Source: Phoronis australis (lineage: Eukaryota; Animalia; Phoronida). Taken from it: a stretch of 64,000 nucleotides of DNA. The stretch is taken from contig NMRA01000769.1 of assembly GCA_002633005.1 (NCBI GenBank), positions 1 through 64,000 on the forward strand, written 5' to 3'. The notes beneath the pieces are model-generated. The model was not told the DNA's origin, did not search any database, and was given only the letters and a program-made list of their open reading frames with translations. Shown here one piece after another: positions 1 to 64,000 of the stretch. Position 1 is the stretch's first letter; the number at the start of each line of letters is the position of its first letter. Both the position numbers and the translations under genes were made by a program.

Positions 1-517
1 CCCCGCCACTGAAACTGTCTGGCAGTGGATAATTTTGATACAGTGAATTGAGTAGAATTAAAAAATATACAAAAGTACTCAAAAGCATGCGCACATACAA
101 AGACATACAACTTAATTTACTGTATGAATGAAGCATAAGATAAGATCCTATATGAAAACACTGGAGTAAGATTTTCCCCTGATGTTCTTTTTAGTTTGAT
201 AGATGTTACACCATTCTTTATTAAAACGACTCTTTAGAGCAATTCAAACTTGTTGAAGAGGCTTTTTAAACTTCTCAAAGGGTTGCGACACTGAACTGCA
301 TGAAGCAGCTTGAAGTCTGGTGAATTATCGTTCAGTTGAAAAGTGTGATGCTGTCCCTGTTGTCAATAATATAAAATAAAAAGTCGTCGGTTCTTGGCCT
401 CAAAATTGAAAATTCAACTATGGTTGCTTCATCCTTTGATTCTGATGTTCTCTTCAAATGAGATATTGTCCCTTTTACCGATAAATTTCCACGACTGCCC
501 CCCACGGAAAACATGTA

Positions 518-1702
518 CTGACTATGTCAACAGACATTTCAGTGGATTTTAAGGGGGCGTGATTATATGTTAACATACTCAAATTTCTTAAGATTTGACT
601 GTATTGCTGAAAATCCTATCTTCCCAATGTAGCTGTACATGTTTCAGCTTGTCGTTAAATCAAAAACTTCTGCAACTTGACAAAAAGTTAAACTTAGCCA
701 AGCTTTGAAGCTGACGCCCGGCCTGCACTCAAGAAAATACCCCTGTCAACCCCTGATTGTCTGAGATATAAGCACGAACTACACTCTTTCTTTGCTCATT
801 AATAAGACACTGTACCTGCCCAAGTAACATGAATGCAGCCATTCATCTTTATCGTTCCGCTTGCTCCCTTTGCGCGTATTGGGGCCATGCGCCTTAATGG
901 TGTTTATGCGATGCAAAATGGCAAACATTGACATACATTTAGTCAAATGAAAAGTACAGACACTTGATGAAAAAATAAAATAAAAACATCCCGTTTACGA
1001 AAGGCACCTGGACCAACAAGTGAATTGAAACACACGGGTCTACACTGTACGTGCAAAGCATTAGAACAGAATTATTTCATTTGGACAACAGCATCATTCG
1101 GCGTGAACAGGTGTTTTGGCCTGTTTTTGGACGCGCACATATATGAACGGCAATCGTTAAGTTAGGTGTAAAGTGTGAAGCGGAGAAACTGCGCTAACAG
1201 GGCGTAAGACTGCCATTGCGGGTGTTGTCTTGAATGTTGGTTCCACACTGAGGTTGATCTCAGACAAACCTTTCTCACCTAAATTTAAAAATTAAGGGTC
1301 CCCAAAACCTGAACTTTTGAACTTCGATTTCCTACAACTTTTACTTACAAACTGCTAGACAAACTTGAACTCATACCTAGATGAATTGCCGAAGAGGTCC
1401 TTGCTGAAAAATGCAGACTTCAACGAAAACCTTGCAACTAAACGTGTAGAAAAATGAAGAGTTGTAGTTTCATTTAATTTGATAACTGTGTGTGAATTGA
1501 AGCAACATGGGAATGATTCGTTGCTATTGATTTGTATGTTTGCACATCTGAAAATATCGACGAAAGTCTACGATTCACGAATGACTATTTCTAATTACTT
1601 ACAAACTGGAGACTCATTTGCAAACCTGAAACATTTTTAACTTGCAAACATGTCATTATAATCCTTACGTCGTCCGCATATAGCGCAAATCAACAAAAAC
1701 GC
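518..1702. repeat. Segmental duplicate A (copy at 7497-8685)
   Basis: Long colinear near-identity starting ctgactatgtcaacagacatttcagtgg. Confidence 0.85.
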
Positions 1703-1715
1703 GAAGGACCCACTA

Positions 1716-2520
1716 ACCCCCTGTGCCAGACACGCAAGCGTTTTGTCAACTTGCATGAAACATTGCGAATTGGTGCTTGGACTTAAACTAATCGTGCATT
1801 TCTCCAAATTTGGTGATTTCTAGTTCCCAATTGCGGTCCAGATGATAGTACACTGGAGCTAGAATGTAATGGCACTGCAATCTTTTCCACCTCGTAATTA
1901 TAGTCACTGCTTTGTATTATCTAATAAATCAGGTCTCTCGTACTTCATGCAAAGGGGACTTGGGCACTGACAAATGGTGCGTCGATTTATGTTGCAGTCA
2001 AAACGCTGACGGCATGTTGGTCTTCCCCAAATTTCTTCTCAACCGTGTTATGTCCAAAAGTGGCCACAGCCTTACAAAATCCTGCTTGGTAGTATTTGGC
2101 ATCCAGTTTTCCTTTCACTTGGAACACAAATATTTATTTACTTTGAAAATTTTAATAAAACGTGAAGTTTGCAAGAAAGGTAATGAGATGCTTAGAAATA
2201 TCCCCTGAAACCTCTGGTTCGCTTGGTACTTTAAATCAATGGAAACAGTAGATTTTGAAGTTGATCCTCTAGGTTTTTGAAGTTCTTTAATAATTTTTTA
2301 AAATAAAATTTAAAAAATTCTTACCTCATGTCTTGCTCTCTGGCCCACGGGGTCTAATCTCTAAGTACAGATGCACTCAAATCTTTTTTACCCTGTTTAT
2401 CTGGCTAAAAACGACGTTCAAGTTGGTGGGCATTATTGACGTGAAGTCGCAACTTATGAGATGAACAACTCGAGTTGAAGGCAATGAGTACACTAGCGCT
2501 ACTTTCGAGTGCACAACTTA
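1716..2520. repeat. Segmental duplicate B (copies at 9441-10310 and partial 7050-7494)
   Basis: Shared sequence such as gacttgggcactgacaaa and gaaacctctggttcgcttggtactttaaatcaatgg in three places. Confidence 0.85.
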
Positions 2521-2672
2521 CGGTATGGTCAACTAGAGTGGAAGGCGATGAGTACACTGTCTTGCGCTACTTTAGAATGCACAATTTACGGTATGGTCAA
2601 CTCGAGTGGAAGGCGATGAGTACACTGTCTTGCGCTGCTTTAGAATGCACAATTTACGGTATGGTCAACTCC
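2467..2672. repeat. Tandem repeat, ~3 x 63-68 bp
   Basis: caactcgagtggaaggcgatgagtacact...tgcacaatttacggtatggt units. Confidence 0.8.
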
Positions 2673-2919
2673 AGAGACTGATGATTTAGATGTCATTGTT
2701 GTTGACAGAAATAGTATCATATCGCAGAAAGGAATATTATGAAATTCTTATTAGAGTGGAAGGCATAATTTCATTGAAAACATCGATTCTGACTGCGGTG
2801 TTAATACAACTCTCTCAGAACTTTCTCACCAGTAAATTACTGAATATGTCTGAGTCATGCCATAACACAATATTGTTATCGCACCATTGCAATCCAATGA
2901 AAGAGCCACTGAAGTGTCC

Positions 2920-3795
2920 TCTTAAATTCCGANATCGGCGAACACATGATCGCGCAAGTTGCTGCTTGGCTGCCAGTACAAGAACTTGGTGAGGAACCGA
3001 ATGTCATCATTGCTTTCAACAGGGAAGCTCGGGAATGGCCTCCTGGAGTAGCCCAAGCATTGTGCCGTCAGCAATGGCGTGATCTTGGCGGTATTAATGC
3101 CATCATTGTAGCAACTGATGGATCCTTCGATGGTGAAACTAATCGTGCGGGATGGGGCTATCAAATACGCTGTGCTAACAACGTCATTGCGGAAGGTAGT
3201 GGCTGCCACCATATATCCACAAGCAGTACGCGGATGGAGTTTGAGGCTATACAACGAGCCCTAACCAAGCTGTCACTCCTAGACCTGGAGAATCACACCA
3301 TTATCTTTGCCACCGATTCCATGGCAGTGTTGATGAAAGTTCAATCTGGAAACCTCCCAGCCAACTGGGGTGTCTTCCGATCACGCCACCCTCATCATGT
3401 GGTGATCTGGTCTTTCGTACCTGGCCACGCCGGTGTCTTGATTAATGAGCGTGCAGATTACCTCGCTGGCTCATGCACCACCAACCAACCCCTCTACTTA
3501 TATTCGGCTGACGTTAAGCTGCTGGCTCGCAAACGCAACCACGAGCAGACTGCATCCCAGCTGGCTGAGTTCAATGATGGCAGCCGCCTGCTCGAAGCCG
3601 GTATTATTTATGGCCATGCTGCGAAGAGTCACAAGAAGGGCCGTGCCAGAGTGCTATCTAATCAAATGCTTACAGGCAACGTCAGCCCTGGAGTTCTGCG
3701 CCTTCTGCTGTCACGGGGATGGTCTGGGGAGGGGATTAATGCACCAGCATATCCCCAATGATCCTGTCCGTGACAGGTATTACAGGTATTACAGG
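2920..3795 (+). mobile_element. 5'-truncated non-LTR retrotransposon remnant carrying an RNase H domain (ORF 2946-3761)
   Basis: Intronless GC-richer ORF with ATDGS, STRMEFEAI, FATDS and VPGHAG..NERADYLA (RNase HI D-E-D-D set). Followed by a short 3' UTR and an ACAGGTATT tandem tail; no RT upstream. Confidence 0.8.
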
Positions 3796-3852
3796 GGACC
3801 GGTGCTCCAACTTTTGGGACTCCTACAGTGTATACTGGATGGTTGCATCTAA

Positions 3853-4122
3853 GAGCGGGTTGGTCTGACCTAAAATGGATTGGCTGGTGGTCAAATACAT
3901 AACAGGCTCTACACGTTTAAAGCGAGTCTCTGAGGCGGTCAGGCCGTCGTGTTTGATCTCCGACCAACTGTATATACCACTGGCCAATGTATCGGTTCCA
4001 ACCAACCATTTCTTTGTGATTTCATCACGTTTTGAAGTCCGGACATCACGTTTGATTTACAGGACATTTGGTTCTGTAGTCCAACCGAATGTCCGGGCAA
4101 ACGGTTTTGAAATCCGACCAAT
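3853..4122. mobile_element. Diverged copy of the MITE-like family also found at 35-38.7 kb
   Basis: ggccgtcgtgtttgatc, ttttgaagtccgg and the terminal gttttgaaatccgaccaa are shared with those copies. Confidence 0.5.
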
Positions 4123-4264
4123 AGCCGATATTTCCATGAATAAGGTTTTGGATGAAGTCATACAAACTGCAAAACAAGCATTTTTTACAGATTTTATAGT
4201 CACGATTTTGAGGCGTTGATCCAGGTGTTTCATTCTGCAAGATTCAGAAAACGTTATTTTTTGC

Positions 4265-4394
4265 TTTGACAGTGGACAGTGAGAAAGTGATTTGCCGAAG
4301 CAAATGTGGACTTCACGAGTGATGACATTTGACAGTGGACTGTGAGAAAGTGATTTGACGAAGCAAATGTGGACTTCACGAGTGATGACATTTG
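4265..4394. repeat. Tandem duplication 2 x 63 bp
   Basis: tttgacagtggac.gtgagaaagtgatttg.cgaagcaaatgtggacttcacgagtgatgaca occurs twice. Confidence 0.8.
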
Positions 4395-4444
4395 GCCAAA
4401 AGACACTGTATCTCACCTTGAGTGTTTCTACTTGTCGTACGTTA

Positions 4445-5216
4445 GAGGTCGTATAGGTTCTCCAAATGTTATTGTTTTGTAGAACTGATTCATACCATTG
4501 AAAATATCGACTTTCCAATCGCAAAACTTCTTCACTAAATCTCTTATGTCCAGCATGTCACAATCTCATGGGTTCAGTCTCGTTCTTGTCGTGCTTTGTT
4601 AAATACACTACATCAATCATACGGTACATTATGTTCCGCAGCAAACCTTCATGTAACCCAGCATCTCCACATGTACACTGTGCTGTATGTTTCTACACCA
4701 CTCCCTCGTGTAACGCAGTATCACCAGAGTACACTGCACATGTATGTTCTACACCACCCCCTCGTGTAACCCAGCATCACCAGTGTACACTGTATGTTCT
4801 ACAGCACTCCTTCTTGTAACCCAGCATCACCAGTATACACTGTATGTTCTACACTAATCCTTCGTGTAACCCAGCCTCGTCGCGTGTACACTGTACACTG
4901 TATGATCTACAGCACTCCCTCGTGTAACCCCAGCATCTCCAGTGTACACTGTATGTTCTACACCACTCGTTCGTGTAACCCAGCCTCATCGCGTGTACAC
5001 TGTATACTCTATGTTCTACAGCACTCCTTGTAACCCAGCATCACCAGCGTACATGTACATTGTACGTTCTACACCACTCCTTCGTGTAACCCACCACTAG
5101 GGTTCATCATAATTTTACTGTCATTTTCGTACTAACCGTGCCTTGAATAAAACATTACACCAATCATACGATACATTATGTTCCATAGCAAACCTTCGTG
5201 TAACCCAGCATCACCA
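4445..5216. repeat. Segmental duplicate C containing a ~50-bp minisatellite (gtaacccagcatcaccagtgtacactgtatgttctacaccactcc); copy at 10778-11503
   Basis: Near-identical flanks and repeat units in both copies. Confidence 0.85.
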
Positions 5217-6272
5217 CGAGCCATTGACGAAATACATGTATATAAAGTCGAGTCCCTCCATTTAACTGCTGCCAATAATTTCACAAAAAGCAGAAAGTAG
5301 TATGTTCATGTCTACGTAACATCACTAAGTGACACGTTTTTTGCCTCATAATATCGATACAATTATTTAAGTTCACCAAATTCAAGCTGAAAAGAATTCA
5401 ACTTGATGCCGGAATATCTTGCATAAAATAGATTAATTACAAGTGGGTGCCTGCTTCACTAAAAACCTTAAAATCGAGAAATATATCACCAAGATGGTAT
5501 TTTTTATGTTTCAAAAGTTCAGGTTGATGGCCTTTTTTCTGTTGTTTAAACAAAAGATGGCGCTATGTGAGTCTCGATGGTGTTCATGTGTCGGTGAGGT
5601 TGACTTCACTTGTAAACATTGCATTTATATTTATTACCCAAGTTCAAAAGCATGACTTCAGTAGAGCAAAAACTGTTAATTTTAGATCAATAAAACGAGA
5701 AACAAAATCAAGGAGTGGAATCCTCGCTTTCCTAGGTTTTTACAAACTCGCAAGGGATTAACAGACTATTTCGTTTGCTCAGTTGCAGTTGATTCGGCGA
5801 ATTTAGTTGGTCAAGGTGAATGCGCTTTTGATTATTTTTATCATTTGTTTTTATTCGGACCTAGGCGGATATATTCGTGTAGAAGGTGTTGGGCATCCTG
5901 ACTAGCTTAGCAGCATTTTGCCTCACTCTTAACGTAAAAAATACAAATGACAAATCTGATTGAAAAATTTCACCATCATACAGGTAGTGTGCGCTTTGTA
6001 AAAATACAAACTAGGTGTCGAACACACCTTGGTGCGTCGTCAAATACTCGTGAGCTATCATTCATAAACTGAGTAAACAACGTGTTTAAGTTTGCAGTCG
6101 ACTAAATTAAAAAATTTCTTGCGCTTTGGCGTTGCGACACTCGTAATTTTCGTTCGACAAAAACGCCGTAGGTTAGTTTCTTCGGTTGCTGCAATCATTT
6201 CACTCGTTCTTTTACCAGACCCAGATTTTTTGCTATCAAGTTGTCACTTTTCTTTCTCCAACACTGACAACT

Positions 6273-6291
6273 ATGACAGGAAGTGATCTAA
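6273..6291 (+). CDS. Tentative initiator exon (MTGSDL/S)
   Basis: ATG at 6273 followed by A|GTAAGA donor in phase 1, matching the phase-1 acceptor at 14953; pyrimidine-rich acceptor ends at 6218. Confidence 0.35.
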
Positions 6292-9200
6292 GTAAGATTG
6301 ACTATTTGTCAGGAACTAAGTTATATTTTTATTTTTCACAGTGCAGACTCTTTAGCAACATAACAATCGTGAAATAAGTGGCAGTGTCTCTTGTTTACAG
6401 TAATGAAAATTATGGCTGTTTTCATAATTTATTAAGAAGTTAGTTTATTTTTATGATTACGGTTGTCAACAGTGTCTTCGCTTTCCTCACCCTTCCAAAG
6501 TCATATTATTGAAACATTATAATATGTAAATTTAGTGTGGAAGTTTTTAAAAAGTCATACAGGTATAGACTACACAAAAGACGTAACTGACTCTCGTCTT
6601 TGAGTTTGTAGTCCAGTTAACAATCATGTATTTATTCAAGAACTGATTTTCCAGTAACTAAGCTAAAAAGAACATCGTGAGGGGTGCGCTCTCTGCGGGC
6701 GCCAAATACCGACCCTGGGTGTCCTTTGATGAAGCTGCTTTATAAATCTTCAATAAATCACAGATTCTGGATTCCCAAGTTGCACATCCTGCACCAATCT
6801 GAAGTAAAACTGAAGCTTGATGTTTCCACTCAATTTGACCCCCGGTAAAGAAATTGCACGCCATTCATATTCTCCACCACCGTAAAGTCCGAACGCTTCC
6901 GGTTTGTGCATACAGTATTGACGTTTTATGAAGTCAAACACGAAATTGTCTGCAGCTGCATTCCACCATAGATTATAGACTATAGTCTATGATTCCACAC
7001 ATTGTGTATGTCCAATATAATTCAACCTAGGCAAAATGATTGTGACTCGTACTAACAAATCAAGTCTCTCGTACTTCATGGGTAGGTGACTTGGGCACTG
7101 ACAAACGCTACGTCGAGTTATGTTGCAGTCAAAACGCTGACGGCATGTTGGTCTTCCCCTCATTTCTTCTCAAACGTGTTATGTCCAAAAGGGGCCACAG
7201 CCTTACAAAATCCTGTTTGGCAGTATTTGGCATCCAGTTTTTATTTCAATTTGAACACAAATATTTATTTGCTTTGAAAATTTGAATAAAACGTGAAGTA
7301 TGCAAGAAAGGTAATGAGATGCTTAGAAATATCCCCCGAAACCTCTGGTTCGCTTGGTACTTTAAATCAATGGAAACAGTGGATTTTGAAGTTGATCATC
7401 TAGATTTTGGAAGTTCTTTAATCATTAAATTTAAAAAATTCTAACCTCATGTCTTGGACTCAGGCCCACGGGGTCTAATCTCTAAGTGCAGATGTTCTGA
7501 CTATGTCAACAGACATTTCAGTGGATTTTAAGGGGGCGTGATTATATGTTAACATTCTCAAATTTCTTAAGATTTGACTGTATTGCTGAAAATTCCACCT
7601 TCACAATGTAGCTGCACGTGTTTCAGCTTGTCGTTAAATCAAAAACTTCTGCAACTTGACAAAAAGTTGAAATTAGCCGAGCTTTGCCGATGACGCCCGG
7701 CCTGCGCTCATGAAAATACTCTCACTGTTTAAAATGATTACTCATTGATAATACACTGTACCTGCACAACTACCATGAATGCAGCCATTCATCTTTACCG
7801 TTCCGCTTTCTGCCTGTGCACGTATTAAGGGCCATGCACCTTGAATGGATTTGCTTTTGCGATGCAAAATTACAGACGTCGACGTACAGTACATTCAGAC
7901 AAATAAAAGTACTGACACTTGATGAAAAAATAAAACCAAATAAAAACATTCCGTTTAGGAAAAGCACCTGGACCGACAAATGAATTTAATACGCTTGTGT
8001 CTACGTGCAAGGCATTTGAACAGAATGATGTCCTTTGGACAACCGAATCATTACGCGTGTACAGGTGTTTTGGCCTAAAAACGCACATGTATGAACAGCA
8101 ATCGTAAAGTGCGAAGCGGAGAAACGGCGCTAACATACATGTAGCGTAAGACTGCCATCGCAGGTGTTGAATGTTGGCTCCACACTGAGGTTAATCTCAA
8201 AACACTCTTTTTCACCTAAATTGCAAACAATTTCGGGGCCCCAAACCCAGCTTTGAGAACCTCGATTTTCTACAACTTTTACTTACAAGCTGCTAGACAA
8301 ATTTGAGCGCATACCTAGATGGATTGCCGAAGAGCTCCTTGCTGAAAAATGCAGACTTCAACAAAAACCTTGCAACTAAACGTGTAGAAAAATGGAAAGT
8401 GTTGTAGTTTCTTTTAATTTGATAACTGTGTGTGATTTGAAGCAACATGGGAATGATTCGTTGCTCATTGATTTGCATGTTTACGCTTCTGCGAATATCG
8501 ACGAATGTGTACGATTCACCAATGACTATTTCCAATTATTAACAAATTGGAGACTCATTTGCAAGCCTTCGATTCATGTATAACTATTTCCAAGTACTCA
8601 TTTGCAAACCTGAAACATTTTCAACTTGCATACACGTCATTATAATCCTGACGTCATCTGCATATAGCGCAAATCAACAAAACGCACAGCACGCTTGCAA
8701 TTCTGTAGCTTCTGATAGATTTCAATCAGCCGACATGGATAGGAGTAAATTGGAAACATTTCCTTAGCGAGACTTGACGGTTCCGTAACATATTGTTAAA
8801 CGATGACGCGTGTTTACTTTAAAATTCATTGTTTACTCAAAAGTACTGAAAATGTACCAATCGTGAAAAGAAAAACACTTGGCGGATGATCGATTACTAG
8901 TACATGTGGAATATTTGAGCATTCTTCTTTGAACAAACAAATTACATTGCATTTTTATCATCTCGGTTTTCTTCTTGCACTTCTCTGACCCATGCGATTA
9001 CATTTGTTTAGACGTTGTTGGATATAATGTTGCGCTTAACTTTATTTTGCTGAACTAATAGTAGTAGATCTCATTAAATGGATATCTTCTCAATGCAAAT
9101 AGCAGAAAATTGAGAGAGTGCTTTGTGTGAGGGCGCGGACTCGTCGTTTTTCCGTAACCCGAGTTTTCTGGGTTCCGAAAAAACTGCAGTGAGTCGTCAA

Positions 9201-12200
9201 GCGTTCGTGAGCTTTTAGTCAAACACCTTGTTAAAGGGGCATTTCTTCCATACTCACCGCTGACTTGGAAACTGACCCAAAAATATTCTTCAACGTAGTG
9301 CTTCCGTTTTGACAATTAGGGAGACCCTCCCAAGTCAGTTTCAAGTAATCGGTTAATGGATTTAGAAACAAATGCCTATAATCTGGAGGTGAAAACTATT
9401 CCACGTGTGTTCCATGATTAATTCTACCTAGGACCCAATAACCCCCTGTGCCAGACCATCAAACAAGTGTTCTGTCAACTCTCATAAAACGAATTGGTGA
9501 TTGGAATTAAATTAATCCAGCATCTGGCAATTATTCTACAAATTTGGTGATTGCTAGTCCCCAATTGGGGTTCAGATGATGGTACACTGGAGCTAGGCTG
9601 TAATGGCACTGCAATCTTTTCCACCTCGTAATTATAGTCACTGCTTTGTACTATCTAACAAATCAAGTCTCTCGTACTTCATGCGTAGGGGACTTGGGCA
9701 CTGACAAATGGTGCGTCGAGTTATGTTGCAGTCAAAACGCTGACGGCATTTTGGTCTTTCCCACATTTTGTCTCAAACGTGTTAGGTCCAAAAATGGCAA
9801 CAGTCTTACAAAATACTGCTTGGCAGTTTTTGGCATCCAGTTTTTATTTCAATTTGAACACAAATAATACTTTGAGAATTTGAATAAAACGTGAAGTATG
9901 CAAGAAAGGTAATGAGATGCTTAGAAATATCCCCTGAAACCTCTGGATCGCTTGGTACTTTAAATCAATGGAAGCAGTGAATTTTGAAGTTGATCATCTA
10001 GATTTTTGAAATTCTTTTATCATTTCTTTAAAATAAAATTTAAAAAATTCTCACGTCATGTCTTGCACTCTGGCCAGCGGGGTCTAATCTCTAAGTACAG
10101 ATCTACTCAACTCTTTCATCCTGTTTATCTGGCTAAAAACGAAGTTCAAGTAGGTGGGCATTATTGGCGTGAAATCGCAGCTTATGGGAAGACCAACTCG
10201 AGCTGAAGGCAATGAGTACACTTGTACTACTTTCGAGTGCACAATTTATGTGATCGTCAACTCGAGTGGAAAGGAATGAGTACACTTGCACTACTTTAGA
10301 ATGCACAATATTATGTTGTATTTTTCAGTTTCGACACTCCCGTTCATACTGCGGTCCTTATGATTTTCCCTTTTATTGGCAATTCCATTTTTAATCCATT
10401 ACAATGTACTTCTTCAGATTATTTCATAACAAGTAAGCTCTGTGCCTTTGTTTCGTGTAACATCAAGCAAGCCTACATATCATGTTGGAACAAAAATGTA
10501 CTTTTAGACTGTGGGTGGTCCTGTTATTAGTAATTACCTCTGTGAAAGAAAACAATCCAAACATTACACTAATCACGTGATCATAACGCGGACCAGTGAT
10601 ATCACATATTGTTTTGTAACTCAGCAAAAATATTCTAGTCTCAGATTACGACATTAAATTACCGTGGAACACCAAAAATATCAACATCCCATAAATGACT
10701 TAACACGTTGCTCGAAAAGGTGTTTGTGAGCGTATTATCATGATGGAGTAACTAACGTGAAACCTACTTTGAGTTTTGAGGTCGTATAGGTTCTCCAAAT
10801 GTTATTGTTCTGTAGAACTGTTTTATACCATTGAAAATATCGACTTTCCAATCGCAAAACTTCTTCACTAAATCTCTTATGTCCAGCATGTCATAATCTC
10901 ATGGGTTCAGTCTCGTTCTTGCCGTGCTTTGTTAAATACATTACATCAATCATACGGTACATTATGTTCCGCAGCAAACCTTCATGTAACCCAGCATCTC
11001 CACATCTACACTGTGCTGTATGTTTCTACACCACTCCCTCGTGTAAAGCAGCATCACCAGTGTACACTGTACATGTATGTTCTACACCACTCCTTCGTGT
11101 AACCCAGCCTCATCGAGTGTACACTGTACACTGTATGTTCTACAGCACTCCTTGTAACCCAGCATCACCAGTGTGCACTGTATGTTCTACACCACTCCTT
11201 CGTGTAACCCAGCCTCATCGCGTGTACACTGTACACTGTATGTTCTACACCACTCTTTCGTGTAACCCAGCCTCATCGCGTGTACACTGTACACTCTATG
11301 TTCTACAGCACTCCTTGTAACCCAGCATCACCAGTGTACATGTACATTGTACGTTCTACACCACTCCTTCGTGTAACCCACCACTAGGGTTCATCATCAT
11401 TTTACTGTCATTCTCGTACTAACAGTGCCTTGATTAAAACATTACACCAATCATACGATACATTATGTTCCATAGCAAACCTTCGTGTAACCCAGCATCA
11501 CCAGTGTACAGTCATGTGCGTTCTAAACCNAAATACTGTTGCTTTACGGTTTGTTCGTACTGTGTAACACCCCTAAAATAGACTAAGCTGTAGAGATACT
11601 CACTTTAAGGTTGTAGTTGCGCCTTATTGTCAAGGAAAGCTTATGTCCGTGAAAATAAACACTGGGAAACGCGGTGTGAATTCCACCCGTGAATCAATGA
11701 GTCGAGCTCTGGCATACATGTATATCACATAATTTCTACCTGTTCTGCGATTTTCTTATTCCATTTTTGTCCCCCTCTTGCTAATATATGGACTGTAGTT
11801 TCTCATTTATTCCGTTTTGATTTGAAAAATGTCAATCTTTTTGAAAAATATTTGTAACTTCTCAGGTAATTCCCCTCTGCCTATAAGCTAACTTCAACAA
11901 AGTTTTTGGGGCAACAGACATTCCAGCTAATATCACTCAATCAGTGGTCACGCAATCCTTGCGTATTTTTGAATGGTGAAAATAATCCAAAACCCCTTTG
12001 TCGCTCTGACTTCACACCTATGTTGGCGCCCCTAATAGAGGTCATCAAAATTCGCGAAAGGGCGAGTTAACCGAGTTATCATCCATTTTTGGGACATTAT
12101 GTTTCTACAAAAAACAATGACTCGACTTCCTACAGTACAAATCGGTTCGCCTGTCAGGCTCTAGTCCCACTAGACTTTCCACACAGGAGTGTTGTACATT

Positions 12201-15200
12201 TCTATGTACATTGCTTTTTTTCTCAAACTGGTCCATGGACTATTGTGATGAGCAACTTGTTCACTGTCAACCTCAGAAACACAGGAGACAAAGAGGTCAC
12301 GTGCAACTGTGGGTTCATTCCACCAACCTTTAGGTGCTGCTGCTGGTGAGGCCGAAAGCAATCATATGCCTATAGACAGTATTTGCTGTATTTGCGTTTA
12401 AAAACCCAGGTCGAGTCAGCGTTTACATGAATGCCAGCAGGAACTGTAAGAAATTCGAAACGAATACACACCATGATTGATATTTACATGTATATGAAAG
12501 GCGGTATGGATTGAAGAGGGCGAAAGGCCCAAAATACTTTTGTGTACTTTAAAAAGCAAACTATACACCTGTGATGATTACTTAACTAATTCATAATAAA
12601 AATGAAAAACATTCCCTCAACTATCACCGATACGTGGTGTTGCCTAAAGGCAATAAATCAAGGTCATTCTTAAAATATTAGAGAAATTTCTTACTAAATA
12701 TTAGTAAAAAAGCTTTTGTAAGCTTCTAATGGTGAAACGATGAAGTCTGTTCCGAATATCTGATTCTTGATAATCAGAAGGTGTTCCTAAGAGACAGATA
12801 TGTTGGGGATATACAAGGGTATTTATGATATTATGCATGATGCNNNNNNNNNNNNNNNNNNNNNNNNNNNNNNNNNNNNNNNNNNNNNNNNNNNNNNNNN
12901 NNNNNNNNNNNNNNNNNNNNNNNNNNNNNNNNNNNNNNNNNNNNNNNNNNNNNNNNNNNNNNNNNNNNNNNNNNNNNNNNNNNNNNNNNNNNNNNNNNNN
13001 NNNNNNNNNNNNNNNNNNNNNNNNNNNNNNNNNNNNNNNNNNNNNNNNNNNNNNNNNNNNNNNNNNNNNNNNNNNNNNNNNNNNNNNNNNNNNNNNNNNN
13101 NNNNNNNNNNNNNNNNNNNNNNNNNNNNNNNNNNNNNNNNNNNNNNNNNNNNNNNNNNNNNNNNNNNNNNNNNNNNNNNNNNNNNNNNNNNNNNNNNNNN
13201 NNNNNNNNNNNNNNNNNNNNNNNNNNNNNNNNNNNNNNNNNNNNNNNNNNNNNNNNNNNNNNNNNNNNNNNNNNNNNNNNNNNNNNNNNNNNNNNNNNNN
13301 NNNNNNNNNNNNNNNNNNNNNNNNNNNNNNNNNNNNNNNNNNNNNNNNNNNNNNNNNNNNNNNNNNNNNNNNNNNNNNNNNNNNNNNNNNNNNNNNNNNN
13401 NNNNNNNNNNNNNNNNNNNNNNNNNNNNNNNNNNNNNNNNNNNNNNNNNNNNNNNNNNNNNNNNNNNNNNNNNNNNNNNNNNNNNNNNNNNNNNNNNNNN
13501 NNNNNNNNNNNNNNNNNNNNNNNNNNNNNNNNNNNNNNNNNNNNNNNNNNNNNNNNNNNNNNNNNNNNNNNNNNNNNNNNNNNNNNNNNNNNNNNNNNNN
13601 NNNNNNNNNNNNNNNNNNNNNNNNNNNNNNNNNNNNNNNNNNNNNNNNNNNNGTCAGCGTTTACATGAATGCCAACAGAAACTGTAAGAAATTCGAAACG
13701 AATACACGCCATGATTAATACTTATATGAAAGGCGGTATGGATTGAAGAGGGCGAAAGGCCTAAAAATTCTTTTGTGGGCTTCAAAAAGCAAACTATACA
13801 CCTGTGATGATTACTTAACTAGTTCATAATAAAAATGAAAAACATTCCCTCAACTGTCACCGATTCGTGGTGATGCCTAAAGGCAATAAATCAAGGACAT
13901 ACTTAAAATATTAGAGAAATTTCTTACTAAATATTAGTAAAAAAGCTTTTGTCAGCTTCTAATGCTGAAAGGATGAAGTCTGTTCTGACTATCTGATTCA
14001 TGATAATCAGAAGGTGTTCCTAAGAGACAGATATGTTGGGGATATACAAGGGTATTTATGATATTATGCATGATGCAGAAGACATTAATGATCTTCTTAT
14101 GATGGGTAGAGTTCAGTAACGCTAGAACCTCGCTAAAAGAGCAAACTTCGGGAGATTGCTTGAGATATTGCCATGTATTTAAAATTGAAAACACGTCAGT
14201 GCGGATAGATTCTAGCGAGGTTCTCAAGTACTTGTAGGTAATAGGGTTGCTGTATGCGAGACTTCATGTCTTCTGCAAACCTTGATACTCATGTAAATTA
14301 TTGTGGCAATAAATTGCGGCAAACCCCGATGTAAGCAATTTAATCTAGTATTTTTGGAATTGTTAGATCCTATGTCAAAATGCCTGTGCTCAATGCTCTT
14401 ACATTTTTAACTAAGCCGTAGAGGAACTGCCAAGAGACAAGCACAATCAAATAGTACCAACAAAAGGACTGCTTTGAAGCTACGAAAATAACTATGCAGT
14501 GTTTTGGTTGACTATTTTCGGCGATTTGGAAATGTACGGTTTAATGAAAAATATACAAGGTAATTGGTGGCGAGAAGTGTTGTCTTGTTGTGGGCTGTTT
14601 GATTTATTTCATGGTGACAATAATGAATACTTTAATTGCAACTGTTCAACTGTTTCCGATAAAACTTCATGTTGACAATTGAAATAGACTCAAGTTACCT
14701 CCTGCACCTCATAGACAGGCGTTTATGCATGATATTTGTTCAAGTCAGTGCTTGTCCATGAGTGCACGGGTGTATGGATTGCGGCTATGCTTTTACGACT
14801 GCTAAGATCTAACCATCGGAGCAATCGATGAGATTCGATATTTGTTTATTATCTTCGCGACTTCTGTCTTTATATTAACTTCCATTTAAGGAAGTTCTAG
14901 TATGCACGTATCTATGTCTATGCTAGTCATTTAATCGAAGCTTTCCGTTCAGGTACTGGAGATGGAGCAGATCGTGAAATTTATTTACCACTATTCCATC
15001 GTAGTTTCGTTGATGTACGCCGAAAAATATCACAGGGCGTAGGTCCAGTACCATAAAACATCAAATTCATTAAAGAACTTTTTGTGTTAATTTAAAAAGT
15101 TTTCCACTCTGAAAAATGCCAAACATTTGACTCAAGTTACAGAAATCGAGATCAAGTTTTGGTCCTGTTTCATGCAACGTGGCCCAGTGCATCCTTGACT

Positions 15201-18200
15201 AACTACTAAAGACCCTCATATACATAAACCTGTTAACACGGGCGTTTTTACTGTGATTCAAGTTGTTGACCGCACCTGGCGACGTCATTTCATTGTGATT
15301 TAATGACACTTATGTTTAAATTATTAAATAATATCCAATTTGAAATGCCTTACAGACGTTAAATTCTTTGGACAATTTAATCACCCTTGGCTTGATGCAT
15401 CTCGTAGTGTTTAATCAATGCTGATATCAACCTAGGGATTGCTTGATTTTTATATAATAAAAAGTAACGAATCATTACTAAAATCTATTGTATTGCAGCA
15501 TCGAGGCTTTCAAATCATAACTTCTCGGTTGTTCAGTTCTTTGGAGTTGAAACGTGCTAGTTTATTGTATTCAAAATGAATAAATTTTAATGCAAACCAG
15601 TTTGGACCTACTTGATGATTATTATGACGGTAAATACAATATTAAGCGGAAGTAATAAAGTAATTTATCAACAAGTTAAATTTAGAAATTGTCAGTCACT
15701 TGGCAAAGCATACAGGTATAAATTCATGCATAGTAATTTTGAGATTTTCATAAGGTCTTGTGTTGGTCAGATTAATTGATTTATCTCAAATATGTGCTAC
15801 TGCACTCGTAACTATTTCTGTGCGTTGAATTTTGTTTCGTTTTAGGAACACTTGTTAAGAGTGAAATCTGATGCACCGCCAACTGGTAAGTAGGATTGAG
15901 GTTTCATAGCGTGAATCTGACTCACATCCGTGACCTATACTTGGAATACCTTCTGTAGACCTATTTTCTCTCGAAAAAAGCAAGATATCTCAATACTTCG
16001 CGCATTCACGCTACTCAAATGCAAATGTTTCAGTAGTCTGGCCTACTGTAGAACTGTTCCGATCACTGAACAAACTACTTTGTTGGTGAGATTGGAATGT
16101 TAAAATATGAGATTGAATTCAGTGTTTTTGTACAATAAGCTGAGATTTTCCACGGCAGAGGAAAGAATGCCCGCAATCCCCGGAAATCAATCCGGTGTCG
16201 TTCTGAATATCGCAAGCTATTATTCTGTCCTCAGGGCGCACGCCGAAACATCTGAAACAATGGAATAGAAACTGCGAACTCAGTACATTCAGGAAAGATT
16301 TTAAACCACCAATTTGGTCAAATTCTCTATTATGTCCAAAAAACAAAGTGCAATTTCTGAGCTGCAAATGGTTCGGCGTGTTTGGATACCCTAGCTTTCA
16401 CATGAGACTTTTCCTAAACAACAAGCAATATGCACCGCCACCAAAGGGTGCAAATAGAGAATTTTACCCGGATATACTAGTTGACTTCCAAGCATACACA
16501 CAAAACACTTGCACCTTTGTATCTTGTGCTTTTTCCGCTTTGCATGTTCTTGGTATGAGCTTGCTTGTTTCACTTGGGACCTCATTTCCAGAGCGCCTTC
16601 CTGGTCAGCCTGCCTGTGTTGCTCAGACAAAGACATAGTAAAACAGTAAGATCATGAAACAGTTTTTAAGATATTGCCATACATTATACGCGAAACACGT
16701 GACCACATTAGCATTGCTCCGGTTATGTTATTACCGCCAAATCCCACGATAGTGTGTTGTCAGCATACTCTAACAATCCATCCAAGTCGGGACTGCCAGG
16801 TCATGTGGCTATGTAATACATATGAACAGATTGGTATGTGGTTGAAATATCCATCAGTGGTTATCAACGTCTTGTATTTTTTAACGTTATCTCTGCATAC
16901 AACAAAGTACAGCCTGTACAATGAAAAATCTCACCATAAGCGACACGGTTCCAAGTACAAAGTATTGTGTAGTGGTGACTTTTCAGTGACCAAATATAAA
17001 CATGCCATAGACGTACATGTAATTGCATAACGTAAGACGCCACGGTAATGTTGGACATTTGTTTAGAGTACAGCTTGACCTTAAAGGTGCATGGGACCGA
17101 AAAACTTGTAAAAACTACATTTCAAAGATTGCGGAGAAAATACTTCATGCGATGCTAATGTGAGAGTTGTTCATCTTTAATATTGCAAGCGGATATACAT
17201 GTATGGCATGCACTAAATAAGTTGGAATGTCTACGGCTTAAATTTTCCATTCTTACATCTGTGTTTATATCAAGGGTTGAACGCCACATAAAAGGGCAAT
17301 TTGGGATACTCCGGTGCTCTGATGGGAGAGCTGTCAAAAATAAAGCACGCGTGCCCGTTTCTGAAATCTAGGTGAGGAACTCAGTTTTTTGAGTTAGTGA
17401 GAATTTTTCTTAATTGAGAAATCAACATACGTGTATGCTTTATCGATTAACAATACTAAATGAAAACAGGGCCAGTGTACGTTTCCTGTCATTAGTGGAC
17501 GTCAAAGGCAAGCTGTCGGTACACGTGGAAATTTACAGTAGGATTCCTCCGTATTTTGGTCACAGTTTCACAAGTCGGTGTCTTTTAGTTTATTACTATA
17601 GTGGGTCCATTATCTAAAATTTGCTATCTTTGCGAATAGTCAGGGGACTTTTTGTTATTTAGAAGCGTCTTCGGAGACGCGTGTCCTACCTTTGCTTTAA
17701 AACGAAGGGCTTTGTTGTTCATTTGCAAATTATGAATCTTTGTCCCATTAGAGGCGTGGTAGAACTGCAGTGCCTGTCCCTCAATATTCCTTAAGTTCAC
17801 CCACAACCAGCTAGCCCTGATACCTTGAAGTAGAAACAGAGTGTCATAGTTGTCACAAAGGATAGTGCATGATGAAACAGGTTTTTTGTTGCATTTCTTG
17901 TCATACGTTTGCGTTTATTGTAAACTGTTGTTATCTTTATCCTCTTGCCCAGATTAGAACTAAGGATTGAAATGTAAGATAAACTTCCATTTAGAAATTT
18001 TAGTGGCTGTCTAACTTGCACGTATCAGGTTAACTATTCTGGTATTGGAGATGCAGAAAATGTAGTGAACAGTTTTAAAAACTGCACATACACATGTAAG
18101 TTCGTTATGGCTTGATACATGTACATGTACATATCAGTGTGTCCGCTGTTTTGGATACTTTGCAAAGTCGACAATACTCACACTGCATTGATTTGTAATG

Positions 18201-21200
18201 GTGCTAATATTTAGTATCGTGAGATCAGCAGGACCACCCTGTATAGTCAAATTAATAGGATCACCCTGTATCTTGAGGTCAGTAGCACCACCCTGTATCG
18301 TCAGATCATTAGGACCACCCTGCGAACTAAACGCTCAACAAATTTTCAGGAATTTTCCAAGTTGGTCTTTTGAATCAAACGGATGGTACAGGAAATGCTC
18401 TAGGCCGTGCGGCGCCCCTTCAGGAATGTCTAAGAATTCCCGATGTTCTTCCTAAAAATAGATTGTAAAATTATGGGTGTATAAATGTTAAATTTAGATC
18501 CAAATGTGACCTCGACCAGACATTTCTGTGATAGAGTTCAGACTACAGACGATTACTACGGAACCACTGAAAATGAGCCTTGTCAACAAAGGCACTAGCC
18601 TCATGTGTCCCGGTTGTTATTGATAATGTAAATGCAAAAAATACTAAGGCAATATGTGCCGAAGTCCGACCATTGAAGTGATCGCTAATAAGAACTGTAA
18701 GAAAACGAGGAACTTGATTGACCTTCGCTTCAATTCTTCTTAAGTACTGACGGATGTCATTTCTATCCCTATAGCAACCGTTGATGGAGCTGCAGGTGGA
18801 GTAATTCGGTACAAAACGGTTCAAGTTAGAGTACCGCCAAATGCAATATCCGGGGACTTAAATGTTGAGTTTGTAGATCAGCCGATGTTAGCACGGGCAG
18901 TGCTTTACCACACGAATGGCAGAGCTACTCTCCATTGTCAAGGAATATGCATGACCTGCAGAGATGGAGATGTAACATTCTCGGAGCCAGTCGAAGTGCG
19001 AATGCGTGTTAGAACAATGTTGGAGGAAGCAGATCATCAACGACTAAACAGCAAAGACTTTCGTATTTTGCATGAAAAAGATGGTGAAGTGACGGACATT
19101 ACTGAAGATTGCAACGTGAAGATGGAATGGGGAGAAATAATCTTCTACTGTAAAACATGTTTAATGGTTAATATTGCTTGGCTGGCAGATTTCACATCAC
19201 CTTTCGCTACTGGCGTGTTTACGACCATCAAAAATATACTCGAAGCGTCATACATGTGCAGGATATGCACGTACATAAAATATAGACAAGATGGAAGATT
19301 GACAGTTCAACTAGTTTGTCATGGAGTGGGCGTGGAGTGTTCTGATGGGATTGAACCCCAGTGTACAAGTTACAAAATGCGTTTGATAAATAGCGCCACA
19401 ATGTTATTTGAATTTGACTGCAGGAGCATTGAGGATGGCGAAAAGAAACACATTTCCTCTAAAGGGTTTAAACTTGAAAGGGATCATTGTGAAAGAGCAT
19501 GTACAGTTTTTGCAATGATTAAGACTGGTGCTCGTGCACTTGTAGCTGACAACGTTCGACTGTGTGTGAAGGAATTAATCTACAAGGAAACGCTGATGGA
19601 CAGGCCTGTGAAGGTCCATGTAAGTACATTACTTGTTTATCTTGTTGTCTGTGTGTGTGGGTCTGCATGTTGCGTGTGGTGTATTGGATTATGAAACAGG
19701 AGTCTGCGTTTCTGTTGCAGTAGCCTTAACTCGGGTGAGAATTTTACACGTTTGACACGCTTCTGAGGTGTCAAACGTGTAAAAAACGTGTAATACGTGT
19801 CAAAATTGCCACGTTAACGTGTAAAACGTGTAAAAATTGCCACGTTAGCATGTCAAACGTGTAAAATGTGACACACTACTGTGTAAAGCGTGTAAAGTTT
19901 TACACGCTAGCGTGTCAAACGTGTAAAATATGATAGAACTCTCCAATACAGATACAATTTAAATAGGCTTGACAGTTCTGAAAAGGCCACTGGGAGGTAA
20001 TCACCCAATTTGAATGACTAAGCATGTTCCCTTAATAGCATCAAAGAATTTGCAACAAAACTTTTCACCGCCTATTCAAATATCGAAATACTGAGTTAGA
20101 GTTGGTTTAGCTGTCAGAGAGTGCAATTGTGTCAGGAGAGCACATATGAAGTATGGTTTTCGAGTGTGGTGCACCTCTAACAGAAGTTTGGCATTTTTAT
20201 TCTCTGGTTGACAGTGCCTTGATGAACTTTTCTTGCAAATGGTCCTTCTTTTAACAGGAAAGTTTGATTGTAACAGAAAACAAGAGTCAGTAGAAACTGT
20301 TGACTATGCAGATAATACATGTAGTTGGAACGCCTCTCATCTAGCGTGCCAAAAGTGCCACGTTTTTGCCAAGTCTTGGAACGCCACGTTCGACACGCTA
20401 TCGCCACGTTTTACACGCTTATCGCCACATTTGACACGCTAAGCGTGTCAAACGTGGAGTATTGGAAGGAAAATTTCACGTTATTGACACGTTCTTGACA
20501 CGTTTGACACGCTATAATTTACACGTTTGACACGCCACGTTTTACGCGTTCGACCCGCTTTTAGGGCGTTCCAATACTCCACGTTTTTAGAGCGTGTTGA
20601 AAAATGCTATTTTGATGTACTAAAAATGAATGAGTTTTGAACCAGTCTTGGCGTACCTGTTGTTTATCATGCCGGTAAGTACAGAATGTAATTAAGAGGC
20701 CAAGCATAAATCCATCCATAGTAATTTTGAGATATTCGCCAAGTCTTGTGTTGTTCAAAAGAGATGCCACTGTACTAGTAACTATTTTTTACGCGCTAAC
20801 TGCTTACGGTGAAAGAACACGTGTAGGTGAGATAATAGGTCATATACATGTATTATATTATGGCAAACTTAACTACTACAGATATCGATAAATACAAGTT
20901 ATATAATATGTTGAGATGTAAAGGTGGGTGACAATCTGTGACAATCAGCCGGAAACGGAGCACTATGGGAAGTTCAATGCAGCAATGATGGAATACACAA
21001 GTGTTGAACTAGGACGATGGCCCAGTGTTGCGACAAGACAAAGAGATCACGTGGTACAATTAAACCAACAATCGTAGAACAAAGAGGGCCACGGACCAGA
21101 GAATCCAAATAATATGATAATGAGGACGAAGCAGTATAGCTTACATAAAATAATTTAATGCTTAAGTAATATCTATGCGTTGAATTTTGTTTCGTTTCAG

Positions 21201-24200
21201 GAAGAGTCGGCAAGCGGAACGCCAACGGCTATTCTACTGACGCCCCAAGCAACAGGTAAGAAAGATTGAGTTTCCATAGCGTGAATTTGACCACCTTCGT
21301 GGCGCATACCGGAAAAGCGCTCTGTAGCCCTATTTTCACTAAAAAGCAAGATACCTGAAGACTTCGGAAAATCACTGTAGTGAAACGCTTGCGTTTCATA
21401 AGTATGCTAGCGAGCTTTCTAGCCTGACCTACAGTAGAAAAAATTGTGATCGCTGAACGAACTTCAATGTTGGTGAGAGTGGATTGTACAATAAGCTGGA
21501 ATTTTTCGCCGACAGCGTGAACGAATGTCTCGCAACCTATTACCTTACCCTCACTTCCAAAAGCGAAACATCGGCACTCACAATAATGGAAACGGTGAAA
21601 TCAGTACCCTTATACAATATTTTGACATCAACTTTCATTCACTTTGACCGCAGCTATTCATTACGTCCACGGATTTGCCATCATGCCTGGAAATGAGGTG
21701 ATGTGTCAAAACTACGAATGGTTCGGCATGTTTGGAAACCCACGCTTTCACGTTTGCGTGGTTAAAACAGATATCGTTTGCTAAACAACAATCATTTTTG
21801 TAGCGCCATTAAAGTGTGGGAATAGGGAAATTTACCTGGATATGCAAGTTAGCTTCCAAGCATACACTTGCACCTTTGTATCCCCTGCACATTGGACGTT
21901 CTTGGTATACATGTATTGTACTTGTTTTACTTGGTACCTCACTTTGGGCACGCCTTTCCGGTCGGCTGGGATGCACTGTACAGAGGAGGACATCGTCAAA
22001 CAGTAAAATTACGAATCTGCATTGTATTTTTAAATGCTCTCTCTTTAAAAAACTACTGTCGTGTTTTCGTCAGTATCTTTTGAAAAATCACACCATCATG
22101 GACAGGGTTACAAGTACAATGTACTAGAAATATTTTGTTGTGGTAACTTTGCATTAACCAAATATACACTACGTATGGCATACATGTAGAAGTAGTTGTA
22201 CAACGTAAAGTGCCAGGGTAAAAGGTGCTTTTTGGCAAGTTATCGTTTATCTAAATTATAATCTATAGATGCCTTTTGAGTACCATTAGATGTACAGATA
22301 TTGTTATTCCGCAAAACTTCAAATTTGATGAACCGTTGTTAGTAAGACAAAACAACACTTACACTAATTAGAAATGAGATTGCTTTACTAAAAATACTTA
22401 AAACTTTTGCCTCCTGTTGGGTCACGTAATCGTGTTTGAATCATAGTAGCAAAAATAGTCGTTCGTTGCAAAACTACTGCATGGTTTTAATAACACGGTC
22501 AATTTTCGTTTAATGTATATGTTCACGATGAAGACCATATTACTGTCCTTAAAGTTATTTTTTCGTATTTATTTCATCCACAATTTGAGTCCTGCTAAAT
22601 TGTAAGCCTTGAAAACAATTCTCAACAAAAAAAAAAATTAAAGAGCGATGAATCAAACATGGTGTGTGAAAGCTTCATATTGATACGGTCATTTCTTTTT
22701 GAGACAAGACGTTAGCTGAGAATGGACATTTTTAAGAGTACTGGTTGACCTTAAAGGGGCATTGAACTGTAAATTTGTAAAAACTACATTTCAAAATGTC
22801 GTGGATAACCTTCTTCACGGGGAGGCTAAATGTGAGTGTTTTACATCTTGAATATTGCCAGAGGAAAGGTGGCGTGTGTTCAAAGAAGTCGGATTGGCTA
22901 CCGCTTGAACTCTCCATTGTTTTGTTTACACCAAGGGTCAAAGGGCACATATAAGGGCAATTTTCGGACACCCTTGGGGTCTGGTAGCTGTATCAATTTC
23001 CGGTCCGTTTCCTCCGTATTTTGATCTTTGTTTCATGCTAAGACGGTGGAGTAAGCACATTTACTTTTTTAGAGAGATTTTCTGTTTTAATTTATTACTA
23101 GAGTGGGTCCTTTAGTTAAATTATACCGTCTTTTTGTTAAGACTACAGTCACTTCTTAGTGGCTGCATTTCTTGTATAGACGAGTGGATAAACAATCGGA
23201 CAGTACATAGGAATCAAAGTGGGAATTAAAAACGAAATGGCAACAGTTATGCACTTAGGCGGTATCGTTACGTTTTCAGTTATGGCCGTCATTCAGAACT
23301 CGTTCCTCACTGGATGTGTAGGGTATCGCAGTCACTGAAATAGACGAGAATGGTCGTTTGGAGTAAACATTCAAATCGACTTCAAATGAAACTCTAAAAT
23401 TTCATGGCTGGCAAAGAAATCATCTCCTTAACGTGCCTTATTTCAATTGCATGCACTGGACATGACTTACTTTTGACAAAAGGCGGCCCTCAAACCGACT
23501 TGGCCAAAGTGCCATTAGTTCAAACCTTTCTTCACTCCGAAAAACTCGCGTGAAATTTAAACATTTAACTGGGCCCAGCGGTTCTGCCTTATTTGGAATG
23601 GAACGTTGGAAAATTGCACAATTAAGGTTATGGTCTCCTGAAAACAGCTGGTCAATTTATCGTCAATAAATCATATTAAATTGTGGAAATAGACAATCTT
23701 GAGTACCGTACTCGTCCGGGTTACCGCCCAGGCGCTTAAATTAGGAATCTAACAAACAGGGGTGGGCGGTAAGCCTAGCGTGGGCGGTAAATTTTGATAT
23801 CTCCACTTTTACCCTTCCGTTTATAATAAATTTTATATTTCAGAAACTCATAACATTGGTGACATTGACAAACAGATCTCAAAAAACCCTCTTGATGCGT
23901 CTCATGCTGTGTATCGCCAGACACCAGACCTAAAAGTGACTAAGACAGCAGGTATGCATAGTGTGTAAAACTCATTTTTTCAAATACTGGAAAAACATTG
24001 TAAATAACAATAGGGATTAATTTTATTTCAATAAAAAGAACAAAGACAAGGCGATATACTTGTCTGCAACATGTTACCATGGATACTTTACGATTAAGTT
24101 TTAAATGACTATTTCTTTATACTAACCCAGGTTCAACAAAAACAAACAATCTGGCTATCTAGAAATCACAATTTTCGTGGAAAGATCCATAAATTAAAAA

Positions 24201-27200
24201 AGAGTGTGAATATATCTCAGCTTACTGTAGTTGCGTGCGGTGTCCTCAGCCACATCTAAACAAACCCACTCTTGTCAGCATTTATCGTCATCTGCTTTAA
24301 GGAAAAATTTCTGAAATTGGAATTACACTGGTTGCAAAAAATTGTAGAAACTTCTGATGTAACTAGTTATGGTTTGGTGCGTATCACGCGTGTCTGCTGT
24401 TTCTTTCACTTTGTAAGTTCAATACTTATCACATAGTTTTGATGTTTTGTGGTGGAAATGATTAGGCGTACACTGAACATGTACATAGGAGTAGTGTCAA
24501 TCTAATGTTCACTTTGTTTATGAGAGCCTCAGTCGATGGAAATGCGAGTCTTGGCTCGAAGTTAATAAGCTCAACATAATTGTCTTCGCAGTAAGCAGAT
24601 GGATTTAACAGTGACGCATCGACGCGTTGCTACAGATTCTGGGGTCACTGCTGTCGCATTATACCACTTGGTGGCACCCAACAAAGTCTTCTAGAAATGA
24701 TTCCAATGCAGATTTGTCCATCTTTTACGGTTTACAAACGTGATTCCGGCTTTTTAAAAAAAACAACACAATCATAATTTTGTTCACAAAGCCACGGTTT
24801 GCATGCAATTACTTTGAAAGATAGTGCGTGCAAACAGCGAAACTACTCCACAATTACACTAATCAGATGAAAGGAGGATGTCGGCTAGCAAAATATTTCA
24901 CAAATCCCATATTTCCTTAATTTACCGCAAAGTTTCCCGCGTGCAAACAGTGAATGTTTAGGAAAAGGAAGTCAGATCAAAACGTGGGTTGAAGTGTGAT
25001 TGGCTAACATTCATATTCTCAGAACAAGCAAATGCTAGTCGTGGCCGTCACGTGCAAATTAAGATGTCCAGCCAACCCTGCATGTGCAAATTATTGAAGT
25101 TGGCGCAAGTTCGAATTCAACTGTGAGTAAGGACCAGCAAGCTGCCTAAAACCGGGACTTTTTTTTCAAATTAAACCGCAGTCCCTGAAGATGAGACTGA
25201 TACCAGCCTTAAAATTTAAATAGGGTAACGACGACATACAGTAATAAAGGGCTGCCTGTTTGAAGCATATTGGGTCTAGGGAGAGAAGTTGTTGCCAATT
25301 TATTATTTTTCAGTTTTAGTTTGTTTCAGATTGCCCAAAATTCCTCAGAAATGTTTTTTTCCAGGAATTATGTCAACTTATGTGTTGTATCATGACTAAC
25401 ATTTTCGTGCAGTTAGTCCTGCAAAAATTGTTCTTGGTAAAGGATTTGTGTAAGGCTATGCAGATGGATTATGCAATGCAGTTTTCTTATGAGTAGGGCA
25501 CTAACGAAAGATTTCATTGTGGGTATAATTAAAATGTTTTTGAATTTTCAAGTGTTATCGTTAAAAAAGTGGCATTTTATATGTTTCTAAGACCACGTGT
25601 AGGCACCAAAGATAACGTCTTACGTGATTTTGGCAGCTACCCCAATTGTGTTCGCTCTTGTTACTGCAAGTTCAGCTGGTAGGGTCATTTTTGTGCAGGC
25701 CCGCCCCTAAATGTAGCCGTCAGTTTGTCCAACGGTAAATCTGGCACTTGAGTGAATGCTCGTATCAGTAAACTTTTACTGAGGCCTTACGTCATAACGA
25801 ACATTAATCATTGAACTAGCTGAAATATAACGACAAGCGTCGATACTAAAACATATTGAAATATTCAACACCTTTCAGGCGATGCGCACTTTGTCAAGGG
25901 AATAACAAAGACTACTTATCGGAAACATATAGATGGATGTAAACAAAATCGCACAGTGGACCAAATAGTGGTATATAATATGACAGCATGAACAAACCCG
26001 GCCATATTTTCACTATTTTACATTTTATCCGTCGGAAACTGCACGGCATTGCAGAATCTAATTGATTTAATTATTATCATTAATAATCCAGGGACCACCG
26101 CGGCCGATGAGTCCACGATCAAGTGCCCATTTTTTCATTGTGGTTACGCATGACGTGGTGATGCATGATGTGTAAGAAGAAAGTATTTTGTTTAGTGATG
26201 ATATAGTATTAAATAAAAAGTTTTGCAGGAAATTAAAAGCCTCAAAATAGCTCCACTTCATGCGGAATTGTATAATTGATGAATCGAGTTCTCTTTCGGC
26301 AAAGAGATTATGCCAAATATGGAAAAAGTACATGTTTGTCAGCAACAACATGACACGTGCGAAAATATCCCACAAAATGTCGCAGGTAGAACAGGCTTTA
26401 CTTCTACTTCAGATGTTGACAAGGCCAGAACTTGACTGTTACAACTGCAAAAAGAGAATGGTTCTTTTGAAAGATAAATTTGTTGAGTATTATACATGAA
26501 GGAGTCTGGTACACTTTTGACCTGGAAATGTTTATTTCTGCAACTCACCTATTCTTAGTGCACGGCAGAAGATGCTACCAACCACTGGCATTGGTGACAA
26601 CAGTAACCCACGTGGATTTGAAATTAAATTAAGAGTGAAAAACACCAGCAAAACCAGTGAACAAACTTGAAGTACAAGCTAGAAATTGGGTCACTCTATC
26701 TTGCCGCAATGGAGTTGGGACTCTTTTTTTACGAGTGGGTATACATGTACATGTTTATGTATGCGGTCACTCATTTATTCTGTTCAGAAATTTTTATCTA
26801 TGTCTGGGTCCGAAAAAGGTGAGATTTTTTTACCAAAAACTCTTCTTATCTTTCGTTCGGTGATGGTTCTTGCAACGGCCTCTCGTGGTATTGGCCTCTT
26901 CCATATTATTGCTGGTCACTTGTTCCAGTAAATACTGCCTATACATGCAAAACGTGTTCGGTCCCCTTCCTTGCTTACAACAAACATTTTTCCTCCATGT
27001 GAGACTTAATTGTTTCTCTGTAATAGTTTTACCATGTTCCTAATTCTTGCACAACCAATAACTGCGCAATGTAAAGTCCTAAACATCTTCTACTGGGTCA
27101 AACTGCCTACGTTACGAAAAAACCCAGAACCATTAAAATCTGGACAACTTTGCACATACGGTCTTTTTGATTCTCACAAGTGATGGACATCAGACCTTGA

Positions 27201-30200
27201 CTGGACAAAGTAAAAGGGGCTGGTACAAAATATGGTACTATATTCCACCTTTCCTCCTTCAGGTCTCTAGGTAATCCATCGTTATAACCCGTTTTGATAA
27301 CTGGGATTTTCCACCGACTAAAATCAACGACAGCACCTCAGCCTGATTTCAAACAGCATACCACTACTCCATTTTTGATCGAGGTTCAGATTGTTCTTCA
27401 AGAATTTTGAATGTACACACAGTCTTAAGGACATTCCGAGACTTTGTTTCTGTGAAGACTTCCAGTCACTTGCTGGTTTCTTTGACTGGACAGTAAACGG
27501 AGATTAGAGAACACAGCTTCCCGCATGTTCGAACAGTATCTCGATATCTTTTGCCAGAGTTCCTGAAGTTTTTGGTCAACTTTATTTTTTGATTAGAGCA
27601 AAGTAAAGCACGTTATGACATTATTTGAAATTTTGTTTCATAGCGGAGTGATTAATTGATTAATGGGCATTGTCTAAAAAGTCTTACGTAATAAAAATAG
27701 TCGCAGGCCTGGTGGTCCCATTACACTGATAACCTGGAATGATTATATGCTTCAATATTATAAGTTTAAAGTCGTACAAATTATTCCAATGCATTTTAAT
27801 GAGTAAGAATTGTTTTGCAGTTTATTAAGTGCTCAGCGATCGCAATTTCTTCAAGTTATCTTATTATAAATAACTCTTTTTCAGAAGTTTTATCAACAGA
27901 TGAGTTGGACATCAAGATTGTTAGGGTCGAGCAACCTTTATTAATGCATGCTGTCCGTGAAGAGTTTGAAGATGGAATAGTTTATTTGCATCACCAAAGA
28001 GTGTGTGTGGAAACAAGTGAACGCAAGTTTACATATCCTGTGGAAATGAGGGTGGACGTCAGCGACATTTTAAAACAACTGAGTAATGACAAAGATCCGT
28101 CTAAATTCTTCATATTTAGATTATTCAATGGCGAAGTAACAGACATCACTCTTGAGAGCAAGGCTCAGATGCAAAGCCAGGAATTGGTTTACTACTGTCT
28201 TCAGTTTTCCGAACATGTGATAGGATGGACCAAATATTTTGGCAGAGTTTTTTCTTTTATACGAGACTACTTGAGAGGGACATTTAGGGCTAAATTGTGT
28301 CCATCTGCGAAACAGAAGAAATTCGGTGTATCCCTGAGTTTGCTGTGTCATGTAGATGGATCAAACTGCCCCGAGCATCAGTGTGAGCGGGAATACCCGA
28401 GTGAAGTGCACTGCCAGCAGAAAATAATGTTTTTGGCCCGCATTATATGCAAAGATGGAGACATAGAGAAGGAATCGGTACTGATGAATGTTGACAGAAA
28501 AAAATGTGAACAGACAGGAATGGTCATCGATGCTTGGCAAAGAATTGAGGAAGACAAGCTTGGAGACGATGTTTTAATGGAGGTGTCCCAGCTGTCGAAC
28601 GGCAACAAGGTGGTCCTATATTCAAGGGAGGTCCAGGTAAGTGCAAAATGCATTGAATCACATGTTTATATTCATTACAATGTTTTACCTGTTTTTCATT
28701 ACTGTCGTCCGACTACAGGTCTGGCCCTGTATGACAATTCAGATTTTTTTAAATTTGGATCTCAATAGCGCTTTCGCACCCCTGCACGTATAATTAATAA
28801 AAGATTTGCCAACAAATTTCCGCAAAAAATGCTGAAAGGCTTCATCCCATCGTGTGTCTGGTTTGACCTATTCACTGTCCATCATACAGTCGGTTTATAT
28901 TAATTTTATCTGTTTTTGTGCTCACTCCATGTGGCAGAAGAGTTCCTTTTTGAAGACACGGACAACTTATTTTCAGTCTGGTAATCCTATCTTGATATTT
29001 ATCTAAATCTTTGATGGGAGTTTTGGAATTTTGAATATGCGATTGAGACGTTATTTTATTGGGAAGTGCAAGACTGGTTTTGATTTTCGGGAGCAACCCA
29101 TTGCTATAATGTCCCCAAGGGGCAAATTCCTTTCGATTCAGTTATCATTCTGCTCAACTCGTACGGTGAACAGCTAGATAACTGTATCCGATGCTTGCCA
29201 TCGTAAGCTGTGCTAAACATTTACTAACAGGACCGACGCCTAGATCAGGAAACATGTTAACACATTTTGTTTTCAATTGCTATAAACACTGGCTTTAAAT
29301 TGACACACAAAAGCGGTTTTGGATTCTGATATCGTCCAGTGAAATAAGCATATCAAATTACATTCAGTGAAGACCCAAAATACACACCGGATATCCGCAC
29401 ACCCAGTCAGGCACCGCCATATCTCGCATGATAGCAGTCCTCAGTAAGTAAAGAAATCAAAACTCAATGTCCCACTTCCCTTAAACGTTAAGTATTTGGA
29501 GTTTAAAGACGCAGTCTATTTTGCACTAATGGTAATTATCCCGTACAAAATTTAAAAAGGCGTCAACACCCATTTCCCTCTGTATTTTCAAAATAAATTC
29601 ACGGAATGTACCGAAAACGGCGTGCATGAAAAATTATGCCACGTGACATTATTGAGCGTATTCGACCGTAAGGGTCTTCAAGGGCAAACTTGAACTAGAA
29701 ACTCCTATGCATGAACTACAGTGTATAATGTAATCGAGCACAGTCTGACAACCAATTATCTTAAGTTCGCACAAAAGGAGCAGAGAAATTGCCAAAAATA
29801 GCTTCGAGTTCGTTTCGACTACAAAGATTAGAGACCGGGTCCCGATTGTTTTAGTTCTTGCACTTCGAATTCGTGTTCTTTTCCATTTTGGGATGTTTAA
29901 ATACTTCGCCCGGACTGTTTACGTGGGGAATCACTTCCTGTAGTGTGTGTACGTGCGCGTTATGTTACAAATTTGCTATAGTAAAATAAAATGGTTTATT
30001 AATTGAAAGGGGTAAAAATGCGAAAACGGCAGGTATTGTGCATTGAACTTGTATCAAAAATCGTAAATAAATAAATAACAGTAGTATTTATACCACTGTA
30101 AAGTGATTTGCAGTTGCACTCATAGGGTACAGTAGCTACACTCATTCATAAAACTGGGTCATTATAAAACTGGGTCATTGACCCGAGCGTATGGTCGACT

Positions 30201-33200
30201 GTTCATAGTGCTGCAGTTTCATTACTTGAAACTATTTTGGTTACCGACGCCCGAATAGATGTCAACACTTGTCAATGACACCTTAAGTTCGTGAAATCGC
30301 AAGCGAAATTGTGTTTTAAAATTTTGTGTGATAATATGAAAAGTGAAAGCAACGTCTTCCTCATCACGTATTATGTTTTCAACAAAGAATCTTGGATAGA
30401 ATTCTATTGCACAATATAATCTGGAATAATCTAATCTTGGTCTGTTGCAATAGGATAAGCAAGAGAATCCACATATATCTTGCTATTGTTTATCAAAACC
30501 TAGTTCAGATTACCATCTTAAATAGGTCCCTGAATCTTGGTAAAACGTTTTGAAATATATTGACATTCCTCTAGAGGCAAGAACATATACATTTTTAACT
30601 TTCAAAACAGTCAAATGTCTGGCCAGGGTAACTCTGCTAAAAGGTGTCGCCCCAGCCACGTTTACTCTTGAACTATGTCTCGACAAAATTTGTGTCTCTC
30701 TTATCTTCGATAAAAACTATGCGCCTTTAAAATTGTGTTGAAAATCAAGTCTAAGAAGTTCTTTCCACCAAAGCCTTTTTGGTGGCAATTTTGTCAAGTG
30801 TATAGTACAGGAACGCCGCAACCACGATAAAAATCAAGATTTTGCGAGGTTACCTCAGATATTGCCATGTATTTTTTTAATTCAAAAATTAGATCTTCAC
30901 TGGATTTAGCGAGGCCCTAGTGTACTGTGGGTACTAGCGTTACTGACTATTAACTTTCTTATCAAACCTAACTGTTTTCATGATTTTGACATGATCATCA
31001 AGGCCAGAAAACATGACAAACATGTTCTTGCAAACTTAGCGACTTTCAACAGGGATAGTTCTTCTCCGTTATGCAGCACATTCCGACTTTATCAAACGGT
31101 AATACCTGAAGGTTTACACGGGTGCCATTTCCCTATTGGTGGGTAGTGTCCAGTTTGCCAGATGTGTTTATTATATTCAAATTAAACATAACTTTGATAT
31201 TAAGGTTACCATGAAGTGTCCAATTGTTACTGCAATTTTGAGAATTTATTGCAAGGGAGCCGCTAAACCCACTTTAAATAAACTTGTATTTATGAAAAAC
31301 AACAGTCCATTTCATTTTCTACAAATTCTGATAATTTAGTAGGATGGTGGTGCAGGACAAGCCTATATTCATGTTAACAGCTAGAGATTGATCAAAACGA
31401 CAGTAGTATGGCACGTGTCAAACTGTGTCCATTCTCCTCTTTACACGTCAAAACAACATTTTCTTCAACTTAATGTAAATACTGTGGTCAAATTTGAATA
31501 ATGTAGGATACAGAATTCACAAACTAGGGATTGGAAGTGTTTCCTTTAAATGTTATGTAAAAAATATTACAGTACCACACGAACGATGTATTCTGTTAGC
31601 AAAGCAGAGTTCTGGGCAAAGTGACTTGTATAGAAAACTGGTTTAATCCAAACCTGAATGCTAGCTGGGTTCTATATTTCCAGATTCTAAAACACACGAT
31701 TCCTGAATCACCTTCAACATCTGCTTGTCCTCCGTCAGAACAACGTAAGTACATTTCAACTCAATTCTTTTGATACCAACACGTTTGCTGTAGACAAGTC
31801 GTGATGGTAGAAACTGACATACTTTAACTACACAATTGTTTGTACATCTTGTTTCAGAATCTTTGCCTACAGCGCCACCACTTGGACCGGATGTGGAAGC
31901 GAGTCAAGTCGAACATCTTCACCAGGCTGGCAAGGACGTTCTCACCGTATATTGTCACAGAATGCTGGCTGATGCATGTGCCTCTATAGCATTGATTTCA
32001 GGTTCAAACAAAAGTGGCACTGGTTTTCGTGTTGGCTCACAATATTTGATGACCAACTGGCACGTGGTGGAGGACTTTGTATTCCTGGGTTAGTACAATT
32101 TCTATTGATACTGTATGTCTGTGCCATGTCTGTCTAGTGGTCTCAAAAACTGCATATACATAACGAGCGGTGTTCCGTTTTAGTTTACAATTAGAATCTT
32201 GCCGGATTAAAGTATCTTCCGGACCTATTGTTATTCCAAAGCTCTGGATCAACAGCTACCAGTTGACTTGTATTATGCGAGCAGTTTCTCTTCGGCTTCC
32301 TGACGGAGCAATAATCCTGCCTTTTCACAGGGCGACACTATGTTGACTTCAAGAGTAACGCATCAACCGTTTTAGTCTAACTTGTAGACATACGTAAACC
32401 TTCATCTTATTCTCTCACGATTGGTAGTGCTGGCTGTAGCAGAGTAGGTACATGTATCACGAACACAGCTGGTCCACCTCAAAAACCATGGGCCAAACTG
32501 CTCACCTGTCCTCCGCAAACAGCGCACTCGGCAAAATCCTGCCAATCCGCGGATTGCATTCACGAAGAATTGAGTATAAAAACACATAAGTCAAACCTAA
32601 AGCAATACAGAATGTCCCATAACTAAATATAAAAAAAAACAAATGCACAGATGGCACCAAGTGCCAGGTACCAAATTGTGACAACACTCTTATAACATGG
32701 CATTTATCTATTCTTTACAGTGCCCCGTGCTTTGGCAGGGGTATAGCTTGAGTTAGAGAATGAAATCTAAAAGAATTCAAATGTGCCGAACCACTATAAT
32801 CACTTGGGCCTACCACGACGCATGCTACGTATAGTTGCACGTGTTACTCCACGTGATATACTTGTGAACACTTTCACTTGGGCCAACGTCCTCAATCTGG
32901 TTGTAAAAGATACCCCAATCACACACACTGAAAGTTGACCAGCAATTTACTTTTGTTAGTGAGAATCTGAACAGTGAGTTGGGTAATTGTTCTTTCGACC
33001 AGCAATACTATAATTGGAAAAAATGAATTGCCAAGTGTCACAAAAATAAGAGCAGCTACAGACCATGTTTTTGTGTCCCAAACAATTTTACGACTCCGGG
33101 AGTTTCGCTTTCAAATCTGTACCTTTGCCTCATTTTGATGTGTCAAACCTATATTGCTTGCAATAATTCACGTAGCCAAAACCAGTTGCAACATATCACA

Positions 33201-36200
33201 CTTTTGCGCCTAAGGTTAGATACAACGCTCGGGCTGTAGCCTTATATTACTGAGCTTGATAGGGTGCAACGATGACTTTGTTCCTGACCTCAGAGTTTAA
33301 AATGAGTATTGAATACGATGATGGTACTTTTATTTTTAGCACTTACATGTATGATTGAATGTACAAATCTTGATGCAAATAGCATTAAGATCTCTAGCGT
33401 CTGGGGTCCGCTGCTGCATGACCGAAACTAGTAGCATCGTATCTTATAGGCCTACATGTATGAGGCTGACGCCAAAAGATGAGTTGAACAGTTTGGGGGG
33501 TTCAAAATAATCTGTGTCATCCACCGGTTATCATTTACAATATTGATTTCCATTTTGGCGTCGCACTTTAACAATTGCTTGATGGATCATGATGACGACA
33601 AATGTGTTTTTGATCTGGTGACCGTGGAGGACGTTGATTGGTGGATTAGTGGAGACAGGGGGTGATGTTGTTTGGTGGATAAGTGGAGACTGTAAATGAC
33701 GTAGATTCGTGGATGTGTAGGGACCGAAATTTCCGATATAATCACATCCTTTGTCAACAGAAACAGAATTAGAGTAAAGAAAGCCACGACATGACAAATT
33801 AAATCTGATATTTGACGTAATGAAAATGACACGCGATTTCGGAAAAAGAAAGGGATATAATTTAAGAAATCTATGTTCAATTCATTTGGTTCAAGTGTGT
33901 TAAGATTATGGATCTAAAATTGTTCTCTTTTGTGTCTCTGAGGGGTATTGGGGTATTGCAGTTTTTCTATAATTTGTACAAAAAGATGTTGTATATTACT
34001 GTTTTCCGAATTGAAATGGTTAGGCCTAACTATAGTATCAGAAATGCTCTAATGCATTGTGCCGAACATTTGATTGCAAAATTGAGTTCGCCCTTCAGAG
34101 GATCTGGATCACCCCATTCAGTATCAGACTTATTGTCTACATTGCTTTCTAAATAATTGAGGGTAATTAGAAATAGTCTTAAATTGTAATGAAAGACCTA
34201 TGGATTTCTGCTTGGCACTACTCTTCAATTCGCCTATGTCAAGTAAGATAATTACGTGTCATAACACCTTCCAGTTCGTGTGAGAAAAACTTGGCCTTAC
34301 ATTCCTTACTTCAATTATTACATGTCCATCATACACTGTAGGTCTAGGTGTTACTGGTAACATCAGATCTGACCAGGCGGCGAAATCGGGCAAAAAGTCC
34401 ATCGCGTTTTGGTGTTACTCTTTTATTCGTGACCTTTTTTCTTCTAAGATGGAACAAACCACTTACAAAAATTAAATATATAACACAACGTGACTAATTG
34501 CTCATCTTGCCAAGTCCGTGGATGCGACTGATCTCTTCCTTACCCCTTTCAATTCCTTGTTACTTGCCAACGACAGCGGTAACCGTGTCACCGATGTTCC
34601 CCTTGCCTTCGTTCATCCCCATAGATCGCTGTATTTTTTCGAGAATACCTTTCTATACTATCTCTACTGTCACTCAGCTCGGTAACCTGTCTTTAAGATT
34701 GGCTGATTTCTTTGTCTTTTTCAATTACCTCAGTCTGTTAATACAACTGTTGTCACGAAGCGTTTGAATTACATCAGACGATTTGTGGGTCATTTGTAAC
34801 ACAATTACATCCGGGTTTTCACTGTCCACACATTAACATGAGGTCCGCACAGATACCTAGAGGACTGAGGTCCATTTTTTCAGATGATTTTTGTTCGCAG
34901 TTTCGTTGCTCATTTTTATGCTGTCCAACTTACTTTCATTTCTTTTGCGAATGCTTCCGTAATCCACAGCTGATGTGTACATTTTGAATTAAAAATTAAG
35001 TTTTAGATGTAAGAACAGACTCACCTGTAACTGTGAACACTAGTACGTCTAGTTTGTTAGGAAAACTGCTTTAGTAACCAGCGACGACCATCTTGATTTT
35101 CCATACCACATTCTCATTCATGTATACCTAAGCATATGTTAATGTTTTACCAGATGAAACTGAAACACAAACACCAGCTGCATGTTCAAGTACAGGGGGT
35201 GACATTCCTGAAGACATAACAGGTACATCTTTATTGTTATTTTGTATTGAAACTTTGATGTAACAAAGTTGAAATGATCAATTGGGTGGACTTCGAAACG
35301 AGATGTCTGGTACCTCAAAAACAGATAGCCGCACCCAGAAAAACAGGATAGCGTGATCAAAACGGGTAGGCCGGTGTTCAAACACGATGGCCGAATAGGA
35401 AGTCTGGGCGTCTTGTTTGGTCACTGGCTAACTGGTTATAGCACCAACCAACGTGTTTTGGGTACAGCCAACTAGATTTTTGGGAGAGGCTGTCACGTTT
35501 AGAAGTTAGCAAAGACATTTTATCTGCGCCCCATTTGTTTGGTAACGCAGCCGACTGGTTTTGAATTTCTGGCAAAAGATTTTGAAGTCCGGCCATTTGG
35601 TTTTGTAACGCAGCAGACTGGTTTTGAATTGATGGCACGAGATTTTGAAGTCCGGGCTAATGGTTTTGTAATGCAGCCGACTGGTTTTGAATTTATGGCA
35701 AGCGATTTTGAAGTCCGGGCAAGTGGTTTTAAAGTCTGATCAAAATTTTCTCCACGTAAGCTAAGCTGTTGTCATCCTGAGCAAGTAAGTAAAATAAGAA
35801 GAGATACATGAAAGCGCTCTTATGATCGACAACTGGCCAAATCTACTGGAAACAAAATAAAAAACCTCGTTCTTTTTTTTAGAGTATACTCTTCTAGACT
35901 ATCTGTATAGTGTGACTCCGTCAGCTTGGTAACATGTTTCTACGAATCGCTGGTTACTTTGTCCTTCTTTGACTTTGTCTCGCGAAATCATCTGATATCC
36001 TCCCAATACATGCACGTTTTAACAGCTCGTCACGAAGCGATTGAACCACTGTACATCAGACGACCTGTGAGTCTGGGTTTTCACTGTCCACACATGTTAA
36101 TTAGCATGAGTTTGGGCAGAAGTACATGTACCTAGAGTATCGAGGTACAATTTCTTTGGTTGAGTTTTGTTTGATGTTTCGTTGATTGATCTGCTGTTTT

Positions 36201-39200
36201 TACTATCGTTTATTTTTCGATGGTTTTCATAATCCGAATAGTATGTGTATCTTTTTTGATTAAAGAAATTACGTTGTAAGAAAAGGTTCATATGTCCGTC
36301 TGAGCGCCACTAAGTTTAGTTTATTGAGAAAACTGCGTAAGTAACGGGAAACAATCTTGTCTTAGTTTGATTTTCCATGCCGCATTCTCATTCATGTATA
36401 CTTAAGCATTTGTTAATGTTTTACCAGATGAAACTGAAACACAAACACCAGCTGCGGGTTCAAGTACAGCGGATGTGATCCCTGACGACATAATTGGTAC
36501 GTATTTCTTGTTATTGTGTATTAAATCTTTGATATAACAAAGTTTGAATGAACAATTGGTTGGACTTCAAAACAAGATGTCTGGTACCTCAAAAACCGAT
36601 AGTCGCACCCAGAAAAACAGGATCGCGGGATCAAAAACAGGTAGGCCGGTGTTCAAACACGATGACCGAATAGGAAGTCTGGGCGTATTGTTTGGTCACT
36701 GGCCATCTGGTTATAACCCTGACCAACGTGTTTTGGGCACAGCCAACTGGATTTTTGGGAGAGGCCGTCACGTTTAGAAGTTAGGAAAGACATTTTATCT
36801 CCTGCCATTTTGTTTTGCAACGCAACCGACTGGTTTTGAATTTCTAGCAAGAAATTTTGAAGTCCGGCCATTTGATTTTGTAACGCAGCCGACTGGTTTG
36901 AATTGATGGCAAGAGATTTTGAAGCAAGTGGTTTTGTAATGCAGCCACTGGTTTTGAATTTCTGGCAAGCGATTTTGAAGTCCTGGCAAATGGTTTTGTA
37001 ATGCAGCCACTGGTATTGAAATACAATTTCTTCAGTTGAGTTTTGTTTGATGTTTCGTTTATTGATCTGCAGTTTTACTATCATTTATTTTTCGATGGTT
37101 TTCATAATCCGAATAGTATGTGTACCTTATTTGATTTAAGAAATTACGTTGTAAGAAAAGGTTCGTATGTCCGTCTGAGCGCCACAAAGTCTAGTTTATT
37201 GGGAAAACTGCGTTAGTAACGAGAAAAAATCTTGTCTTACTTTGATTTTCCATACCGCATTCTCATTCATGTATACTTAAGCATTTCCTAATGTTTTACC
37301 AGATGAAACTGAAACACAAACACCAGCTGCGGGTTCAAGTACAGCAGATGTCATCCCTGACGAAATAATGGGTACGTATTTATTGTTATTGTGTATTCAA
37401 ACTTTAATATAAATGTAACGAAGTCGGAATCAACATTTGGTCGGACGCAATGTCCGGTAGCTCAATACCAGATGGCCGCACCCAAAAAAAAAGTTTGACC
37501 GAATTAAGACGAACTGGATGTCCGCAGTCTTGTTTGATCACGGGTTAAATGAATACAGCACCAAACATCGTTTTTTGGGCAGGGCCAACCAAATTTTTTC
37601 GGAGAAGCCATCGCCTTTTGAAACCAGGGCAACACGATTGATCTCCGGCCGTTTGGATTTGTAGTCCTGCCTAGTGATTTTAAGTCCGGGCAAGTGGCTC
37701 TGAAGTTCTATTAAATGTTAATTCTTCCTCTCAATTAACAGTCTAAAATAAGCTAAGCTGTTCTCATGCTGTGCACGACAATGAAATCAAAAGACAAATA
37801 CGAAGGCGCTCTAGTAGATCGACATTTGGCGAAATCTATTGGAAAACAAAATATAATTCCTATGGATCGTTTGGTTATTGTTTTTAGATTACTCTTCTAG
37901 ACTATGTGTACAGTGTAACTCAGCTTGGTATTAGGTTTCTACGAATCGCTGGTTACTTTGTCATTCTTAAACGGCTTTAACAGCTGAACACAATGCCTTT
38001 GAATTGCATCAGGCAAGTTGTGAGTCTGAGTTTTCACTGTCCTCACATGCTAGTTAACATGAGAAGGGCAGCAGTACCTACATGTATGCTGTTTATACAA
38101 TCGTTCATTTTCACTGGTTTATATTGTGTATATGTTTTTGAATTAAGAAATTACGTTATCAATGTAAGAAAAGCTTCATAGGTCTGTCTGAGAGCTGCAA
38201 AGTCTAGTTTATTTGGAAAACTGCTTTAGTAACCGGAGAAGACCTTCTCTTAGTTTGATTTTCTACACCACATTCTAATTCAGGTATATTTATACATTTG
38301 TTATGTTTTACCAGATGAAACTGGAACACAAACTCCCGCTGCAGGTTCAAGTACCGTGGATATCATTCCTGGAAACATATTGGGTAGGTATTTATTGTTA
38401 TTGTATATTCAAACTTTAATATAACAAAGTTGGAATCAACTATTAGTCAGAATTCAAAACGCGATGCCCGGTATCTCCAACCCAGATAGCCGCGCACAAG
38501 AACAGATTGGTCGAATTTAAAAAAGGATTAGCCGGTCATCAAACACGATGGCCGATCTTGAAGTGGTGTTTGATCACCGGCCAACTGGTTATAACACCGG
38601 CCATCGGTTTTAGTGTACAGTCAACTAGAAGTTTACGAGATGCTGTAGCTTATTGAAATCAGGGCAACACATTTGATGTCTAGACGTTTGGTTTGTAGTC
38701 CAGTCGACTCCTTTTGAATGCGGGGGAGCAGTATTTGAATTCTGATCAACTGCTGATTCGTTCATTTGTGTAACAGTGCAAAGCAATCTGAGGTGCTGTG
38801 ATGCTATGGAAGTAAAATGATAAAATGTAAAATCCTAGCAAGGAAGCACTCCAACGGTACGACATTTGGCAAAGTACGTGTAGACTGGAAAAGAACATAC
38901 TAGGACGAAGGAAGAGACATCATGGCAGGCGAGGCCCAGGACAACAATGGCGATGTAGGAGAAAACCTCTTGCGCCTTTACATGTACATGGCTGCTATTA
39001 TTGTCAGCAATTTTGCAAAGTGGACACGAAAGTCGAACAAGAATGATCTGAGAAGAGTTCACAGTCAATAAAACAACAGTTGTTTTAAAAGCTCTTGATT
39101 AAATCCAGTACACCAAGCAGAATGAACGATACCTTGAGTCCAATTTAACTATGAGCGATGTTTTCACGAGAGTTAAAGAATGGCTATAATAAAGTTCGAC

Positions 39201-41659
39201 ATTTATTGAATAACACAGTGCAACATCTTTAAATTACAATAACATTTGTAAGCAAGTCTCGTTACATATCTTGTCACACTTGACTCATATTGTCAACCGT
39301 GGAACAATGTTTGTACATATTGACGTCCTCTATTTTCACACTTGGCTCATACCGTCAACCGTGGAACAATGTTTGTACATATTGACGTCGTCTATTTTCA
39401 CACTTGACTCATATTGTCAACCGTGGAACAATGTTTGTACATTTTGACGTCCTCTATTTTCACACTTGGCTCATACCGTCAACCGTGGGACAATACGTGT
39501 CCATTTTGACGTCATACAGTGCCATTCTCGACAAATTGTTCATTCAAAGTATGGGTTAGTTGAACTGCTTTTATTTTGTTTACTAAGAAAAAAATATTTG
39601 TTTTGCAGATAGAATGAGTGCCGCTCTTTTCCATTTTGACAAACCTTCAGTTCAAGGTGGCAACGAAACAGCTGGCGTAACCATTCAGTCGCTTGAAGCC
39701 CATGACGTAGATCTCGACTTTGCTGTTTTAAAGCTTAACTTGCAAAGTGAACTACCCCGCCGTCTGAGACACTTTCCCAAGCTGATTGCTCTGCCGCAAG
39801 CGCTAAATAGGTACAGAAAGATCAATAGCAGTGACAAAAGTATAAGCTTCGCCGGACATCCCGGTGGTAATCACAAAGTCGTAGATGCTCAGTGCCGTGT
39901 TGTGCAAATGAAAACACGAGAGGTGAGTTAATGCATAGGCGAAGCAGCACTGAAAAAACCGGGGGCTATAGCCCTCTGTCCCTTTGGTGCACCGCCCATG
40001 TTGTTATTCTTTAAGGAAAGAATCTTTGAAATTATGACCATGTAATTCTTTATCTGCAGGCTGTGGATATCTGAGAAACACCATGCGCTTATCGTTTGGA
40101 TTTTTGTTATCCCATCCCTGAGCAAGCCTAGACCAGACAGTGACTAACTTGTCAACCGATTCACAAGTTAATGCTGGTGAAGTAGCCGCGATGCTGAAAA
40201 CAAATGTTTTTCGATAATTTATCTCTCAATATACCACTGTAATAATTCAAATACGGTTGATATTTAACAGAAATCTTGGTCGTTGGTCTTCATTAGTATT
40301 CGTTTGTTTTAAACTTGTACCCCAAACAAGCGTGTTGGTTTAGCACCACAGTTATCTCATACAAAACGTTCAGACCTAAGCCTTATGCCATAGCAACGAG
40401 CTCTCTAAAAGCCGTAATAGCGCCATCAAGACTTTGATGTGCCGTGCATTTCGCCTGATACCCAGGGAGTAAGCAGTTCACCACTTTTCGTCCGCCTGCA
40501 TGCCAATTTTATTTTAGTATGAACACGAGCAAATACATGTACAACTCTAACATATCCTACCACTGAGGACACCTCATTTTAGTATGAACAAGAATGGATA
40601 CTTGTACAACCCTAAATATCCTCCATCTTAGGACACTTTTTATGCTAAAACTCGAATGAAATCTCTGGAGCAACTGTTTTCACTAAATTAAAATTGGCAG
40701 TTATCGAGACCAGAATGATTAAAACATTTCAAAAATAGACCAGAAATATTTAAAAAATTCAGAAACAGGTAGTTCACATAAGAATCCCGAAAAAACAAAT
40801 GTCATTTAAAGGCAATTGTTATTTTGTTATTCTTCAAGGAACAATTATTTGAAATTATTACCGGGTATTTGTTTATCTGCGACTTGAATTGTCTTGTGGA
40901 TGCCTGAATATAAGACAACTCAGCTGTGTGTGAATACTCGAGCCAATCCTTTTGGGTACTTATTGTCCAACTAACCGCGTTTTTTCGATCAAACCTGCAA
41001 TGGAAATACCAGGTACAATTGTGTTTAGTAAAATTAAAATGACATATGGAGAGCCCAAGTAGAGTTAGGTAATACAGAAACAAGTACAACACTGGCATTT
41101 AAAGCCAATAAATTAAGTGCTATTTAAAATCGAGCGTTAACTAGTACGGCTCTTTAAAGAGGTGTAGCAAAGGAGTGCAAAAGGCTTATTTATGCCAGCC
41201 ATCTTGTTCCTCTCTTTCATGAACAGGTTGGTATTAGCCTTTGTACGAGTTACGGTGCACTGAAAGTGCACATCAACCGTGTGAGTTAGTTTTTCTATAA
41301 AAGGCACCTGTCATTTTCAGCACGACAATCTGAAGAGATGGTCGCAGCAGAAGTTTGGTGCCGATACATACCCAAAGCTAGATGATCAAAGACGGGTCCT
41401 GTACCATACTAGTCCGGATTTTGATAAAGGTAGCTCGGGCAGTCCTGGCTTTGTACCTAACGAATCTCAAGAGCCATGTGTGGCTGTCATGCAGTCGTTT
41501 CTCTTTCCGTTTGTGCAGCCGGGCCACAATGTTCCCATGGGTGAAATGGAAGCCAAGTCTATAGAACAAGGAGTCCGACTAGAGGCTATCTATGATGTTT
41601 TGGCACGTGACAACGAGCCTCTTTGTAAAGATATCTTCCCTAATGGTCGACCGAATTAA
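6273..41659 (+). CDS. Multi-exon gene: 2x ZU5/UPA-like modules + C-terminal FAM111-like trypsin-fold serine protease (~1041 aa). Exons: 6273-6291, 14953-15038, 15846-15885, 18775-19619, 21201-21255, 23844-23951, 27885-28636, 31684-31744, 31858-32088, 35154-35222, 36428-36496, 37303-37371, 38315-38383, 39609-39922, 41321-41659
   Basis: Internal exons all have AG/GT boundaries with compatible phases. The spliced total is 3126 nt, open to TAA at 41657-41659. Protease motifs GTGFRVG..MTNWHVV, DLDFAVL, GHPGG, GSSGSP and IEQG are present, with AATAAA at 41759-41764. The 5' exons are less certain. Confidence 0.75.
7497..8685. repeat. Segmental duplicate A'
   Basis: Colinear with 518-1702. Confidence 0.85.
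9441..10310. repeat. Segmental duplicate B''
   Basis: Colinear with 1716-2520. Confidence 0.8.
10778..11503. repeat. Segmental duplicate C'
   Basis: Colinear with 4445-5216. Confidence 0.85.
12844..13652. other. Assembly gap (N run) with duplicated flanks 12415-12843 / 13653-14076
   Basis: N run; the same ~430 bp lies immediately on both sides. Confidence 0.95.
14953..15038 (+). CDS. Coding exon, N-terminal region (TGDGADREIYLPLFHRSFVDVRRKISQG)
   Basis: ttccgttcag acceptor, GGC|gtaggt donor, phase 1 to 0, open frame. Confidence 0.55.
15720..17640. repeat. Intragenic duplication (linker exon + intron), paralog at ~20708-23130
   Basis: Shared blocks such as tgcgttgaattttgtttcgttt.aggaa, aatggttcggc.tgtttgga and gaccttaaagg.gcat...gtaaaaactacatttcaaa. 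Confidence 0.75.
15846..15885 (+). CDS. Linker exon (EHLLRVKSDAPPT)
   Basis: ttcgttttag acceptor, G|gtaagt donor, phase 0 to 1; paralogous to exon 21201-21255. Confidence 0.65.
18214..18321. repeat. Minisatellite 4 x 27 bp
   Basis: gtatcgt.agatca..aggaccaccct units. Confidence 0.8.
18775..19619 (+). CDS. ZU5 + UPA-like module 1 exon
   Basis: Translates VDGAAGGVIRYKTVQVRVPPNAISGDLNVEFVDQP...VTFSEPVEVRM, matching the ZU5 pattern GG-x-VxIPxxA...FxxPVxV. Acceptor ccctatag, donor CAT|gtaagt; homologous to exon 27885-28636. Confidence 0.75.
19738..20600. mobile_element. MITE/foldback-like element with inverted arrays of ACGTGT(C/A)AA
   Basis: Left arm is rich in acgtgtaaaa/acgtgtcaaa, right arm in ttttacacg/ttgacacgt, with unique sequence between them. 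Confidence 0.6.
21201..21255 (+). CDS. Linker exon (EESASGTPTAILLTPQAT)
   Basis: ttcgtttcag acceptor, G|gtaaga donor, phase 0 to 1. Confidence 0.65.
23844..23951 (+). CDS. Linker exon (THNIGDIDKQISKNPLDASHAVYRQTPDLKVTKTA)
   Basis: tatatttcag acceptor, G|gtatgc donor, 108 nt symmetric phase 1, open. Confidence 0.65.
27885..28636 (+). CDS. ZU5 + UPA-like module 2 exon (N-terminal ZU5 strands not evident)
   Basis: Shares QP, LH.Q, F..PVE.R, GEVTDIT, YC, I.W and L.CH..G..C motifs with module 1. Has LQFS at the ZU5 HFS-equivalent site. Acceptor tttttcag, donor CAG|gtaagt. Confidence 0.75.
31684..31744 (+). CDS. Pro/Ser-rich linker exon (ILKHTIPESPSTSACPPSEQ)
   Basis: tttccag acceptor, C|gtaagt donor, phase 0 to 1. 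Confidence 0.7.
31858..32088 (+). CDS. Trypsin-like (FAM111-type) protease exon 1, catalytic His (codon 32061-32063)
   Basis: CASIALISGSNKSGTGFRVGSQYLMTNWHVV; gtttcag acceptor, G|gttagt donor. Confidence 0.85.
35154..35222 (+). CDS. 69-nt repeat microexon 1 (DETETQTPAACSSTGGDIPEDIT)
   Basis: ttttaccag acceptor, G|gtacat donor, symmetric phase 1, no stop. Confidence 0.65.
35268..35742. mobile_element. MITE-like element, consensus TIR ~ttggtcggacttcaaaac/gttttgaagtccgaccaa; copies at ~36541-37020, 37422-37715, 38428-38752
   Basis: Imperfect terminal inverted repeats and internal ~62-bp repeats (gcagccgactggttttgaatt...gattttgaagtccgg). Confidence 0.6.
36428..36496 (+). CDS. 69-nt repeat microexon 2 (DETETQTPAAGSSTADVIPDDII)
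   Basis: ttttaccag acceptor, G|gtacgt donor, symmetric phase 1. Confidence 0.65.
37303..37371 (+). CDS. 69-nt repeat microexon 3 (DETETQTPAAGSSTADVIPDEIM)
   Basis: ttttaccag acceptor, G|gtacgt donor, symmetric phase 1. Confidence 0.65.
38315..38383 (+). CDS. 69-nt repeat microexon 4 (DETGTQTPAAGSSTVDIIPGNIL)
   Basis: ttttaccag acceptor, G|gtaggt donor, symmetric phase 1. Confidence 0.65.
39274..39513. repeat. Minisatellite ~4 x 62 bp with alternating A/B variants
   Basis: cacacttg units start at 39275, 39337, 39399 and 39461. Confidence 0.9.
39609..39922 (+). CDS. Trypsin-like protease exon 2, catalytic Asp (codon 39716-39718)
   Basis: HDVDLDFAVLKL and FAGHPGGNHKVVD.C motifs; ttttgcag acceptor, GAG|gtgagt donor. 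Confidence 0.85.
41321..41659 (+). CDS. Terminal protease exon, catalytic Ser (codon 41435-41437)
   Basis: Missed by the ORF track. Translates ...RRVLYHTSPDFDKGSSGSPGF...CVAVMQ...SIEQGVRLEAIYDVL...DIFPNGRPN*; cattttcag acceptor. Confidence 0.88.
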   Translation, partial: HDNLKRWSQQKFGADTYPKLDDQRRVLYHTSPDFDKGSSGSPGFVPNESQEPCVAVMQSFLFPFVQPGHNVPMGEMEAKSIEQGVRLEAIYDVLARDNEPLCKDIFPNGRPN

Positions 41660-41758
41660 ATTTTCAGTACGACTGAGGACGTTACCTCAACCACAAAAAT
41701 GAATGTATTATTGACATACACTGTATCTGTATAGCTGTTTTTTGCCAATCATACACGA

Positions 41759-41764
41759 AATAAA
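41759..41764 (+). terminator. Candidate polyadenylation signal AATAAA
   Basis: About 100 nt downstream of the protease stop codon. Confidence 0.4.
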
Positions 41765-42624
41765 ATGTATCGTTCATGTATCATACATGCAATTCTAAGG
41801 TGCACGTGCGGCTTGTGATGACTAAGTAGCACAGCACACATGTTAAGTTCACCACATGTGTTTGTTTGTGTTCTTTATGCTGTCTCTCTACACGAATGTG
41901 CCCGTGCTGTATATGTGCGTGGACCATGATACAACTCCCATGACGATGACACTTGAAAGAAGAAGCAAATCCATGGGCGCTTTTTGAGAACAGAAGCGAC
42001 ATCTTTTGGCGTTGATATCCCACGATTTGGACATTTTACGCTCAGGTAAACGACGTTCAATTAGTTGAACGACACAAAGCAACTATGGCATAAAAATAAT
42101 ATGCGCTTGTAACATATCAGCAATTTGTTTTTCCTAGTCAATAAGCAACATTCAGTTCCCCTGCCTTCGTCAAAGTGACGAATAATTGTATTGCGCTCAT
42201 CTGTAACGTGAGCTATACGTTTCAAAAAGTACGCCCACACCTGCGGTCATAAAAATCAACCAGCGTGAGATTGCTTCATCAAATATTCCAGGCACATTAG
42301 TATTGTACAGTCGTGGTTTACCTTTCCGTAAACAATGCAAGCAAATTGTATTTTTTCATCTTGCCACGTGAATACGGTGTTTTAAAAACTCACATCTGAG
42401 GCCGTTTAAAATTTAACGAGTTTCAGTGCCGATAGCGTACATGTACGTGCGCAGAGAAGCCATGACTGTGTACTTTTTTAAAAGTTTCGTTAGGTGTGTT
42501 TTCAAAGACCTACATAAATCAATGGTGTTAAAATACACAGCGTGTCTGTAAATTTAGACAAACAATGTTTACAACCTACCGCAGTGTATCACCCCAATGA
42601 AATGTAACCGACAGATACATATAC

Positions 42625-43090
42625 ATGTATGTACAATTGAGCGTGCGGTGTATCTTCTGATTGTAGTGAAACTAACATGTATGTATTATGGTGTTGACAG
42701 TGTATCCTCTCGATGACGTGTACCTAACATGTATGTATAATGATACTTAAGTGTATCCTCTCAATGAGGCGACACCACAATATAGGAATAATGGTGCTGA
42801 CAGTGTATCTTCTCAATGAAGTGTTACCAACATATACGCATAATGGTGCTAACAGTGTATACTCTGATTGTATGGTAACTAACATACATGTATAATGGTG
42901 CTAACAGTGTATACTCTGATTGTATGGTAACTAACATAAATGTATAATGGTGCTAACAGTGTATACTCTGATTGTATTGTAACAAACATACGTGTATAAT
43001 GGTACTGACAGTGTATCCTCTCAATGAAGTGTATGAATATACATGTGTAATAGTGCTTACAAAATATCTTTTCAAAGAACCATAACCAAC
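42625..43090. repeat. Minisatellite ~52 bp, about 8 degenerate copies
   Basis: taatggtgctaacagtgtatactctgattgtatggtaactaacata units at 42841, 42893 and 42945. Confidence 0.85.
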
Positions 43091-46000
43091 ATTCTCATAC
43101 AATAGAATGTACATCGGAGACATACACCTTTATTTGCCTAGTCATACTCAGCGTACTTCGTTACCCTGCACGGACTACAAAAATATGTCTGAACTTAGTA
43201 TTTCAAACATTTATTTCCATTATTTTAAGAAAGATGACAAGCTAAATCACTACTTTATTCATCAACAACAGTGTACATTCGGCATTTTGAAAAGCGATCT
43301 TTTCAGAAAAAAATCTCTTAACAGGATATGCTTGTAAAGACATACACTTAATACATTGGGTTTTCGTGTTTACATGAAACTCAAACCCTACAGAAAACAT
43401 TTGAAATAGATAAAAGGATATTGTATTTCATCTTATGCAAAGGTAATGCAAAACCAAATGTAGATTGACAACTTGAAAGATAATTCCTTTACAAGTTGTC
43501 CCTGAGGTAAACTTGTGTTAGAAGTGTTTTTTCCACTGGTACAACAAAATAACGAAAACGGTAAGTTTCTGTACATGTAACTCTTCTACCAACATTCTTG
43601 AATTACATGCATGAAATTCGTTCGAATTCGACTTTGTGAACAATAATTAAAGCAAGAAACGTGAAAACATGCTCTCTTAAAGTGATGAATAACCCTGACC
43701 ACTAATCAACGGAACAGACCAAATTTGTTTTGTAAACTGTCGCACAAGAGAATTTTGTAGCATCCATGCATGTGTTTCCGTTTAACATTGCGTTTTTTGT
43801 TACAGTCACTGCATCAATTCGTTTCAAATCCTTCTGTAAAAACGCATTAATTGCCAACTGAAATTCTTTATTCCGAAGAGTTTATTTTCAGAGTTACTTT
43901 TTCTGCATGAGGTAGTCGCGACACATTCAATGTTGTGTTCTTATATGTACCTCGAATACTGTAATTTTGCAATTAAGTGGTTACGATTTCTACAAACTCC
44001 GCAAGTTATATCAAAATCTGAATAACTATGCATGACTCTTGACACTAAAACCGATCCCAAATTTGCACTTTTATGTATCGGTGACATTAAAATCTACGCT
44101 CACAATCAACCGGTTGTTGATGTTGGCCCCAGGATACTTTCTATCCTTGATACCTTTACAAGTAAAACAAAGGAAACAAGTCCCAACGGAAATATGCGAG
44201 CACGTAATAAAGTAATCAAAAGCGATAACTTCATGTATTTGCAATTACAAGCTACTCCTTTAACATTTTCCACCTTGAAAACAACTGCAGTCGCAACACG
44301 TACAGCGTTTTTTTTTGATTTTACATACAATTCGATTGTAATATTAATCATATCTTAATTGTTATGTGTAAAAACGCCTCATAATCAGCGCTAAAATTTA
44401 TAATTCAGCGAGACCATGTGATTTTCCGTCGATGATTTCGCATGAACACTCACTTTGCTGTCATTACCTCCAATTCCGTTCAGGTCATACAGTTTTACAG
44501 TGATTAAAGAGTTTCGTACGTTACGTTCCATTCTCCTGTAGTGTGAAAACCAAAAACATTTCCAGCATCACGATCTAACCTAGAATCTTGTCAAGCAAGC
44601 ATTTTTGTGTTGGTACACACTACTGTAATTATGTTGGTCAAAGTTTAGTCACACAAACGAATTAAAGGTGACATAATTTGCTTCCCGAATTTTTTAAAGT
44701 AATTTCAAATAGTATTTTCAAATATCGGTTCTCGCCAGGAGCACGGTTACAACACCTGGCTGGATTACATGAGCTAACCAGATGAAAGCAGACAATATGA
44801 GAGCTAAACTATGTAAGCATCGGTTTGTTCTTGCAAAGCAGATGACACGAAAGGTCAGTCAGTCAGTCGGGATACTCATTCGACAGCGCAGGTGTGTAAT
44901 GTACATGTAAACCTTTATAAACCGGTATAAGGGTCAGCGTGGGCGAACAACAAATCATTAATTGTTTGTTTGGGCAAAGTTCTTCTTTTATGTCATAACT
45001 TGATAACTTCCTACTGAGGATACGTATACTCCAGATCGGTCGTCTAAACTAGGCGATCAGTGTGGCGACCCAATAGCCGACCAAAGAGGAAACTCAGCTG
45101 TCGATTTCTCGTAGGCCGTGATTGGCGGCTTGACGACCGGTCTGACGAAAGCTTGTGACGTAAGTTCCTGGACAAAACTGCTATTTTGGAGCTCGACTGT
45201 TATCGACATCATGAGAGAAAGAGCTTCATCGGGGAAGCAAGCAGCAAGAGTTCTTAAAAAACATACGGCACCTCAAGTCGGCGAAAATAAGCACGATAGG
45301 CTTACTGGTGATTTTCAAACATAATTTTTGCTTATTTTGCAAGGTTTTTACTAAGTTTGTTGGGGTAACTTTGACGAAGCTAGAAAAACTTCAACAATTT
45401 AAATCATTTTGTGCAAAGTGTGTGTCTCTCTGTTTCTCTGCTGGTTCACTGCGTATGATTGAGTATGTTCACTGATGATACCTCAGTTTGGTAGTGCGTA
45501 CATGTAGCTTGTTGAATTTCATTACTGTTCTCAGCAACGGTTAACTGTAATGCACGCTATGTCAAACGGATGAAAACATAGGGCCGGATATTGCAATTGT
45601 GAGTCCCGTAACTTAGAGGTAAGTCGGTGCGTGGGGCCTCTACACAAATGTTCACCAAACGATTGTCGCTCAACAAAAGTAATACAAAACAAATCTTTAT
45701 TTTTGGAAAAGAAAGGCAAGTAACGTGACTTTTACACCGATTTAAGAAAGTTTTAAGCGCCAGTCCAGATAAAAACCAGTAGATTTTCAAAAATCAAACA
45801 GAACAACTTCATTTTTGTACCGGGGTTAATAGGCCTATCCTTACAAAAATCTAAACGCCGAATTGTGTGAACTCAATGACGTATAACTTTGCCGCTGGAT
45901 CACGATACTACAAGCTGGCACAATTTGGCATTTTAGCTGTGTCTAAATTTGTATGTTTTCAGCAATGAAAATAAGTATTTTATAAAATACATCAAAAGTC

Positions 46001-49000
46001 GTACTTGTTGGCTGGTATAACCAACGTATACTGCGGCAGGAATGATAACTATAATGACCTCGAGTGTGTTAGGAGACCCCGAAATTAGGTACTGGGGACA
46101 CTCTAGGGAAACTCTGAGCGATAAGTGAAGAAGGCTGAGCCTGAGATAACCTAAGCCTTTCTAGGTTCAGATAACGGTCCACATGTATGTTAACACCCTG
46201 CCCCTTTTCTCCTGGGCATAGTAGTATTGTCACACTTCGCATTTCTGTTTTGAGATATGACTTTGGTGAAAGTCACCAGGTAATGGATGTCTGTGATTGC
46301 TTCACTAAACAACATGCGTAGTACCTTGAAAATAAATCTTTCTGGACTTGAAAGAAGCACCTGTGTTCATTGGAGTGAAGAGACGTTATCTGTCTCAAGT
46401 TTAAGCCAATGCGCCAAGTTCTTTTCCGAAAAACTCATGACCAGGTATAACCACATTCACAAATTTCCACTATTTCCCCTGAGGATTTTACGTGTGGAAA
46501 TCATCCTATACAGATGACGGTAACCTGCCTAAAATACAGGGTAGGTAGGAAAACCAATGTCTCTGAAAATCCTCCATGTGGCAACTTCTCAACACCAAGA
46601 GTTGAGGTTGGCAATGTTTCTAGTGATGAGCCTAAACAAAAGTTCGACATTTTTGTTACAGACGCAGAACCTGGTTAGCATTTGAATAAGGGTAACCACT
46701 ACAAGCATTTACAGAGGGGAAACCACGTAATTGTGATCACATTGCACGATAGTGGTCAGATATGCTTTCAGATGTACGCACCGGGGCGTCATTCGAGACA
46801 GCCTCAGAGTACAGTGTGGATGAGAGAAATGCTCAAGTAGTAGAGTGGGCATTGAACAAACGGTCAAGGTCAACGAGGTTTTCAGTAAAAAGTACAAACT
46901 TTCTGACAAACATATTCTATGGAGGAAAAAAGTCAGGTAAATTACGTTCACCTTCAGAAGTGGACTCCTCCGGGAAAGAGTTTACTTGTGATGATTGGTT
47001 AAGTGAGTCGTAGGTTGCTGGATCTTTTTAACGGTTCTCTGTAGCACCAATGGATTTTGAAAGTTATGCCATTAAAAGTAAATGCCACCCAAAAACAACC
47101 TATTTTGTATCAACTTAGATCGAGTAGTTCCACGCGATAACATCAAGCTCAGTTGTTTTACCTGACACCTGACGGCAGACGGAGTTGTTCAAATTAACTA
47201 GCGGCGTAATACTTGTAGGTTCGAACGCCGTCTGTTCAGCCGTTCACAACAGGCTTACTGGTGTCAACTTGTTGCTTGAATCATCGTTTTACAACAGTTG
47301 TAAAACCCTTATCAATACATCGGATTCTTGAACAAACGAGTTGTCTTATTTCATTGTTACGGATTTACATGTACATTTATTGAACGTACGGTGGCCTACA
47401 GAGTTCGGTCAAGCAGTGTAGACTCCTAAGTTCGGTAAGCCAAGTTATCATGCTCGATCACGGAAGTTTGGGTCGTTTTAGAGATCAATTCGAATCGTTC
47501 TTCGGTGAAATAGAGACATGCAAGATAGCTGTGTGTTGTAACCTTAGACTTGCAAAAGGTTTGTTATGCCAGCCTGTGCCTCGAAACCCTTCAGGCCCGT
47601 TGCGGCCGCCGGGACTGGACTTCTCGAATTTAAACCAGCTTAAGTTGGAAAATGATCCTTCAGTCACAAAAAGACTAAACTAGGGAGCTAAAGAAATAAT
47701 GTGCATGTAATTATTTTGGGGATTTAGCCACGAAACTTATCGGGGAATGCCAAGTCGAGATACCCTTTTACGGAAAGGTCAGGGCAAAATCTGTACAGTA
47801 ACAATGGTATGAATAATGTATTTGTATATCATAAAAGATTCCCCTAACATGTGACCATAGCCTATAAAATCGAGTCATTCTTTAACAACAGCTTTCTGTC
47901 AGCAAACACTGAATTAGCATGCGCTAACACGGCCTCGGATCCCGGCTGTCAATTACCTTTATTTCATCTCAAGGCATTGGTTTAGTCATTGCTGGCTTCT
48001 CGAAACATTTGCACTCACGAATACTCCAAATGCATGAAACATTGCATGCAATGCAACAGACTTTGTTTAAGTTCAATGTATGCATTGGTTATGTTGAGAA
48101 TAATTCATTTTGAAGCAGAACGCAAAATAATAACGTCAACATGCCAACTCGCAATCGTGACGAGAGCTCAACCGACGAAGTCTAAGCAGGTGCATTGTGA
48201 AGTTTCACAGGCTATCAGTTCGATCAGGAACACAGCGATCGAGAAACACTAGAGAGGCACCGTGAACATGCACAGGCAACGGAACGTATGGATAGTTCTT
48301 TGTTAAGCCAGAATTCGTCGGACTCACAGTTGGCTACAGTGACGGAGATGTTCCACGGCCTCATACTTGCTATTAACAAAGTACTTTTCATTCTTCACTA
48401 CCGCAATCGACTTCTTAAGCATTTCGGACTGTCGAGGAAGTCAAAAATCACTATATTCCCGCTTTCCTTGCATCTGCATACTTGAGACGAGCCTAAACGA
48501 TTCACCACAACATAGCAGCATGCATACTGCAAATGAACCACTGACGTCGCTGCGTCGTTTCTCATATTCCCCAAAGTTAAAACGACACCTCACGGCAAAG
48601 TGAGGTCGACCGTATGCGAGGCAAAGTGGATATGGATTGATTAAGACGCTAAAAAGACTAATTAAATCGGGGCGGCATTCTCCTTTAAGTTATTCAACCA
48701 TAGCCAAGCCAAATCGTATTTTCATTTGTTATGAGCTTAACATGCATCACAGTAAAATGCATTCAAACATGCCTACTTAGACGACAAACTTTGCTCCAAA
48801 ATTGAGGAACAGGTCATAAAAAGATAAAGTGCTGAATGAAAGTGTATAAAAAGTGAGATTTTTCTACATCTCACAAAACAAAACCCATGTGCTAACTTTA
48901 AAAACATGTGAGATTCCGGGTGTATACACTAATTTTTGGATTTTATTTTGAGTAACTCTTAAAACCAAGCGTAAACGATGGGATACAGAGAACTTAGCTA

Positions 49001-51133
49001 TCTGGTCAAGAGAACCCTAACTGATTTCACAGCTCATGCTAAAGCGTGATGATAAGATAAAAATTGTTTCAACTGTTGTGTTAGATGAATGCTTTGTTCA
49101 ACCGTTTAATGTACATGTATCTCAACCCTTATTTTGTGGAATCCATTCTAAATCGAAAACATTAAGCGTTGTGAACTAATAAAGGAATGTTTTTACGTTA
49201 AAAACTACTGAGAGATGATTTGCTGCTTTCGGGAACTGATCTGACTGAGGGGTTATGACTATACAGGTAAAACTAGCCACCATCACGGGTACTCAAGGAA
49301 GCAGCATGCTAGAGGTGCCCCTATTGAGGCAGGACAGGAACCCCAGGGCAGTCCTGCCCGTAAAAACGAAAACATTGTTTTTCGGAGGGCGGGCCCATAC
49401 CAATTTGACTGCGCCAATCTAACCCCCTACTGTCGCTTCCACCGCTGTTCTCCAGATGGCAGTTATATTGGTACCGAAGCTCAGAATGTCCTCTTTTGGT
49501 AGCGGAGCAGCGCCCAGGGATGCAGCCCTCATAAATTGGGTAATCATGAACCAATAAAATTTCACTTAGAATAAAAATCAGCCTAGGACTGTATGTATAA
49601 CGGTGTGAAAATACCAAACTCGATGAACTAAATCCAGTTGCTGGCCAGCTCAGCTACATGTATCATTTCTTTGAAACAATCAGCTTAGGTCGTACCTCTC
49701 CGTCTGCGCTGGCTATATCATAAAGATTCGTTTTATGATTCAGTTTTGGTAAAAGTTTGTTCTAATTTCTTCATTCTGAAGGCCTTTTTAAATGTGGAGT
49801 TCCGTGATGAAAAACATTTCAACTCTTGGAATTCCGTAATTCAGCTCCCCTGGACCACTCAAATTCTGGATCAAGCAATTTAAGTTCCCCCGGATCACTC
49901 AAAATCTGCACAGACCTATTGCATGATTACACATTATTCTTAAAGTGGTTGCGCCATCATGACGTGCTCTTTATGGGTAGTATGCACAAGAATGTCAAGC
50001 CAGCGATTCAGTTTTGAACAACAGATCTTCATTGCGCAATACTACTGGAAACTACATGTAAACACATCAGAGAAGAGCAAATATATTTTTTCCGAGTTAA
50101 TGAGCAATAACTTTAATTATACATATTTAAAAACTTAAAACTTTATTTACATGTATGGTTTGTGAATGCCTCTAATGTAGTTCATAGTTCTAAACAGACA
50201 AGGCGCATGATGTTTCTCTTGTGAAAGAACGGGGGATAGGGCACTAAATGGTGTCCTCCTCAAAGTATGTGTATGCTGTGAATCACTTGACGATTCACGT
50301 GGCCTGCTGAAGTCCTCGAGAGGACACAACGTAGCCAACTTAATCCGTAAGTCCAATAGATAAATTATAGTCATTTGAATTGGAACACTTTGTAAAACTG
50401 TCCGACATTCACCATAATCCTTGAGACTAATTTGACACAGACAAAAATCGGTTTGCTAATTGAGGATCTAATCGAATTTTGCCATTTCTTACAACGTTAG
50501 CTTCTAACTGTCAAAAATTTATTTTCGTATCTACATAAACCAGTAAACCACGAATGAATCTTAGAGACAAGAGGCGAATAACCCTGAGGGCACACCCCAC
50601 ATGCGACTCAAAACGCCACGTACATGTCGTTTTATGCTGCACGCGAATATTTCCCCGATGATTGCGTTTGGGCCCCCTTCAGAGACCGCTTGGAATGCAC
50701 GCCAACCTTTGCTATCCTCTGTGTGAGGTTGGAACCCCATTCTACAGCATCTTAGATTCGCCAATTGTGAGTCAAAAATAGGTCCACTTGTTTGCGAGGT
50801 TTTGCACATTCTGTGCTAAAGATGATACGGTGGGTTTCGGGCGCTTACCTCCCTCTAATTTTACCACTACCGCACTGGTGCGCAATATATTCATCAAGGT
50901 ACGCAGGCCCGTACGTAAGTTAATAGGCAACACAGTTCTCCCTCTTAGGCATTTAAGGAACGACACGTTGCCTAGGTAACGAAGAGATCACAGTGTTATA
51001 TGGATGCAAGTTTTAAAGAACACTAAACTCGTAGTTTTGCTCTTTATTCAATCCACCGCAGCTTGACATGGAAATTGAAGCCATATTTGATATCACACGC
51101 TGTGCTTATTTGTACCATCCGTTCTTCGGACAT

Positions 51134-51220
51134 TTAAGTAACCTTTGACACGATGACAGAGTCCACGGCAATATCTGTACGAAAGTCATTGATGTCTCCC
51201 AAGGTGAATACGAATAGCAG
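51134..51220 (-). CDS. MAM3 terminal exon (LLFVFTLGDINDFRTDIAVDSVIVSKVT*)
   Basis: DIAVD motif then TAA; attacag acceptor. Confidence 0.8.
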   Translation of the reverse strand: MLFVFTLGDINDFRTDIAVDSVIVSKVT

Positions 51221-54200
51221 CTGTAATAGAGATTATTGTTTCAAGTTAAAACAAATAAATTCATCAAAATTGTGACAACTTCTCGTGAATATTCAGGATC
51301 TACAATGAACTTAAAAACACAACAGTGTTCAAAAAATCCAAGACGAGTTGAAAATCGTCGGGCTTTTTGACCCTATATTATCACACTCTCAAACGATCCA
51401 CTACTACTTTAAGAATAGGTATCTGCATTATACACGTATATTAATAAACTTTCAAAGGTGTGCTGATTGGATCCCAAAAATGTGATACTGACGAATGCTT
51501 GGTGCCGTTATATGAGGAATAAACATATCCGACGAGTCTTACCCTGTAGCCTGGCGAATATTCCGAATACTCCAAAGCATTGAAAGAGTCAGCACTCCAA
51601 GGGCATTCCGATTGTACCATTGTCCTTCCACAACTTTGACTCTCATATGACCCCAGCAACGTCATGCTGGCTCCACCTTCTTCACGTTGAAAAATCTCCA
51701 GTTTTCCTTCGTTCTTTCCAAACATGTGATAGTTGAAATCCACCTTTATGTTACCTGCCAATCAAATTTTTTGATCAGGTTGCCATCGCATGAACTGGTA
51801 CGCCAAAAATAAAACCAAGTTGATCGCTTATCACGTGACAATTCACCTGAGGTCGTGCGACGATTCAACACTATGATATGCGTTTGCCAACTCTAAAGTC
51901 CTAAAATGACGCTCAGGAACTTGCGTTTAAATACAAGTAGATTACGAGATACAGGAATGATAATTTTATTTGAGTTTGTGTTGGTTTTGGGTCTTCGTTT
52001 GAGAAGTCCAAATGTGTTTTGCAGCTCAACAGTGCGAAGTAGTCATTGAGATCCATCGCGGAATGTATGCAGAATAAACTAAAGAATCCCAGATGTCAGC
52101 GCATTTATGGCAACAAGTTGGAATCGAGAAGACTGGATGACACCGACAGAAAACACTGTGGCATTGGGCAGGGAGGAAGCGACACCTACAGGCAATAATT
52201 TTACTTACTTAGACCAAGTGCAAAAATACATGAATTAGTCACCACATCTACGCAAAAACAAAGTTACAAATATATAAATTAATAAAATATATATTTTTAG
52301 TAACCTAAATTTTATGATTGAAAGGACATTCAATCAGATTGATAATTTAGGAAAACGCTATTGTATTCACCTTGGATCAAAGCGGTCTCCAAAGTCGCTG
52401 TCGACGAAGGAGGGTTGGGCCACGATCCATCGTAATATATGTAGGTATTGCCTTCAGCTGGGGAGGCGGGTCCTGTGTGACGTGAATTACTTCTGCCGTT
52501 CTGTCAATGTCAAGGTATCAGACAGAAGATGACTAAGATGAACAAACAAAAATAATAATATGCCCCAATTACGATACAAACTCGGTTGCTTTTTAAGTTA
52601 ATGGAAATCCCATTATCCCATCTTTGGCAAATAAAGTACTTTCAGACGTAATCACGCGGGGTTGCCTAAATTGACGCCACAAGTGACGCAGACAATCACA
52701 AACATGACAATGCTTTACGTTGACACTTGTATTAAATATATACTTGGGACCAACTTGAACCAAACGAATTAAAGTTTGGTCCTAGCAAAGTTTGCGTAAT
52801 CTGCAAAACATCTTGCATTTTCAGCCTAAAATCGTCAAATTTCACAGCATGCACATATGTCCGACTTACCCGAAAAGTGAGGTCAGAGCTATCGTTACGT
52901 AGTTGCTTGAATATTCCGAGGGGGTTCTTCTTAGAGAGCTCAAACCCGGATAGAAATGATGAGGAGCTGCTAAAGTCTGAAAGACAATTTCATTTCCCCA
53001 ACAATCCACGCAAATCACCCGAGTCAAGAAACGCGTATGAACACTGCCGCAAGAGTGACAGAGTGGGTCTGCGTTCTGCAGAGCTAAGACCCTTTTAAGG
53101 AAGCGCCAATGTGATCAAGTACTTTAATTCGTTGTAATGCAAGGCAAAACTTCTCGAAGATTTGTGTGAATATTGCACTTTTGTAAACCTCTTGAGTGTA
53201 ATGAATCTCGGATGGACCTCTCTATGTCGTGCGATTTACAGTCTACACTCTTGTTGATTGCTTTTGTGCACACACTCGTCTGATAGCTTAATCAAAAAAA
53301 ATTCCCATACTGGTGTACTCTAGGACTGACATACATCTAATACTGTAAGATCGAGACTTCTTCGTAAATATTTTGAATCCCCATGTCAGCAGCAGTCAGT
53401 AGTGTTTTGGGCCATTTCAATTCTCGCTATCAGTATGTCCCAAATACTTACCTATGACGTCACACGTGTCACCCTTCAGCCCCGTGGGACACACGCACGT
53501 GCAGGTGGAGGAAGAAGACGAATAGTCCGAATCGTCCACGTGGAAACATGGTCTAGAATCACAAGGGTCTACAAACGCATTAAAGATTTCCTATAACTGG
53601 CGTCGTGTAGGTAATTTCGGATTAAATGCCTTCAGATTATATAGAGCACGAATGTTTCTAAGGGAAAAAAAGAAGAACATGAACAATAGAAGAGGCAAAA
53701 AGAGATATTACATTCATCATCTTTTGTCGTATTATTTATATCGATTGCGAATAAAATCACTTTTATCGATTGTTTTAAATGAATAACGACTGTATGACAC
53801 CAAAACATATTGTTCCAAAAATATACTCAATTATTCCTTTTTTCTTTTCCCAGCAATAGGAGATTCTTTAAATTTTACCACAAAGTTCAAGGTAAAAAAC
53901 CACAAGGATGACTGTCATGTGGTGGATAACCAAGCATAACGCCTGCCGTCGCAGAATGTGTTATCGTGTTTTTGTTTCATTTAGTTTAGTCATCGTGGTT
54001 CATAACTTTCTATTGTTGTTTATCACCACTCTCTTTGAGCAGAAGATGACTGATAATTCTTATTCCTAGAACTGTTTGTTTGTCAGCATAGTGCATCCTT
54101 TAGTTTGTCATCTTATTTGGATGGTTAATTCGTGTTTCTCTAGTCTTTCTCCCTCTCTCTCTCTCTCATATACATATACATATACNATATATATATATAT

Positions 54201-57200
54201 CACTTTTACTTGTATTTCATGTACACGTAGTAGTATCAGTAGTTTTAATGAGTTGATTAGAACTTGTTCCTCCGCATTGAGAGTTGTTCCTACTCATGTA
54301 ACTCTTGCAGTCGTCAATATACATGTACTAGTCAACATTCATCTCTTGTTCTGTTCCAACGAACCACCTCGTACACAGTCGAACTGCATTTTCTGTGTAC
54401 TCCACATTTTACACTTCTAATGTATTAATTACTAGCGAAACCTAACACCAATCGCTGACTTTCAAACTCCGTCGACACGATTCTTCAGTATTCAAAAATG
54501 TGATAATGGCATGAAAACCTACATTTAGACGCATTCCAGCTTTCAACGATTCCCACTAAGTGAAAAATCATTGAAAAACGAGAGCAGACAACATCCTCTG
54601 CCGGCTAATCTGTTGCTTGTCAGAAAATTAAATAAAGAAGCAGCGGACCAGGGTTGCGTTCCGTACCCTCAGGTATCTTGCCAAAAACACAGGCTTCCGC
54701 GAGACTTTGCCAGATATCACCATGCACGAAAAGCAGGACCACACAGGCTTTCCGAGTGTCTGGTTTGACAGAACACAACCCAATAGTTGACAGATTGTTA
54801 CCGTGTCACATCAATAAACGTATGTCCAACGAATGCATCACAGTGAGATGCGAGAGACCTAGTGTAATGTATTGTACAGAGGTGCACGAATTGATTGCAT
54901 CACAACACTTATATCCGCGCTGTGCCAGGAAACGGTTATTGACGTACCTGATTTGCAAGCTCCCTCTGTAATTCTCATATTGTCAATTGCGATATCACTC
55001 CTGTAGCTGCTCCCTCTAGTGGCACGAAAGGAAACCTACAATAAAAGATTTACTTTAAAAGGATATAATAACGGGTTTTAGCCATTTAACAGATATTAAC
55101 ATACGTGTGTGACTTTCCTACCGTAAAACTATTGAAGCCACGTATGATGGAACTTCTTACATAGTCTCCTAAACAGGTTAACGTATCCTAAGCTTTAGGT
55201 ATATTACACGACAGCTGTCAGAAAAAAAACACACATCTATATCTATTCTATCAAAAAGAGAGCTTCTGTTTTAGTCAATCATTGTGAAATGCAAACGTAA
55301 CATGAACGACAAACAGAGCTACTGATGATTGCTTGAAATACAAAATTTAGTATCGCTTTAACAAGCTCACTCTAAATTGAATTTGTTTCAGCGCAATTAT
55401 AAAAAATGAGACGATAAATTATATTAAGCCGCAGCAAAACACTTACGAACTACCAGATCTTCTCCAAATAAGAAACAATTTCTAATCCTTCTAAGGATAG
55501 AATAAGATGTCCAAGGTTTTTACATATAAATAGATCCGTGTTAATACGCTTTGGGGCATCACTGTGTTTTTACAGAGGACAGTCAGTTTAAACAACAGAA
55601 ATATTTCGTTAATGACTTCCTGAAACGCCTCTGATGGTCATGTAGTAACAACCGACAAATAGCCTGCTTAAATCGGTCAATACGTTGTCCGAACATCAAA
55701 GTGTCTGGCGAACGACCGCGTAACTGGCACTCTCGTTATAGGCTTGGATTGTATTATACCTGGTACACGGTGGAATTTGAACCTTGTGACTTACGACTGT
55801 CAATTCATTTAAAGACATGATTTACGCATGCGTAAATTCATCACAAATGAACAAAACAATGCATTGGGTCAGCCTTTATGGCAATTACCTGGAGTGAATC
55901 TGGTGCAATTTTAACGAATAGTATGGACAGTAGCGTATCTAGGACACCATAAGGGGAGTCCTACATGTTGCCTCGGGGAATTGGGCAAGGCGCGATTGTA
56001 TGCGCACAGAGGACTTGAAAGTTCTGTGGGCCGAGGATGTGGACCTCCTCTTTAGAAAATCTGTCGGTGGACTAAAAGAAAAACGGGAATGCGATTCCGC
56101 TGGGATCTTAGCCACCCTATCTGCTACCGGTCCTAGGTACTGAGCTGCTTTTCTTCACGCTTCATGCTGTTTCGGTTTCACTTAATTACGGCTGCCAAAA
56201 GGGGGCAGGGCCGCCCCCCCACCTATATCCGCATTAGGTTGAGAAATTCCTAGAAAATGCAGCCATTCTGACCGTTCAGCAGAATTTTAGATGCGGGTAC
56301 CAGTGCCCTTCAGACGATTGAATCATTTTTAATTATAGAACTCACATGTACTGTGCAAGGGCATTAGGATGCATGTTACCACTCCGGTACCTACATTTAA
56401 AAAGGGCGAGTTTGTAATTTTGGGGAGAAAAATATCCGCACTCGCAGTTTTTCTTAATATGTAACACATGGCGATATATCACGAAGTCGTGCTTTTTCGC
56501 AAACTTCTCGTGTCTGCGGCAGATGTCTCCTGGGTGTTTGCCATAGTGTGTCTGAAGACATTTCCATATACAGATTCATATGCATTGCTTCTTTGATTTT
56601 TCTTTCAGACAGACTTGTTTTACAGAAGATTACGGGAATGTTGTCTACGTTATTTTGGCCACACATGGGCTGTTGAATATCTGTAAATTAATGAGTTCAA
56701 CAACCCAAATGGTTCAAATCCTGAGTTCCAGGTGCCCTGTTCGTTCTTTTACGAACTCAGCAACGTCAAGTGAAGGCTGCAGGAATGAAAAATCTAAACA
56801 ATGTGCCAATTAAATAACAAAGATGAAATGCTACGTCAGGGACATTTCAATATCCGTCAACTTCAGGCTTCCTAGTAAACGACGTTTCGTGTTGCTTGCC
56901 TTCTGCGTTCCTTGCGGCACAGTCACGGCCACAGTTTGCCAGTCGTTTGAGGTGCGCGAAAACGTCATCAACTCAGAGTTGTTACCCATGATCGTGAATG
57001 ACCCCATGGTGTTGCCGTACATGCTCAAAGACAAGCGGAGACAGGCAGCGCCCCCCTCTAAAGATGGAGAAATAGAGCAGCTGAACCATAACTTCTGGCT
57101 ATGTGACGCATAAAGTTCCAAGAACTTTCTTTTCATCAAAACTAAGCCCAGCACATTATCACTAGCTGAATTTTGATGACAGGATATCAGCGTTAGGTGG

Positions 57201-60200
57201 ATAACTATTTGTAACCATCAAGTAACGACAGACGAGCCATAAACTTTTGAGTGAAACGTCATTGCCGTGCTTACAATATACAGCCGTCAGGCTACTGGCT
57301 GTCTTACAATGAAATTAGGGTTGGCAAATGCTGGTGGTATTGTCTTGGTTTGTCTCACAGTCATGTGACAATACTTTTTCCCTTTGATGGTAACATTGTG
57401 CACGCCAACGAATGGTTACTGCAAAGTTATAGAAAGAAAAACAAAGAAATTAGTGCAGACCTGTTGCAATCAGATTGCCACAAATCCATGCTAAACTTGT
57501 AGGGTAAATATCGTCCTGCACGCTAACTGAATAATGAATTCAAACCCCCACTCGGCATTTAATAGAACCAAATTTAAGTTATTGTCAAACTATGATCGAT
57601 CAAGCATTGGTATTGATCTGTCTCTGTAAAGATCCCCCCTTCCATTATCTGAGCACTAGCCTGTAAGTTCAGCAATATTAGCCTCCAAACTGGCGATGTC
57701 TCCAGTCTTTGCAGGCCTAGACGATTCGAAATACACGTATCCAAATCTATTGGACGCGAAACTGGGTCCGGTGTTGAGCGTGGGCGTTGTGTCCTGTAAC
57801 AGGAGAAGAAATGCAAAATTACAAACTGCCATTAATTTAGGATGTACATTATCGCTATCATCTCGCAGTGAAACTGAGTGATTATTAACGTTGGCAACGC
57901 ATTCCAAAAATTATCCACCAAAGTCTTATTGACTTTAAGGAATTGTAACAAATTACCTTTAGAAGGGACCGAACTCCATGTATGAGTGAAGGCCAAAACA
58001 TCGTGATTTAATTACTGTACTAAACTATCTTCCATGTATATTCGTAGCTCCACATATGTGTGGTACTGGTGAGGCTAGGGCTACATGCCGTTGGTCAAGA
58101 TATGTGACAGACATTTGTTGACTGTATTTCAGTTTTCAATCTAAGTTTTCCCACAACCAAAATCGTCCAGTATATTTTTACAGCTCAAAACCAAGGAAAA
58201 TACATTCATTGCCACTCGCATTATATATGCCTAATGTGCATTAAGTCTGGGAGAGTCTGAGTTTTGTGTCGCAACGTTGCATTCTATGGAGTAGCATCTC
58301 CTGCTCAACTCGCAGTGCATGGCGAAAACTCGCACGTGCTTGCCTGATCTCCCTTAATTCGAGAAATCTATCGTTTTGGAGCACAGTTGCGTTCCACTCA
58401 CGCTTCGGATGTGTATCCAGTCCAAATCGTCTTCTTCTGACTGCACCAAAAAGTCACACAGTGGATGAGCAGAACTTTCAAAGTCACAGGCAAACCGGAT
58501 TCCTTTAAACAAGAAATATTGCACCCACAGATGGTGAACTGGAAACAGGTCTTCTTCACAGCTTAATAGAAGTTCCTAGTTTCAGGGATTATTTAACGAA
58601 GAGTAGATGAACGTAGTGTATCTCATAAAGCGGTTCTTAAATTACAAAAACTGGAAACCCATTTCTTCCTGACAAACGACTGATTACCTACTGACAGCTT
58701 GAATTAATGATAGGGGCAAACACATCGACGATTTCCACCAATTTAAATTGTCTTACATAAGTTTGAAGTCTCAACCGACAGTATGCTTGCACGCTTACGT
58801 TTGCAGATGGGAGGATTGGACCAGAGACCATTTGCTTGGCACGTCACATTTGGCAAGCCAACTAACTCGAAGTCACCAAAGCAGATGTAAGTAACGGTGT
58901 GCCCTGTATGGTACTTATTCATCAATATCTCAGAGATGAAAGCGTTTTTGACTTCTGGCGGATCGGAACAAGTGGGCTCTGTAAAGAAAATATTTTGGGA
59001 TAAAGTTTTCGATGAAATAAGTTTCTCGTAAAGGTGATTTAAACCCAAATGCAACAGTAACGTCATTTATTTACAAAATGACCTTGCTTCATGTTTTAGT
59101 TTGGGATGACTGCTAGGATAGTTTTGAGGCATGTTCACTGGGCGGAATTTGTGTCGAGGGAGCCTTACACGTTGTATTTTGTTACAGAGCCGAGCTCGTT
59201 GATTTTTTTGTGAAGTCTCGGCACGATCAACCCTTTGCCACATGGTCTTCAATCCGATTTTGATAGAAAAGTGATCTTGAGCACTAAACTACAGCGGCTC
59301 TTACCTGGTCCATAAATCATAGGTATCTTCCTTAGAACGAAACAAATGGAGACGACTTTGACAACACTAAAGGGTTTAAGTAAGAAGCTTCATTTCCGGA
59401 TAAAAGCCGCATCAAACTAAAAATGATGCCATACTCTTGCTTTTGTTCATGACTTTGACGGGGACTTATTCTGTTGGTTACGTGACAGGGTTAGGCTCAG
59501 GATATCTTATGGCTAACAACGGAGGGTAATGAGGTGAACGTTACTTTGGCAACGGCACTGTCTTTATTGAGTCAACAATTGGCAGTTACTCTACTTATTT
59601 TTTATTTGTTTTCATTCAAAAAAGAGTTTGGTATTCAGATGTACATGTATTACTAGAGAATGTCACAAGTGATAAGGCAAGTAATTAAACAACTGACAAA
59701 CACAAAATGCACTATTTAGGAAGCTTTGTTCAGTTCCTATTTAGATATGCTTCTTGCAACCGACCACTACAACCCTACAGTGCAAGTCCTCTACTGTAAC
59801 CTGCTGGGAGCGTGTCTCTGAGTGGAGCAGTTAATGAACTATTGATGTCTAATCGTTTCATCCAAGAGGGCAATGAGAATCGGTAATCAGATCGGTCATT
59901 CATGAACGACATTAATTTTTGTTTACCTGGTTTTTCATTGCACGATCCTGGCCACGTCTCCACATGATCGACAGCTACATCTGCCTTAAAACTTCGTCTC
60001 GTGTATTCAAAAGCAAACTGTAATATAAATAGTCGGTAATTACATCATATACCGTGTAGATGGAATGTGCGCAAATACCAGAACAGTGTTCAATGTGAAA
60101 TTATTCTGCTGAGTTCTAAAGTACGAAGTATGCTCTTTTGGAACTTGACATCTTTGACTTTGTTTCTGATCAGTGGGTTGCAATACATAGTGCTTAGCAT

Positions 60201-61644
60201 AGAAATTGTAAAAATGGCATTTTCTTTATCTTTAACCATTTATGTAAGACATCAACTCTGATCACTTGAAAGGCATCACTAAAATAGGAAATTCTAGATT
60301 TACAGCACTGTGGGTGTATCTATACGTGTAGCGTAAGCATGTATTTCCGAGATCAGTGACGTCACATTCAACGCTTAATTTTGGAGAACAGGGATTTCAT
60401 TCCGCAAGATTAACGTGTTATGTAAAGTTGGTAACAGCGTGTTTCGTGTAGATGTAACCACTCCAAACACGGCAAAACACCCTCCACTGCTTTACAAATT
60501 AAACGCATGCACATTGCTAAGTTTCTTAGAAATCAAACATCAGAAGTTAACTTTTACCCAAACAGTAACGCCATCTGTTCGAGGGTCTATCGTTATCTTC
60601 TCACACACCCACTGATCACCCAAGTTCTGGTTGCTGCTGTAGCGAACGTCTCTTGCACCGTTTGAATAATGCAGGACCACATCGAAGTTGCTCATGGACA
60701 CAGAACTGCCGTACATATGGAGACAGAATGATATACAGCGACCATCGGACAACGCTGAAAAACATAGAAACTTTCGGAAAAGTGTTTTACGGAACACAGA
60801 AGGCGAATGACATAATATACTACACTGTATCTTCTAAAACTACCTTTGGTTCTATAGCATGTTCTTGTCGCTTTTACATGTATCTGTTAATGGATTGAGA
60901 AGCTGTTCCAGACGGGCAACATTGTAGTTCGAGAAATTGCACAACACGCTCTAAATGCCATCACGGCTTCACTGTTGCATTCACTTGGGCGTTGGATCAT
61001 GTGGTACGGATGAGACAAGTGATAAATTCTGACTAAGTGTTCGTCAAGGCATAGCACGTCAACTGATTCTAAACAGGGCACTTTGAGTAGGGACTGGGCG
61101 AGGTTTATGTTAGTTTGTTAATTTTACTGTGAAACTACTATTCGCTATCATCGCCAAAATGAACTACAAAGGGTTGTAGACAGTAACATGTCCTAAGAAC
61201 AACGTTGTAAATTTCGAAGTTGCTTGCTGAGTACAGTTCAGTGGCTGTTTTATTTATTATTTATTTATTATTACGATATTTAAAGTGAGGGTGGCCTCTT
61301 CAGTGATAGCACTGCTTTCCAAGAGGGTCCTCAACAAGAAAAACAGTAAATATAATTCAATAAAGTAATAAAACAACAATGAAATATACGTAACAAAGGT
61401 ACAATCATGAATTAAAACAGGTTGAGAATTAAGACAATAACTAAATGTGGTGAGGAAATCACGTGCTCCTTTTAAAACACGAGTGGCCTTCACGAATGAT
61501 GTGCGCCTACTTACGGAAGTCACTCGCTGAAGACAGGATTGCTTTATAGTTGTTTTTCACTGGATACGACGCCTCGCAATACATGTAATTGGAAGAGCCA
61601 TCGTAACCGGACGACGGTCCAGTGCCGAAGGTCGTAGTCTTACC
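51134..61644 (-). CDS. MAM-CCP(Sushi)-MAM-EGF-MAM extracellular protein, 5' incomplete (576 aa reconstructed). Exons in transcript order: 61644-61515, 60754-60558, 60017-59927, 58978-58799, 58502-58402, 57793-57661, 57057-56900, 55035-54948, 53568-53452, 52976-52870, 52500-52371, 51754-51543, 51220-51134
   Basis: MAM motifs CDFE..C..DDLDW, TGP..YxYxE.S, F..HMYG/HMFG and DIAID/DIAVD; a 4-Cys CCP domain; an EGF domain. Phases are compatible, total 1731 nt ending in TAA. Minus-strand AATAAA at 51043-51048. Confidence 0.82.
51543..51754 (-). CDS. MAM3 exon 3 (VDFNYHMFGKNEGKLEIF)
   Basis: FxYHMFG...GxL MAM motif; gtaaga donor. Confidence 0.8.
52371..52500 (-). CDS. MAM3 exon 2 (HTGPASPAEGNTYIYYDGS..ATLET)
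   Basis: TGP..G..YIY motif; gtgaat donor. Confidence 0.78.
52870..52976 (-). CDS. MAM3 exon 1 (degenerate; LSGFELSKKNPLGIFKQLRNDSSDLTFR)
   Basis: ctttcag acceptor, gtaagt donor, phase 1 to 0 as in MAM2 exon 1. Confidence 0.65.
53452..53568 (-). CDS. EGF-like domain exon
   Basis: DPCDSRPCFH...CTCVCPTGLKGDTC; symmetric phase 1, gtaagt donor. Confidence 0.8.
54150..54200. repeat. (CT)n/(TA)n microsatellite
   Basis: ctctctctctctctc followed by atatatatatat. Confidence 0.85.
54948..55035 (-). CDS. MAM2 exon 4 (VSFRATRGSSYRSDIAIDNMRITEGAC)
   Basis: DIAID..G.C motif. Confidence 0.85.
56900..57057 (-). CDS. MAM2 exon 3 (ACLRLSLSMYGNTMGSF...DWQTVAV)
   Basis: MAM motif; probable GC donor (AAG|gcaagc). 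Confidence 0.78.
57661..57793 (-). CDS. MAM2 exon 2 (DTTPTLNTGP..GYVYFESS..GDIASL)
   Basis: MAM motif; probable GC donor (AG|gctagt). Confidence 0.78.
58402..58502 (-). CDS. MAM2 exon 1 (FACDFESSAHPLCDFLVQSEEDDLDW)
   Basis: Canonical MAM N-terminal motif; gtgagt donor. Confidence 0.82.
58799..58978 (-). CDS. CCP/Sushi domain exon
   Basis: CSDPP.V.NA...G.TVTY.C..DFEL.G...TCQANG.WS.PP.C; 180 nt, symmetric phase 1. Confidence 0.88.
59927..60017 (-). CDS. MAM1 C-terminal exon (FAFEYTRRSFKADVAVDHVETWPGSC)
   Basis: DVAVD..G.C MAM terminal motif. Confidence 0.8.
60558..60754 (-). CDS. MAM1 exon (CISFCLHMYG...NLGDQW)
   Basis: MAM motifs; tttttcag acceptor, gtaaaa donor. Confidence 0.8.
61515..61644 (-). 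CDS. MAM1 exon (GKTTTFGTGPSSGYDGSSNYMYCEASYPVKNNYKAILSSASDF)
   Basis: TGP..YMY.EAS MAM motif; cag acceptor, gtaagt donor. Confidence 0.8.
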
Positions 61645-64000
61645 CTGAATACAAAGTAAACTATTTGTGTGGTTCGATAACGAGGCGGATACAGAATTTT
61701 GAGCTTTAAGGTAGGGCAGGGCAGATTATTAGCCAGGATTTTATCTGTCAGTCTTTCGCACCCCTGACCTGCCAACTTGAATCTGGGTGAATTTCATGCA
61801 GGCCCCCTTGGCCGCCCTCTGAATCCTTCACTGGACATGCAACAAATTCATGTAACTTTGTCATATGAGGAAAAGAATGCCGATGTACATTCTTATTAGA
61901 CTATCACAATTCATAATTTTATTTAAATCATGTTTGCTGCCATTCAACCCACAATCTGCTATATATGACGAGACATTTGCTCAAATCAGGAGTGGATGCG
62001 CAAATGGACTCACACAACTTGGGTTGGAAATAGTGACGTCCTGGTGAAATACCTTCATGTGGGTTATAAGCTTTGATAAAGCTAACTTGCATGAAAACCA
62101 GTTTTGTGAAATAAGTAGGAAAACAATGCTTGAAAAGTAAATTCAACCGTTGTTTAAAATAGAATGCTGAATACTCCTGGCATACTGAGACAATACACGG
62201 TAGCCTATTTCACGTGACAAATGATCGATTCTTATAAACAACCAGTGAAAATGGCTCGCCTAGGACAGTGATAGGATTGAGGATTTTGTGTTGAAGTGTA
62301 CTCCTACCAATTTACGTGAATTTGTGGCATATGGCTATCTAGAATAGTCCCAGGACAACTAAAGCATATGAATAGAACACTATTTCAAAACATTGCTGTT
62401 AGCCATCATGATATTGAACCGGATTCCACACAATTTGTTCAATCCTATATGCACGCACTCCCTGGTGTAACGCCGCGCTTCCCACATGTACATAAAAGTC
62501 AAAAATGGCGACAGTGGTTTGTGAGAACAAGTTTATTTTGTTTGATATTTGACATAAAGTTCTCATTTTAGCACAGTTTTCAGTTGGCGGTACAACTTTT
62601 ACTAGACATATAAAATCATGCTATCAGATATACAAGTAGAACTATTAAGATCACACACCGTTGCAAATGTGAAACTGTGGCAATCCTCGAATACATGTAG
62701 CGCGAACTGAAGTAATTCTGAAAGACACCTTTAATAGTGTCAAAAACAGCAATTTGAGCTGCACGAGTAAAAGCAGTAATCACTTTAGGATATCGATGGC
62801 AATCACAAATAAAACAATCATTTACATAATAATTGTCAACCCCTTGTGTCTGTCTCCCCTTGTTTCGTACCGCACGTCACTCAGGAGTCTGTATGTTAAA
62901 AATACCCCCGCCAGCATTGCATTATCCAATTACCTCGTTATCCTGTCAGTGTTTGAAACTCTTGTCTTAACTTTAGTCACTACGGTACAATTATCTTCAG
63001 TCTCGTTAATAACTTGAACGAAACAACTTTTCCTTTTTGTTTCTGCACTCCGCCGGTTGTCGGACAAATCCACGCACCCTATGAGGTTGACTTCTACAAG
63101 CGTCCGTAACGTACAAGTACATGTACACTTGCTACTGCGACAATTTCGGTATCGAACGCGAACACAGAAGTTTTCAGAACTTAGGTAGGACAGTTTGTGG
63201 CGCCCCACAAACAAACTATGGCAACAAACAATGCAATAGTCTCTGCTTCGACGGTATTCACAAATTATCGCTATGGAGATGGTGACAGTCTAATGAATTG
63301 AAAGGCTTGAAATCTTACAGGATTTTATGTTATTCGAAAACTGGTCGAAAATGACACTTTTTAATTTTGATTTAAACACCAGGGGGCACCTCATATGAAC
63401 GCGCAGGAATTTATTGTTTTGATACATAAACGTCATCCCACGTGGAACATTGTGGATTTCTCTTGAGCTAGTTGGCGATTCCAACTTAACGTTGTTTATG
63501 CCCTTCACTACTTGAGTGGGCTCACAAAGGTGTACGTGGCGACTTTGTGACCACTTGATGATGCCGCCAAGAAAAATATGATTTATCTAGAAGTTAGGAT
63601 TAGTATTAAAGGACTTTTTACTTTCACCTAGCGTTCTTTTAACTCACGAGGATTTCTTAGATTGAACTCGCAGAGGCTAAAATAAAACCAGAAAATGTTT
63701 TATGTCACAGGTGTCGACAACACTCCACAAAAAACTAATTGTTCATTGATTAAATGTTCGAAGAACTCGTTGTGACCGATATTAAAACATCAACCTATCA
63801 AAATTCACGTAACAATTCCTGATATCCAGGGCCATATCCTTATGACAAAGCGTCACTGGCGGCATGACAGGACAATAAGTGTGCTCACACTACACCAAAT
63901 AATTGACAGACTAACACCTCAGGTCACTTCACAAAATGGCCGATTATAACAAAAAAGTCACGAGGAACAGCTTAAGTGGAATGCGCGAGTGGATGTGCCT

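Follow-up and report, generated by a model that had tools for sequence, protein, structure and literature searches.

The 60-loop of thrombin is a loop insertion between His57 and Asp102, and the loop insertions of KLK and thrombin comprise about 10 residues. The 99-loop of KLK2, the 'kallikrein loop', is described in the abstract of PMC4256358 as a regulatory insertion between His57 and Asp102. According to excerpts of PMC10920703, loop L4 of FAM111A (residues 413-422), which also lies between His and Asp, is a dimer sensor. The FAM111 proteins are characterized in parts of PMC9798293 as animal non-canonical Trypsin_2-type peptidases with a large non-protease N-terminal part; vertebrate members carry two N-terminal ubiquitin-like domains (UBLs), and FAM111A-like proteins without UBLs are reported there from marine invertebrates. 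With regard to tandem exon duplication, the excerpted text of the Exonize paper (PMC12343006) defines an 'obligate' class, in which all duplicates are present in every transcript, and that of PMC9013439 stresses the mutually exclusive use of tandem duplicated exons.

The protease gene considered here, located in the window (the whole stretch of 64,000 nt that was analysed), carries four tandem 69-nt exons between the exons for its catalytic His and Asp, as the initial annotation had stated. The exons are as follows.

31858-32088, + strand: His exon, encoding ..GTGFRVGSQYLMTNWHVVEDFVFL; catalytic His codon at 32061-32063
35154-35222, + strand: microexon E1, 69 nt, phase 1-1, encoding DETETQTPAACSSTGGDIPEDIT
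36428-36496, + strand: microexon E2, 69 nt, phase 1-1, encoding DETETQTPAAGSSTADVIPDDII
37303-37371, + strand: microexon E3, 69 nt, phase 1-1, encoding DETETQTPAAGSSTADVIPDEIM
38315-38383, + strand: microexon E4, 69 nt, phase 1-1, encoding DETGTQTPAAGSSTVDIIPGNIL
39609-39922, + strand: Asp exon, encoding DRMSAALFHFDK..DVDLDFAVLKL..; catalytic Asp codon at 39716-39718; bounded by the joints 38383>39609 and 39922>41321
41321-41659, + strand: Ser exon, with GSSGSP; catalytic Ser codon at 41435-41437 and stop at 41657-41659, followed by the 3' UTR

The 3' end of the His exon was set by the spliced reads 32088>35154, and its presumed 5' end rests on an AG located at 31856-57 together with the open frame. 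The sequence and a 4-way alignment, which included each microexon and 250 nt per side, confirm that each of the four tandem units has a 69-nt exon with AG/GT borders, phase 1-1, an open frame and no indels. All four microexons have ..ttttaccAG immediately before them and GTA immediately after them. A single frame is open in each, taking 1 base (G) from the preceding exon, and the two alternative frames contain stops in 3/4 or 4/4 copies.

The microexons sit in tandem units of 0.9-1.3 kb. The tandem duplicates form a 270-nt family of 4 copies, with start-to-start distances of 1274, 875 and 1012 nt; the E2 and E3 units are 94% alike across 300 nt including the intron. By comparison of the copies, E3 is the youngest, differing from E2 at 4 positions, and E4 is the most diverged, with 14 differences from each other copy. 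Unequal crossing-over between the introns, which are rich in repeats, may have enlarged the array; the following elements were found in them.

36553-36874, no strand assigned: MITE-like element with inverted ends of 20 nt, lying ~55 nt downstream of E2
38433-38458 and 38734-38759: similar inverted pair downstream of E4

The inverted arms of these MITE-like pairs are 85% and 81% complementary. The element after E1 contains 63-nt tandem repeats. Short pieces of the MITE-like elements also occur in the reads of run X4, a run without expression of the gene.

The RNA sources were the raw-read runs X2 and X3 (two samples from a single study, both expressing the gene) and the contigs of the older run X1. 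The reads of X2 and X3, respectively, numbered 1 and 11 at the joint 32088>35154 (His exon to E1), 4 and 7 at 35222>36428 (E1 to E2), 8 and 4 at 36496>37303 (E2 to E3), 7 and 5 at 37371>38315 (E3 to E4), 4 and 5 at 38383>39609 (E4 to Asp exon), and 4 and 13 at 39922>41321 (Asp exon to Ser exon). The spliced X1 contigs, which carry His-E1-E2 and E3-E4-Asp-Ser, show the first, second, fourth, fifth and sixth of these joints; E2 is covered by two contig pieces with 0 differences. The sole length variant in the RNA is a 63-nt form of E1, which is 6 nt shorter, in frame, and joined to 32088 in 5 X3 reads. In addition, the RNA of X1-X3 has G in place of T at 35183 in E1, which replaces Cys with Gly. 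Serial inclusion is represented by a total of 61 reads in X2 and X3, including the 63-nt form, all GT..AG and all in the sense orientation. E1-E4 are real exons, spliced in series into the protease mRNA. A protein predicted by gene finders that miss these 69-nt exons would be 92 residues too short.

The initial annotation had proposed a length-tunable or mutually exclusive loop in the catalytic domain, with putative roles as an autoinhibitory segment, a bait region for pathogen proteases or a phospho-switch. The location of the loop holds; a mutually exclusive exon cluster is rejected because the reads join E1>E2, E2>E3 and E3>E4, as do the contigs. The RNA gave no sign of tunable use: 0 of its 15 joints skip an exon, at a depth of ~9-16 reads per junction, at which a skipping isoform of less than about a fifth could escape, as could the pattern of other tissues. 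The sequence ends agree with the claim that the His exon can also join the Asp exon in frame: the former ends in ..CTG G|gt at 32088 and the latter starts with AT AGA.. at 39609, so that a direct G+AT join would keep the frame. Since all the microexons are also of phase 1-1, every subset of them is frame-preserving, and the inclusion of 0-4 exons in other tissues or conditions would yield differing loop lengths. Such splicing-dependent tuning, for which there is room given just two expressing samples and 9-16 reads per junction, is nevertheless unlikely in view of the 61 serial-junction reads set against 0/15 skipping joints, and of the X1 contigs, which come from another year and carry the serial form too. 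The microexon depth is likewise similar to that of the Asp exon (scaled to exon length by our own arithmetic, ~4-16x on E1, E2 and E4 and ~10-21x on the Asp exon), and no stable RNA structure was detected around the microexons, where the z-scores relative to shuffles were +0.49 to +1.62.

Contrary to a common assumption, tandem duplicated exons need not imply alternative or mutually exclusive splicing; they are used additively here, in contrast to the emphasis in the excerpted text of PMC9013439. As in obligate tandem exon duplications, adjacent homologous exons of symmetric phase have been copied with their introns, and all copies are present in the transcripts seen (few samples, modest depth). 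The array differs from these duplications in lying inside a catalytic domain instead of in a linker or a repeat-domain protein. The serial copying of an exon is a neat but precedented route to a longer protein loop.

The host belongs to the trypsin-like serine proteases of the PA clan (Trypsin_2-like). TNWHV, DFAVLKL and GSSGSP follow one another in this order and are the sole such motif set in the window. In Pfam, where single exon pieces were scanned, the His exon matched Trypsin_2 (PF13365) with an E-value of 0.0046 and 18.1 bits, which is below the 27.6-bit cut-off; the Asp and Ser exons matched 0 families. At its His motif, the His exon also aligns (E 0.59) with a staphylococcal serine protease. 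The ESM Atlas features, which serve as leads only, connect the Asp exon to Trypsin/Trypsin_2 clusters and the Ser exon to PA-clan families. The searches for homologues retrieved none. The host shares with FAM111, as portrayed in the excerpts of PMC9798293, the character of an animal, non-canonical Trypsin_2-type serine protease and, probably, a large non-protease N-terminal part. Membership in FAM111 is unsupported: FAM111A structures have been solved (8S9K and 8S9L, according to parts of PMC10920703), and phmmer, run on the three single short exon pieces (His, Asp, Ser) and covering every PDB chain with E up to 10, returned 0 FAM111A chains, a result with which distant kinship could escape. 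The His-Asp spacing, which is 54 in human FAM111A (H385, D439), is lengthened here by the array from 45 to 137.

The three flanking exon pieces were modelled as one chymotrypsin-fold (double beta-barrel) domain. The ESMFold2 co-fold of the His, Asp and Ser pieces gave a score of 0.80, compared to 0.39 for the best of 3 controls, a mark reached by 51/78 solved complexes and 2/108 mismatched pairs; this pass may reflect likeness to solved structures because the pieces constitute a single domain whose fold is well solved. Between runs, 73% or more of the contacts were shared, and the pLDDT of the partner was 67 or higher. In the model, the strand preceding the His (YLMTNW, His-exon residues 63-68) pairs with the one following the Asp (DFAVLKL, Asp-exon residues 36-42), ALI.. 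in the His piece contacts ..LF.. in the Asp piece, Ser-exon residues 37-42 are in the interface with the His piece, and GSSGSP is at the interface. The first two of these contacts place the array in the connection after His, which in chymotrypsin terms is the connection holding the '60-loop'. As read from the contact list of this alignment-free model rather than from coordinates, the array would enter 8 residues after the catalytic His and leave 5 residues short of the next core strand.

In line with the initial description of acidic, Thr/Ser/Pro-rich 23-mers, the 92-residue insert contains 21 Asp/Glu, 0 Lys/Arg/His and 33 Ser/Thr/Pro. Its mean scaled hydropathy of 0.450 is below the Uversky boundary of 0.495, and disorder is predicted from this composition. 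On balance, we lean towards the reading in which the four serially spliced exons supply these residues as a constitutive flap after His. A negatively charged, flexible flap at the rim of the active site would limit or steer access to the cleft. Like the loops of KLK2, thrombin and FAM111A, the insert would add surface-loop residues between His and Asp, near the cleft. Those loops control access or activity, whereas the regulatory role of the insert is putative; they are ordered or order on demand, whereas the insert is 92 residues long, repetitive, highly acidic, predicted to be disordered and encoded by four exons of its own. The RNA of this locus shows that a loop adjacent to an active site can grow by whole-exon tandem duplication to 3 times the usual His-Asp spacing, in frame and with the gene still expressed. 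Should the acidic flap serve to gate the cleft or to dock a partner, this would represent a modular form of regulation for a trypsin-like protease, the strength of which could be changed by unequal crossing-over.

The degree of conservation bears on whether the flap has a role at all. In the 4-way alignment, 27 gap runs occur in the 556 flank columns and 0 in the 69 exon columns, which bears out the claim that the neighbouring sequence is rich in indels. A Poisson estimate gives P ~0.035 for the absence of gaps in the exon with all flanks, and only ~0.13 with the nearest +-100 nt (6 gap runs in 200 columns). Compared in pairs, the copies are 80-94% identical across the exon, with 82-94% for the upstream 50 nt and 82-93% for the downstream 50 nt; overall, the microexons are no more alike than their near flanks, and the expectation that exon conservation would exceed that of the flanking intron failed in this respect. 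This shortfall is moot as an argument against the exons because the RNA shows that they are used. Within the repeat, codons 1-14 look constrained and codons 15-23 do not. In codons 1-14, E4 differs from E2 or E3 by 4 synonymous substitutions and 1 non-synonymous substitution (pS 0.36, pN 0.03), a signal of 5 substitutions from pairs that are not independent; nt 43-69 have an identity of 67-85%, which is below that of the flanks, with pN ~ pS. Since the exon is no more conserved than its flanks and nt 43-69 diverge in this manner, much of the insert may be unconstrained.

These values are also what would be expected if the loop had expanded near-neutrally, that is, if unequal crossing-over had copied an in-frame symmetric exon and a harmless disordered surface loop had been tolerated with no role. 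The youth of the copies, as seen in the E2/E3 identity, the MITE-like repeats flanking each exon, and the expression of an allele 6 nt shorter are consistent with this account, which we regard as possible, if rather doubtful. Against it, all 8 splice sites and all 4 frames are intact at ~20% divergence among the copies, indels are absent from the exons but frequent in the flanks, and the 4:1 ratio in codons 1-14 between the oldest and younger copies points to selection.

Codons 1-14 also encode TQT, the triplet that usually anchors the motif bound by the dimeric hub LC8, in 4/4 reference copies. The four TQT anchors, 23 residues apart in a predicted-disordered segment, could recruit dimers of LC8 (dynein light chain) and zip two proteases together, which we consider very unlikely. 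In its full form, this proposal would make each microexon a dimerisation rung, with the copy number setting the valency of an LC8 zipper that pairs and switches on two proteases, and with the valency evolving by unequal crossing-over and varying between alleles; to this we give a similarly slim chance. The four copies descend from one, and therefore TQT is a single occurrence, which a shuffled unit contains in 2.4% of 100,000 trials. Moreover, the expressed 63-nt E1 variant loses Q-T, and acidic residues precede the anchor, where basic or small residues are more usual. The proposal agrees with the motif as defined in excerpts of PMC12057147 (8-10 residues long, located in disordered regions, its anchor Q flanked by T), which also state that multivalent clients exist, and with FAM111A, a Trypsin_2-type protease that, according to parts of PMC10920703, is dimerisation-dependent and has a His-Asp loop sensing the dimer. 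ASCIZ is presented in the abstracts of PMC5963919 and PMC10046861 as a multivalent LC8 client; relative to clients of this type, as far as those abstracts describe them, the insert likewise carries several TQT anchors, set at short and regular intervals in a segment that is disordered (predicted here), but its candidate motifs lie in a loop inside an enzyme domain, have acidic flanks, and include one expressed variant without the anchor.

The composition of the insert (33/92 residues Ser/Thr/Pro, with TQTPAAGSST runs) could also suit a mucin-like loop of a secreted protease, in which O-glycosylated repeats would putatively shield or space the catalytic domain. The microexons are of phase 1-1, which is typical of exons of extracellular modules. 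Strong acidity and a second half rich in Ile are, in our judgement, atypical of mucin repeats, and neither a signal peptide nor the 5' end of the gene was found; this reading of the loop is highly improbable. One further coding exon was found upstream.

27885-28636, + strand: large coding exon with an open frame; sense reads in X2 and X3 only

This exon probably belongs to the same gene as the protease. Its end has phase 0 and the start of the His exon has phase 1, and no joint from it to 31858 is present among the joints found in the RNA. No UBL emerged from this exon: its AlphaFold2 model is unusable, with a mean pLDDT of 38, and Pfam gave nothing.

Finally, the RNA contains an extra stretch from the intron between E1 and E2.

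35912-36066, + strand: transcribed stretch with a GTGAGT donor at 36067, spliced to E2

The joint 36066>36428 (GT..AG) has 3 reads in X2 and 5 in X3, and sense-strand depth in the bin 35912-36235 is present only in the two runs expressing the gene. The E2-compatible frame of this stretch has a TGA at 36042-44, and therefore the form using the 36066 donor cannot continue the protease frame. Since 8 of the 19 reads entering E2 come from this intronic donor, part of the output is non-productive or internally started.

The DNA is eukaryotic, with spliceosomal introns, and contains an array of four tandem 69-nt microexons (E1 to E4), which are located as follows.

35154-35222, + strand: E1, 69 nt, AG/GT borders, open frame
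36428-36496, + strand: E2, 69 nt, AG/GT borders, open frame
37303-37371, + strand: E3, 69 nt, AG/GT borders, open frame
38315-38383, + strand: E4, 69 nt, AG/GT borders, open frame

All four are bordered by ..ttttaccAG on the 5' side and by GTA on the 3' side. The sole open frame is the one taking 1 base from the preceding exon, and the remaining two frames contain stops in 3 or 4 of the 4 copies. Each microexon passes 1 base (G) on to the next exon, and because this carry-over meets an AT start at every border, G+AT gives an Asp codon. The encoded peptides are DETETQTPAACSSTGGDIPEDIT, DETETQTPAAGSSTADVIPDDII, DETETQTPAAGSSTADVIPDEIM and DETGTQTPAAGSSTVDIIPGNIL. The presence of four tandem in-frame segments with AG/GT borders, as described in the initial annotation, was confirmed, with no gap run inside the exons in a four-way alignment.

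The tandem units form a 270-nt family of 4 copies, spaced by 1274, 875 and 1012 nt, and MITE-like elements with inverted ends of 20-26 nt and internal 63-nt repeats lie about 55 nt 3' of the microexons. Over 69 nt, E2 and E3 differ at 4 positions, E1 differs from E2 or E3 at 10-11, and E4 differs from each of the others at 14. The upstream side of E3 is clearly E2-like in the four-way alignment (92-94% vs 82-84%). An origin of E3 by recombination of units 2 and 4 is not claimed, as its downstream side is about equally distant from both.

The use of the microexons was determined by mapping one set of RNA contigs (X1) and the raw reads of three RNA-seq runs (X2, X3 and X4), all under the same species label, onto positions 26000-43000 and 31700-41400. 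The gene is expressed in two runs, with the orientation expected for + strand RNA in a stranded library; X4 gave no junction reads. The joints leading from the exon with the catalytic His, through the array, to the exon with the catalytic Asp are listed below.

Joints across the array, with supporting RNA
32088>35154: GT..AG; 1 read in X2, 11 in X3; X1 contig, yes
35222>36428: GT..AG; 4 reads in X2, 7 in X3; X1 contig, yes
36496>37303: GT..AG; 8 reads in X2, 4 in X3; X1 contig, no
37371>38315: GT..AG; 7 reads in X2, 5 in X3; X1 contig, yes
38383>39609: GT..AG; 4 reads in X2, 5 in X3; X1 contig, yes

In total, 61 reads show serial splicing across the array, including 5 with a shortened E1, and all four microexons are spliced into. 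The X1 contigs span His-E1-(E2) and E3-E4-Asp-Ser, the last being the exon with the catalytic Ser. After scaling to exon length, depth reaches about 10-21x for the Asp exon, compared with about 4-16x for E1, E2 and E4. Because reads and contigs join the segments in series, the four segments are true exons and are used additively; the array is a real feature with RNA support. Mutually exclusive use, which had been suggested from the sequence, is refuted by the E1>E2, E2>E3 and E3>E4 joints. The accompanying suggestion, that splicing tunes the insert by including zero to four copies, is improbable: none of the 15 joints in 31700-41400 bypasses an exon in the series from the His exon through E1-E4 to the Asp exon, at a depth that would miss a skipping isoform below about one fifth or restricted to another tissue.

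Two kinds of variation were observed in the RNA from E1. Beside the 11 full-length reads, 5 reads of X3 join 32088 to an in-frame form of E1 lacking 6 nt and, with them, Gln-Thr (variation within 35154-35168). At position 35183, every RNA run covering it has G for T, which changes Cys to Gly and matches the other three copies. These variants may be allelic or derived from a close paralogue.

An intronic stretch is also spliced to E2, and 8 of the 19 reads entering E2 come by this route.

35912-36066, + strand: intronic stretch with a GTGAGT donor; joint 36066>36428, 3 reads in X2 and 5 in X3

In the frame compatible with E2, a TGA at 36042-44 interrupts this form, which therefore cannot maintain the protease reading frame. 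The stretch may be an internal start (first exon) or a poison exon; no RNA joint marked its 5' end, and no joint was seen at the homologous sequence upstream of E1 and E4 (families D9, D11 and D15).

The exon ending at 32088 (His exon, 31858-32088) encodes ..GTGFRVGSQYLMTNWHVVEDFVFL, the Asp exon (39609-39922) encodes DRMSAALFHFDK...DVDLDFAVLKL.., and the last exon (Ser exon, 41321-41659) contains GSSGSP. As a single exon piece, the His exon matched Pfam Trypsin_2 with an E value of 0.0046, a match that scores too low for the curated cut-off, and the other pieces taken singly matched no Pfam family. In PDB sequence searches with the three pieces, the His exon weakly matched a staphylococcal serine protease at the His motif (E 0.59), and no other plausible match was found. 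ESM Atlas feature searches with the Ser and Asp pieces returned PA-clan peptidase families exclusively, which serve as leads only. Co-folding of the three pieces, each as its own chain, gave a score of 0.80, compared with 0.39 for the best of 3 controls, with at least 73% contact agreement between runs and a partner pLDDT of at least 67. Of 78 solved complexes, 51 attain the mark applied, as do 2 of 108 mismatched pairs. Because the pieces share one domain of a much-solved fold, resemblance to known structures may explain the pass. Together, the motifs, Pfam, the PDB match, the ESM Atlas leads and the co-fold provide evidence that the host gene encodes a trypsin-like protease. No second protease triad occurs within the window.

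In the co-fold model, YLMTNW, which precedes the His, contacts DFAVLKL, which follows the Asp; the ..ALI.. strand in the His piece contacts ..LF.. where the Asp piece begins, and GSSGSP faces the His piece. This contact list places the array, in the model, 8 residues past the catalytic His, with the next core strand following 5 residues after the array. The location between the catalytic His and Asp, already proposed in the initial annotation, is thus borne out by the exon order and the predicted contacts. The His-Asp spacing is 137 residues with the array and 45 without it. In chymotrypsin terms, the connection that carries the array is presumably the one holding the 60-loop, at the cleft rim.

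Word-seeded homologue searches yielded no relative among 74 candidates for the Asp exon, 20 for the Ser exon and 3723 for an alignment of two N-terminal paralogous domains. The only metagenome locus from the scan (L001) was rejected as a chance match; tblastn aligned it over only 48 residues surrounding one seeded pattern, with neither a catalytic motif nor another exon. Membership in FAM111 is not supported: FAM111A structures are reported in PMC10920703, and three PDB searches with single exon pieces, at E up to 10, returned no FAM111A chain.

Conservation was compared in the four-way alignment of each microexon with 250 nt on either side. The expectation that the exons are better conserved than the flanking introns did not hold overall, as the pairwise identity is 80-94% in the microexons, 82-94% in the 50 nt upstream and 82-93% in the 50 nt downstream. 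The best-kept stretch is exon nt 1-42 (88-100%), and the poorest-kept is exon nt 43-69 (67-85%). The 69 exon columns contain no gap run and the 556 flank columns contain 27, for which a Poisson estimate gives P of about 0.035, or about 0.13 with the nearest ±100 nt only. By the Nei-Gojobori method, codons 1-14 of E4 compared with E2 or E3 show 4 synonymous and 1 non-synonymous difference (pS 0.36, pN 0.03), and in codons 15-23 pN is about equal to pS. The DNA alone is therefore only modest evidence for coding constraint, which would be limited to the first repeat half. RNA folding gave no sign of stable structure around any microexon, with z from +0.49 to +1.62. The main rival explanation, a tolerated near-neutral expansion, draws on the fast evolution of the second repeat half and on the youth of the copies; it is a possible but rather unlikely reading.

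In the 92-residue insert, 21 residues are Asp/Glu, 33 are Ser/Thr/Pro and none is basic. Its mean scaled hydropathy of 0.450 is below the charge-hydropathy boundary of 0.495, which predicts disorder. The simplest role for a long, flexible and strongly negative segment with its anchor at the cleft rim would be that of a flap limiting or steering access. As an explanation of the whole, an additive four-exon insert acting as such a flap stands at slightly better than even chances. The thrombin 60-loop is a regulatory loop between His and Asp, and is far smaller than the insert. By analogy with loops of this kind in other chymotrypsin-fold enzymes, we infer that the insert may act as a flap. The 99-loop of KLK2, as described in PMC4256358, is likewise a regulatory-type His-Asp loop, and loop L4 of FAM111A, in the account of PMC10920703, is an analogous one, but the insert is far larger than either.

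The insert might instead recruit the dimeric hub protein LC8 as a multivalent client. T-Q-T, which anchors the LC8 hub motif according to PMC12057147, lies in the constrained half of every copy, and the four anchors are 23 residues apart, an arrangement resembling that of multivalent LC8 clients. However, the four copies represent a single ancestral occurrence, TQT arises in 2.4% of shuffled units, and it is absent from the short E1 variant, which leaves LC8 docking quite improbable. Fainter still is the chance of a mucin-like glycosylated loop, which requires a secreted protein. By eye, the Ile-rich half has no canonical pattern of a SUMO-interaction or other linear motif.

Under the Exonize scheme, as outlined in PMC12343006, the array is an obligate tandem exon expansion. 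Mutually exclusive use is what PMC9013439 stresses, whereas the array is additive. Its location inside a catalytic domain beside the active site, and its size, appear unusual.

Upstream of the protease domain, the large exon 27885-28636 cannot be joined directly to the His exon, since phases 0 and 1 mismatch and the join hits a stop. No joint among those listed connects it to 31858. The interval from 28636 to 31858 must contain a further small exon or a different donor. The structure model of the N-terminal domain has a mean pLDDT of 38, too low for the model to be of use. An ORF of 316 codons at 18744-19694 (+) is 30% identical to the large exon (E 4e-19), and would be a paralogue lying upstream or else another copy of this domain within a single gene.

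Reads of opposite orientation in X2 and X3 cover 39152-39801, 40877-40992 and 41370 onward on the minus strand. Two joints link these stretches, 39801>40877 and 40992>41370, and the second has CT..AC borders, which read as GT..AG on the minus strand. This pattern points to a spliced antisense RNA that overlaps the Asp and Ser exons; one antisense exon contains a 62-nt tandem repeat (39274-39513). In the 3' UTR region at 42648-42995, reads step back by 52, 95 or 208 nt, and the RNA-seq individuals therefore have more copies of an approximately 52-nt tandem repeat than the reference. A short element at 29669-29839 is deeply covered by reads of both orientations in each of the four runs, the non-expressing X4 among them, and loose read ends on both sides mark it as a repeat embedded in many other transcripts. 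It has no Rfam match, and Rfam found no family in 26000-43000. The window has a gap of 809 N at 12844-13652. The ORF at 2913-3761 (+) encodes an RNase H domain (Pfam E 1.1e-11) and is probably part of a retroelement.
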